A stretch of DNA of 60,800 nucleotides, counting the filler, from Sphacelaria rigidula (taxonomy: Eukaryota), in NCBI GenBank assembly GCA_964200075.2. It is 7 parts of 7 records of this genome, joined end to end, with 100 filler letters (N's around TTAATTAATTAA, not from the genome) between each part and the next. Parts side by side here need not be neighbours in the genome. Positions count along the whole stretch, not along the records: positions 43,503 to 52,101 come from CAXNAA020010635.1; positions 52,202 to 60,800 come from CAXNAA020010636.1; 5 more parts are not named here. The stretch is one strand, 5' to 3'. The notes beneath the pieces were generated by a model. That model was not told where the DNA came from. It worked only from the letters and a program-made list of their open reading frames with translations, and ran no database searches. The position numbers were made by a program, and so were the translations under genes. Within the stretch, counting starts at the first letter, position 1. Each line of letters begins with the position of its first letter. Shown here piece by piece: positions 1 through 60,800 of the stretch.

Positions 1-119
1 TCAGCCATCCCTTTCCCTCGTCGACCGTTAAGTCGAATTTTGTGTTCCCACGACAGCCTATTAATAACTAGAATACCCAAAACAAGGGGTAAGGAAATCA
101 AGGGAAAGGATAAAGTAGG

Positions 120-379
120 GAGTGATGCTACGTTAGGGGTGCACAAATATTTTATGAGGTGAGAATTGTTAAGAGCCCTTTATATCGTAATCCAAAATGA
201 AACTTGATGAAATATGTGACAGTACGCCAGGATTAATATTCTAATGTGCCAGGGATATCCCGAATGAGTTTGCAACCGGGGATGCCCTGGCCCATATTCT
301 TGTGCATCTAGGATCGTTAGGAGCCCCTGAACCAGACAAGATTTTGCGCCAAAAGTGCACCCCTACCGCAGAATTGCTC
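120..379. mobile_element. ~260-bp MITE with GAG termini (Sola2-like), copy 1
   Basis: TIRs gagtgatgctacgttaggggtgcac / gtgcacccctaccgcagaattgctc; reverse-orientation homolog at 25489-25745; TSD degenerate here (tagg/tatt). Confidence 0.7.
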
Positions 380-1070
380 TATTGCACCCGGGAAAAAAAA
401 ACGCGCACGCGATACAATATAAAGAGAAGTGATGATGGGATGATGATGCATGCATGCATGGATGATGATCTGATCGATGATGGTGATGAAGATGAGGCTG
501 TTCACCTTTGCGACCAGTTTTGTGCCATTTGTATGTCTCAATCTACTCGCGTCCCTGTATTTCTCTCTCTCTTCCCTACACACCAACGTGCGGGAAAGAA
601 CATGAACCGAAAGTTGGCGTAAAAGCGCCAAAAGAGCAATCTTGCACAACATCAAGCAGCTAGCACAAACGAACACCACAGTGAACGTACGTTCGTTCGG
701 GGTTGGGAGGTGAAGAAACATTTTTACGAAAGAAAACGTATCTGCGGGCGTTGTCGGTACCGTGAGTCCTTTGCTACTGGAACACCGAAGTGGCTTCAAC
801 CTTCAGACACGCCTCCATTTTACGAGTAATTTTTCCTTCTTGTTCGTTTTTGAAAAGCCACCCCACGAGTCGGATGTACGCTCATATCTCCCTTGAGCAT
901 GGCCATAACGGCTTCTCGAAACTTTATCGAAAATGGCGTGTGTGGGCTGTTTTTTTTGTCTCTGCTCTGTTATAACTTGAAAAAATAGAAAGTAATAATT
1001 TCATTTGTATGTTGAACAATCTTTTGAGGAAGGGATGGGAATGTTGGTTGGGTTGGGGAGTGATTTTCAG

Positions 1071-1187
1071 GCACAACGCCCATACATGGCGATAAACTTT
1101 CGTAGTAAACTGCGAAAGTTAACCGACGAGAGGCCCTTCAGTGAGGAATCGGCGGAATCGAGCGCCATTGAAATGCGACCTTCGTAG
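1071..1187 (+). CDS. Possible terminal exon of an unidentified gene (AQRPYMAINFRSKLRKLTDERPFSEESAESSAIEMRPS*)
   Basis: ttttcag acceptor, open frame to TAG, followed by UTR-like sequence; no family recognised. Confidence 0.3.
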   Translation, partial: AQRPYMAINFRSKLRKLTDERPFSEESAESSAIEMRPS

Positions 1188-2129
1188 TGTATTATGTAGT
1201 GAAGACTGCTTGTGATTGACTCGCGGGCTCGAGCCACACCTGCTGTAGAGATGGATAGAACAGCAGCAGAGAAACGGAGCTGCAAGCAGACAAGCAGACA
1301 GCGAGTGGTACATTGCCACCGCCGTGGGCCATTGCGATTCTAGTGTATCAGTATATCCCCATCTTAGTGTGGCAAGTTGTGTGTTGCCGTGGCCGCAAGC
1401 GCTGGCGCCGATGTCAACGGCAGCAGCCGTCATGCTGACGGGTGCAAGCAGTACCCTGGCGGTGCAGCATATCCGCACCGTGCTGTGCGTTGCTCCCTTC
1501 ATCGGAGCATGGGGTCTGGCCCAGCCGGTCGAGCGGTGTCGTTGTGTGCCTTGACCCAGCCATGTTCGGTATCGCGCAAATGATGGGTTCGGGTACATGA
1601 ATTTTTCATCAGACAGTCATGTGTGTAGACAGCACTGCGTCCTCACTGATACTGTATGTTACAGAGAGACGAACACAACAATACAGCACATCAAGCAATC
1701 TCAGCGGAGACCAAACCGTCTTCGCAAGGTGTAAATAGACCCCAGAACAGTGATAGCGACAGCACATGAGAGCGAAAGTGAGTGTGTTTGTGCTGCAGTA
1801 CAGTGAGACAAGACACGTCCCACGTTTTAGTTCTCCGGCTGATTTTAAGCGGACCCTCGGTGTTTGCAGGGTGCCGATCTTGAACGCTCGGACAAAAATG
1901 CTCTTCGCGCAAATAATTTAATTCATGTTTTGAACAAGGGGAAGAGAATACATGGTGTACTACTAATCGTCCGTCAAGGAAATCAGAAGGTAGTCTCTTG
2001 TGTTGAACTTCCTTGGTCCATCAAGCACGCTTCGGCTTTGCTCCGCAGGTCGGGACGGCCTGTGCTTATCTCGATTACAATTGATAACCCCCCCCCGCCG
2101 CGCTTCTTTTGGCGAGACACGCGTGGGCT

Positions 2130-2425
2130 AGTGTGTAAGCCATGGCTGTCTCCGTAAATGGTAATACCAGAAATCGAAGCAGCTTTTTGGAGGTTGTCAC
2201 CCATATGCAAGATAACCAGTACGCTTCAGGCCGAAATATCGAAATATCTTACCAGGATACAGCTCAGCCTTCATGCGACTTACCGAACACATGACGGCGC
2301 TTCGCGCTTGGTAGTCCATTGCAAGGCTGGTCTGGCAAAAACCCGGCGTGCTCCGTCCCGGCCTTTGTAGAGATGCGAGGTCAATGGTCTTATGGCTACG
2401 GCACGCAAGATCATGAGTGTACCCC
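2130..2425. repeat. Dispersed ~300-bp repeat family
   Basis: Reverse-complement copy at ~22435-22720; end motif caatggNcttatggctacggcaYgcaagatcatgagtacccc recurs at ~23140-23190 and ~25915-25965. Confidence 0.75.
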
Positions 2426-3929
2426 CACCTTTCTCCTATCTTTTCCATCTTCCGTTTGACCCATCTCCCTCTCAACGAGTCCGCTGTCGATCAACCTATC
2501 TCCCCCCCCGGGTACCTACCTTGCAATTCGCTGTCGAGCATTGAGATAACCACCACCACGGCATGTAGACTTTAACCGAATATTTTTGCAGATACATGTG
2601 CTCACACTTCCCACGGCGGAATCGAACCCACTACTTCCACTCCGCCCAATCTGTCGGGATTTGCAACCCACTTTTTTTACACCGCGCGAACGTACCGGTG
2701 ATGTATTTATCACGTTCACCACCGAGAGCCAGGGGATCCGTCACTCCCGTATGATATTCCGCTCATGACGCAGCATCATGCATGGAATGGAAAAGAAAAA
2801 AAAAAAATCATCTTTCGTTTCATGAAATGGGTTATGCTTGAAGTGTGTACGTCCCTCTGGGTGTGCTGCAGCGTTGAAAACCTTGTTTTTTCTCCCTCTG
2901 AATCGAGTTATGGTCTTTCGTAGGATACTCGGCCGTATCGTCATCTCCAAGAATCAGCGGTTGATTGGTTGACCGGTTGATTCATCCCGTTGGCTGATTG
3001 ATTAATTGATTGATTGCCGCACTTCCATAAATAATCCCCGAGGAATCTAGCCGTGGCCACATGATAGATGTACCGTACCCGTTGTCAACAAAACGGAAAC
3101 GCTCGCTAAATGAGGCTAGAGAAAGGCAGGAGACAAAGAAACATGGAAGAAAAAAAAAATAGAGCAAAAAGGAGAGACAAGACGAGTTTGACGGAAAAAA
3201 AAACAAAGTGGACACAAGGAAAAATGAAAATGGGGAGATGATACTTTTGAGAGTTTAAGAGTAAACGATCTCGATGGTTACTGGCAAAATGTATGACATG
3301 AAATAAAGAAAGGAAGTCACGGGAAGGAACGAAACAAGCCAGAAAAGAGAGAGGGAAGACAACAAGGAAAAAAGGAGCGGGGAACCCCCAGCCCCCGCGG
3401 CATGGCTTCGAATAGAAGAGACCGTGCAAAAAGCAAGGCTGAGAATGAAACGAAGGGGCCATGTGGGAACAGACAGACAAGAAAAGAAACAGGCAAGGCA
3501 AGAAAGAAGGAACAGGAAACCGCCGCCCCCTGGAGCATGGCTTCAGATAGGAAAGATGGTGCAAGAACCAAGCAGTAAAATAGAGCGAGGGGGCCATTTG
3601 GGAACCATGCTAATTTCACACCCTGGGTGATGACGGCGTATCACATTGTCAAGAAATGTACTGCGTACAGTATAGACTACTGTGTCTATTGCATTAGACA
3701 AAGTATTCCATATTATACGTAACACACTTTTGGACAATGTAACCTATATTGCCATTACCCGCGAGCTCTACGGGGGCGAGACACAAACAACACTACAGGA
3801 AAAAGAAGGCACACGTCGGGCAGCCTGTGAGCTACGTGATTATTACTTATGATTAGTGTACTGTTTGTTTTCTTCCAGATCGGCAATTTCTTTCTGTGCT
3901 GATGCTTTTTTTTTTCACGTCTTGGTTTA

Positions 3930-4097
3930 CTACCGTATGTCGTTCTGTTCGACTTTTTCTGTTCCTCCTTTTTTCTTTAGCGAGCGTTTCAGTGTTGTTT
4001 CGTCTTGGTGGGCACGTCTATTATGTGACCACGGCTGGATCATGACCTCCGGGAGATCAGTCAAAGTGCGACAATCAATCAATCAATCAAGCAATCA
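3930..4097 (+). repeat. Retroposon-like 3' end with (AATC)n tail
   Basis: Related copies at ~8165-8265, ~21320-21455 and, reversed, ~2960-3130; all end in gtgcgRcaatcaatc. Confidence 0.6.
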
Positions 4098-4770
4098 CAA
4101 GAGTGATTCGGATGAGGAGCTAGCTCATTTGACCCCTTGTTCTATACTTTCTCCTTACATCGCTGAATGTCAAGCACGCGGATTAGCGCAAAGGTGGCGC
4201 CTTGGCTTCTCTGACCCTGCTGCCATGTACCTTATATTTTTGGACAAGGGATCTATCTGAGAGTCCTCTTCGCTCGGTCAGTAATTTTACGTAGATCGTG
4301 AGGTGTCCAACGTGTGCCTGAATAAAGGAAAATATGTGATGAAAATAAAACAGAGGAGGGAAGTCCGTTTTGCCTTTTGCCCACGAAAACTGATCGGGCT
4401 CAACATAGAGTAGAGGGCACGCGAGGCCGTACTTATCTCAATATACCTACGTGACGTGCGCGACCAATTGTGGGGCAATAGGTTGGAGCCGACCAGTCGT
4501 CTTCTTTTCTTCAACCGGGACACTCTTTGTTCTTCTTTAGTCTTATCGAGACCAAAAAAGACAGTAGACTTGACCGCTTGGTAGGTATGGAAATTTCTGA
4601 CTTGGTTCTAGTGTGGACCCCGAAATCTGGATCTTTTAATGGGGGCCGTTCTGGCGTACGCAGAACGCGCATTCGTCGATTTTGAGGTCTGGCGACGCAC
4701 ACTTTGCTTTGGGAACAAACACATTGCATCCCCCTTGCCCGAGGGCTCTGCGTATGCCTCCGTTGGGGTG

Positions 4771-5526
4771 AGGCGGGGTCTTATCAGAAGCGATTGTCAC
4801 TTTTCAAGAAATCACTTTTGTAAAAAATGACCGATGATTGATTGCTGCCCCCCCCCCAAAAAACAAACAAACTGTTTTTGTGACACCTCGAACAGGACAT
4901 AAAACATCCCGTTGACAGAGGCATAACCGAAGTCTTGACAGACAAGTCAACACAATCAAACGTGAACCTGAGGATGGCATTGCCCTCCCAAACCAAACCA
5001 CACCGCTCCATTCAGTGCTGCTCATCAGCTGAACATGCCGTGCGTGCGTGACCTTGCTCAAATTGGTTCAAAATTCAGTGAGAAATGATTATTTGCGTGA
5101 GACGCGCGCATATCACACCCTCAAAAACAGTCAGCAACAGCATGTTTTCGGTTGTTATTTGACACGCACGCGGCCGCCTTTCATCCAATACTGGACGGAT
5201 TTCCGTCAAACAAAGGCTGTGGTGTGTAGATGATCAAGAGCTAGCGCTTGAGCTAGTGCGCGTGAGTGGTGGGTGTCTATGCGTCGGTTTTCGTGGCTCG
5301 GTGTTTCGGCGCTATGTTACCTCGTTGCGTCTTGTCCACAACAGTACAGAGGTATTGGACTAACGGCCAATTCCAGAACCGCCGCATTTTTTATCTGTGT
5401 GCAGATGTGAGCTTTGATCTTGACGAAAGTGCTTGCCGATAAGACTCAGCACTGATCGTTGTGAGGGTAATCACTTCTCCAAAAGTAATTGAAAAAAAAT
5501 GAATCACTTCTGATAAGACCCCGCCC
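4771..5526. mobile_element. Non-autonomous DNA transposon with ~55-bp TIRs (possibly PIF/Harbinger-like)
   Basis: aggcggggtcttatcagaagcgatt...aatcacttctgataagaccccgccc; flanks gtg/gag (imperfect 3-bp TSD). Confidence 0.55.
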
Positions 5527-6070
5527 GAGGGTTAGAGTCAGAGTTATTCGAAATCGTAAATTTCCGAGAAAGTACTATACCTACCAAGTGGTGAACTAAC
5601 CTAGAAAAAGAAGTGTGGAAAGGAATAGGCCCCCAAAAACAGCATGTCCATTAGTCTGTTCCTCTTCCCGTTTTTTTGGTCGAGGTAAGACACGGACTGT
5701 TCTGTTCTGTTCTGTTATACACGTACGTGTCGTACTGCGTGATCCCTTTTTGTTTGTTTTTTTCGTGCTTACTACAGATCATTTTTTACACGGTAAACAA
5801 TAGATTAGATTGGCTAAAGTGTACTGCGTACAGTGTCGAATATATTTGTCTAATGCATTAGCCTATTTTTCTATTGCAAGAATACATATATTCGATACTA
5901 TAAATGGTATACTTTTCGAAAGTGTACTGCGTACAATATCGAATATATTGTCTGATGCAATAACCCACAGATTCGACATTATACGTAGTACACTTCTACC
6001 AATGCAATCTATGTTCAGGATGCGGAAATTTTGTTTTGTGTTTTGGGCGAGGGGGGTTTTTACACAAACG

Positions 6071-6072
<2 letters not shown>

Positions 6073-6140
<68 letters not shown>
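6073..6140. repeat. (CA)n microsatellite; others: (GTTCT)n ~6590-6645, (CA)n ~18495-18600, (GTT)n 19275-19322, (TAG)n 26736-26773, (CTG)n ~48712-48740
   Basis: Directly visible. Confidence 0.97.
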
Positions 6141-6141
<1 letters not shown>

Positions 6142-6500
6142 GGTCACCCCGGCGGCTCAGTCGGTAACCTCGAAACCCTCTGGCGGTTGGATCGTGGGTT
6201 CAATTCGAGGAGCGATCTTGGATTTTCTCTCACCATGCCCAACAATGGAGAGCGACCATGTCGTGTGTACACAAAATTCGACTTCACGGTCGACGAGGGA
6301 AAGGGACTGCTGAACCCCTCTCGCGATAAAAAGTAAAGGCAAGCACAGCAGAAGAAACTCCTGTGTGACCCCGGCTGATGTGCCCATATATACCGAAAGG
6401 TGTAGACCGGCGTCCAGAATAGATGGAACGAGAATACAACACAACACCACACACACGCACACCACACACATACACACCACACATACACACACAAACAAGA
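6140..6500 (+). mobile_element. tRNA-derived SINE, full-length copy
   Basis: Pol III A-box-like GGCGGCTCAGTCGGTAA and B-box-like GGTTCAATTCG head; body ...aaaattcgacttcacggtcgacgagggaaaggga...; CA/CAA-rich tail. Other copies: 8330-8520 (+, 3'-truncated), 1-55 (-), 19275-19465 (-), 50165-50416 (-, 5'-truncated). Confidence 0.8.
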
Positions 6501-7773
6501 ATATACACACTTGAGAATGAATAAATAGACTAACCACAAGAGCACCGATCGTTTCTAGGGAAGAGGTGTCCTGGGAAATATTATGTTCCCTGTTCTGTTC
6601 TGTTCTGTTCTGTTATGTTCTGTTCTGTTCTGTTCTATTCTGTTCTGTGTAATCGCACGTTGGAACATTTTCTGGAAGGACAGCATGATTCTTCTTCTTA
6701 TTACTAGTACATCAGTCAAACTTTGAATATGATATGCACTCAATTAGGGTTTTTTTCTTCCCACAAGACCGTTTGTCACCTTTATTTAGAGAGTTTGAGA
6801 GTCGGTAGGCGTTGAAAAAAAAAAGAACGGCGTGGTCAGGACATATTTGCCAAGTTTATGTTGTCAGAACGATACGGAGTAAAACCCCGTTTATCGACGG
6901 GATCTCATTGACTGCAAATAGCCCGAAAAAACGGTTTTTCGCCCCGAAACATGATTCTTCGGCTGTAGCACGATGAGCATCGAGAGGATAGAAGAACTGA
7001 GGGCGTACATAGTTGTTTATTCTAACGATTCGGATCGGTTCGGTCGAGCGAAAAAAGAAAAGAGCGAGAGCGGAGGGCTGTACACTAGTATGACCCTCAC
7101 AGGCCGGTAAGCTCGTATCTCGTCCAAAATTGGTCGCAGACAATGTTTTTTCGTCGAAAATTTTGTCAGGTACTCATGTCTCTCAATTTCCAAAGCTTTA
7201 GGATCGAACAGGAACCGTGATGGCTCGTGGTCGACAAAAAACCTGAAGATAATCGCTTCCAATCGAAAATGCGAAGTCCAAAGTTCAACTACTACTCCGG
7301 AGCATATTATTATTTCCGTCATATTAGCTTGATCTCCGGAACCCGTGCTCACAGAGTGCAAAGAGCATACGATTGATATCCATAAGCTAGAAAACCAACA
7401 GAGTACAGCTAGAAACGAACACTCTACACAAAAAAAAACACCTACACTATGAAAGATGAAAGAACATTGAGAGATCGATGGACTATGATGCCAATCTTTT
7501 CACTGCTCTGCTTTTTGTATTTTTTTGTGTTATATCGTATGCCAATACGCCCTTTGAAATGACAGCACACTAAGAAATGCGCAGTATATTTATTCTGGTC
7601 TGGTCTGGTCTGGTCTGTTCTGGTCTGTTCTGCTCTGTTGTATTCTGCTCTGTTGTATTCTGTTCGGTTGTATCGCGCGTGTGTGTTGTGTGTCCATGTG
7701 CCCATGTGTCCGCGTGTCTGTGTGCTTGTGCGTGTGCCTGTGTGTGTGCTTGTGTGTGATGTGATGGCGCCAG

Positions 7774-7902
7774 GTCTTCGGGATGACGGCTTCTCCTACG
7801 GTGGAGTGTGTGGAGGTGCTACAGAGCCGAGCCTACGTGTGCGAGGACGAGCTGATCGAAGAGTTTCAGGCGAACGCCCAATGGGAGATGCTCTATTTTT
7901 CG
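7774..7902 (+). CDS. Internal exon of a Dicer/RIG-I-like (SF2) helicase, motif III region
   Basis: cag acceptor; 43 codons VFGMTASPTVECVEVLQSRAYVCEDELIEEFQANAQWEMLYFS; FGMTASP matches the (I/V)(F/L)G(M/L)TASP motif III of Dicer-type helicases; ends at a probable GC donor (TCG|gcaagt). Confidence 0.65.
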
Positions 7903-8329
7903 GCAAGTTTTTTTTTTTGTTTTTCGTTGCTTTTCTTCAAGCACACTGTACACCCATGTTTTCGTTTGTACTTTTGATTCCCCCTTCCCCCCCTGTGTTT
8001 GAATGGTGAGACACCCACGAGGAAATGTATAGCCTTCAACTGTCTCTGGAAGAGATGATACCAGAAAATGAAGCAACTTATTCGAGGCTGTCATCCATGT
8101 GCAATATAATCAGTAGTTTTCGACCAGAACAATCTAGTGGGATGCAGCTCACGTTTCGTGCAATTCGTCTGTTCCACCTTTCTGTTCTCTTCACTTTTTC
8201 TTGAGCGAGTGTCTTGCCATGTGAGGATCAGTCAATGTGCGGCAATCAATCAATCAAATCAATCAACATCCCTCGAGAAGAGAAATTGCGAGAGTGGGCG
8301 TTTATTATTGCTCTTTATATACAAGCTAA

Positions 8330-8520
8330 GCCGGTCGCCCCGGTGGCTCAGTTCGTAACCTCGAAACCTGCTGACGGTTGGGTCGTGGATTCAAATCTCG
8401 GAGCGATTCGGGATTGTTTCTCGCGTAATGCGTGACAGTGGAGAGCGACCGAGTCGTGGGTACACAAAATTCGACCTAATGGTCGACGAGGGAAAGGGAC
8501 TGCCGGACCCCTCTCGTGAT
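8330..8520 (+). mobile_element. tRNA-derived SINE, 3'-truncated copy
   Basis: Homologous to 6140-6330 with A/B-box-like motifs (ggtggctcagttcgtaa, ggattcaaatctc). Confidence 0.75.
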
Positions 8521-8601
8521 GAACAATACACGGTTAGGACAAATAATGATTCGTCAGGAAATTACTTGGTTTTAGTACAATAAGCTGACTCGTGATGAAT
8601 G

Positions 8602-8701
8602 NNNNNNNNNNNNNNNNNNNNNNNNNNNNNNNNNNNNNNNNNNNNTTAATTAATTAANNNNNNNNNNNNNNNNNNNNNNNNNNNNNNNNNNNNNNNNNNN
8701 N
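8602..8701. other. Artificial contig linker (N-run + TTAATTAATTAA + N-run); identical linkers at 17303-17402, 26003-26102, 34703-34802, 43403-43502, 52102-52201
   Basis: Six identical 100-bp spacers carrying a six-frame stop cassette; the segments between them are 8601/8601/8600/8600/8600/8599/8599 bp, i.e. size-sorted unplaced contigs. Confidence 0.97.
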
Positions 8702-10948
8702 AGAGACTGGCATCATCGATCTTACCAGCATGTGCCCAATTTTCCATGTGCCGAAACATCGAGCTGCGAATAGATTTTCTCTCGTCTTACAATTGCCTGT
8801 CGAGCTCACGAATGAGAAGATCGATTTCTCTCAGCCCCTTCTTTTGGACAGGACGCGCCTCTGTGCGCTGAAAAATATGTCGTTGAAAAAGAGGGCAATG
8901 TTGCCGTCACCGCTACTAATGTTCTCTGTCGCACACATGCCAGCAAGGGCGGTGCTACGGCCATAACAGATAGATCCAATTTGAACTTAGGGGGTGTTAT
9001 TCATCGTTGATTTTCGGCGACTTCCCCCAACCGGGTGGTGGAGCAGAAGGGCGTGTCACACGCAAGTTGAGGGGGTGTATGAAAGATCAAACACTTGTAG
9101 AAACCGTTTTGACATGCGGAGTGAAAACAGATACCTATGGTGGTGACTGAACTGTTGCTAGCGTGGCGCATAGGCAATCAGCAGCACACGCTGGTCGCGT
9201 GAACAGCTCTGTACAGTACGAGTAGCTTCCCATGAGTGATAAATATTCCGATGTCAGGAGGTCATGGGTTATTGCAAGTTGGGAGGAGAGAGGAGAGTGC
9301 TCTACGATCAACCGCATGTCGTTGCATTCGAGACCCACGCCATCACACCGCCGACAGCAAGGGCCTTGTGGCTTTCACGCGACGCTGTCGGCAGCACGGC
9401 AGGCAAACCGGATTATAGCTACCTTTCGTTGCTCTACCGCACGTACGCCCGTCTGCTCAGACGTGGTCACGGTAACAAACTGCACCGAAGTCGCAACACC
9501 TGTGAAAGCTAGAGAGTTTGAGTTTTATGAGCCACATCCACAAAATGAAAACGGTTCTCGAAACCTGAGGGAGGACGGCTTCCCTGTCCCCTAGCCAGGA
9601 ATCGATGTACTAGGAAAAACTTTTACAGGCGGATACAACACAAATGGGGGCCTGGAGAATTTTCTCTCCATCAAAATCCGAGTTTTTCAAGCTGCAAAGC
9701 GTTCCATGCACATTGTTTTCTAATACAAACGGCGATATATGTTCCGTTCTTCAAGCACTGCCTGATGCCGATCACGGAAAAGTTTGGTATTGCTGTGCGG
9801 TGGTTTCTTCGGATGTTTAACTGGACCCGAAGCGGCCACCTTCCCTCAGGTTTTGAAAACAAAATTATGTGGACAGTAGAGTTTTTACGACCGCATAGAA
9901 CACTTATGAGGGTACGGAGAGTTTCTTCTCCATGAAAATGCGTGCCTTCCAAGCTGCAAAGCGTTTCATGCGTATAGTTTTCTAATACGAACGGTAATTT
10001 GTCGATTCCGTTCCGTTCTCCACGGACTGCCTGATGCCAGTCCCAGAAACGTTTGGTATTGCTGTTCGACGGTATCTTCGCGTGTTTAGCCGGACCCGAG
10101 GCAGCCACCTTCCCTCAGGTCTTGAGAGTCGTTTGAATTGGGTGGATGAAGGTGAGAAAAATCAACTGTTTAGATCTCATACCCGTTGCGAACTTCGGTC
10201 GGGAGGAAGTACCGTAGCAACGAAAGCATGCTATGATCGGGTTTGCCTGCCGTACTACCGACAGCGTTGCGTGAAAGCCACAAGACCCTTGCTGTCGGCG
10301 GTTGATGGCGTGGGTCTCAAATGCAACGACAAGTGGCTAACCGTAGAGCACTATTGTTCCAGCTTGTAGTGTATGACCTCCTCACATCGGAATAATTCTG
10401 GACAGCTACTCGTACTGTACAGAGCTAAGTGTTCACGCGACCAGCGTGTGCTCCAGATTGCAGCATGGACGGACTCCTATGTGCCACACTTGCAACAGTT
10501 AAGTCACCATCATAGGTATCTGTTTTCACTCCGCATGTCAAAGCGGTTTCTGCGAGTGTTTGATCTCTTATACACCCCCCTCAACTGGCGTGTGGCACGT
10601 TGTTCTCGTCGAAATCCAGAGGGTCAGATGTGGGTAAAATCAATGATGAATAACACCCCCTAAGTTCAAATTGGATCTATCTGTTATGGCCGTAGCACCG
10701 CCCTTGCTGGCATGTGTGTGACAGAGAACATTAGTAGCGGTGACGGCAACATTGCCCTCTTTTTCAACGACATATTTTTCAGCGCACAGAGGCGCGTGCT
10801 GTTCAAAAGAAGGGGCTGAGAGAAATCGATTTTCTCATTCGTGAGCTCGACAGGCAATTGTAAGACGAGAGAAAATCTATTCGCAGCTCGATGTTTCGGC
10901 ACATGGAAAATTGGGCACATGCTGGTAAGATCGATGATGCCAGTCTCT
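8702..10948. mobile_element. Long inverted-repeat (foldback-type) element, left end truncated by contig edge
   Basis: Arms ~8702-9434 and ~10215-10948 are reverse complements (near-identical ORFs 8730..8966+ and 10684..11076-); spacer contains a diverged direct duplication (~9688-9855 / ~9948-10122). Confidence 0.85.
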
Positions 10949-12583
10949 CGAGAGTTTGGTAATCGCCGAGCGAGGACACACAAAGGACACGGGCGAGGAG
11001 CTACCTCTCTGTCGTTCCTTCTCTCTCTGGTAATATCGTCATCGACACGCGTGTACACCGCATTCGATACGTGCACCTAGCCACAGCTGTTTGACTGCCG
11101 CGGACATTTGGGGGGGAAGATGGCTTCGCTCGGTCGTAAGTATTTCGCGTCATCACTGCAAAAGAGAAATGCCACATCAACCTCATTTTTGAGATGGACC
11201 CCATTTTCCAGGATCCACCGTTAATGACTATTGATGGATGGCTCACCAAATCTATTGCTTTTGATATTGATTATGGCAATGGCTATCGATATATACATCC
11301 CATTGTAAGGAAGATGTATCGAAAGGGGAAACAGACTAAGGAGGAGGCTGTCCTGACATATGCCGTCCTGATGCCAAAGGAACTCCGACGCTGACGATGA
11401 TTTCCTCTTGTGAGATGTGGGCAAGAAGTTGGGTCGGACAGGGAGTGGTTGCCGGGGGCGCCCAGTTCCTCGGGGGATGTTGGATCGTCCTGAATATTAG
11501 GCTCTTCCTGGCATCACCCCGAGTTGTCTAGTTTTGTTGGCATTACAGGGTCCTAGGTAATCTGGTCTATTCGGACCGTTCCCCCCTTGTACGTGCTTGC
11601 TCTGGCTCTCCATACACGTGTGGGATCAGTCTCTGATATGTCACTGCAAAGAGGTATTTTCCACATTTCCCCCCCCTTATGCGCCTCAAGCCCATCGAGG
11701 CTATGGCTGGTGGGATGAGGCGATCATCAGCTTCGCTGATGATACCATCGTGGAAATTTCTTTGAGTGATTATCACTGATTGAGCCACGCCACCACTACT
11801 CGCAAAGGTAGCCCTTCTCTATACTCTGGTGTTGAGCAAACACCCCCAGTAAGTTTCAGCTAGCTGTGGTCTGTAATAGTGCATGTATTGCAAGCCCTTT
11901 TATTTTGGTCTTCTCTGTCATGTAGCTGTCATATGTGACATGTTTCCATCAGGTGTATTTGCACTCGGGTGCTGGTTGCATCTGCGGGTATACATGACTG
12001 GGCACTGGGACCATGATCGATCCACGGGCGCCTGGGTTATTCACGCCCGGGTTCTGGGATGCCTTCGGTTCCTCTGACACCTACGTGGGACTACGTCCTC
12101 GCGTTAGTAACAAAGCGGTGGATACGACGTCTTCGGTCTATGAGCATTCTGCTTTTGTCTAAACATCATCAAAATGACCCTTGCTTCTTGTCAGCAACTA
12201 CCCCCATTGCTGAGAGGTTATCTTCCTTGGGAAGTTGCACCTTCGTCACCGCTAACATGCCAGATCTTCTTCTGTTCATGTCTGTATTGTTCTACCGTTT
12301 TTTTTTACTCTTATTGATCCCCGAATGTTCGACCTCAGGCTACTGCTCAACCCTTGAGCGTTTTGCTAGGAGGCTCGAACAGTCTGTTGAACAGTCAAAT
12401 CCGTTTCCGTTTCCCGATAGTCTTGGATTTCGAGTCCGGGTGTGAGCATTTAGCTAACCCATTGTCATGACGGTACTTATCAATGGGATGTTTACATTGC
12501 GGTATTTCATCCGCGCGGTAGGTCAGGTCAGCCGCTGGGCCGTAACCCTTGAGTCTCAACCGATATTTATAGTTATGACTACT

Positions 12584-13027
12584 AACACGGGATCTTACAA
12601 ATTAGGGATGGATCTCTTATTGGGGATGAGAAACCCGGAGAAATAAAATCTTCGTATCCACACCAAGTCTTCGAAATATGGTTCCATTTCTTCGCCAACT
12701 GACAGCATTTGACAACTGCTACACGCCATGGGAATTTGGATTTCGATCACCGAAATGTTGGGGTCCTAGGTGAAAAAACAATTTCGAAACCATTTTGGCG
12801 TCCGTTCGGACACCCGAAATTCCCCAAAATTGGTTTTTCATCTAGGACCCCAACGTTTCGGTGATCGAAATCCAAACTTCAATGGCGTGTGGCAGTTGTC
12901 AATAGCTTTCAGTAGGTGAAGAAATGAAACCATATTTCGAAGATGTGGTGTGGATACGAAGGTTTCAATTCTCCGGGTTTCTCATCCCCAATAAAATATC
13001 CATCCCCAATTTGTAAGATCCCGTGTT
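12584..13027. mobile_element. 444-bp near-palindromic MITE inserted in the gypsy chromodomain
   Basis: Termini AACACGGGATCTTACAAATT...AATTTGTAAGATCCCGTGTT, arms ~200 bp; perfect 4-bp TSD TACT (12580-12583 / 13028-13031). Confidence 0.93.
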
Positions 13028-15782
13028 TACTCCTCCGACCTGGGCCTGGCGCGTAACCTACCACTTTTTCGACGGTGTAGCGTTCTATTGTGGGCAACGT
13101 TCCGTCTGGTTGATATGTCTCTGGTAGGGGTATCTGTCTACCTAAGAACAACTCGCTCAACTTGTCAAAGTCTGGTGCTGGCGCGGTTTCTCGCGGGTGA
13201 TATTTCTTCAAATGAGCGAGATGTACTGACGTTTCCATAAAGCCGTCGCCTAACTTGATTCTCTATACAACCGGCGATCGTCTCTCGGTTATCGTGAACA
13301 GACCTCTCCATGGTAACTGGAGTTTGAGGTTCGGCCCTTCTGAATCTTGATACAGTCCATACAAAAGTACTTTTTGCCCCGGTTTACGCGCTGGGAAAGA
13401 TTTGAACTTGTCCTTGTTCTCTTGATCGTTCGCTCTTTTTCGTAGGGCTTGTTTCGCAATTTCAAATCCAAACTAGAGGTTTTCTCGTGTTTCATTGGAA
13501 AATTCATCGGGTGTTGCTGCTTGGCTCTCCTCAGGTATGCCGAGAATAATGTCAATTGGCAACCTGGGGTGTCTTCCGAACAACAAAAAATACGGTGATT
13601 CTTGTACTGTATTATGATAGGAGGTGTTGCACGCCATTTGGACGAATGGAAGCATGGATATCCACTTTTTTTGTTTCCGACTGACATATGCATAGCTAAC
13701 ATCGCGTACATAGTGGAGTGGACGCGTTCCGACACTGAATTACCGTGCGGACGTAGTGGTGTCGCACGAGTTTTATTGAAACCCAACTCCTCTTACAGTG
13801 CGTATATTATTTTGTTCTCGAACTCTGCGCCCTGGTCGGAGTGAAGCTTCACCGGGATGCCAAACGTCGTGAAAATTCTGTCGATAAGGGTTTTGGCTAT
13901 CACCGTGGCTTGTGTTTTCGGGACTGGAATGAGCAAAGCATACCTCGTGAGGTGGTTCATTACTGACAGTACATATTTGCAAAGTACCCCGGCAGCGGAC
14001 ATTGAAGTCGTTTCGTATTCGACCAGGTCAACCGACACTCGTTCATATGGCCTTTCTACCGGAACATGTCCCATTGGCAATTTTTGCCGGCGGGGCGTCT
14101 TTCGGTGTTGGCAACTTTGACATTCTAAGCACTAATCCTTTATTTCGCGTTACTTTGACATTCTAAGCACAAGTTGGTCACAAACTGTGCTTCGTTTTTT
14201 TAAGTGTCCCGGCAAGTAAGACTCGAATAAAATCCCGTCATGTACTGAACGATGTGACATCGATGTGATCGATTCTTTTTCTGGTGTCGGAGCATCTTTT
14301 TCCGTCATATATTTGATGTAGGGTCCGTACTCTAGTGCTTGCTCTTCTGGCAATTGTTTTGGGGTCGATTGACGTGAAGAGGTTCGCTGCGCTTACGTGT
14401 ACTGATTTCACGGTGAACAACTGTCGATCACTTTGCACCTGTTCCAAATTATCGAGCTTCTCAGCTGAAATCTGGAACTGATGTTGTGGCTTAGCTATTT
14501 GTAACTCAGGGTCTTCTGGGACGTTACGGCATATCGGCGTCAGCAACGGCTTGATTTCCGCTTCCTGTCGCTTTTCAAACGCGAACAGCCGTGAGAGAGT
14601 GTCTGGTACAACATGAAGTTTCCCCGGCTTATGTTTGACCGTAAAATCATACGACTGCAATGAAATCGCCCACCGGGTCAACATATTACTTGTATCTTGC
14701 ATTGCATACAAATATCGACGAGCGGCATGGTCTGTTACACACGTAAAGTGACGTCCCCACAAAAACGGTCTAAAATGTTGGATCGCTAGTACGACCCCGT
14801 AACATTCTTTCATGGTGGGCGAATAGCGGGCTTGGGCGTCGTTGAAACGTTGACTAAAGTATGCTACGATTGCATCGTCTTCGCCCTTCTTCTGGGAAAC
14901 GTAGGCCCCGGCCCCTCGGTCTGAAGCATCGACGTTTATGGTGAAGTCTTTCGTGAAATCTGGGACATGAAGGACGGGTGCCTCGGTCACTATTTTTTTT
15001 ATGTTTTCCGAAGGCTTCATCATGTTCAGTATTCCAGACTTTCGACACCTGTTTTGCCGCCTCTTTTTTCGTGAGGTCTACCAGTGGTGCTATGGTTGTA
15101 GCAAAGTTTGGTATGAGTTTCCGTACGAAACTCATTGCACCGAGTACTGATCGCATCTCTTTGATGTTGGTAGGTTTCGGCAAGTCGAGGATAGCTTTTA
15201 GATTTTCATCACTCACTTTGGTGCCATTTGCGGACAGTACATGGCCCAAGTATTTGACCTGCTCTGGACCAAATTGGATTTTTGTCGGCTTTAGCGTAAG
15301 GTCTACTGTTTGCAGTGCTTTGAACGTGCTTTCTAGTAGGGTGAGGTGACTCTCCCAGCTTGATGAACAACAAATTATGTCATCCATATACACTAGTAAT
15401 CCACTCTTGGGTCCAAAGTGTGCAAATGCTAGTGCCATTATGCGTGAAAAGAAAAAAGGTGAACACGCTAAACTAAATGGTAAACGGTTGAACACCCATT
15501 TCCCTCTTTGAGTTACAAACGCTGTTTTCTCTTTTTCGCTCTCTGCCACTGGTATCTGGTGGAGTGCACTTTGTACATCGTCAACTGTTATGAATTTTGC
15601 CCCCGCTACTGTGTCTATGTGACTTTCGATAGCTGGCATGGGCCATGATTTGCGAATCAAGTTTATCTTGTCGTTGCTCGATAATCTACTCAAAATCGTG
15701 CTGTTCCGTCTGCTTTTGCGATTATTGTAACTGCTGATCCCCACGGGCTCGGGCGTTGTTCGACTATACCATCTTTTCCCAT

Positions 15783-16032
15783 GACTGCTGTCGAGATAGC
15801 CCCCCCCCCCAAACCGGCCAAAACTGTGCACGAAGGCGATGATCATAAATGCCGTTAGAGCTGGTGTCGTGTTCCACGACGCGACCTATTTGGGCGTTAT
15901 AGCTGATTTCGGACTGCTACAAGCCTTTCATGTGGGCGGGATTGCTGCAAATGAGCTCAATAGTGGGATCGCAGCCGGTTTGTCGGACGGTCTCCCGTGC
16001 ATTTTTTGTGGGGGGCTATCTCGGCATTAGTC
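15783..16032. mobile_element. 250-bp MITE (GAC...GTC termini, poly-C/poly-G TIRs) inserted in gypsy RT
   Basis: gactgctgtcgagatagcccc...ggggctatctcggcattagtc; TSD CCAT both sides; removal restores VDQMGKDGIVEQRPSPWGS. Confidence 0.88.
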
Positions 16033-16664
16033 CCATCTGATCGACGTATTTGTCGATTGCGTCCTGCACTCTGGGGTTTGCTCTAAATGGAGCTCGCACT
16101 ACCGGCTGAGTCCCAGGTTTGAGCGGAAAACGTGCTTCATCTAACGTACAACAGCCCAACTCCTGCGGAGTAAGTGAAAACACAGAATGGTATTTTGCGC
16201 AAAGATCCAGTATTTGAGAGCATTGTTCCAGGGAAAAGGTCGTATTTTCGAAAGCTTTGCGTAAAGCTGGATGTAATTCCTCTTTCGCACTTTCTCTCTC
16301 TGACACCTTATTTCCCGCCATTGCACTGACTGTGGCTGGTTTTGTTTCTCGTACTGGGGTGATATAGCCTGAAATCGTATTACGTTTCTGGTTCACACAT
16401 GTCGGTTCGACGGGTTGGCGATTTTGTACCATTTTGTACCATCGCCGCTATATTTGTTGGCAACTATGTACACACTGTCCTTGCAACGATGATGCGCGTG
16501 AACGTTTGGGGCACATCGGGCGATCGAATATTTTCTTTGATTATTATGCGTGGCTCTACGACGGCTGCTGTTGTTTTCGACGGGGTATTTTCCGTTTCAA
16601 CTAATTCTGTCATCTCACTCTGCGGAGAGGCACATCGCATTTCTTCGTGAGAGAAACTGGAACA

Positions 16665-17109
16665 AACACGGGATCTTACAAATTGGGGATGGATCTTTTA
16701 TTGGGGATGAGAAACCCGGAGAAGTAAAATATTCGAATCCACACCAAATCTTCGAAATATGGTTCCAGTTCCTTGCCTACCGATAGCCATTGACAACTGC
16801 TACACGCCATAGTAATTTGGATTTCGATCACCGAAATGTTGGGGGTTCTAGGCGAAAAAACAATTTCGGAACCATTTTGGTGTCCGTTCGGACACCCGAA
16901 ATTCCCAAAAAATGGTTTTTCACCTAGGACCTCAACATTTCGGTGATCGAAATCCAAATTTCTTTGGCGTGTAGCAGTTGTCAATAGCTATCCGTAGGTA
17001 AGGAACTGGAACCATATTTCGAAGATTTGGTGTGGATTCGAAGATTTTACTTCTCCTGGTTTCTCATCCCCAATAAAAGATCCATCCCCAACTTGTAAGA
17101 TCCCGTGTT
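16665..17109. mobile_element. 445-bp near-palindromic MITE, copy 2
   Basis: Same family as 12584-13027; TSD AACA (16661-16664 / 17110-17113). Confidence 0.93.
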
Positions 17110-18499
17110 AACAGCGTTTGAACAGTTCACACTGACTACAGAACAATGCGTCGTTCCGGGGTGTGTTGTATTTTGTGAACGCTGCTGTTTTCGATGCGAT
17201 GCTTTGGTTTTTATGCTGCAGTCGAGTCATCCTACGATATAGGGGGGGTATTTGGTTGCACGAAAAAAGAGGCTCATAAATGTGTCAGACATCCTTCCAC
17301 ACNNNNNNNNNNNNNNNNNNNNNNNNNNNNNNNNNNNNNNNNNNNNTTAATTAATTAANNNNNNNNNNNNNNNNNNNNNNNNNNNNNNNNNNNNNNNNNN
17401 NNAAAAAAAAAAAAAAAAAAAAAAAAAAAGTCAAAAAGAGAAACAAAGAAAAAAAAGACGGAAAAAAAAAAATCAACAAAAGCAAAGCACCGAAAAAAAT
17501 GGCCGATCTAACAAAAAAGAAAAGAAGAGGAAATCAAAGAGCAAAAAAAAGAGAAAAAAAACATGAAATAAAAAAATAGCGTACTTGGATACACTTGGTT
17601 CAGGAAAGGTGGATCCAACCGACCCCGATTAGTAGGTCCGCTTTTTTTTTTTTTCTGATACTGACTCCCCTTGCATGCCTTTCCCTTCGCAACGATTGCG
17701 ATGCTGATTGTATTGCCATGGAAGACCGTAGCCGACCCTTACCTGACACTGAACACCCTGTGCTTGGGGACCCTTGGAAGCCGGTCCGACGGCCAAGATC
17801 CCAGAGCCTAGACAACGCCTTTCGTAAGATCAAATCCGACAGCAAACCCGCACCAAAACTCTCGCACCTGCCCCTCCCTCCCCCCCATTTGTTCTGATGA
17901 TATTTTATGACACTCCGACCGTCTCAAAGGAGGATTTTTCTCTCATGTCTTCTTGACGTCTCTCATTGTTTTTTTTTTTTTGTCATTCTTTTTTTGTTTT
18001 CTCGGAAGAAACCGCTCAATGAGCGCTTCCATCTATATTCACGAGCTTGTGCGGGCCGGCGTCCTGACCATCAATAGCAAGCTCTGAAAAACCGACTTCT
18101 CGTGTTTCTTGTCTGAAGTCGTCGAAATACCAAACCGTGATCTATTAAGCCGTTAATAAGGATTTGGGACTTCTGTGGGTCTACCCTCTAGATCTTGCGC
18201 GCACAGGGGTGATCATGCGTGAGGAGTCGAGCGATTGAGAAGAAGCGAACGATGCTTTTGATGATTTCATGCTTCTCCGCCGGCAGTATCCTCTGGTCTC
18301 TTGCTCACAATCCCCCATCCACTCACCGCCCTTGCTCTATTGTCGTGGTGGGTTATACATGTATACATGTGTGTCGAACTTGCTCTTGAAGCCGTGATCC
18401 CCGCGATCGCCTTCACCGTCCCTCGCAGATCTTGTTTGCCAGCACAGTACGGTACATAACACCCCCTCCAGCACACACAAGCACACCCCCTCAAGCACA

Positions 18500-18581
<82 letters not shown>

Positions 18582-18612
18582 GCACACACACGCACGCACG
18601 CACTACGCACAG

Positions 18613-19022
18613 GTCGCGACTTGAGGGCAGGAGGCACCTGGCTGGGCGTGAGCCGCTGCGGAAAATTCGGCAGCTTGACCAACATCACGTCGACGTGGGG
18701 ACAACTCCTCGTGTTCGCAGAAAATCACGTTAAATCCACATGCTTCGCTTCGGCGGCCATGATGATAGCAGCGGCCGCCGCTGCCGCCGTCCCGCTCGTC
18801 CAACCGCAAGCGATAGAAGAGGGGGGGACGGGTTCGGCGGCTAGGTCGAGTGCGGTTGGTGTGGCTGCGGGGATGCTGCTTGCCGGGTTGGTGACTGCGT
18901 CGGTTGGGATAGCGTCCGCGAGGCGAAGGGCATCGCGCAGGAGTCGAGGGGAACTCGTATCCGAATTTTTGAAGAAAGGGAGTCAAGAGAACGCGGAGCA
19001 GTACTGCAAACGCCTGTATAAG
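18613..19022 (+). CDS. TANGO2: TANGO2/NRDE-family protein, internal exon 1 in window
   Basis: cacag acceptor, GRDLRAGGTWLGVSRCGKFGSLTN ... SRGELVSEFL ... AEQYCKRLYK, gtgggt donor; hallmark TANGO2 motifs; the N-terminal NRDE exon is not seen on this contig. Confidence 0.9.
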
Positions 19023-19237
19023 GTGGGTGGGGGCATTACTGTTTCCGTTGCGATGACACGCCTGCAGCTGGGTGTGTGTTAACGTTGGCCAGGGAGATCG
19101 CGGCGGGTTGTGGACTGTACAGCTTTTTCTCGATTCGATGTGCCAAAGTCAGTATTCATCTTGCTCTTTGTCTTTGTCAAGGGAGGTGGATGAGAGCATA
19201 TAAAAGTGAGACCACGGTGATTGTGGGACGTGTGTGT

Positions 19238-19268
<31 letters not shown>

Positions 19269-19273
19269 CTGTC

Positions 19274-19321
<48 letters not shown>

Positions 19322-19499
19322 CATCCTATCTATTCTGGACGCCGGTCTACTCCGTTCGGTGTATGTGGGCGCACCAGCCGGGGTGACAACAAGAGGAGGG
19401 CCAGCACAGGAGTTTTTTTTTTGTTGGATGTCAACCTTCCTTCTGCGGTGCTTGCCTTTATTTTTCATGTGTGTACAAGCTGGGCTGCCCAAGATGCGA

Positions 19500-20170
19500 A
19501 CAGGAATGTTGACACGCGAGTCGTGGGCTCAATTTCAAATCGTTTTCGATGAAATTTTGACACAATGTAATGGACGTATGTGCAAAGACCCAACCTTTCA
19601 CCCCATGTTTTTTCCTTATCTTCGTAAGTTGTTGGCAACGAAATATCCCATAACAGGTTTTTCGGACAAAATTGCCATTAGCTCACGAAGAAAAGAACAA
19701 AGACATGGGGGGAAAGGTTGGGTCTTCGCGTGTACGTCCTGTACATCGTGTCAAAATTTCATCGAAAACGATTCAAAATTTTGCGCAAAACTCGCGTTGT
19801 TCTGTCGTAAACCGGTTCCTGTAGTATCTGGAGATGGACCAGCCACGAATAATTCAAACGCAATTATGCTGTTCAATTTCAAGTTGTTTCCGATGGAATT
19901 TTGTAGCGATGTACAGGACGTATGTGCGAAGACCCCCTTTAAACCCCCTCTGTTTGTCTTTTTCTCTCTTCGTGAGTTATTGGCAATTTTGTTCCAGGAA
20001 AAAACTGTTCTGAAATGTTCCGTCGCCAATAACTCACGAAAAAAAAGTAAAACACGGGGGAACGAGGGGGTGTTCGCACATACGTCCTGTACATCATGTC
20101 AAATTTTCATCGAAAACAACTGAAACTTCAGCTCGGGAATTGTGTTATTGTCTCGGAACCCGGTTCCTGT
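19500..20170. mobile_element. Two tandem ~320-340-bp palindromic MITE-like units in TANGO2 intron
   Basis: Unit 1 ACAGGAA...TTCCTGT (19500-19822); unit 2 ends ccggttcctgt (20170); each has internal arms such as tcgatgaaattttgacac / gtgtcaaaatttcatcga. Confidence 0.75.
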
Positions 20171-20829
20171 GCGGAGATGGAACCTCAGCCGGAAGTTCGC
20201 CTCTGACTTGTCTTCTTCCACTTTCGGCTCGGCGGTCTTCACAAACTGCTCGTTGGTTCGCACACTACTACCAGACGCCTTGGCGCGCTGGGGGACTCGT
20301 TTTTTGTGTCATCTTGGATACTGCGCGCCTAGTGCGATATGTGTTGTTGTACAATCGCAGCTTATGCGGCACCACGCGGCGCAATCGACTGTAACCGAAA
20401 AATCCAATTTAGGCCGTTTTCTATTGGCTAATTCCGCTGCACATGGTACCCTCAACTATCTACACTTTCGCATTTGACTACAATTTGGCATTTCGTTTGA
20501 TGAAACCTTGTCGGATCGCAGTGCTACATGGATTCGAAGACGCGCGCTGATTTGCCGATTACCACGATGTGTCGTGGTAGGCACAACTCGCGATACATCG
20601 TCAGTTAGAGCGGGCTGAAGGAAAGTATGCATCGTCAGTAAGAGCTTCTTAGGCGGCCCAGCCTGTATGTGTACCTTGTTTGGGTGATTTGGGGGTCGTG
20701 TGATATTATTCTGACGTCGGTTGCTTTACCCGAGCTGTCCCTTCCGTGTGTATATTTTATATACTGTAGTCGAACGTAATGTGCATTTTTTCTAAGTTCT
20801 GAATTTCATCATTATGAATCGGTATATTT

Positions 20830-21080
20830 CACACCCTGAACAATATGTGGCCAATGGTTGCAATAGAAGAAAAATAACTGCGTAAAGTGTAGGCCTATTG
20901 CAACTATTGCACATCCTGTACAAACTGGGTGAAGTAAAGGCCCACATTGTAACTAACTATTGTCGGCAGACAGTAGGTGCGATGGGCCTATACTTTACCC
21001 AGTACATTTTTGTCTATTGCATCTATTGACCATAAATTGTACAGGTTGTGAACTATTGACCACATAGTGTCCCGGGTGTG
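20830..21080. mobile_element. CACACCCTGG-terminal MITE family (many copies)
   Basis: TIR cacaccctg...cagggtgtg with tactgcgtacagt/ctattgca internal motifs; copies at ~3618-3765, ~5788-6023, 24815-24965, 44315-44417, ~44751-45023, 47057-47196, ~47383-47540, 47709-48295; no consistent TSD read. Confidence 0.75.
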
Positions 21081-22149
21081 GTGTATTTCCAATCGGTGTA
21101 TCGCTTGATGCTTGAGCGCATCACATTTCACCACTGTGTTGGGTTAGACGACCGGGATAGTTAGCCCTCTGCTCTTTCTCGCTCTTTTTATTTTATTTTA
21201 TTTTATTTTCCTTTTTTGTTTTAGTTCTGCAATTTCTTCCTGTGCTTTGCTTTTGTTGACTTTTATTTTGTATTTTGTATTTTGTATTTTTACTTTTTAC
21301 TTCTTACTTTTTTCACGTCATGATCTGCTATGTCGTTCTGTTCGACTTTTTCTGTTCCTTTTTTTTCTTCAGCGAGTGTTTCAGTTTTGTTTTTCTCTCG
21401 GGTACGACTGGATCCCGGAGGGCCAGTTAAAGTGCGACAATCAATCAACCAATAAATCAGTCAAACTGTCGCCCATAGTCAGTCAGTCACACAGCACTAA
21501 CAGTATCAGTCTCTGCGAAACTGACAGCGAAAACTAGTCAGTTACTCGTACCAGCACCAACCGTACGAGGCAAGGCCAGAGACAAGTTGACAGCCCCAAC
21601 TAACGAACTCGCAGTAAAGCACAGGTGTTCAGTCGGGAGTATTATGAATGAAATTGCACATTGCTCACAGAGGACCATGGCAGCACACACTAACGCTAAA
21701 GTAAAATACCCATCACTGGTGAACTCATGTAAACCCCGCCTTGTGCGGAGGAGAAGGCAGATAGGTATGGAGACGAGTGGACAAGAAGATAAGATTGAAT
21801 GGCCGTGATGGGGACGGTGTTGCGCACCACTCAGAATCACGTTCCAATTAATCGCTGTGGGCACTTTTTTTTTCAAGATACAAAGAAAATTATCAGGTGC
21901 AATTGCGTGCACGTATATCCCAAAACAACGAATTGGATGCAAGACCTCTTTCATCAATTTGGGAATCATGACTCGACATTAGCCGCGAGGAAGAAGTGAA
22001 GTGGATTAATCGGTGTCGCCGCGGGCAACGGCGCGCACCGTCAGGGGCCGTTGACGTTCAAGCTGCCGGAATTCCTCTATCGTCATTTCCTGCCCTACTA
22101 CCGCAGTCATTTACCATAATTCACGACAAATCCCTGCGCACACAAACAG

Positions 22150-22299
22150 GAGCGATGGCGATATGAGGGCTTTAACCTTGTGCTCGCTGACTCGAGCGGG
22201 GCTTGGGTGGTGAGCAATGAAGATGAGGCTGGAGTAACCCGTCTCCCTCCGGGTGTGTACGGCATCAGTAACGGTACTCTGGACGAGCCTTGGCCCAAG
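22150..22299 (+). CDS. TANGO2: TANGO2/NRDE-family protein, exon 2 in window
   Basis: aaacag acceptor; ERWRYEGFNLVLADSSGAWVVSNEDEAGVTRLPPGVYGISNGTLDEPWPK; gtgcgt donor; phase 0 matches previous exon; YxGFNL and GISNxxLDxPWPK motifs. Confidence 0.92.
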
Positions 22300-23694
22300 G
22301 TGCGTGCGTGCGTGCGTTCGCTCTGCAGCATACTACAGCTCCCATCGATGATTCGACAGCGAATCGATGTTGTCATTTTCTAGTGGTTTTCTGTATGCCA
22401 AAAGCAAAACGATGGAGCCATCCTACGCCAGGGAGTGTACTCGTGAGATTTGCGTGCCGTAGTCATGAGACCATTGGCCTCGTGTATCCCTACAAAATCT
22501 GGGGGCGGAGCACGCCGGGTTTTTGCAGAACCAGGGTCGCAATCAATTACCAAGCGCGAAGCTCCGTGATGTGTTCGGTGAGTTGCATGAGGGCTGAGTT
22601 GTATCCTACCAAGATTATTCGGCCCGAAGCGTACTGATCATCTTGCATATGGATGACAGCCTCGCATGAGTTGCTTCATTTTATGGTGTCGCCGCTTCCG
22701 GAGACAGTCACGGGCTACACCACCTGAGAGGGTGTCTCATCATTTAACCACTACGTAATACGATCATCCTCTTTGCGCCGACTCGAGATTCTTTACCCTG
22801 CACAATATGATATAACTCAACCACCATTATGCTTACCGCACCGCAAGAAGCTAGGGGAGGGGAGATGGGAGGGGGGGGGGGGGGGGGGGTCCTCTTTTGT
22901 TTCTTGCCTTGTTTGTTTGACTTTTGACCCCGCATCCCTTTCGAGCGGGGGGGGGGGGGGGGGGGGGGTGTGCGTACTCATTTGTTGCTTGCCTTAGTCG
23001 TTTGACTATTGACCACGCATCCCTTTCGAGACGGAGATGGGGGGAGGGGCGAGGGTCACTTGCTGCCGGAAAGTCGTTCCTATCTAGAACGCTAACATGA
23101 AAGCAAACACGCACCCCTATCTTGTCCCGGCTTCGAAGGGATGCAGGGCCAATGGCCTCATGGTTACGGCATGCAAGATCATGAGTACCCCCCGTCCCAT
23201 CTCCCCCGTCCCCCCCTAGCATGGGATGGCTCGTTTGCGTCATGTTTTGTGTGTTATGAAAAATCTTCTACAGCCCATCAAAATCTCAAAATCTTGGTGG
23301 TCAAAGGGTGTGTGCCCTGTGTGGCCATGACGGCGGTCTGTCTGTTTTGCACAGGCCTAAAGTTGCTTGCAGTCGTCGGCTTGCTTGCGTTGCGAAGGTT
23401 GAAAAAACCGACGAACCTGGTACAGATCTCGTGCAACAAAGATTAAAAAAATCAGGAGCGCGGTTCGCTTCTGAGAAACGTAAAATTGAGCCATGGCTCA
23501 AATGTCTTGAACCATGGCGGTGCTGAACTATGTGGTTTCCCATTTTTGTAGTTTTATAGGGATTTATGTGCGGCCTCCGATGGAATCTCGTTTACCAGGC
23601 CAAAGCTTACATTTGAAGAAACGAAATCTTACTTATCTACGCGTCTTTTGTTCAGGTGCGGGCCGGTTCTGTAAGGAAGACAATAACAGCGTTT

Positions 23695-23966
23695 GACTAA
23701 TGCCACGAGAGCCCCCCCCCCCCAAAAAAAAAAAAGAAGCCCAAAACTGTCGGGAAAAAATGATGATACAGCGCGTAATGTTCGGTTTCAGGCTGCATGA
23801 AGCGTTTCATGTCGGCGACATTGGCGAAAACGATCCCAAGCGTGGGAATTCCCAGCTGCTCGTTGTGCTCGGCTTTGTTTTTATTTACGTGTAGGTTTTG
23901 CCTCGCCAAACAAGCCACGTTTTTTTCGGCGGCGGCGGCGGGGGGGGGGGCATCGTAGCATAAGTC
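23695..23966. mobile_element. GAC-terminal poly-C/G TIR MITE
   Basis: gactaatgccacgagagcccc...ggggcatcgtagcataagtc; flanks gttt/gatt; related to 15783-16032, 34803-34946 and 47838-48282. Confidence 0.75.
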
Positions 23967-24044
23967 GATTTGACGGTTAATACACGGGAATAACCATTTC
24001 GTTTTATCCGTAGTGTATTGATGTATATGAAAGATGCGTTCCTC

Positions 24045-24083
<39 letters not shown>

Positions 24084-24299
24084 TGTGTTTCCACCCCCGA
24101 GCATGTCTCACGTTTTTTTCAGATATTTCCCCTGTCGACGGCGTTCGAGTTTGAGCAACATGTCACTATTGGGATAGCACTGGTCACTTGGATCCTAAAC
24201 AAAAACAACACCCTTTTGGTTCTTGTTTCGGTGAGACTCTAATATTTCGTATTCTGTATCTGTGTGCCCTTTGCGCTCGGTGTCATTTCACTGCCGCAG

Positions 24300-24441
24300 C
24301 TTCTTCATGGCAAGTCCCGGGTGCTGGACGTGCTTATGAGGGTGTCATCAGATCCGACGGTTACGGAGGATGGTCTAGTGGATTTGCTGATGGATGTGCT
24401 AGCGGATGAACGCCACTGTCCGGCGGCCGTTCCAGCTAAGA
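24300..24441 (+). CDS. TANGO2: TANGO2/NRDE-family protein, exon 3 in window
   Basis: ccgcag acceptor; LLHGKSRVLDVLMRVSSDPTVTEDGLVDLLMDVLADERHCPAAVPAK; gtgagt donor; continues PWPK-xxxGK and ends in L..VL.D as in TANGO2; C-terminal YGTR exon not found. Confidence 0.8.
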
Positions 24442-25488
24442 GTGAGTCGAATGTAGAGTATACACGACGAAGAGACAAGTTCAGTACAACAGACTGACTC
24501 AAGCACCAATCAGGAAAACGAACGTCTGGGTTTTGTCAAGTAAAACCTGCATGTATATATATATATATATCTATTTATGTATATATCGAATGTTTTGAGC
24601 AAGTACGACCGAGCCGATTTATGCTGTACTAGTAAGTCAGGTCCAATGACTGCTTGCTGCTTATCCATTTCTTCGTTTAAAGAAAAAAAAGCCATGAAAA
24701 CACTCGCGAGCCCTCATGGCTCTGCTCCGTACACGTCTTGCATCATGCCAGGGCGTTTCTAGCTTCGTCGCATACTTTTCCCCGTTAGCCGGACCTGTGT
24801 GCAGTACATTCGTGCACACTCTGGATAATGACAGTAGACTACACTGTCAAAACTGTACTGCGTAGAGTGTGGAATTTATGGTCTATTGTAATGGACGTAA
24901 TAGTCGATACTGTATGCAATACAATTTTGGACAAACTTGTCATATTTGTCATTTTCCAGGGTGTGCGTTCATGCTGTGTACAACATCTGTATCCGTGACC
25001 TTGTTTATCTTTGTTCTATTGCCTCACACGTGAAGCCCCGACAGGGGTTGTCAGAGGTTTTCTCGCAACCAGTACTCGCTCTTACCCGGAGGTTGATGCC
25101 AGCCCACTCCGTTCGTTTTCCCTCTCTTATTCACCTCACCCATTTACTTGAGTTTCCTGTAGAACGCTGTAGAACAGTGGTTTTCATTCAATACCTGTTG
25201 GGGCACGCCATGATTTTGTTTTTTATTTTTGCTTGGCTTCGCATGTCGAGTGGGAGCGATGGGCTCCATCTCCATGAATCCAACATATGGTTACCTACCA
25301 GAGGCATCGATCGGATACTACGGGGGATATATATCGTATATTTTTTGTTTTTGTTCTTTATTATACCGCGATTGTGTTGATTTTTCTGGGTCCTTTTACA
25401 TCTTTTTTTATTTTTATTACCGCTTAGTTTGGGTAGTCAGCCTGTGACACCACAGAAGACGTCCGCATTAGATGCCCAGTGCGGAAGT

Positions 25489-25745
25489 GAGCAATGCTAC
25501 GGTAGGGGTGCACTTTTTTCGCGAAATTATGTCTAGTTCAGGGGCTCCTAACGATTCTAGATGCGCACAAAAACGGGTGAGGGCATCGCCGTTTGCAAAT
25601 TTACTCGGGATATCCCCAGCACATTGGAGTAGTAATCGTGGCGTACTTTCGCATGTTTTCATAGGTAACGTTTTGCATGAGATCAAGGGCTCCTAACAAT
25701 TCTAACCTCAGACAATATTTGTGCACCCCTACCGTAGCATCACTC
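25489..25745. mobile_element. 257-bp Sola2-like MITE, copy 2
   Basis: GAG...CTC termini, 25-bp TIRs, perfect 4-bp TSD AAGT (25485-25488 / 25746-25749). Confidence 0.8.
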
Positions 25746-26198
25746 AAGTAGAAGTGCTGCGCAGACATCGGAACGATTTTTTTGTTGGTAGGTCTGTCTT
25801 TGTGACTACGGTCACATTCGTGGCGGATCTGCTGATGTGCGATAGTCACTCATTGTATGGATTGCGTTGGCTACAAATCGCTTCCCCAACGAAGGTGCTC
25901 CTGCCCCCCCCGCTGCGAGGTCAGTGGTCATATGGCTATGGAATGCAAGATCATGAGTACCCCCCCCCCCTCCCCCCCCCCCTCCCCGCTAAAAAGGCTC
26001 ATNNNNNNNNNNNNNNNNNNNNNNNNNNNNNNNNNNNNNNNNNNNNTTAATTAATTAANNNNNNNNNNNNNNNNNNNNNNNNNNNNNNNNNNNNNNNNNN
26101 NNAGCTGTCTATTACGAAGTCGCAGTTTCGACTGTGAAAGTGCAGCGTGTTGTTGTTGAGGTGGAAATCGTCGTGATCTACGCCGTGTGGTGTTGACG

Positions 26199-26310
26199 GT
26201 GTGTATTGTTTCAGCCACTCATCAAACAAGTATGGAGTCTGTTGGGCTCTCGATGTGCGCAGCCCAACAGACTCTATATTTGTTCGATGAGTGGCTGAAA
26301 CAATACACAC
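26199..26310. ncRNA. Candidate miRNA-precursor-like hairpin
   Basis: 50-bp stem, 12-nt loop; on the + strand only two G-U pairs and one A-C mismatch; single copy in window. Confidence 0.4.
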
Positions 26311-26735
26311 AGTTGAAACCGTACATGCGCCCGCACGTCGAGGCGTAGCACGAAGTCAACGGTGATGAGGCTCTCGCGTCGTTGGTGCCTAGCCTACCTT
26401 GCTGGGCCTTGGTGTCGTGGAGGTGCGCGAAGGACCGTGCTCCTCCACTGGGAGTTGTGCGGCGTGTTCTTCCGAGTAGTGCGAGTATAATGGTGTTCGT
26501 ATCGAGTGTTTCTCCATCTGTTCGCGGGTGGATTAAGACCTCTGCGAACGCTAGATGTACGTGGCGGTTGTGGAGTTCGTGTGATGTGTTGTGTGTTTCA
26601 GCGTTGAGAAGTACTGGTGTGGAAGTATGTAACCAGAACAGACTAGCTGGTGCACGATGCGCGTTGGTGCTGCATCAGTTTCATGTAGTTGACGTATTTT
26701 TTGTTATTGCGATTCAGGGGTGAGCTCTGTCTATC

Positions 26736-26775
<40 letters not shown>

Positions 26776-29504
26776 TCAGAAAAATGTCGACAGTATCGGG
26801 GAAACTTCTTCACCGTTCGGTATGAAGAAGCTTCGTTGTTGAATATTACTCAAGGCTTGATACGAGGTGCAGGGTAATGTGTGTGACCATCCATCGTTCC
26901 ATGGTGGTGAGTAAATAAATGCCTCCAGCGTTACGTTGAGCCTGTGTTATTGTGTATCGCTGTAGTCGTAAATATTGTGTAGGTGTACAAAGCAGTATGC
27001 CACAATCGCAGGCCATCGTTGACAGCATCACCTGCTTATCTCAGCTGGCTCGTGCATTTTTGGCAGGGGTGAAGGTATGTGACAATACCTTGGCCGTGAT
27101 ATGGGACCAGTATTGGACATCGGTTAATCGTGTAGCTGTTTTCGGTTAAACTGTACCTGTACCAATAGTGCAATGTGCTCCCATGTCGGCAACATCTTGC
27201 CTCGTTCAGGAAAAAGAGATGTACCCCTTTTTTGCCCTGCTTGTGTTCTGCTTCTGACTGATTATAGTGTCCTCCATTGTGCCGTAGCATGGCGTTGAAA
27301 ATGCCGGCACACTCAACAACCTATTCGCCGGACTGAGTATCTGGCAGATGATGTCGAGAGAACCCAAAGAAGTGGAAACCTTACATGCTTGTTCACGCTC
27401 AGCCGTGGGCATGTGAAAAAGGCGATGGACGGATTTAGGTTGAAGGCCGTAGCGTCGGCGCCAAGGGCAACAAGGTACCCCGGCCGATCAGCGCCCTTGA
27501 AGCTATTCTGAAATGAAAATATGAATTCCCAACTCAATTTTTACGAAATGCTCACGTGCTTCAAGTCGTATAGTGACAAACCACCATCATCTCGGGAATC
27601 GAACGGAAAAAACGGTTTCGAAAACATTTCCTTTGGGCTCAACGTATCCCCGAAACCACAGTATTTCGATCATGTAGGGTTTGGGTGTCGGTGGGTTCTT
27701 GCTGATGATGGATATGCACCCAAACCCGAGAGAGCCTCGTGACGGTTTACTCCACATCTATCGTGGAAGAGCTCTGGTCCCCTCGAAACTCGGCAGTTGG
27801 GTAGGTATTGGTGCTCCAAATAGGATGATGTATCGTTGATGAGGAATCTCAAGCTTTCTTCGCTCGTTACCGGCTTGCGGGCGTCTTCACCTCGGAATCA
27901 AGACCCCGGGGAGCCGGTCACGAACGCCTAAAAAAATACAATGAAAAATGTACACGCCCTCGAGTAGTCTAAGTAATGTAAATGTGCAGGATTTTTGGTG
28001 GCGTAAATGAAAAAACTGATGCAATGGGGTCGTCGTCACGTTGACCCCTCCGACCGCCATGTTAGGGTCATCTCCTAAAACGGCATCACTTTCACTTGGA
28101 AAATACTGCATGGCCACATGACCTACCGACCCTCGCGATCAAAGGGCTGAATATATCCCAACAGCCGGTTGTGACGCTAAAATCAATTAACTAGGATAAT
28201 GTACCTCTTCATTGCACAAAAGCGAACCAATTGACGATGTTTTTCAAAGTTAGTCTCTGAAACTTCGCGCACATATCTGAAGGCCATCACGTCACTCTCC
28301 ACGATTGGGGTCATTTTTACGCTGATTATCGGGGGGCCCAGATGTACATGTGATCCACCAGGACCCTGGAATCCGCGGTAACCGGCGGAAAACAAGAACA
28401 ATTGAGAGCACCCCATCTCGGAAAGTTTCATGACTCACGCTGTATATGTGCATATCTTCAGATTACAATACCATCAAACGGCGTGATAGCTACGTATCTG
28501 AAGATTATCAGAATTTGACTTATATCAAACGGTGCTATTTTTGCGTATGCGAGATTTCTGGTGGTAATGATAAGCATGAACCAGCCTGCAATTCTCTCCT
28601 TGACTGGTGTCTCTTGGGTAATACTTCGCCAAGCAAGCCGAGGGGCGGCTCGAATGACGCCTCTCAGCCGTGAGCTGAATCCGATGTGTCTTGTGTTGCA
28701 TCAGCCGCGTCAATCAACAGTGATCTAAAACTCCAGATGCATTGACGTTTTCAATTATCACGTGGAAAAGTTTCACTACCGATTTGCCCCCCGAGGCCTT
28801 TCATGATGCCATATATGCTTTCCGTGGTACCTTGCCACTGCAGCTCCTGAATGGGATATCGACTTGTAGCTGTAAGCATGCGACACTCTTTCGGGCTAAT
28901 ACACACACAAAATGAACATTGGTCAAGCTATAATAGAGCTGTTGTTCATAGAACCCACTCTCATGCTAACAACTCATACCTAGCGAAAAGGTTGTGTCAC
29001 CGACAAAACGAACACTTTAAAGGTACACCTACACCCGGAACCTTGAAGCCTGCGTCCGACTGGCCAGCACAAGAGTACACAACACCAGCCGTCTATCCAA
29101 ACCGCTCCACCGTCGAACGGCCGACAAACACTTCGCGTGGCCGCGTGCCATACATCTACGAATACTGCGCCGCTCATCATGACATGACATCAGACAGCCC
29201 CACCAACACGCCAAAACACAAGATGATTTAGAAACACAAAAATACACCTTGACCAATGTACTTCTCCCACACCTCACTCGCCCAACGAACCGTAGCCCAC
29301 CATGAGGATGCCTCACGCAGTACGGCGTGGACACCACCCATCGCTCACCCGTTTGCACCTCCACCTCTAGCACCCAAAAGATCGGATGTACAGGTTCGCC
29401 CCCAAGCATCCATGAACTTGGGTGGATTTCGTCACCACTCTCGCCCTGCGGCGCAGGCTGTTCAAAACCACGTCCTCATGTCAACACCTATTCCCCGAAG
29501 CACA

Positions 29505-29747
29505 CTATCGTCCTCCACGTCGCCCACCCTTACCCCTACCTCCACCGCCACCCCTCCCACCACCGCCACCTCTACTCCTAGCGCCGCCTACGCCCCTGCC
29601 CCTGCCCCTGCCGCCGCCTCGACCGCCCCGTTGAGCGTCCCGGCCCCGGCGGGGACGATCAGACGTGCCGGCTCCGCTGCCCGTGCGCATCCGCTTTGTG
29701 CCGCCCCTGAGCTTAGCGCCCTCCTCGACTTTTCGGCGCTTCTGCAG
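29505..29747 (-). CDS. UTP20: UTP20 (SSU processome component 20) terminal exon with RGG-rich tail
   Basis: Acceptor aaacag (exon start 29747) or ctgcag (29741); (LQ)KRRKVEEGAKLRGGTKRMR...RGGRGGGRGRGRG...GGRRGGR*; in phase with upstream exon. Confidence 0.7.
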   Translation of the reverse strand: MQKRRKVEEGAKLRGGTKRMRTGSGAGTSDRPRRGRDAQRGGRGGGRGRGRGVGGARSRGGGGGRGGGGGRGKGGRRGGR

Positions 29748-30355
29748 CTGTTTTGGTGTTGGGAGAGTAGCAACGAATATCGTGGTATTCCTCTGTTAGT
29801 TGGGTGTTTGATGACACCAAGAATATTGTGGTGAACGCCATCCCGGACAAAAAATCCGTCATGGTATCGACGAAAAAAAGACAGCAGTATTCGGTCATCT
29901 CGTGAACCAACCCCCCACAAGGTGCCATGACCTGCCTTGCCACCCGACTACACGAGTCTTGACTGACAAACAAAAACGAGGGGGAGCAAAGTGGTAGGGT
30001 TCAGTCCTTCACAGCAAGCCAACCATAAAGTCAGAGGAGAACGTCACGCTAGAGGAGCGGCTACTTTCGAGCATTGGAAAGTTGGAATCTCTGGTGTATT
30101 ATGGAAGAGTGGATCGGTGAGGACAAGGGAGGGTGCAGGCAATAAAAAATTCAAGATTCGTCGGTGATTGCGAACAAAAAACCGTCGTCTTTGTAGCGAA
30201 GGAGATCCGCACCTACAGAACAGCACTGATCTGTACAGGTACCATGTCATGTCCGAATACCAAGGACGACGAGACGCAGTGACATCACGGAGCCTCAAAT
30301 CGACGTCCTACCCGGTCAACGCTACAGCTATGACACGTATCGGCACGTGTCGTAC

Positions 30356-30532
30356 CTTGCCGAGCTCCGTTCGCTCTCGCCGTCTCTCCGCAGCCGCGAC
30401 AGGATCGGTCGCCTTCTCTACCGCGCGCTGCCGCTTCCTTTCCATCCGCTTACGCGAGATTTCCATGTTCACCGCTGTCAACGTTTCCAGGAACTTACCG
30501 CTCCCCACCTTTGCCTCGAGGAGTTCCATGAC
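30356..30532 (-). CDS. UTP20: UTP20 exon
   Basis: VMELLEAKVGSGKFLETLTAVNMEISRKRMERKRQRAVEKATDPVAAAERRRERTELGK; matches the UTP20 C-terminal RKRxRA...DP..AA motif; cag/gtacga splice sites, 59 codons. Confidence 0.88.
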
Positions 30533-30860
30533 CTGTTACGTAAGGGAGAACGAAAAAATCAAGCACACGGGAATGGGGCAAACTGTGTGGGGTCGATCGA
30601 GGACGCAGTTCAAGGAAGCGAAGCTTCTGGAAAGCTGAGAACAAGGACTCGAGTTTCTCTGCTGCCAGTGAAGGGTTATCAACAAGGATTCGAACTGACC
30701 TCGCAATCCACACTACATGGCACCTGACGTACCCATGCTTGCAGCGTACGACTTGAACAAAAGCCGAAACAGAGTCAGTCAGCTTATATTCTGACATCCT
30801 CCACCAACCTCCTCCCACGTCCGACCTCCAACTCCCAGAACGGCAGACACAAAAATATAC

Positions 30861-32231
30861 CTCAGTGGCAAGCTCCGCAGAAGTCTGCTCCTTCACCGCG
30901 CCACCAACACCATTACCACTACCCGCGCCGCCCACCATGCCCCCAGCCCCGGTCGGTAGCAAAGCAGACTTATGCTCCACCCCACCGGCCTCAGCGTCCA
31001 ACACTGCTCTGCGCAAGGGCAGCAACATGACGGACAGAAAAGCAGCAGACACCTCCGGTTCGTGGACAGCGGCCATCGCAGCGAACCAGCTGAAGACGGC
31101 ACGGCGCCTCGCCTCCCCCTTGTGCACCACCATGTGTGACATGCGGTTGAATACCCATCGCAGCGGGTCCACCGGCTTCGTGGTCATTGATGTTGCTGCT
31201 GCTGCTGCTGCTGCTGCTGATGCAGATGGAGATTTAAGAGGCGTCGATTCCGCCGCTCCGGCCCGGGAGGAACCGTCACCCCTGGAAATGTCTTCGGAAT
31301 CGTCCTCAGAACTATTTTCGGAGTCGTTCTCGGAATCTTCCCCCGAACCTTCCTCTTCATCGGATCGTATTTCTTGTTCTTCGCCGTCCACTGCTTTCCC
31401 TCCCTCCTCCTCCTCCTCCCCGCTTTCATCGCCATCGAAGCACAGATCCGGGTTCAGGTGCATGGCACGGCCGACAAACACGAGATTTTTCACGCATTGC
31501 TCACTGAGCTTGGGGTCCACCTGCGACCTGTTCAGTTGCGCGCAGAAGTTCTGGCAAAGTCGGAACAACACGCGCCTGGTGCGCAGGAACTCTCGACCCC
31601 CGTCGTCGCTCGACTCTTGCTCTTTCCCCCTGCCCTTGGGGGTCTGACCAGGATCATATGCCGCCGTCGCAGTGCCGCCGCCTCCCCCGCCACCTCCGTG
31701 GGAGAGGGTCCCCGGATCTCTCTTGGAGAAGAACGAACCCCAGAACCTAGCTGCCGCGAGTCGCACCCAAGCGTGAGGATAGAGTAGGGCTTCCAGAAGC
31801 CGATCGAACAGCCCGCTTGCTAGCGACGAAGACAATGATGAGGACTCTGAATTCTCGTCTCGGTCGCCACCACCATCACCATCCCGCCTGCCCCTGCCCC
31901 AAAGGCTACCAGAAGAGAGCGCCGCGTTACACGCTCCGGGAAGCACGTCAAACGCTTTGCCGACAGAAATCACGGCGTGATACACGCCTTCCCAATCGCC
32001 CCTGCTGTCGCCATCTCCGGAGCCAGCTGAGTCCGCCCAGCCGAGATCTCTCGCGGCGGCGATAACTTCCGCCGCTCTGGGTGGGAGCATATTGGTCAAC
32101 GCCGACAGCAGCCACGGCAGGCGCTTGCCCGTAGTGGTTCCCTTGCGAATGAGATCCGGCCGCGCCTGGACGAAGATTCCGGAGGCTTGGGCAGCGGTTC
32201 GTCGGAGCGCTAGGGCTTGTTGGTCGACCGC
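30861..32231 (-). CDS. UTP20: UTP20 exon (457 codons)
   Basis: LLYPHAWVRLAAARFWG, KLSEQCVKNLVFVG, LRWVFNRMS, RRAVFSWFAAMA, LLPLRR motifs of the UTP20 C-terminal HEAT region; cag/gtatat splice sites. Confidence 0.9.
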
Positions 32232-32571
32232 CTGAGCAGAGCATGGACACAATAAGCATAGTGGGAAGGACGTGTGGGGTGTTGTTTTGCCCGTGTCGAG
32301 CTGCTGGCTGAGAGTGCCGCAAGACCTGATCTCCACCCAATTACTTGATCTTTCGTTAGCTCGCATGCACCACGCGCGTAAGCAGAGCAACCGCACTCGA
32401 AACGCACAGCGAAGCCAATAGACGAGCAGTGCGGTCACACAATAAAAATACATATGAACAAAAATCATGTGAAATGGGAAGCAACACACCGAAATTCGCG
32501 GAGCAACACGGACTCCTTCCCTTTCTACTGCCCACATCCCAAATTACTTAAAGTTCTCTCCCGACTCTCAC

Positions 32572-32868
32572 GTTGGCGGAACTCCCCCTGGCGTTGTCAT
32601 CATCCAGTCCGAACCATTTTCCAGTGCATTCCAAAAGTTGGTGGAACACCCCGCCAGACACCCGGCTGAGTAGCGTGCTTACGGCGCTGGCGGCCGAGGC
32701 ACGACACTCCGACGCCGGGTCGCTGACCAGACGCACGACGAGGGCGAGGTAGAGGATGCTTGAGAGTTCGTCGAGGTTGGGCCCCGGTAGTCGTTTGATG
32801 AGCTGATCGCAGAGCCTGAGAGCCGCGAGTCGACCCTCTGCGTGCTCGTAGGTCACGCCGCTGATGAT
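32572..32868 (-). CDS. UTP20: UTP20 exon (99 codons)
   Basis: IISGVTYEHAEGRLAALRL...LYLALVVRLVSDPASECRASA...; cag/gtgaga splice sites. Confidence 0.9.
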
Positions 32869-33791
32869 CTGTGTGTTGTTGTCGTTGCAAGAAAAAGAGT
32901 GAGACATGAAGGCGGGGGGGGAAAAAAAAAGACTATTGCTCAGGGTTCTGATTAAGGAGGCTACTTTTCAGACCTTTTTTTTTTCACCAAAATTTTCCCA
33001 AAAATTGGACCATTTTTCTGACTTCTCTCGAAAAAAAAAATGATTTGGCGAAAAAAAACCCGACGATACATTTTCGTCGAAGTCTGTAGTCAGTTGGTCG
33101 TGAATTGATTTATTGCTTCACCTGGTTAAGAATACACTCTCGTATTTTCCGGAGAAGACTTTCTTTTTTTCCGAAAATTTCGGAGATTCCGGGGGAAGGG
33201 GAGGTGGGAGGTCTGTTAGTGAATTAGTGAACACCCCTTACTTATATTTTTAGTCTCTTGCCTCATGGACAGTACGGATATGCCACCGAAAAGATAACTG
33301 AAATCACGAGGATACCATCTAGGGATATCTTTGGTGTGGCTTTATATTTAAAGGCATGCCTCAGCGCATCATATTTCCCTAAATGCGTCAAAGTAATGTG
33401 ACGTGATCAAAAGTCATATCCTCTGGACGCCCCCGTGCCTCCGCTGTAAAGTGTATATATAACCTACTATCTTCGTCCGTACACAGCACAAAAACACAAA
33501 AAAACATCTCTCGCCATCTAAACCCACAAAAGTGTGTCTGAAACAAATTATGTGCCGGCTCGGCAGCCAAATCTTATCAAATCGGGTGCAGGCGCACACA
33601 GTGCTTCATTCACATTGCTTGTGAAAGTGAATATGTTCCACGATTGTGTCCCCCCCCGAAAAAATGTTAGCGTCGACACTTCTACTACAATTCTAGGAGT
33701 CGCAGTAGTGCGCATGCACCGCCTGGGTGTAAAACGCACCAGGTTTTGCGCCGGCAAGCGCAGTGAAAAAATAAAGTCGCCGTGACCTTAC

Positions 33792-33935
33792 CTGGTTCAG
33801 GTGAAATTGCAGACGCTTCTCGCCCAGAGGGTAGTGGAGGAGGAAAGTGAGAAACGTTTGTCCCGCAGTAGTGCGTAGCGTGGGACGATGGCTCGTAACC
33901 GCCAGCTCCGCTAACTTTGACATGAGATCGTAAAC
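33792..33935 (-). CDS. UTP20: UTP20 exon (48 codons); upstream exons lie off the contig
   Basis: VYDLMSKLAELAVTSHRPTLRTTAGQTFLTFLLHYPLGEKRLQFHLNQ (YDLM...FLLxYPLG.KRL UTP20 motif); cag/gtaagg splice sites. Confidence 0.9.
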
Positions 33936-36900
33936 CTGCCATGAGAGGTGAAAACAGGGCGCGCACGCGCGGGTGGGAGGGAGGGGGGGAGCGAAGACGT
34001 CGCCACACGGCGATTCGTCACCTCAAAAAAAATCATTTCGATAAATTAAAAATATATATATATACGACTCATGTGTTTTTGGTTATTTCATTGGAGTAGA
34101 TATTCTGTTTATTTTGTTTATTTTGCTTAGTTGTTTTCGTTTACTGTCTTCCGTTATATTTTATTCGTTTTATACATTTATTTATCCCATTTATGAATTT
34201 CAGACCCCGGCTCGACTCAGTCGATCGAGTGAACCCAAAACTATACCCTCTGCTTTTACTTCATGTGCCTGCACGGAGCGCGGCGAAACGTTGTCGTTAC
34301 AGGAGCCAACAGCTGACGGCAAGAAGCAGCACGATATCACGTACAACACCACACCCCCGGCCCTGGCCTTCTTCTCTTCCTTCCTCTCCTTTTGCCTGCT
34401 TCAGGGGATAGGTAGATTGATAATAACACGAATGGTGACCAAAATAAAGTAGGGTTCGACGCAGCTTCTCGCGGAGTCCCCCCGTCCCTTCTCCCTCGAG
34501 CAAACGCACCACCGCACATACTTGGTCAACACGAGACAACATAATCATTTCATAACGCAATCTTTTCAGCGCCGAGCTATCGAAGATCTCAAACCCATTC
34601 ATTCATCGTCCATCATATTGCGTCCTCCCGGACTAATCCCCCCCCCCCCCCCCCCCCCCCGGGCCGGCGCGCTTGGTTGGGGGAGACGAGACAGAAAGGG
34701 GGNNNNNNNNNNNNNNNNNNNNNNNNNNNNNNNNNNNNNNNNNNNNTTAATTAATTAANNNNNNNNNNNNNNNNNNNNNNNNNNNNNNNNNNNNNNNNNN
34801 NNCCACGTTTGGGTTCGCTCTAGCCAATGTCGCCAATATGAGGCGCTTCATGCAGCCTGAAACCGAACATCCGGCGTTGTATGGCCATTTTTTTCGTGAC
34901 ACTTTCCGCTGGTTTTGGGGGGGGGGGGGCTATCGTAGAAAGTGTCGCACATGATTGGGTCTGATTTTCTTAAAATCGGAGCAGACATCACATAGCCCCG
35001 AAGTTCTCAAGCATGTATGACTCGCCCATACCCTTTGGAGCTATCCACCAAGGGCAAAAGTATCAATCAGGGGGAACCACGTTGAAGTGACATTCAATTT
35101 CCATGACAATAACACACATTTAACGCATCAATGATCTGCTCCCTCCCTGACCGGGGTAGGGTAAAAACCCCATGTTGATTTAAGCTTCGCAATTTCCGTT
35201 CACGGGGAATCGGCTCACATGGTATCGTGCCTTGTAGCATGTATGCACAACCAGTATGGTATTACGGTCACACAAGCAGTTTCGTAAATTTGCAAAGCAC
35301 AGAGTAAAAGGATATTCTTTCACCGTTGCATACGTGGTCATGCATGAGATACTCGAGTAAGTGGTTCGCGTTCCTAAAAGTATATATGTATGTTATGCTG
35401 TATGTACTCGGTACTAATTGTAGCCGACAACCTTTCGATAGCCCTGTGTATCTCTTCTACAGGCAGTTCGTTAACTCCCATCTGCTGGTTGATATCGCGT
35501 TTAGTAGTTTCACTCAGGCAACACTGCCATCACTACCTCATGTGTCCCCACAGTATATAGACTCGAATAAACAGTACAGTACACGGCAAAGGTTCTTCCG
35601 CATGCATAGTCCAACATTTGATATTCGATGGTGATTCGCAACAGTTTTATTCCCAAACGCATATTACTCATGCACTGTTAGACTGAGTACAAAGTCAACG
35701 ATTTCATCGAGGAGATGGTGCAGGCTGTAAACAGTCAGTGCCGTCATCCTGTCCAGCCATATTGTAACAGCGTCACAATAAATATAACGGTTGCATGTCG
35801 TAAAATCCAAGGGTGTAATCGGAACTCAATGTGCGCAGACACACGCGATTTTTAATCCAGCGGGTCTTGTCGAGTTTGAGTACGTGTGGGGCAGCATATT
35901 GTACCGTGGTTCCATTTCAGTCAGCTGTGTGAAACTCAAAAAAACATAGCATATAGCAACAGCAGCGTCAGTTGTGAACAAGTCTAACGTTAGTCTGTCC
36001 AGCGGGGCACCCCGAGCGTGTGGTTACAGCATTATGAATTGCGAACAAAACCAGGATTGTTTTGGTCAGAAACCCAGACAGTGGTGCAATATGCCTATTA
36101 TTTTGTTTTTCAAGTGCGGAACAATTAAGCAGAATTCGTGTGAAGAGCGATCATGAAGCAGGAGAGTTGTCAGTGCCAAATATGACGGTTGTTGGAGGAG
36201 CGCTTGTTTGCACATTGACCACCACTCAGTGAAGACGTGAATGCAGCAATACAATTTTGTGTGCCCAACGGATACGGCGGTTGTAAGCAGCAGTTCAGAC
36301 AGAGCAACACAGTACGGCGTCGTGAATTCTAGACCGCGGTGCGGGTAGTCCCTTTGCGTCATGCATATCTTTTTCCAAGTGAATATTGATGCCAACTCAG
36401 CAGGTGACCTACCCTCGTGGTCAACATGGTCAATATTCACAACGAAATGGCGTCGTACAGCTATGTCATCCAAGAATACAGCATAGCGGTGTAGATAATC
36501 ATTTCATCTTAGCGTAAACCGACGGAGCTGCAGGAGTATCATTGCGCAGGCTTGAGGTGAACACTTAAAACTTCAAGTCCAGCTGGTGTCGGTAACGGGG
36601 CGAAACGGGTACAGTGGTTTCACTTCATTTTGAGTTGCAGTGCAAATCGCTCCTTTCCGCTGCATTGCACAGCAGGAATCGGGCTTACAGCAGGTGTTGC
36701 ATCGAAGAATATAGCAAAGCTGGAAAGAGCAACACAACAGCTGTTGCATGGAAAGATTTAGTAAAGCAGTATAGAGAGTCATGCAATCCTAGCATCCACC
36801 GTGACTCTACTCAATCAGGTCTACACGACAAGATTTGACCTGTCACGGCGATAAAGCAAGCATGGCGTTGTCTCATTCATCACACGGCGAAATCAGAGCC

Positions 36901-38829
36901 TACAGTAAAACTGAGCAGCTGCGTTAAGCAGCGAACTCGGGCGCACAGCAGTTATGGCACCCAAGAATACAGCAAAGCGGTGTAGAGAATCATTTCATCT
37001 TGGCGTCAACTGTGATGTGGTGTATAAAGCAAGCATCAAGCTGGCTCATCTCACAGCTCCTTGCACGATTGGCTTTCACATTTCGATCCTGTGCACTCAC
37101 CCGTGAGAGCAAGTTTTTATCTCAAGGCGTAAGGGAGATCACACCGCTTCAACGTTTTCATTGCTCTGTGCGAAAGATAGGACCTGCCACCGCGTGTAAA
37201 GCAAGCATAGCATAACATGGTCTTTTACGTGGTCGCAGGTGATACCCCCCCCTAGCTTCATGTAACATCATGTTTCCCTGTGTACGCCTTCGTGCGCTTC
37301 ACTCACTATCTGTTTGGCGGTTTGCCTCTCGCTTACAACGTGTCAAGGCTAAAGCAAGGTTGGATAGCAGCAGATCGATGATAGTACTTGGGGCGGGGGA
37401 TTGCACTTTAAATACCCGCTATCCTGTTGAATGCATATACATATGGCACCGCTGTCATGCAACATGCACCCCAAGCATCACTACATTGGCTCTTACCTAG
37501 ATGCAGCATGAGGCAATCGTTATCCGAACGGTATCCGGTAAACCGTGAAATGAATGCAAGCGGGTAGCACGATGTGATCAGGCCGAGCCATCATTACCTT
37601 TCCTTCCCTTGGTTGTAGCTTGTCATGGCAGGGCAAAGTTGACTGATGACATCGCCAAGTTCTTCAAACACATGGACCCGAGTGATGGACGCAGTGCGAT
37701 CAGTTGAACTTTCAAATCCTCCGCGGTTATACTATGAAATGTATAGACTTTACGGATCTTTCATGTTGACTGTACGGCATGCAGTATGAACCCAACCTGA
37801 ACAGCTGTAACCGCTGTTACGGGCGCACCCCAAACATCAAACTCAGTCGTTCGGCAATAACCGCTGCGCTAACGCTGTGGACACGCATCTTCAGGTGACA
37901 TAGGATAAACACAGCCGACAACGCGTTCAAGCGCACATGGGATTGACCAAGGACCAGTTCGTTCATTCGTCATTCTCCGGCAGCAAAATTCGTCATCACA
38001 TGCGGGGTTCTCGTTTGAGGCGAACAACGAATCTTCATATATGGGGGCCGAAACATCACTGTGGTGTATGCGTTGTTGAAGGAGCGCATTTCGGTAAATG
38101 GCAAGAGGAGTGATCAATATGTCACAGATGACAACAGTCGACACAATAGTCCCGGTTGTAGAAGCGCCATGATACAAACAGAATAGTGTTGTTCATAGTG
38201 GTCGTCCACATGCTTATCTCTACTGTGCGAGCCGATATCCTAGAGCGAACACGTATCTAGTTAAGTCAAATCATGCATAGACAAATGCGTGATGATTAAT
38301 ATATATATATATCATGTTGAATACGCAGGAACACATTGAAAATACACAATCCCGATTGTGTACTACTTCATTTCTAACTACTCTGCCGACCTTCATGCAT
38401 CTGCTCGTTGTCTGAATCAATCCTCGTTACAGTCTCACCGTTATGCCTGAAATAATCGTAAGCTCACAGCACGTGGGTAAGTACAATGCAGAACGATACA
38501 CGACGAGAGTCGCGATATCTTGATTACCGCTTTAGGTTGATTCGAATTATTTTCCTTTCTTGGTGGGATTTACCTCAGCACTCAAAAGAGAGTGAATCCC
38601 AGGGTGCCAGCTGGATCGATTCTTGTAAAGAACCGAATCCAACCAGATGTTAAGAGGCCTGTTTATGTATGTCGTCTTTTGACGGATTACACCGCCTTCA
38701 CCCCTGATCACGGTACTAGCCAGTTCCCGCAATCAGCCCTCCGGGCGTCGTGCCGTTTTGAAACCGATGGCCCATCATCGTACTATCTCCATTCACCCCG
38801 CCACGCCGCGATCTGTAACACAAGCCTAG

Positions 38830-41800
38830 ATGGTACAGTCTGGCATTTTGAGGGTACGTTCGCATAACAGTATTGCAGCGTGGGATGGTACGGCAAAGAG
38901 TGGTGAGGAAGTAAGAGAGAAGTTCATGGTTTTCAAGCTACAGATGACAGCGTACTTTAAGCAAGAGTCCTGTGAAGAGGCTCTTTACACATTTTTTCCA
39001 ATTAGGGTACATTTTCAAAATGAGCGGGATTTGATCGAGAGGTTTGGGACCGAGTTGGTGGGGAAGGCCAGCAGAGCATGGAGCATACTAGTCGAAAAAA
39101 TTACTTTCACTCCGCTTGTGTAACAACTAGTGAGACTGGGAAACCCCAGCGAGGGATGGAAGTACGTTGTAGACTACTACACCGTTTCTCCAACCACCGA
39201 AAAGGCACAGTTGGACCATGCATGGCAGACACTCGATATGAACTTGGGAGAGGACCCCCGTATGTTTCTAGATAGAGCGAAATTGAGAAGGTACAAACGC
39301 ACTAGGCTTGGAGTCGTGATATCAGATGCAGATGCGAATCGGCACTACATACGCCGCCTTTCAAGTGACTTCGACATCGTTCGTGGTGTATTGCTTGCTT
39401 TCGATGAAGTAACAACAGATACCCTGGAGCGCAAGGTGATGACGGCGCATGGTGAGATGGAACTGGCCAGGAGTAGGGCGGGAAGGAATCAGGATGGGGT
39501 ACAAGGCCACGCGCTCGTCGCTGTCACTGGGGGTGGCAGAGGTGGGGGCGTGCTGTAAAAGGGACGACAACAGGGCGGTGAGGGACGTCGACAGCAGGGT
39601 GGTGTTTTTTGTCATTTCCACAATACGACCCATCACGATGACTCTGAATGCCACGCACAACGAAACATGCACGCACAAGAAAGTCGTGGTGATCGTGGTG
39701 CGTGGAATGATGTTCGCCAGCAGCAATATCAAAGTACAGATAGTTTTGGAGGCCGTGGGGGTAGTGGATGCGGTAGGATTCCCACCCAATCACCGCAGCT
39801 CACTCAGCAACAACAACAGCAGCAACAACGCCAACAACCCCAGCAACATCAGCAGCAAGCGAGATGTGGAGGACGGGGCGCAGGGCGTGGATTTGGTCAC
39901 AGGTACGGTGCTTCGGGGCGTGGGGGCGGCAATACCCATCCCGGCAGCCAACTACCCCACTATGATCCGCCGCAAGGTGGGTATGACTACTCAGCTTATC
40001 CTGATGGCTTATACCGCTCTGTAGGCAACGAACCCCCAGTTCACCACGCCGACCCCCGTAAACGATGCATCACATGCGATGAACTGGGCCACATGCATAC
40101 TTTTTGCCCGTGGCGTAGAGTAGTGACGCCGCAAGTCGATTCGGGGGTACGTCATGCGAATCCCACCCAGAATCAACCTCGTCACGGAGGACACCAGCCC
40201 CCCCCCTGGACTCATTCCTACGGATCGGTCAACACCGTGCAACATTACGGTGACCAAGGGGGGTACGAAGAGAGCAGCCGCGACGAAAAACAGTGGAACG
40301 GAACGGAAGAAGACGGGTGGGTGTTGGAAGTTAGCAGCGACTTCAGCGGTGCAGGCTACGCGCACTGTATCCAATTTCCCCGCGACCCCCCGCAATCCTC
40401 CGCAGCTGCCACCAACTATCAGATCCAGCCATCACCGCAGCAAGGTGAACTTCAACTGCAACACCCTCACCAACTACAACAGCAACAACAACCTCATCAC
40501 GCCCAACCTGATTCCAACCTGCCTTCCTCCGGTTCAGCTGCATCCTCTACGCCGCTTCACCTGTACATGGCACATTCTGTGTCCCGAGGCGAGTCACGTT
40601 TTGAGTTGGGTGATTTTACTTTGGGGATTGCTTTGCTTAACCAGAGTGGGTCGGGGTTTGACGTGGATGATGGTACAGAGGAGTGAATAAGTGATAATGG
40701 TGCTTCACACCATATCACTGGTTCAATAGTTGGTATGTTTGATTTACGCCCCCCCCCCAAAGGAAATGAGCACGTGATTGTGGGGAACGGGACAATTCTC
40801 CCCGTCAGAGCAGTAGGGAGTTTGAAGCTCGAATTCCACATGAGAAATTCCACCGCCCCGACATCTGTCGGTGCGTCCTCAGAATTTTGCGTGCAATTGA
40901 CTGACGTTTACGTACTTGAAGGTATACATTTCAACCTTCTTTCTCTGCACCAAGTGCAGAAGAAGCATGATGTACTCTTAACTGAAATAGGAGTATATAT
41001 GTTTGACGGTAGGCTTCGCTTCGATCGCAATGAGCGGTCTTCGTCACAAAGGGCCACTCGTTTACCGTCAACATATGAGAACCCCCCACTTGCCGTACCA
41101 GCTGTAAGCGCTGTAACTGCCCCTCCCCCAAGCGTTCGTGTCCAGTCCGTTCCTCCGGCGAACGTGGTAACTTCAAGTGTTGGTGTACAGTCCGCTTCAC
41201 CGGCAAGCGTTGTAATTGCCCCTCCCCCAAGCGCTCGTGTCAAGTCCGTTCATCCGGCGAACGTGGTAACTTCAAGTGTTGGTGTACAGTCCGCTTCACC
41301 GGCAAGCGTTGTAACTGCTCCCACGAATGGTGTTGCTTCCCTCCGTGCAGTCCAAGGGCTTCACTGTCCAGACTTGAGTGTATTCAAGGATGAAGCCCTG
41401 ATGGCTGGATTTGACATGACCCCCTCCTCCGAAGATTTTTTCCGCGTTTTCTGATCGAAGAAATGGGATTTTGGGCTTAAAACGGGATGGCCCTTGCTGT
41501 TCTTGCCCCCAGCCCTCATCCATTTTCAGTGGGAAAACCAACGCAAGAAGTCGACCTTAATTTTTCCACGTTTCCCTCCCCCACATTCATGAGACGTTAC
41601 TCCGAGAAACTGAAAAACAACAGGGCATTTCATTGACGGGGGTACTGGCGCCGTGTGCTGGGTGTTTGGAAGCGAAGGGACAGAGAGCAGGTATTCCTCG
41701 AAGCCTGGGAACGAGGGCAACGACTGTACTTGGCAGGGTGCATCTCGACCTCACCGGTCCACACCCTCGTACTTTGGGCGCATCAACCCATATGCTGGGC

Positions 41801-43402
41801 TGCGTCGACAGCAAGTCGCGCTTCATGATGTTTTATGGCCTCGCACGTAAGTCTGACACGCTGGCGAAGGTGAAACGTTTCATCGCCGACGTCAGCGCCA
41901 TCGGTACCCCCGGTTGTTTTCGCATGGACAACGTGGGCGAGTTCACCTCCACCGATTTCGGCGCATTCTGCGACGATGCAACGATTCGTCGTGAGTACAC
42001 TGCCCCTGACACTCCGAAGCACAACGCTGTGGTGGAAAATGCAATTTGGAGGGTCATGAAGGGGGGCCATGCCGCCCGTCTCGAAGCGCGACGTCTGTTC
42101 CCGGAGTGCCGCTTCGACGACATACCTCACCTGGGGGAGAACATGGAGCGCCTGTGGCTGGAGGCCGCGGTGTGGGCAGCGGACGGGTTCAATCGTTCCG
42201 CTACTACGGCGAACCCGGGAATACTGTCGCCGTATGAAGTGTTCACCGGCAAGCGCCCGCCGCGACAGATTGTGCCGTTTCTGCAACCCAGCATGATGCG
42301 GGTCAACCGCCGAGGCAAGATGGATGCTCAGTCCGTGGCTTGCCATTACCTCATTAATGGCAGTAACCATTCTTCATCGACGGTCGAGGTCCTGAAGGCT
42401 GCTACCGGTGCCGTCTGCTACACCAACAACGTTGTCTGGACAATACCGCGTGTGCCACTGCAGTCGTCGGCAACGCCGATCGTCGGGGGGGAGGAGGCCC
42501 ATTCCAGTACCGTCGCCGCCGCCGCCGCCGCGCCGTCAGCAGAGCAGCATCACGGGACGCCGCTCGCCGGGGGGGGGAAGGTCCAAACGCCGCTCGTCGG
42601 GGGGGAGGAGGTTCATGGCAGCACCAGCACCGCCGTCGCCACACCGCTGCTCCCGCCGACGTATCACACAGTGGAGTTCGAACCGCCGCCGCCGCGCCCG
42701 CCGACTCCGCTGACTGAGCCGGTACTACCGCCGCCGACGGACCCGTCCACTACGCCGATGCACCGATCGCCGCCGACATCCCCGCCGATATTCTCCGGCT
42801 CTTCGGCCCCGATACCGTCCCCGATCCCGTCAGCATCTTCCTCGGCTGCGTCGCGCGATGCATCATCCGCCCCTGAAGTGGGGGATCATTCTTTCTCGCC
42901 GCTTCCAATCAACGTGAGGAAGGAGCTGGATCTGGAAACAGACCCCCAGCAGCCAGGGTGGATGCGGTCAGGGTCGACGCAATACAAGACCGACGAGGCT
43001 GCACTCTTGCACCACAGCTGGGGACTCATGCAGCAGATGGATGAGCGATCTTCGCTGTCTGCTCTCCTCACGCGCGGCGTGGTTGATGCGGGGCGACAGG
43101 GCGAGGATGGTGAGAAAGGGGGGCCAGGGGGGATACCGATGTGACTCGCGACGAGGCTGGCGACGCGTGAAGATATAAATACCGCTTTGCGTGAGCAGCG
43201 CCCGCCGCATATCCCACCGGAACTCCCACATTGTCCAGCAAAGGATCTTAAGGTCCCCAACGGATACACGCAGGTGGTGCGCTCGGAGTACGGTGATTTA
43301 TGGAGGGACTCGATGGGGCGGGAATGGCGGGGAATTCTGGAGGCGGGGACGATAGACTCAGCGGAAGAGCAACTCGTGGGCAACTGTATCCATGCAAAGT
43401 GG
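38830..43402 (+). mobile_element. Decayed Ty1/copia LTR retrotransposon (gag-PR-IN-RT start), truncated at contig end
   Basis: UBN2-type gag (MNLGEDPRMFLDRA, YIRRLSSDFDIVR); CCHC knuckle CITCDELGHMHTFC; protease *ISDNGASHHITG; pre-integrase H...H...CAGCLEAKG; integrase HLDLTGP / RMDNVGEF / NAVVENAIWRV; RT start PNGYTQVVRSEYGDLWRDSMGREWRG...AKW; stops at 39121, 40684, 43142 plus frameshifts. Confidence 0.95.
41107..41320 (+). repeat. 99-bp tandem duplication (~2.2 copies) in copia PR-IN linker
   Basis: APPPSVRVQSVPPANVVTSSVGVQSASPASVVI repeated in frame. Confidence 0.9.
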
Positions 43403-46400
43403 NNNNNNNNNNNNNNNNNNNNNNNNNNNNNNNNNNNNNNNNNNNNTTAATTAATTAANNNNNNNNNNNNNNNNNNNNNNNNNNNNNNNNNNNNNNNNNN
43501 NNTCCCCGTCCTGTTTCGCCGTCTCTGGCCACCATCTATCCCCTAGTATAGCCATCGTTTTCTCCCTACTTGGTCAGAAGGGGGGGCGATTTATCGGGGC
43601 GCGGTGTTGGGTTTGATACGCCAATTGATTCAATACCGTCAAGGGTTAGGGCCAACTTGGGGCGCTTTTGGATACGATTCGTCAGGACGCGGGGTTGATA
43701 GAGCTGTGCTGATAATAACCGGCGTTTATAATAGGGGCCAAAATGGGCGTTTCGACCGTGCGACAATGCCCGTGCACCTTGCGGGTGAACGCCGCCCTGC
43801 TGGGAAACCCCCGGTCTGTTCGGGTGATACGAATCACCATTTTTCTCTCGCCTTCGATGAGAAAGACGGGGCAATTTCTCGTCACATGTTTCGAACCATA
43901 TATTCATCCCCATTTTTCACAATTTCATCCCCTCGTATTTCATCATCTTTCGATGCGACAGGGCCTAGCACAACCAATCGACAACTAGGAGGAGCATAAC
44001 AGTCAACAACGATACGCACGTCAAACATGCCGCAAACGACTTTTTTTTTTTTAATGTCCCAACAACAACCATTGTGCACCGCCAGTGTGTACACGTACAC
44101 ACGAACCAAACATGAGAGTTTAGATACAAGAAAGAAAAAAAAAGGATCAGGTAGTGAACCAGGTGGACGAAGAGAGTACATTTTATCAAGACAGTAGAGT
44201 TTGTAAAGGGAGAGCAAAAGGCAAGGCCGCAGATCTACAGGGAAAAATACGCAAGCACAAAAACAGAAGCGATCAAGGAAAAGGAAATGCCCGGAATGTG
44301 CTGCCGGAATGTACCACACCCTGGAAAATGTTATGTCAATAGTTGCAGTTGGCCTGTACTTTGCGCAGTACATTTTTCGTCTAATGCAATTTTTGACCAT
44401 ATATTTTCTAGGGTGTGAAAATGTACACGCACACAACTACACACAGTCGTGAAACGCGTGGAGCAACCACAGTTCACAAGAAGAAAAAAAATTGACAGGT
44501 GATCACACAAGGGCAGGCCAGCAATGCGAAACACACATGATGTGTACAAACACTTTACTGCTCTCCCTCATGGGCTTCTTTATGCGTGTTCATATTAGTT
44601 TCATAAGCCCCTACGGGGAAGATCCCTACGGGGAAGATCTAATGGCGGAGAGAGCGACTGGACGCTGTTGCACAAGCGGCACTCGGAACGACCCGAGGAC
44701 CCGAGGTGCCCTCGTCCATTTTCTGGGGGATCTCCTGTATTGTAACTATTTCACACATTGGACAATACACGGTCAATAGTTGCAACATCCTAAAAATATA
44801 CCGCATAGTATGGTATAGGCCTATTGCACGTGTTGTCGGGTCTTTACCTAACCCTTAGACCGCGATCCGCGTAGTCCGTCTGGATCGCGCGTGCTTCAAG
44901 TGAAATTGATGCCGATTCAGCAGGTAACCAAATCCTCGCGGTCAAAGGGATAACGCGGTGCATTTCTCGTCTACTGCAACTATTGACTACTCTGGAGTAC
45001 TATTGTATACACTGTCCAAGGTGCAAAGTATTCAAGTATTCTCTCTGACAGATACACCAAAACAAAGCAAAGGCAGGTCAACCAGCCACACGAATGTCAC
45101 AATTCTCACGGTAAGTCAAGTAAACACACACACACGACAAACACGTGACGCATACCTCCGAATATGTAGATGCTGTCCTTCAACACAGCCGCCGCGTGTA
45201 ACGAGCGCTGGCAAGGCGCCCCCCCATCGGGCGCACAGTCCACCTTAGACCATCCCCACACCGCCGAAGACATACCCTCCGGGACACGGCAGAAGCTGAT
45301 CCAGCTATAGCTGCTGCAAATACGCCACTCACCACTACCGAAGAACCCGCGATCCCCACAGATAACGGACAGTACTTGGTATGGCTACAAAAAATACACT
45401 GCCCCTTATCAATGGCAGAAAGGGGGGTGGGGGAGTGCTGCACCGCAGACGGTAAGTGACACAAGAAACACACCACCGAGCTGGCGTGCACACAACACAC
45501 ACACCGCGTGCTTGATGTGTACGCCTGGTGTGTGGATATATATATGTATGTATATATACTTCAACCGTGGACAAAAGGAGGATGATTGATGTCGGCAGTA
45601 GATAGGACACACCACGCTCGGTAACACGCCGGCGCGTCCCTGTGCTGTAGACCTTGCTTTGCTCCGCCGTCACAGCCCGCCCCCCCGCCCCCCTACACAC
45701 TTGCCAAGAGAAAGCGAGCGCGCCTGCTGCCAGCTGTCCTCCTCTTCCTACGTAGTCTGGCGGACGTGAAGAGAAAACTCGCAGAAATAGCTGGCCTTTC
45801 CGTCAACTCTCCCCGCTTCCACGTTCTGCTCTACTGATGTTGGCGATGGGTGATGTGTTGTCGCTCTCGAGTGTGTGCGCGTGTGTGTGTATGTCTCTTC
45901 AGACGATCCAGTCACAGGCCCCCAAACCAACCCCGGTGTGTACCACTATCACACCATTGCATGTAAGTAATGCACGCGCACGAGATGGATGACATACATT
46001 TGTTTTGTTGTTTTTTGGAAAAAGACGCCAAGACACGAGACACACAAACGCAAGCACGCAGGGAAGGAAGGAAGGAATGGTACACCGGTGCGCGCGACGC
46101 AGCATGGGCGGGGACAAGCAAAGGAGAAAAGAGAAAGGATGAAAAATCGATCGCTTTTTTTACCGATGACGAACATCACAAAATCGAATTATGACGGCTT
46201 GGAGAGGGGTGGCGGTAGCGGCAGCGGCAGCGGCGCGTACATTGAGCGGTGGTTCGCTTTACTCATCTCTCACGCACCTATTATTACACTGTCAGGGCTT
46301 TATGTTGGTGTCGACAGCGCTGTGCGCGGAGCGTGTGGGTACGGTAAAAAACACCCGAATGACCCTTCGTGCTGCTTCGACCACAAGTAGAGTCGTCCAC

Positions 46401-47837
46401 GGTGCGAACGCAAAATACAGCTACACGGTATTGTAACAGTCAGTTCAAGCACGAAGAGCTGGCCAGCGGGCAGACCGTCCAAAATCGGCATGGGGGGGTA
46501 CGATACGGTACGGTACGGTACACCACCGTCTGTACAATACAACAACAGCACTATACCTTATGTGACACCAAAGACTCCCACCAAGGGAATCACAAACGCG
46601 CAGTACCCCCCACAGAACGGTAATTATGGAAATTCACCGTATCAGACGACTATTCAAAATGGCACAACTGCAGTGCGGTCAGGAATGTCACAGAAAGGCA
46701 GTCTGGTCTGTGTGAGCCTGTCCTGCACCTTCGTGGCACCATCCTCTGCCGGGTTGATCTATACATATATACGCATTTGTGCATTCCAGCATCTATCCAC
46801 GAAAAATCAAGCATAGGTCAAAGACCTTCCTTACCTTGAGATACAGGAGTACGCACAGGGGTATCTCGCAACTGATGAGCGCCGCGTGAGGTTCATGACT
46901 CCGGTCTCCCTCAACAATACGATGGTCGGTGTTTTTCTTTTTTTGCCCATGTTGGTCAGGGGTATACACCATACTCTACATTACATATACCATGTGTGCG
47001 ACACACGGTTTGTCTTCTGCCTCAAGAAAAATCTCGGGAGAGAGCAGGGAAGGGTCCACACCCTGGGCAATGGATTACACTGTCGAAAATATACTACCTA
47101 CAGCATGAAACCTATTGTCTGTTGTTTCCATAGGCGCAATAGTCGACACTACACGCAATACACTTTTTGAACGTGTATTCTCTTGTTCAGAGTGTGGAGG
47201 GGGGAGAAAGGAAGGGGGGGGGGGGGTCGACGGGTTGGAAGACACCGTCAGCCAGCCAGCTTGCAAAACCCTACCAGGTAACGGTTGGTCACGAAACCAT
47301 CGAGATACTCGAAGTGCCAATTGCGTGGGCCGTCAAATCGTAATTTCATGTTGGCGGTGCACTATTGCGCAGCAAAACCCATCACACCCAAGACAAAATA
47401 TAGTATCGGGGGGAAAACTGTAAGAATGCGTTCAGTATCGAATCTGTTGTCTACTGCAGTAGACGATAGATTCGATACTGTACGCATTCTTACACCTTTT
47501 TTTTTCCCGCCGACTTGAATCTATTGTTAAACCAGGCTGTACAGTCCACTCAGTATAAAGAAGTTCGGTACTGACTAGGAGGAGTGTGCGCAGTGTGCTT
47601 CTGCCAAGGCGCCGCAGAGTTCTTCGGTCGTTTTCCTGTTCATGTTCATTTCAAAAACTTGAAAATGCCACGTGTCGAAGTTCTGTGACACATGATGCCG
47701 CATAATTCTACACCCTGGCCAATAGATCACGCCGACGAAAAATATACTGCGTACAGTATAAACAATCTTGTCTCTTGCAATAGACAAAATAGTCGATACT
47801 GCACGCAGTGCACGTTTTGACAATATAACCTGTTGCC

Positions 47838-48228
47838 AACACTTTTGAAGATAGCCCCCCTCAAAACCAGCCCAGAAGAGTCACGAAAAATATGTTTCGT
47901 TTTAGTTTGGCTTGGGTTCAGGCTGCATGAAGCGCCCCATATTGACGATATTGGCGAGAACGAACCCAAGCGTGGGAAATCCCAGCTGCTGGATGTGCTC
48001 GGCTTTTCCCATGTCGATTTACGTGGAGATTTTGCTTCCCAAAACCATGCACTTTGGGGGGGGGGGGGGGGGGGGGGGGAGAAGGTGAGGACTCTTTGCG
48101 GCGCGTTACCCCCTCACCCATTGTTTTCTTTTTTGTTTCGTTTGTGACTGTCNNNNNNNNNNGTGTTTGGTGGGGGTGTTTGCTTGGTGTGTGTGTTTGT
48201 GTTGTGTGGGGTTGTGGTGGTGGGGAGT

Positions 48229-48265
<37 letters not shown>

Positions 48266-48282
48266 CTATCGTAGAAAGTGTC
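47838..48282. mobile_element. GAC/AAC-terminal MITE nested in a CACACCC MITE
   Basis: aacacttttgaagatagcccc...ggggctatcgtagaaagtgtc; TSD TGCC both sides; host MITE resumes as ccaggatgtg; contains a 10-N gap. Confidence 0.75.
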
Positions 48283-51200
48283 TGCCCAGGATGTGCATGA
48301 TACCCACATTTGGATATGTATATGTCCGTGTGTGAATCGTTCATGAAAGAAAACGGTTTCAAATAATCAGTCATGTGCGAAAACTGGTCGTTGTGGGCGG
48401 CGAACGACCACGCAGCGTAAAAACTTCAACCATAGTATGTCAAGCGGACAATTTTTCTGCATTCTAAAAAAATGAAATCTCTTGGTCAAGGTATGGAAGT
48501 TGAACTTTCCTTGCCAGCTACCGTTCCATACTTTTTCTCAACAGTCGACACGGATGCTATTTACAGGTGTATTCATCGCCGGGTCCACATAAGGATCAGC
48601 GAGTACGGGTTCGCAGCTTTTTTTTTGTTATCGTATCTTCACCAGCTCAGGTGGCTCGGGTGTAGGAGAGATTAAATCAATACGACGCAGACCAGCGAAA
48701 AAAAACTTGAACTGCTGCTGCTGCTGCTGCTGCTACTGCTACTTCTACTAGTGATAAGTAATGGCAAAAATGAGAATAGCTCCTCTTCTTCTCCAGAACC
48801 ACGAAACCGCTACTGTATGTCCCATCTCTCCATCATGACAGGTGAAAAAACGAGCATACTCAAGAAGGAACACGACGAAATGCATGATGACTTGTACATC
48901 CTTACCTACATAAAAGGTGATAAGACTAGCCCGCGGCGCTGTCGTACAGTCAGAGTACTCCTACGCTTCGTGAAGCAACGCAGCTGCACCCCTTGCCCCC
49001 TCCCTCCTCTTGCACAGATCATTTGTTACCCATAAGTTTAAAACCATTCCGCAGCCCGAAATTATATGTATTGCTTGTTTATGCTACGGTTGGTCATCTG
49101 CAGCAATACCATGGACTCTACTAAGCAATCTAATTAGTGCATGCAGTTTTTTCCCTGTACAGGAGGTGATCGATCTGTGGGGTACGCCCCCTTTCCCCCC
49201 TTCCCCACCCCCCAATCCTTCCACGCATGCGGTGCAGCACAACAGGTCAGGCATTCACGGATGAACACACGCCAATCAGAGACCGTCCGTCAAGGAACAG
49301 TCATGACTTGGGGCCAAGGGAAACCTAGCTTCACGAGTATTTCATCCACCTCTCCCTCTCTCCCTAGACGAGTACCAGATCGTTGTTCATTCTCACGCCA
49401 TGTCGAGGATGGCGCGCTCACAAGTGAGGTACGCGGGGAACGCAGGGGACCATCGGGTAGGGTCACAGAGCTCATCACTCCGAGCGACGAACCCTCACCC
49501 CTGCCCCCCAAAACCGGTAAACGAAGGTGGCATGAAAACATTGGATACAAAGAACAGCAGCGAGAAAACGACAGCTATACTAGGAGATAGATGGCTATAG
49601 ACGGCGAATCAGGAAGGGGTTCAGATATGTAAAAACAAAAACAAAAAAACATGAAAATTATGGAGGAAACGTAAAAATCGTCTTAATAATGTATGAGGTG
49701 TCCCTCGTGGGAGTACGAAAGGTGCTTCATCTCGAAAGGCATGCGTTATCAACGGTCAAACGACTAAGGCAAGCAACAAATGAGTACGCCCCCCCCCCAG
49801 AAAAAATCAACCATGGTTTCTTATTAAAGAAAGGCATCGCACCGATCTGCCATCAGAGCCAGAGATCGCATGCGCTGAAGTTTCTCGACTACATACATCC
49901 TGGAATACGGCTTTGGGCGACAGAGTAATCACAGGTGACATGAAGAAAAATGGAGGTCATGGAGGAGTTTTTAGTCAACCGAGTGACATGCAAAGTCCGG
50001 GTGCCACTAGAGTGCGGTCAAAATTAATATTTCAAGGGCACATCGAGTAGAGTATGTACTTTTGAATACTCGGGGAAAAAATGCTGGAGTATTTACTCTA
50101 CTCGAACCTCTGAGTAGGTTAGGTACGGCCTCAAAAACTCCTCTCAAAATTTGGGTAGGTTGAGTGTGTGTGTTTTGTCCTTCCATCTATTGTGGACGCC
50201 GGTCTACACCTTTCGGTATATGTGGGCGCACCAGCCGGGGTCACACAGGAGGAAGGTCAACACAGGAGTTTTCTCTTTCTTGTTTGTTTTTAGTACCCCA
50301 CCTTCCTTTTGCGGTGCTTGCCTTTATTCTTTTATCGCGAGAGGGGTATAGCAGTTCCCTATCCCTCGTCGACCGTTAAGTCGAATTTTGTGTACCCACG
50401 ACATAGTCGCTCTCCAGATTGAGTACGACCTCGAATACTCTGCTCAAATATTGGGTGTTATATGGTCGATAAACAGACATAATGTAACGGTTACCTCGAG
50501 AGAGCTACCGTTGAGGCCAATGTATGACACAGTCGGACAGTGAGTGTGACTTATCCTACCCGGACGGTGTGTGTGTAGGTTGTAGCTCCTCACTCGGTGA
50601 AAGGGTACGGAGTGTGCGGAGCCGCAACGTGGACTTGAACAGGACGGACCTTGCAAGTCGGTTTGGGTTGAGACACAGAGTGACAGAGAAGGGGATGCGT
50701 CCACGAGAAAGCATCCCGAGACAGGAGAATGACAATCCCAGACTGGGGATTGGATGATGATAGTGCCAGGGTGACAGACCCGGGAAGACGGTCCGGGTTG
50801 ACTAGCCCGGGGTTATTAGTAAGCGGGTCGGGTCATATAGAGGTCCTAATGACGTACCCCCCAGCTACAGCGGTGTTAGCGCGCGACTCCGCCGAAGCTA
50901 AAGACTGGGATTTAAACCTCCAGAGGAATAATAACATAGACACTGTCAGTAATATTGAGGTATAGAGTATCACTTGGGTATGATGAGTAACCTTGACCGT
51001 CGGCGACTTCGTGATGTCACTTCAAAGGCTATGTTGAATATACTGGCGAACGATGGCGATCAATGACATGAGTGACGTTACGTCACGGGCTACGAGCTGG
51101 ACCGGCCATCAGTGATTTTCAAACGAAGAGTGGAGATGCTGTTGGCAATTCGAAGAGTTGGGCGCTGAAATTTTGACACGATATTTTCATCATCAGTCCA

Positions 51201-51414
51201 CGCAACCTTGTAAGGGGTCTCGCGAAAAAAACAACAACGGGAAATTAAAGCGAGTTGAAGTTTCAGCAAAAACAGGGAAAATACTATAACTTCCTCAAAA
51301 TTGAATAAAACGACGACAACGCTCCGGCACATACGGGCACTGGCGTCAAGCACACCCTTGTAAAGTTTCGGCCTAAAGTAAGTAAACGAAGGCTTAGCGT
51401 CGCACGTTTGGTGT

Positions 51415-51485
51415 GATCCCGGTGGTCAGACTGATACAACAGCTTCAAATGACACAGTTCATGGGTTCGAATCCCAACACGACAA
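51415..51485 (+). other. Degenerate tRNA-like / Pol III promoter sequence (possible SINE head)
   Basis: ggtggtcagactgata (A-box-like) and ggttcgaatccc (B box); no convincing cloverleaf. Confidence 0.4.
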
Positions 51486-52789
51486 AAAATCTTTTTGTGC
51501 ATACTACTCGTGCATAATCTTTCTTACCTCTGGGTTGCTAAGGGTCTCGATATTTTGGGGAGGGTATAGCGCAGTTTCAAGTAGTACTTCTCCCTCGTGC
51601 GGTGGTATACGACAGTTGGCTCGGAGGTCATCTCCCATTATAGAGCTTATGACGAGCTGGATACCATCTTCAGGCACTACCAGTGTGCTCTTGCTGGGAA
51701 TGCCGGTTGTGCGTGTGCCTATGGGGCGCAACGGTCTGTCGTAATTCCACCGCACTGTGTGAAACGAAACATCTCCAGACACAATGGCAAGAGACGTACC
51801 CGGTACTCAATGCAGGACAATGACATCATCGCCAAAACTGCACCGATCAAGCAGGGGCGGTGCCGTGTGTTACCAGGTTAGTCTGCAGTTCACAGTGATA
51901 TGCTCAAGTCGCGCTGATTTGGGAAACTCGAGAAGTTGTAGTGCGGAGAGAGAATGTGGGATTTACTGCCGGCCCAAAACCAGAATTTCACCACGCAGGC
52001 TACCCAGCAACCAAATACAGAGGATTTGAATGGAAACGGCTCCGTCAATTTTGCAGAGCAGTACTGGGAATATGCCATTCAGATGAAGCCAGGAGAGATG
52101 ANNNNNNNNNNNNNNNNNNNNNNNNNNNNNNNNNNNNNNNNNNNNTTAATTAATTAANNNNNNNNNNNNNNNNNNNNNNNNNNNNNNNNNNNNNNNNNNN
52201 NTAGACCAGTATACATACCTTGGCGTAGAGATCTAAAAAAACTGTTCTTGGGATGCACATGTAATGCGTGAGTGGACCGCGTGCTCAGAGGACCGCATCT
52301 GGATTCGAACACCCCAGGACCGACATGGCAGGAGGACCGCGCGGGCGTCGTCGATGCCGCGACCGCGCCTAGGCCCGACCTGGGCCGCGCATTTTATCGA
52401 GCCAGGAGTAGCAAAGGCAGACGAATTGCACCTACTGTTGATCGGCACGCACAGCTACCAGCTGCATACACGGCCCCAACGTGGCTTGGTACTCCCGCGT
52501 ACTACTTTTGTGGCTCGTTAATCACAGGTACTGAGGTGTTTTGGGCCGCGCATTTCATGGAGCCAGGGGTAGCAAAGGCAGACACGTATTGATGATCGGC
52601 ACGCACAGCTTCCAGCTGCATAATACTCCCGGGTACTGAGGTGTTTAGGAGTTAAATACGGTCCTTTAAGCACGCGGTCCTGTCACGCATCACAACGGAT
52701 CGCAGAGAGTGATCCACAAACACCTGATCAAGCGAAATATAATATCCGCGAAAAAGTCATGCCAACCTGCAATTACTGAGATTTCATTC

Positions 52790-54450
52790 AGGCGCGGTCC
52801 ACAAGCTACTCCTGCAGCGCTCCTTTATATACAGTGCGCACAGGAAAACACCGCAAGGGTTAGCGAAACGAAATAAATGGAACCCCAGCGCAGGTACAGA
52901 GCGGGCGTCGAAAACGCTGGTGTCGAACATAACGCAGATCAAGCACCCCACATACTCATCGACCAAGCACAAGCAGTCCGTGAAAACGCTATCTTCCAAC
53001 TGTTACATGGAACACAGAAGTCCACACGACCCGTCTCGGGTTGCAGCTCTTCGGAACCCGCAAGTACTGAGACGTTGTGTGCCCGCGTTGCACGACCTCA
53101 CTCGGCCTAGGGAGGGAGCGAGCGTCGAAAACCCTGACCTTACATATACAACAGGGCAATCATCCGAAATGTAGAGAAATCAACCCATATATGTCTGTAG
53201 GTCCGTCGAACCTGGAAGTACTCGTACTTCATATGACCGCGGTCCACGAAACAACCCCCGAGACATTCCTCTCCAAAACTTCTCCCTGTCTGGGGCCGTG
53301 TCCGACTGCAGCTCGTCGAAACCTGCTAGTACTGACACTTCATATGGCCGCGGTCCATAACATAACTCCGAGACCTTCCCATCTGATACCATTACTGAAG
53401 ACAAGCGCACGGCGCCGGAACCTCAGCCTAAGAGGAGAGCGACCGTCGAAAACCCCGACCCTCATGGCCTGTAGCAACACACCTTCACGTTGTCAAATCA
53501 AAGCAATAGGGGTATTCTCCTCATACGAGCCCCGTCTGACCGCAGCTCCCCCAACCCTGCAAGTTCTGACACTTCATATGGCCGCGGTCCATAACTCCGA
53601 CACATTCCTCTCTTAAACCTTGCGCTAGAACAAGGACACCGCGCCGGAACCTGAGCCTAGGAGGAGAGCGACCGTCGAAAACCCTGACCCCGATGACAAA
53701 GCAGGTGAACCATTCCAAAAATGTGCAAATCAAGCACTAGTATTCCGTAGAAACGATATTCTCCTATGTGCACACTCTATAACAAGATCGGGCCGGTAGC
53801 AAACCACCTTAATACTGTCCCCCGAGATGGATAGATCGGTTGAGTGGTTGTCACACTTCAAGCCCCCCCCCCCCGCCTGAAGGATCGAGCCATGGTCACA
53901 TCGAAGTCGTACCCGTTAAAAGCACGACCGAAACACTCGCTGAAAAAAACGAAGGAACAGACAAGGTCACGACATCGTATACTAGGACGCGAAAAAAACA
54001 GGATAAACATTCAACAAGAGCAAAGCACAGACACCAATGTCCGATCTGAAAATATAATATAAAAGATATAGAAACAAAGCACAGGCACCAATGTCCGATC
54101 TGAAAACAGAATAAAAATGAGATCTAACTGAATATTCCGCTCATGGAAGCCGTATCCGGTTGCAGCTCCTCCGAACCTGCAAGTACTGACACTTCATGTG
54201 GGCGCGATCCACGATCGAAGTCGGAGAAATTGCTATTTGAAAACACCTGTGAAGAGCAGCGCACTGCGGCGTTCGAAGCGAACCAGCGTCGAAAACCTTG
54301 ATCTAAAAAAGAGCAGTCGAATCATCCAAATTCGCCATCTTCGCAAGTGCACCAGAACTTGTGCAAGGTGGGGCTCCCATAAGCTGTATCACACTGTACG
54401 TTGTCGAAACCTGCGAGTACTAACGTTCTATATAGTTGCGGTCCACAACG
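52790..54450 (+). repeat. Degenerate subterminal tandem array
   Basis: Motif gcagctcNNcgaacctgcaagtactgacacttcatatggccgcggtcca at ~53042, 53196, 53307, 53541, 54160, 54398; motif gNcgtcgaaaaccctgacc at ~52905, 53122, 53444, 53673, 54286; separate ~55-bp tandem duplication at ~54018-54125. Confidence 0.85.
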
Positions 54451-54723
54451 TAAGTCTGATACGTTCTGATGTGAAAACTCCACTCAAGATCTTCTACTGT
54501 GAAACTGCTTCTCTCATCGCACTGTCATCACGTGTTGGCCAAAATGACAGGAGTGTGCGAAGTAGCACTCTCGCACGAGCAACTTATCCCTAACCTTAGG
54601 TCGACGTTATTGACAGATACACTACTGTTCCAACGGCCGTTTTTTCGTGCGCGCCGCGACTCCTTCATCTTTTCTCTCCTAATCGGCGTTGGTGTGTCCG
54701 CCCGCAATGCACAATCCCGATCC

Positions 54724-57300
54724 TCACCGCCCGCTGCCGCCTACTCTCGCCCTTTTCTTTTTCCCTGTCCCATTATCCGAAGGGGGCAAGGGCAACCTCG
54801 GCCTTTGAACGGCGGCTACTTGCGGTTTAGCGTTGACCGTCGTGTCGAGGCCGGAGCCACCCTTAAGTTGCCGTGGCGTCATGCCCACCCGGGAACTGCC
54901 GTAGATGAGCCTTGTGATATTCCGACCCAACATTGGTCTCTTCGTCTTCAGAATCGGGAAGTGTTCGTCTGGATATATCTTGTTCATTTTCTGCTCTGCC
55001 TTGACCCCGAGGAAGGACACACAGTGTTCACTAATTTTCTCCGCTGCTCTCCGCTGCAGCGGGGAAAACACCGAGGGGATCCCACGCCACCAGCACCGTC
55101 GCCCCCGGCGTGTGCAATCTGGCGAGGAGACTCGCTGCGGCGGTTACCGACGGGAACTGATCAGCCAAGTCTTCCCGGCACACGGCCGTTGTCTGTGCGC
55201 CCGCTATCACGTCCATGTGTCCGGCCAAGGTTTGCCCGTGCGCAGTTTCATTCCTCTCGTAGGATAGTGGAAGTGTCGTTGCCCCCTCCCCGATTAATGT
55301 GAAGAGATTCCCAGAGGCCGGCTTCCGCCACGGCAGGAGGGGGTCGATCGTCCTCGCGCGTATCTGTCTCAGGACGACGGTGTCATCGGGTGCATGGGGT
55401 GGGTAGGTCACGACAGTGTGAACGACTTTTCGCGGGCACAAAAAACACTTTGTCGGCGTAGAGGTGTGCAGATCCGCGTACAGTAGAAACCAGTCATCCA
55501 CTGTGGCGGAAGTTCCTGCATAACACCACCGCGACGACCGTACATCGTATCGTTCGCTACGGTTGTAAGGAAGAGGAGGACTCTCACCCAATGACTATCT
55601 ATACCTGTGGATGCCGATCCTCTCCTCCGCCGAATATGGCTAGCGCACGTGTTGGGAGGACCCGCCACGTCGGGTCCATATGACAACCGTAGTCGTCCGC
55701 TGGAGTGGTTCGCCGGTGGAATCCGCGGTCAACATCGCCCTTGAAAGGGATGATGTTAAATGGAACGTCGAACGCCTTTGTTCCGCCGCACAAGTCAGCC
55801 TGCGGATACCCGATATAAACGAGGGTGGCGACGTGAGTTGTGTCTGCGTCCAGCCGGACTGCTGTATCGTGACAAGTGCTCTGTCTATTTGCACATAAAC
55901 TTGAATATTCTCCCGTACTGGATCATCTAGGGCCAGGCATGTATCAATACGGCGATTACAGGACCGTGTCAGTCAGCGTGTACCACTGGCGCGACAACGT
56001 ACCATCATCTTCAACGCCGTCTTGCAGGCGTGTGCCCAGTCGGTGTCGTATCCTTCGGTGTTGGTCTTCTTGCGGAACTCGCGGCTCTTGTCCACGACGA
56101 TGACGACGGGTAGTGCATGAAGCCCCCCGTCAAGCATCACGGCTTCTAGTTCTTGCCGCAAAGATTGCATTTTTTGCGGGTCATTCACCGGTACCACTAT
56201 AGTTCCGACTCGTGAGCGGAACTCGCCATCTCCATCCTTCTTCACACTGAGAGCGGTCTTCACGACGTCCGCGGCGACGAAGCTCTTGCATGTCCACGAT
56301 CGCACATGCTTCATGGAGGGTACATACATTCGGCAAGACAGACGCGGACTGAAGGCGAAGATACCACGATTTCGGTTCTTTCAATCGAAGTGGATCATGT
56401 CCTGCTATTTAGGTCCGGTGCCGGTAGTATCTCCCCTTCGGGTTAGCAACAATACGCGCTGTCGCCTCGTTTCATTCGCGTGAGGATGTTGTCCCAGGTG
56501 CGGTGCATCGACCAAACCGGCCAACAAAAACGCGTACATCGCGACTGACGCTATATGGGAGTGTGGCGGCGAATGTGTCGTCCCGGCCGTGGTTACGCCA
56601 TCGTAATTCTAACATCGTATGTGGGAAGGTCGAGTTACTCGTCTCTGCCGACTCACCTCTCACGCTGTACAAGTTGGACGAGATCCACAAACGTCGGTTT
56701 CAGTGACGTTCCGTGCAGTTCGTTATCCACCACCGCGACTTTCCTGGCATGGGCGGAGTAGTCGGTTTCGTTCCCGAAGTAGTGCAGCGATACCGGGATA
56801 TTCTTCAAGAACGGCGGCCCATTATTGGGTTCGTATGGCGTTGACTTCCGATTTAGGTGCAGTGACTCTTCGGCGGCGCCCTGGCGTCGTAGTTTCAGGT
56901 CGGAGGCGATGAACTGACCCGCCTCGACTCGGTGGAAGCCGCCGAGTAGCTCTGCTTGAACCTGTGTGCAAATAGCGTGGCGCATAATGCGAAGGGGATT
57001 TGTATCTATTTGTACGGTGCACGTCACCGCGAGAACTTGAGGTACCGCGGGGGTCACTGCATTCCCGTCTTGGCTACTGTCACGTCCACCCCAGCGTAAG
57101 GTAATGAGTAAATGAGTCTCGCATCGTGCTGTATCATCTCCACCTTTGTGGTGTCATTATTGTTATCGTATCATCGCACTTATTCCATAAACGACGACGG
57201 TGAGGTCATTTTCACACGATATGTAGTGGTTTTCGAACCGACACCAGAAAGTATATTTTCCCGTTTGTTTGAATGTTGCGACCAGTGTGCACAACTCTTG
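54724..57300 (-). pseudogene. Intron-containing pseudogene: ParB-N-like domain plus beta-class N4C/N6A DNA methyltransferase-like domain
   Basis: Exon 56961-56657 (cacag / gtgagt): AELLGGFHRVEA...LKNIPVSLHY...ARKVAVVDNELHG...TFVDLV. Introns 56002-55800 and 55587-55516. Last exon: FLLYADL...VVHTVVTYPPH...WRKPASGNLFTLIG...DQFPSV...LLARLHTPGATVLVAWDPLGVFPAAAE[K]ISEHCVSF...KKKRAR; stops and frameshifts present. Confidence 0.55.
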
Positions 57301-57422
57301 TCAGGCGAACGGCAGAAGATATGCTATATACATGTGTGAAACAAGTGTATGCGAAAAAACAATGCCGCCCCCCTAGGAGCTTTCGTTTTGCTTTATTTCC
57401 TTCACAGGGGGGGGGGGGTACT

Positions 57423-57633
57423 TGTAATGGGAGAGATGACCGCGTGCTTTGGGGGCCTCACCCTGGCTCTAAACATGTCAGGATCGATTTTTTTCAAACC
57501 GATCGGGCGTGTTCCTCCAGGGACCACGGCCCTGGCCCTAACCCGAACACTAACCCCAGCCCCCGCCGTAGCCTTAGGGGTGTTAAGAAGTAGAGTGCGG
57601 TCCCCTGACGACGCGGTCCTCTCACGCATTACA
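57423..57633. mobile_element. 211-bp MITE sharing the TGTAATG...CATTACA TIR, with telomere-like internal repeats
   Basis: tgtaatgggagagatgaccgcgtgctt ... gacgcggtcctctcacgcattaca; internal ccctggccctaacccgaacactaacccc. Confidence 0.7.
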
Positions 57634-58580
57634 GAACTCATCTTGCATGCCGTACTAGGTGGGCAAGCCTAAAGGCAGCTTTGTAGTTTGCAGGCCCATA
57701 CGCTGGCCAATATTTCGAGCTGAACCCTAGGATTTGTTGCGTGCAATTAACATTCTGAATATGAGAACTCACGCGTGGACCCCATTTTCTATTGTTTAAT
57801 TATTGATCGTGTCTTAGTGATACCATTGATAGTCGCTGATTTGCTTCAAGTCTTTGAAATTAGAAAATGTGTCGATCCACGCGTGAGATAGTTTTTTTTT
57901 CCCCATTCATTGTCCATATCGAGTGTTACCATCCAGCTGTGAATATTCGTCGGCGACTGGGAATTTTACTACCCGGGTCGGTGGCACACGGGATCGGCAT
58001 TTTGCAGACCCCTCAGCGGTTCACGTTCGTGATTGTGTACAAAAATAGCGTGTGGGATGTGGCTGGTGCATAACCAAGTACAAGAAAGGGGTCAGCTTGT
58101 TTTTTGTACTCCTGCTTTCGGTGGTTTTGATTTACTAACCCCCTTTTTGGCGACATAGCCGTGGTATGTTCGGCGGGTCGCATGAAGGATGAGTTTCGTT
58201 TCTTTTGCACTGTTCGGCCCGAAACGTATTGATGATGTACGATTTGGATGGCAGCATCGAATGATTTCATGCTTTTCCCTGGATCACCTCTTCCACGGGC
58301 AGCCACGAGGTACACCCTGCCGCGACCGTCTTCCTAGCGCAAGGCTGAGGTCCTCCTGCCCATGCTGCTTCACGATCGTGACGGTTACCACGAACAAACA
58401 CGCAAGCGAACAGAATAAAATATACCCTTGGTTGCCCACCTGGCGTTGTGAGGCGGATATTTCCCAGCTTCACCGCAAACCAGTGGCGAGCCCGTAGGGG
58501 GTACACCCTTTACGATCGGTGCGGAGCGCGGCGGGTGGAAGGGATCTGGCAGCTGCCGCCCGCCCTCCCCTCGACCGTAA

Positions 58581-59018
58581 AACCCGGGGTTTTACAAATT
58601 GGGGATGGATTTGTTTTTCAGGATGATAAAGCCGTATCACCACAAACTTCGTATCCACACCGCGTCTTCGGAATATGAGCCCATATCTTTACTTCATAGT
58701 AGCGATTTAAAACTACCTTACGGCGTGCAAGTTTGGATTCCGACGACCGAAATGTTGGGGTCGTACGTTAAATACGCATCTCGGGGAATGTCGCTGATCT
58801 CATCGGATAAAACCCGCCGAAATTCTTGCTTTACCCGGAACCCCTTCATGTCGGTTATCAGGAGCCGAACTGGTATGACGCGTGGTAGTTGTCGAAAGTT
58901 ACCAGGAGTCGAAGATGTGGACCTATATTTGAAAGATTTGGTGTGGTTACAAAAACGTCAATCGTGTGGGTTCTCCTCCCCAATGAAGAGTCAACCCCTC
59001 ATTTGCCAATTGTTTGTT
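58581..59018. mobile_element. Diverged relative of the 444-bp palindromic MITE
   Basis: aacccggggttttacaaattggggatggat...cttcgtatccacacc...gatttggtgtgg...ctccccaat; TSD not preserved. Confidence 0.7.
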
Positions 59019-60800
59019 CGAAGTTCCACAATACAATCCCCTTTTAAACCGATCGACGTAATGTAATATGCCATATGAGGGAGCGCGAAGCAGGTGGAGG
59101 GCGTGTGTAGGTGGGGCGGGGTGGGTGGGTGGGGGGGGGGGGGGGAGGAGGGGCATGTGAACCACGCACGCCCGTGCTACGTAGGGGCGCAAAACGTTTT
59201 ATCGACATCGGGATGAACAAATACAACTGCGGCCCGCAATGAAGAAATAATTAGCTTAGGATATCAGTTTGGGTCTGCGACGGAAAATAAGAAAAAACGA
59301 CTGAGAAACACTTCTCAAACTGGGCGATAAGATAATGAACATGAAAATGAGAAACAGTGCGGATACGTACCTATCATAGGCATAAGGAATAAGAATGTAG
59401 GTGCCTGGGGGGCCCCTTCCTAATCGCGAAACGTGCACTCTACATTTAGACCCCCTCCCTCCCCGTGCTAAACTGCATCTTTGTGAGAGCGGTGTAAGTT
59501 CTTGATTTACGGCTGTTTCATGCTAAACACTGTAGACCTGCCGGTGTGTTTTTCATTGGGCATTTTGTGTGCAACGAGGGGGTGGTGGAGGCAGTACATG
59601 GAGGATACGAGAAAGCGATAATTTCAAGAAAATAAACAGGACCCGGTCGGCCGGAAATATTACGAAATTCGACATAAGTAAAAAAGCAATCTGTGCTGGT
59701 GTTTGCGCCCGAAATACGGATTTGGGCCTCGACCCCAAATTGACGTTTCTTATCTCCGGGCCGCGACTGCAAGAAAGGACAGGAAACCGACAGGATTAAA
59801 GAATATCAAAAATAAAGTGGAACACATCGCGAGAGTAAGTACTCTTCACTACATCAACTGGAAGTATGATGAAGGCGGAACCCCTACAACACTTCATGAG
59901 TATGTGGGGTGCTTGGTCTGCGTTATGTTCGACACCAGCGTTTTCGACGCCCGCTCTGTACCTGCGCTGGGGTTCCATTTATTTCGTTTCGCTAACCCTT
60001 GCGATGTTTTTCTGTGCGCACTGTCTATAAAGGAGCGCTGCAGGAGTAGCTTGTGGACCGCGCCTGAATGAAATATCAGTAATTGCAGGTTGGCATGACT
60101 TTTTCGCGGATATTATGTTTCGCTTGATCCGGTGTTTGTGGATCACTCTCTGCGATCCGTTGTGATGCGTGAGAGGACCGCGTGCTTAGAGGACCGTATT
60201 TAAGTCCTAAACGCCTCAGTACCCGGGAGTACCAAGCCATATGAGGGTCGTTTATGCAGCTGGAAGCCGTGCGTGCCGATCATCAATACGTTTCTGCCTT
60301 TGCTACCCCTGGCTCCATAAAGTGCGCGGCCCAAAACACCTCAGCACCTGTGATTAACGAGTCACAAAAGTAGTACGCGGGAGTACCAAGCCACGTTGGG
60401 GCCGTGTATGCAGCTGGTAGCTGTGCGTGCCGATCATCAGTAGGTGCATTTCGTCTGCCTTTGCTACCCCTGACTCGATAAAATGCGCGGCCCAGGTCGG
60501 GCCTAGGCGCGGTCCCGGCATCGGCGACGCCCGCGCGGTCCTCCTGACATGTCGGTTCTGGGGTGTTCGAATCCAGATGCGGTCCTCTAAGCACGCGGTC
60601 CTCTCACGCATTACAGTTACCCTCCTCTCGCCGCATTGATTGCTTCACCATGGGCTATGTATCGACAACTTGGTCTGCGCGAACAACGCCTGACGCGTGC
60701 GTGTTGTTGCAGGTGTTGAGAAAATATATCCCTCGTTCGACAATCAATGTGACCGAGCCGGTTTCGAAACCAGCCACGCACAGTTACTGGCGGGAGTTCT

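Follow-up and report, generated by a model that had tools for sequence, protein, structure and literature searches.

The closest described system is Sola1-1_Ec32, a 21.5-kb transposon of Ectocarpus for which a 2025 paper reported an accessory gene that is ParB-like and has an N4/N6 DNA methylase; the accessory protein of 1104 aa, whose domains were seen by InterProScan or HHpred, lies opposite the transposase, and it is proposed to act on the transposon's own DNA by binding and modifying it (PMC12477816). The accessory genes of Plavaka elements in the red alga Bostrychia include PAG2, an N6-adenine methylase with SET, and PAG3, a ParB with a 2OG oxygenase (bioRxiv 10.1101/2025.02.11.637652). 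The methylase domain in the polyprotein of the DIRS1 retrotransposon was judged inactive from substituted catalytic and substrate-binding residues (Iyer et al. 2016, PMC4738411), and N4CMT of bdelloid rotifers is a bacterial-type amino-methylase that was gained by a eukaryote and is linked to transposon control (PMC8885841). These sources are cited here from excerpts.

The locus considered here, positions 52260-60615, lies in a 60.8-kb window (the whole stretch of DNA analysed) from the alga Sphacelaria rigidula. The original prediction had read it as a transposon-like element with a ParB- and methylase-like gene; its transposon-like frame and gene relic held up, the methylase part gained weak support, the ParB part gained none and the idea proved to have been published already. 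The transposon-like frame is supported by long inverted arms with a true high-copy terminus, by subterminal repeats that have the motif of this terminus and by a broken, multi-copy, protein-conserved gene inside. That 52260-60615, which includes a frameshifted pseudogene of a small conserved protein family, is as a whole one non-autonomous, DNA-transposon-like unit of an alga, now decayed, we rate as an even prospect.

Arms, terminus and extent of the unit

The left arm (52260-52959, plus strand, 700 bp, with the 5' start TGTAATGCG) and the right arm (59896-60615, minus strand, 720 bp, ending CGCATTACA) align as ungapped inverted blocks of 364 nt (96% identity) and 336 nt (97%), with a 20-nt indel between them that is an insertion in the right arm relative to the left, and BLASTN of arm against arm gives 93.5% identity over 720 columns. 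The arm ends are TGT...ACA, the DNA between the arms measures 6,936 bp and the whole unit 8.3 kb from arm to arm. The original prediction, which spoke of diverged inverted repeats of ~700 bp enclosing ~6.9 kb, was therefore right about length, ends and enclosed distance and overstated the divergence.

Each arm is composed of a MITE-like module of 435-455 bp and one unit of an internal repeat array. The left module (52260-52694) is bounded by 39-bp inverted termini of its own and contains a tandem duplication of 154-161 bp, the right module (60161-60615) is its mirror image, and all six matches to the terminus pattern in the window fall within the part of it that holds the 8.3-kb structure. In their last 40 bases the arms coincide with the genuine end of a highly abundant repeat family: 244, 115 and 89 contigs of DNA run X1 diverge after positions 60615, 60616 and 60617, respectively (consensus agreement 0.32-0.33), the divergence picture is similar in runs X3 and X4 (hundreds of contigs over the three runs), and summed depth in the last bin of the right arm is ~3e5, compared to ~25 for single-copy DNA. 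Since hundreds of contigs turn to unrelated sequence exactly past 60615-60617, the end of the right arm is a true repeat terminus, and terminal inverted repeats whose terminus is common to many copies in unrelated flanks are thus present.

The interior repeat array that had been predicted was found at 52747-54505 as a diverged subterminal array whose first unit is part of the left arm; its repeat families (D1-D4 and D12) comprise units that are 60-86% alike and contain GGACCGCG or the near-palindromic GACCGCGGTC, and TRF did not list it as tandem. A single inverted unit lies in the right arm (59940-60091), with a GGACCGCG site at 60055. The GGACCGCG motif is common to array and terminus, and each of its 13 sites in the window falls in an arm, in the array or in the mid MITE (1.5 expected; 0 of 100 shuffles reach 13). 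The layout runs from the left arm through at least five further subterminal repeat units to a minus-strand pseudogene. In the right half (56442-59895), a solo MITE and unrelated repeats accompany single-copy DNA; the copy is dead and has been rearranged or internally replaced.

Depth and flanks bear on whether this is one unit. In the run X1 records depth is raised without a break from 52900 to ~56440, across arm, array and 3' part of the gene, such that the left 4.2 kb of the unit stand at 2-15 times single-copy depth, and it falls to the single-copy level (24-28) at 56596-57387, leaving ~1 kb of the interior single-copy. Unrelated high-copy repeats occupy 57650-59250 (summed depth 900-62,000 in run X1), with a poly-G run at 59113-59153, and 58580-59005 resembles repeats in another part of the window. 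In agreement with the original prediction of neither target-site duplication nor transposase, no direct repeat of at least 2 bp flanks the unit, either of its arms taken singly or any one of the three MITE modules (the outer flanks being GGGATGCACA on the left and GTTACCCTCC on the right), Pfam revealed no transposase or other transposable-element domain in 23 interior ORFs, and PHROGs matched 0 of 7 ORFs. JGI metagenomes and IMG/VR yielded no further copies of the unit. The missing target-site duplication, the single-copy ~1 kb and the unrelated repeats of the right half leave the 8.3 kb a possible, not a proven, single mobile unit.

A substantial, if smaller, probability goes to the arms being two separate copies of a non-autonomous element of ~700 bp (a MITE module with one repeat unit), or a local inverted duplication, that by accident bracket a truncated element fragment (left arm, array and gene), single-copy host DNA and other insertions. 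Each arm opens with a complete MITE-like module of the very abundant family, a third, solo module of the same terminus family (57423-57633, 211 bp) is inserted in the interior, the block of raised depth stops near 56413-56442 ahead of the single-copy segment, and the missing duplication around the 8.3 kb fits as well, although the arms taken singly also show none. A contig of 1,116 nt in run X6 matches 60089-60615 at 94% identity next to a different outer flank, indicating that the arm composite is present elsewhere. However, the arms extend 265 bp beyond the MITE-like module and there take in one unit of the array that goes on beside the left arm and has GGACCGCG in common with the terminus, they are more alike (96-97%) than the array units are among themselves, and nested unrelated transposable elements are common in the giant algal transposons as excerpted (PMC12477816).

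A frameshifted gene and its relatives

The gene relic on the minus strand consists of ORF D (55034-55594) and ORF E (54727-55143) and has four relatives in public assemblies (P0001, P0002, P0003 and P0008). A HMMER search against 1.84 billion representatives gave six matches at E<=0.001, three of which are true relatives (E 1e-27, 6e-12 and 4e-10), while the other three, multi-stretch matches on long repeat proteins, were dropped; a profile search added P0008, which has 69% identity and is uninterrupted at the site of the break. The relatives' alignments begin with the conserved last exon of this WDPLG family (54727-55363, minus strand; 39-69% identity), which follows a phase-0 acceptor at 55364 and holds a methylase-like C-terminal half and a basic tail (KKKRAR) that the relatives have in common, so the relic and tail of the original prediction are borne out. 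A 10-bp tandem duplication at 55038-55057 (GCAGCGGAGA twice on the minus strand; TRF 2.0 copies, 100% match) breaks the gene copy and puts ORF D and ORF E into different frames, where the relatives read through without a shift, and the copy is dead, as had been proposed.

Upstream on the same strand, candidate exon C (55605-55880, possibly starting at 55799) reads DVPFN...RVLPTRALAIFGG and has GT-AG pairs in phase. Candidate exon B (56003-56348) is an open frame within the 2-4-copy part, whose boundary lies near 56413-56442, and neither relatives nor a domain were detectable for it by Pfam, PDB and ParB profile searches. ORF A (56656-57153) is an open frame in single-copy DNA (depth 24-28) for which the search for relatives found its own sequence alone, and its place in the gene is doubtful. 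Both GT...AG pairs that had been put forward as introns exist: the 203-bp pair (56002-55800) connects ORFs B and C in phase and is a predicted intron, whereas the 72-bp pair (55587-55516) is in a frame other than the conserved one.

Methylase likeness of the last exon

In canonical beta-class methylases motif I is DPFxGSGTT, motif II is acidic and the catalytic motif IV is (D/N/S)PP(Y/F/W); the wording of motifs I and II draws on the consensus of our own PF01555 alignments. Judged by its sequence, the family of the last exon probably derives from a beta-class N6/N4 DNA methylase (PF01555), namely from its C-terminal half with motifs VIII, X, I and II, a reading that we favour with some caution. 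Compared by hhalign with five PF01555-type profiles, the family profile gave P 0.0028 and 0.0041 for the two broad ones (overall range 0.0028-0.0071) and P 0.02, 0.2 and 0.3 for three subgroup profiles, with probabilities of at most 11%; the alignments are colinear over 146-219 columns and always placed on the C-terminal motifs (X, I, II). The real score of 27.2 was reached by 0 of 150 column shuffles (null 13.0 +/- 2.3, maximum 22.5; reversed 11.8), and the same profile scored 14.5-14.9 against two ParB control alignments. When the ESM Atlas was queried with P0008, a PF01555 cluster, ranked 23rd, was the sole Pfam-bearing set among the matches listed, which we take as a lead only (score 0.87, below 0.9; 127 of 256 features in common).

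The family could also be unrelated to methylases, a lineage-restricted orphan, either transposon-borne or host-derived, in which the likeness to the motifs (G..VL..DPLG...A..G..F.G) arose by chance; we consider this the less probable origin, with a real share of the likelihood. Every library search was negative: PF01555 matched none of 23 ORFs (E<=1) and none of 4 proteins (P0001-P0003 and ORF D; E<=10), our own PF01555-type HMM (43 sequences, --max) gave at most 4.9 bits, NCBIfam had no relevant match for 7 proteins, the PDB profile search none at E<=10, and tblastn of P0008 against phages none at E<=10. The low hhalign probability varies with the target profile, the alignment of relatives only gave P 0.08-0.32, and the scores of 3 of 4 relatives, taken as single sequences, fall inside the spread of 139 decoy ORFs, from which they could not be separated. 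Would-be strand 1 has a 3-residue insert before DP, the GSG loop is missing, and the AlphaFold2 models, too poor for a fold search (pLDDT 33 for ORF D with 5 rows, 37 for P0008 with 6 rows), offer no confident fold. Against chance likeness stand the shuffles (z ~6), the consistent placement on motifs X, I and II throughout the comparisons, an independent language-model lead to the same Pfam family and the publication of the same architecture in algal transposons, as excerpted (PMC12477816; bioRxiv 10.1101/2025.02.11.637652). The beta-class motif order that the original prediction had seen in the last exon, and proposed to check by AlphaFold and profile search, thus finds weak, better-than-shuffle backing from the family profile against the broad profiles, while the structure models and the domain libraries gave none and the SAM motifs are degenerate.

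In this putative methylase descendant, motif I reads WDPLG(V/S)xx(A/T)(A/G)A without GSG in 5 of 5 members, and at the motif II position four members have K and one has E. Two stretches are candidates for motif IV. DVPFN of exon C falls under DPPYN in a colinear hhalign alignment (P 0.18 alone, not significant), and exon C is possibly the region of motifs IV-VI; PLPYN in upstream ORF D is at chance level (4.4 bits, E 0.59 over 676 ORFs), and this upstream part probably lies in an intron, as the relatives suggest. Since the glycine loop and motif II have both degenerated, DNA binding is a likelier activity of the intact protein than methylation, and because the SAM-binding motifs are degenerate in all five members, self-marking by methylation is unlikely for the family, as is the marking or protection of own copies that had been envisaged. 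More tentatively, the basic tail might take the protein to the nucleus, where it might bind the element's own repeat array, a proposal modelled on the ParB/methylase accessory proteins of giant algal transposons.

An exon had also been likened to the ParB/Srx N-terminal domain, for which no signal emerged: Pfam (PF02195) gave no match at E<=1 in 23 ORFs, our own ParB_N HMM (41 loci, --max) placed ORF A at rank 229 and ORF B at rank 233 of 676 ORFs and left ORF C unreported, hhalign against ParB gave P 0.79, 0.56 and 0.63, and phmmer against the PDB returned neither ParB nor Srx. The full original reading, a eukaryotised ParB-N and N4C/N6A methylase that is active in intact copies and marks or protects its own transposon copies, is accordingly very improbable: the Ectocarpus Sola1-1 accessory protein is described in such terms in the excerpted account (PMC12477816), the repeat array adjoins the gene and the basic tail is conserved in the family, but ParB signal is absent in all tests, motif I lacks its glycine loop throughout, Lys replaces the motif II acid in 4 of 5 members and the copy is frameshifted.

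Comparison with described systems

The general idea is already in print (PMC12477816, as excerpted), and the locus is a modest addition, not a new principle; as the copy is dead, its value is limited to cataloguing and a possible pseudo-enzyme angle. The protein and its candidate binding sites, an array with the terminus motif, would form a concrete, testable pair that bears on how accessory proteins recognise their own elements. At the speculative end, and in our view improbably, the WDPLG family might form a lineage of its own, so far undescribed, among eukaryotised derivatives of beta-class methylases, one that has lost cofactor binding and is kept by long-TIR algal transposons as a sequence-specific binder of their own GGACCGCG subterminal repeats, in which case it would be a transposon-borne pseudo-methylase for self-recognition, separate from the Sola1-1 ParB-methylase.

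With the PF01555 methylases of prokaryotes and phages (e.g. E. coli YhdJ) the family has in common a weak colinearity from the W.K region to motif X (P..L...L), motif I (G..VL..DP[FL].G...A...G) and motif II (F.G.[EK]), yet it differs in falling below every curated threshold, in the insert before DP, in the missing GSGTT and in the mostly Lys motif II; the relic further departs from them by a non-canonical motif IV (DVPF), predicted introns and a nuclear-type basic tail. The DIRS1 methylase domain is likewise borne by a mobile element and judged inactive, but belongs to another methylase group (PCIF1-derived) and to a retrotransposon polyprotein, and N4CMT, unlike the degenerate, transposon-borne relic, is an active host enzyme (both as excerpted). 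Plavaka PAG2 and PAG3 offer a parallel as chromatin- or DNA-modifying accessory genes in DNA transposons, adjoining tandem repeat arrays that are proposed binding sites, whereas superfamily and domain partners differ, with a single methylase-like domain and degenerate cofactor motifs here (bioRxiv 10.1101/2025.02.11.637652, as excerpted).

Closest is Sola1-1_Ec32, likewise an algal DNA transposon with a prokaryote-type methylase-like gene, and the giant algal elements of the same excerpted account also contain nested unrelated transposable elements and include many non-autonomous copies (PMC12477816). Set against the published description of Sola1-1_Ec32, not its sequence, the relic is smaller (at most ~400 aa, in a unit of 8.3 kb) and without ParB signal, library match or transposase. 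If its methylase descent is true, the locus would be a second, more degenerate case of prokaryote-type DNA-modification modules on algal DNA transposons.

Termini and subterminal repeats of the unit

The two inverted arms of the unit (52260-52959 and 59896-60615) align without gaps over 364 nt (96%) and again over 336 nt (97%), the two stretches being separated by a 20-nt indel (93.5% over 720 columns by BLASTN), and the ends of the unit read TGTAATGCG...CGCATTACA. Each arm is composite: the outer part (435 bp on the left, 455 bp on the right) is a MITE-like module that has its own 39-bp inverted termini and contains an internal tandem duplication of 154-161 bp, and the inner 265 bp represent one unit of the array that runs on beside the left arm. 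A third MITE-like module of 211 bp is located in the interior at 57423-57633. We also observed contig joints (60615 to 60158 and 57633-57638 to 60161) that place MITE modules elsewhere head-to-tail or no more than 25-30 bp apart, indicating that this family tends to cluster or nest; a search of JGI metagenomes gave no match to its terminus.

Termini and depth were analysed with the contigs of four public sequencing runs aligned over 52900-60800. In runs X1, X3 and X4, 244-277 contigs turn to unrelated sequence directly past 60615 (agreement with the consensus ~0.33) and a further 82-115 diverge after 60616 and again after 60617. In the last bin, depth sums to ~3e5 versus ~25 in single-copy stretches, contig depth being a rough measure here that is not convertible to copy number. 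A very abundant repeat family has its true terminus in the last 40 bases of the unit (60576-60615). Just inside this terminus, many other copies (contigs of X1, X3 and X6) harbour a degenerate telomere-like repeat (CTAACCCTAACCC...), and the most abundant members of the family seem to carry such repeats internally.

Members of D2 and D3, two of the direct-repeat families in the array, are present at 52747 and 52884 within the left arm and, outside the arm, over 53031-54505. The whole window has 13 exact GGACCGCG sites, all of which reside within termini, array units or the mid MITE module (1.5 sites expected; 13 reached in none of 100 shuffles), and the near-palindrome GACCGCGGTC is found in three array units. 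The ends of DNA transposons are usually built from a terminus and subterminal repeats with a common motif, and this organization is evidence that the arms go with the array.

Integrity of the unit

The seven pieces of the window, each of ~8.6 kb, are separated by spacers of the form N44-TTAATTAATTAA-N44 (8602-8701, 17303-17402, 26003-26102, 34703-34802, 43403-43502 and 52102-52201), and adjacent pieces are not necessarily neighbours in the genome. The last piece (52202-60800) is almost wholly taken up by the unit, whose left arm starts only 58 bp beyond a spacer. Other pieces offer ordinary eukaryotic context: a retroelement with Pol_BBD and integrase-core frames (40687-43141, plus strand), a TANGO2-like exon (18390-19079, plus strand) and a UTP20 C-terminal-like frame (30498-32543, minus strand).

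Contig depth is 2-15 times that of a single copy from 52900 to ~56440; one X1 contig (depth 65) runs to 56442 and overlaps another (depth 24) beginning at 56413, and 56596-57387 is at single-copy depth (24-28). Thus, a low-copy repeated block extends from the left arm through the array into the gene, of which it includes the 3' two-thirds, and the right half is specific to this copy. The unrelated repeats at 57900-59250 stand at very high depth. In this stretch, at 59113-59153, a G-rich homopolymer run of 41 nt is accompanied by a very large peak in depth and by numerous loose contig ends; it is probably the border of a further abundant repeat. Moreover, a ~430-bp repeat inside the unit (58580-59005) resembles 12584-13028 and 16664-17109 of another piece (66-69%, both orientations), which lie on either side of frames for reverse transcriptase and RNase H (14241-15885); it may represent an inverted terminal repeat from a retroelement, DIRS-like or otherwise.

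Target-site duplications are absent from the outer ends of the unit, from each arm taken by itself and from every MITE module, and we detected no transposase or other transposable-element domain in the interior ORFs by Pfam (23 ORFs) or PHROGs (7 ORFs), in agreement with the original prediction of a unit devoid of both. An internally replaced element with nested insertions, resembling the giant algal transposons in the published accounts consulted, has about an even chance of being the correct description. The copy-specific right half and the missing duplication leave room for a truncated element with an unrelated solo arm nearby, against which the motif common to termini and array must be set; we regard this alternative as possible yet somewhat doubtful.

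The broken gene and its relatives

G+C content climbs to 55-57% within 55001-57000, and the minus strand carries a succession of long open frames. A HMMER search with one of these, ORF D (55034-55594), against 1.84 billion representatives (E<=0.001) returned six matches, of which three (P0001-P0003) are real relatives and the other three were set aside as multi-stretch matches on long bacterial repeat proteins. P0008 was added by profile search, and all four relatives come from assembly contigs. They align from ORF D residue ~80 to the end of ORF D and then straight into ORF E (54727-55143), including its basic tail. In the window, a perfect 10-bp tandem duplication (55038-55057) parts the two frames. 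The window copy of the gene is a pseudogene, as the predicted dead copy implied. Since all relatives begin aligning at one point (DP..PWRK), the upstream residues of P0002 are unrelated and a phase-0 acceptor is present at 55364, we place the last exon at 55363-54727. Searches of JGI metagenomes and IMG/VR gave no match to the family defined by this exon (WDPLG family, the four relatives plus the window copy).

Phase-compatible GT-AG pairs on the minus strand define candidate introns between ORF C and the last exon (55604-55364, 241 bp), between ORF B and ORF C (56002-55881, 122 bp, or 56002-55800, 203 bp) and between ORF A and ORF B (56656-56349, 308 bp). The 203-bp intron had been proposed originally and is retained as a candidate, but the 72-bp intron proposed with it (55587-55516) joins a frame that is not conserved. 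No contig joint over 52900-60800 in the four runs coincides with any candidate intron. None of the public runs listed as containing the stretch is recorded as RNA; the RNA label of run X6 is conjectural, and its contigs cover just 54821-54989 and 55118-55485 and are uninformative on expression or splicing. ORF A is single-copy and a word-index search returned only its own sequence, making it doubtful as part of the gene. The same search gave no match for ORF B among longer proteins, and phmmer yielded two weak unrelated matches for ORF B and none for ORF C.

Methylase descent, ParB and known elements

The last exon had been read as a beta-class amino-methyltransferase. No methylase match was obtained with Pfam, NCBIfam, PHROGs (0 of 7 ORFs) or a PDB profile search (0 matches), tblastn of P0008 against phages gave no match and the ESM Atlas returned no usable match with ORF D. 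Both AlphaFold models (pLDDT 33 and 37, below 40) were unusable. Profiles were compared using PF01555-type alignments assembled from IMG/VR sequences related to E. coli YhdJ and to a phage methylase, and a five-row profile of the last-exon family in which the window row is read through the break with X. By hhalign, this profile is colinear with the C-terminal half of methylases, placing PW.K under W.K, FPSV..A..LL.R under HPTQKP..L..LI, G..VL..WDPLG under G..VLDPF.GSG and A...G..C.F.G.K under A...gr.FIGiE (P 0.0028 and 0.0041 with two broad profiles, 0.02 with one subgroup, 0.2-0.3 with two others). The score of 27.2 was reached by none of 150 column shuffles (null 13.0 +/- 2.3, maximum 22.5), compared to 11.8 for the reversed profile and 14.5-14.9 against two ParB control alignments. 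An ESM Atlas feature search with P0008, in which the sole Pfam-bearing set shown is a PF01555 cluster (rank 23, score 0.87, 127 of 256 features common), is an independent pointer to a methylase that counts, under the guidance given with that search, as a lead only. Conversely, the hhalign probability is at most 11% throughout, the alignment of relatives without the window copy gives P 0.08-0.32, and three of four relatives, taken as single sequences, fall within the score range of 139 decoy ORFs. On balance, descent of the last-exon family from a methylase is moderately probable: colinearity and a score above all shuffles favour the predicted assignment, but library searches do not.

If the family does descend from methylases, its domain is probably inactive: the GSG loop is absent in all five members, three extra residues are inserted before DP, and Lys replaces the motif II acid in four members. 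Exon C places DVPFN under DPPYN, followed by RVLPTRALAIFGG under RVLKpgG..f, and the assignment of motif IV is uncertain (P 0.18 alone, adding nothing to the score). We rejected the PLPYN stretch in the upstream part of ORF D as chance: it gave ORF D rank 1 of 676 with our methylase HMM, but with E 0.59 and within a presumed intron, judging from the relatives. Also discarded were a spurious Pfam PRORP match on ORF D (E 0.0025, below cut-off), which falls on the DDWFLLYA stretch picked as well by our methylase HMM at chance level, and an irrelevant NCBIfam cas7_csf2 match on ORF A (E 0.036).

The predicted ParB/Srx-like exon found no counterpart in our searches. No ParB match at E<=1 was detected by Pfam among 23 ORFs; our own ParB profiles, made from 41 bacterial loci and run with all filters off against 676 window ORFs, ranked ORF A 229 and ORF B 233 and did not report ORF C; and hhalign against ParB gave P 0.56-0.79. 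The DRGFHRR and GCH stretch of ORF C may have prompted the ParB reading and carries no statistical weight. In a search for ParB-fused methylases, a ParB-sized N-terminal extension was present in 0 of 80 IMG/VR relatives of L070, and ParB_N was absent from large virus records.

The basic tail would take an intact protein to the nucleus, and the methylase-derived domain, its cofactor binding lost, would act as a DNA-binding module with the GGACCGCG-bearing repeats beside the gene and in the termini as candidate sites. An inactive element-borne methylase domain has a precedent in DIRS1, in the portion of that report consulted (PMC4738411), and the corresponding portion of another describes bdelloid N4CMT as an active bacterial amino-methylase in a eukaryote (PMC8885841). 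The proposed DNA binding follows, by analogy, the model published for ParB/methylase accessory proteins of algal transposons, as far as the excerpts set it out. As a whole, the original prediction is partly confirmed in its observation and partly supported in its interpretation, and the idea of ParB and methylase carried in a transposon is already in print for Ectocarpus, in the sections consulted of a 2025 study (PMC12477816). These sections describe giant KDZ, EnSpm and Sola-1 elements with nested unrelated transposable elements and many non-autonomous gene-carrying families. They also report that the 21.5-kb Sola1-1_Ec32 harbours an accessory gene whose 1104-aa product combines ParB-like and N4/N6 DNA methylase domains and has the proposed role of binding and modifying the transposon that encodes it; the length of the Sola target-site duplication is not stated in the literature searched. 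Likewise, in the red alga Bostrychia, Plavaka accessory genes with ParB or methylase domains adjoin repeat arrays, according to the consulted part of a preprint (bioRxiv 10.1101/2025.02.11.637652).

Follow-up and report, generated by a model that had tools for sequence, protein, structure and literature searches.

The last contig of the DNA analysed here, C10636, carries what is best read as the dead remains of an accessory gene of a transposon, whose product was likely a SAM-impaired, DNA-binding methyltransferase derivative; this copy likely makes no full protein. The window, a 60,800-nucleotide stretch from the brown alga Sphacelaria rigidula, joins seven contigs of about 8.6 kb each with N spacers between them, and C10636 occupies positions 52202-60800. 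As a tentative explanation of the whole, held at slightly below even confidence, we propose that the accessory gene of a likely Ginger2-type transposon, itself likely spliced, survives at this locus in a frameshifted and 5'-truncated form, and that its intact relatives likely encode a SAM-defective, DNA-binding helper with a beta-class amino-methyltransferase fold.

A search of the 187-aa frame against 1.84 billion representative sequences returned six matches at E<=0.001. Three of them (P0001-P0003, E 1e-27 to 4e-10) were true homologues; the other three were repeat proteins and were dropped. P0010 was added through a profile search. All four homologues are unnamed Logan predictions, and together with the window gene they form a family with 33-57% mutual identity. 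A search aimed at longer homologues yielded none, which is weak evidence, and no relatives were found in viral contigs or JGI metagenome contigs. Within the S. rigidula assembly searched (G000, 244 Mb), contig C5306 holds a paralogue that is 82% identical to the window gene and has an NCBI model (P0011), C1162 holds a sister copy with 97% identity over 55483 to 56442, and C14639 holds a 70%-identical copy in which the 3' end of the gene stands beside arm-type repeats. Contigs of runs X6 and X7 depart from the gene at 55485 into sequence starting with TG, and C1162 begins at 55483; both observations probably reflect another element inserted in a sister copy.

The original prediction held that a 10-bp duplication breaks the reading frame, and this was borne out. 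A perfect tandem duplication (TCTCCGCTGC x2) lies at 55038-55057 and shifts the frame there. P0001, P0002, P0003 and P0010 each keep a single frame between WDPLG and the HC..F.G segment, and P0010 matches the downstream half of the window gene with 57% identity to the same C-terminus (E 2e-42). Moreover, the 10 bases were missing in five contigs of run X4 and one contig of run X5, which represent two further samples. Because four homologues read through in one frame and six contigs lack the 10 bases, these comparisons indicate that the duplication is real and derived, and that it disrupts a frame conserved in the four homologues; that it is a product of assembly is formally possible. Two sequencing runs were guessed to be RNA; their contigs are unspliced over the compared gene parts, may be DNA, and are uninformative on expression or splicing.

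The gene, which is on the minus strand, is likely spliced. Its last exon (54724-55363, with the stop at 54724-54726) was given its 5' boundary on the basis of an AG acceptor and of the points at which the homologues begin: three of the four homologues start near 55363, directly after a CAG, and P0002 has Gln there. It encodes first the W-x-K motif and a variable region, then the FPS helix and WDPLG, and finally the HC..F.G strand with a low-complexity tail rich in basic residues. The region upstream of it (55364-55604, minus) contains at least one stop in every frame and is probably an intron, a short exon and a second intron; none of the 14 candidate middle exons tried scored better than a placeholder of 12 X. 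The next exon (55605-55799, minus), which lies outside the coordinates of the original prediction and has a weaker third-position excess (p=0.087), contains a candidate catalytic motif IV, DVPF (55758-55769, minus), and a candidate RVLK motif, WRVL (55656-55667, minus). The two are separated by 35 residues, as compared with a beta-class median of 34 among 22 proteins measured.

Between this exon and the one upstream lies a likely GT-AG intron (55800-56002, minus), at which P0011 is spliced. Both of its splice dinucleotides, GT and AG, are retained across the copies, and the indels of other copies are concentrated at 55803-55837. Two candidates, YIGYPQ for motif IV and a short intron spanning 55985-55929, were dropped after P0011 revealed the splice at 56002-55800. 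The upstream exon (56003-56329, minus) has an uncertain 5' end and terminates in the helix before motif IV; compared with C5306, it showed 17, 10 and 28 differences at codon positions 1, 2 and 3, a third-position excess (p=0.005). Further upstream, about 1.4 kb common to C1162 and C5306 is absent from the window and is replaced by sequence unique in G000 (56443-57420), so by this comparison the window copy is 5'-truncated at about 56442. A 166-codon open frame within the unique sequence (57153-56653, minus) matches no family. The gene probably reaches well upstream of 55515, and the single-exon model of about 260 aa first proposed is probably wrong at its 5' end, where the coding signal fails and the motif spacing is off.

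All of the peptide strings quoted in the original prediction were found on the minus strand; the roles assigned to the upstream ones did not hold. FLLYADL (55469-55489, minus), which had been taken as the lyxGD strand, is likely off-frame. Compared with paralogue C5306, its frame showed 2, 6 and 1 differences at codon positions 1, 2 and 3, with no synonymous and seven non-synonymous codons, that is, no coding signal; an alternative frame gave 1, 2 and 6 (p=0.042, uncorrected for three frames and from few sites). The paralogues have a 1-nt indel at 55444, between FLLYADL and TYPPH. TYPPH (55394-55408, minus), the proposed motif IV, is THPPC in C5306 and is likely intronic, because three of the four homologues start downstream of it near 55363 after the CAG for which P0002 has Gln. 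It also stands too near motif I, at 108 residues; the range was 135-207 residues in 44 beta-class proteins with both motifs located, and the distance from DVPF to DPLG is 149 residues plus the middle exon. The third string, WRKPASG, had been read as RVLK. Its WRK, within PWRKP (55319-55333, minus), aligns instead with the beta-class iiW.K motif, PW[RK] being present in the window and three of the four homologues, and WRVL sits upstream, 35 residues past DVPF. Within the 187-aa frame, residues 10-49 weakly matched PRORP/NYN (E 0.0025); this was rejected, since the match falls in the frame that lacks coding signal.

Judged from sequence comparison, the intact relatives quite probably have a beta-class amino-methyltransferase fold. 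Five motif-like segments occur in the beta-class order with typical spacing. Using a custom-made, uncalibrated profile aligner that was applied after exon choice, we obtained an alignment that runs colinearly over 251 columns with a beta-class profile built from 65 sequences. It scored 41.1, against shuffle maxima of 28; it was beaten by 0 of 200 column shuffles and 0 of 200 block shuffles, and the best of 332 single-sequence decoy profiles reached 28.8. Three of 176 real decoy ORFs outscored the window model, two of them PrmA-type methyltransferases, and blind ranking of beta-class proteins over decoys gave an AUC of 0.77-0.82. The C-terminal profile by itself scored 32.6 against shuffle maxima of 21-24. 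The N-terminal half by itself did not reach significance (27 of 200 shuffles in one set and 37 of 200 in another did as well; AUC 0.61), and the upstream profile that followed the original reading was in effect the window sequence alone. Motif names and numbering were compared with our own beta-class profile and with PMC10406627. The likeness to beta-class methyltransferases claimed in the original prediction was supported for the C-terminal motif X-I-II region, which aligns, and was not supported for the roles given to FLLYADL, TYPPH and WRKPASG upstream of it.

Standard searches were less favourable. A Pfam N6_N4_Mtase match, which the original prediction had named as its check, was obtained neither with the two halves of the window gene nor with the homologues or the genome, and PF01555 was absent from all of these at the curated Pfam cut-off. 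No methyltransferase match was found in Pfam, PHROGs, NCBIfam or PDB sequences. With HMMER and our own beta-class profiles, 4 of 1000 shuffles equalled or bettered P0010; the corresponding numbers were 143 of 1000 for the spliced window model, 336 of 1000 for P0001 and 233 of 1000 for P0003. HHalign did not give a significant match (E 0.098), and 19 of 151 block shuffles did equally well. The AlphaFold model of P0001 had low confidence, and Foldseek found nothing with it. In the ESM Atlas, the window ORF had zero matches; for P0010, the sole Pfam-named row among the 30 listed was a PF01555 cluster (0.87, 129 shared features), which we regard as a lead.

WDPLG (55070-55084, minus) sits at the place of SAM-binding motif I and is invariant in all five family members, which read WDPLG[VS] where the SAM loop would be D-x-x-x-G-x-G. 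The second glycine of G-x-G is therefore missing in five of five; this strict motif I pattern matched 44 of 61 beta-class proteins and missed 17. After the next strand, four of the five family members have G-x-K rather than G-x-E, so that the motif II acid, present in 43 of 44 beta-class proteins, is replaced by Lys; P0001 keeps G-M-E. Since WDPLG occurs in four open-frame homologues that are only 33-57% identical, it predates the decay of the window copy, and by this comparison it is a family trait. The candidate motif IV rests on register and spacing. Among 65 beta-class proteins this motif was DPPY in 31, SPPY in 21, DPPF in four, DLPY in three, SPPF in one and DVPY in one, with none in four. 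DVPF itself is found in the window, C1162 and C5306, three copies from one genome that are 74-96% alike and hence not independent. The original prediction had suggested a catalytically dead DNA-binding derivative rather than simple decay. Its view of the non-canonical motif I as something other than simple decay was upheld; catalytic death is only inferred, since DVPF, the likely motif IV, retains both the Asp and the aromatic position.

The gene lies within an 8.4-kb unit flanked by long TGT...ACA inverted arms. The left arm (52260-52959, plus) starts with TGTAATGCG, and homology to the sister arm continues to about 53488, from where degenerate subterminal direct repeats extend next to the arm to about 54500 (plus). 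The right arm (59896-60615, minus) ends in GCATTACA and matches the left arm at 93.5% identity across 720 columns, a gap of 20 nt among them. The arms measure 700 bp in the window, and at least 1249 bp are common with C1162. The termini, TGTAATGC...GCATTACA, fit the pattern TGTNR...YNACA given for Ginger2 (PMC2836005). A MITE of about 210 bp (57423-57633, plus) has the same TGTAAT...ATTACA ends and many genome copies. At least 42 genome matches to the interior and at least 66 to the arm were found, mostly short elements with the same ends. Among 28 paired ends, nearly all from the 210-bp relatives, exact target duplications were of 4 bp in eight, 5 bp in 10 and 6 bp in none; the outer ends of the long element in the window have no target duplication. 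The MITE family as a whole (57423-57633 and loci L006-L032) shows these ends, together with an interior that resembles a degenerate (TAACCC)n repeat and target duplications of 4-5 bp.

The sister copy on C1162 extends over some 12 kb before it reaches the same arm, so that the element would measure about 15 kb or more. Adjoining that arm is a degraded, apparently intron-containing integrase (rve E 6e-4, under the cut-off; IS481 and IS3 models E 9e-8 and 2e-5, far under the cut-off), in which one His and a CxxC, candidate parts of an H2C2 zinc finger, were seen by eye, along with in-frame stops. The window copy has no integrase. Because of the TGTNR ends, the 4-5-bp duplications in the short relatives and the putatively Gypsy-like integrase in the sister copy, the carrier is likely a Ginger2-like DNA transposon. 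It resembles Ginger2/Tdd in these three features and in its short non-autonomous derivatives. It differs in arm length, 700 bp to more than 1.2 kb against the 45-297 bp tabulated in PMC2836005, well above the TIRs of about 45-300 bp expected of Ginger2/Tdd; and in its size of about 15 kb with extra accessory genes, against up to 6.7 kb (PMC2836005, PMC10045372). Among the members listed in the Ginger2/Tdd tables covered, none is brown-algal. Near another arm copy (L046, on C13501), a 399-codon frame (1650-2849, plus), in which a protease-like His segment was seen by eye, gave no hit in Pfam; this frame and a weak match to Ulp1 (5553-5957, plus; E 0.064) may be further cargo. A near-palindromic repeat with arms of about 200 bp occurs at 12581-13030, 16662-17112 and 58578-58793 of the window, and also in C5306 and C14639.

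Other contigs of the window hold further features. Frameshifted remnants of a Gypsy-type reverse transcriptase and RNase H lie at 14238-15885 (minus; RVT_1 E 1e-20, RT_RNaseH E 3e-31), and LTR-retrotransposon remnants, Copia-like by domain order, at 39559-43144 (plus; Pol_BBD E 2e-7, rve E 7e-5). Host gene exons were found at 30495-32543 (minus; UTP20 C-terminal, E 6e-6) and 18390-19082 (plus; TANGO2, E 4e-10). At the start of the second contig, 313-nt inverted repeats (8702-9014 and 10636-10948, 98% identical) surround 1.6 kb, and this unit is probably another small transposon.

Several known systems are comparable. PAG2 is a PF01555-plus-SET accessory gene of red-algal Plavaka, Zisupton and other DNA transposons, reported to move among these elements, with most copies degenerate (bioRxiv 10.1101/2025.02.11.637652). 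By this analogy, transposon accessory genes with PF01555 are a kind already known, and the likeness lies in large DNA transposons of a seaweed whose accessory cargo includes a putative adenine methylase of PF01555 type. As PAG2 is described, it is detected by PF01555 and fused to SET, whereas Pfam finds neither in the window gene, which also differs in its remodelled motif I, brown-algal host and integrase-type carrier. Active eukaryotic beta-class enzymes include bdelloid N4CMT, a host gene with a chromodomain (PMC8885841, PMC10406627), and a 4mC enzyme is present in Marchantia (PMC12344493). The window gene probably shares with beta-class enzymes, N4CMT included, the IV-before-I order and similar spacing, its C-terminal X-I-II region aligns with theirs, and like N4CMT it is a eukaryotic and likely intron-bearing gene; unlike these enzymes, it has no Pfam match, DVPF for [DS]PPY and WDPLG for DPFxGxG. 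DIRS and LTR retrotransposons carry DAM-type methyltransferases of disputed activity, likely inactive in one paper (PMC4738411) and catalytically intact in the other (bioRxiv 10.64898/2026.05.21.726589). These are likewise adenine-methyltransferase domains carried by transposons, of a different methyltransferase class and inside retrotransposon polyproteins. Among the publications listed, neither brown-algal nor Ginger elements with this gene family are reported.

Within this element family the gene is conserved and under selection, and it is broken in the window copy. In the explanation that we tentatively favour, the intact relatives would have a beta-class amino-methyltransferase fold that has lost normal SAM binding. 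The protein is predicted to keep the DNA-binding, base-flipping surface and to bind the element's own arms or subterminal repeats, which would aid transposition or expression. No methyl transfer is predicted, since the family lacks the G-x-G loop and, in most members, the acid of motif II. The window copy would be mobile only via a transposase acting in trans. Against the enzyme being dead, DVPF looks fit for catalysis and the conservation of WDPLG is strong, which would suit an active enzyme as well. The relatives might instead methylate DNA actively at N6-adenine or N4-cytosine, using a remodelled SAM pocket, and so mark the DNA of the element, as proposed for PAG2. The retention of DVPF in the window, C1162 and C5306 agrees with this, as does the occurrence of DVPY, DLPY and DPPF among beta-class proteins; the invariant WDPLG aligns D-P-x-G with DPFxG, and P0001 has G-M-E. 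The MT-A70 family is active although its motif I lacks G-x-G. However, the losses of the second glycine and, in four of five, of the motif II acid speak against activity; the divergence is beyond Pfam detection, unlike in PAG2 and N4CMT, which are reported to match PF01555; and the three DVPF copies are near relatives within one genome. We therefore consider methylation through a rebuilt pocket rather unlikely, and DNA binding without methylation the more likely of the two. Similarly doubtful, and a shade more so, is the specific scenario in which long-armed Ginger2-like transposons brought brown algae an active, Pfam-invisible enzyme (DVPF...WDPLG) that writes 6mA or 4mC on their own DNA.

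About as unlikely is that the gene does belong to the transposon as an accessory gene, yet its methyltransferase likeness is due to chance or to a generic beta-alpha-beta unit. The uniformly negative Pfam, PHROGs, NCBIfam and PDB sequence searches would agree with this, as would an ESM score below 0.9 and the lack of an Atlas match for the window ORF; the order of the five segments, the C-terminal profile score and the ranking of beta-class proteins over decoys argue otherwise. The carrier could instead be a decayed Polinton-like virus or virophage insertion, with the gene as a viral methyltransferase remnant, and the size and the arms of more than 1 kb implied by the sister copy, the rve integrase and matches to protein-primed polymerases elsewhere in the genome point that way. 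We consider this improbable: polymerase, capsid and packaging ATPase were absent among 57 C1162 frames searched with Pfam (the copies being decayed and incomplete), the genes appear intron-bearing, viral contigs gave no relatives, and the target duplications are of 4-5 bp, with 6 bp in 0 of 28, as compared with the 6 bp of Polintons (PMC10045372). The strong polymerase match (G000, C13:36859-37956; PF03175, E 6e-50, a 645-codon frame) is on a 25%-GC stretch dissimilar to the element; it is probably organellar or plasmid and unrelated to the element. The weak one has only a nested repeat in common with C1162. Finally, the duplication, the truncation and the stops in the middle region would suit an ordinary beta-class methyltransferase whose motifs simply eroded in a dead copy, yet for motif I this is refuted by the WDPLG loop of the diverged open-frame homologues, and we give simple decay very little credence.

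Interest in the locus is limited by the window copy being dead and by a fold assignment that is not firm. DNA methyltransferases are reportedly missing in brown algae (PMC13076208). If our reading of the family is true, a transposon-borne beta-class derivative missed by profile screens would be an exception to that lack, with two outcomes to be set apart, a new working SAM loop and a pseudo-methyltransferase. It would also widen the pattern of epigenetic accessory genes in seaweed DNA transposons, as known from PAG2, to a new host lineage and a new transposon type.
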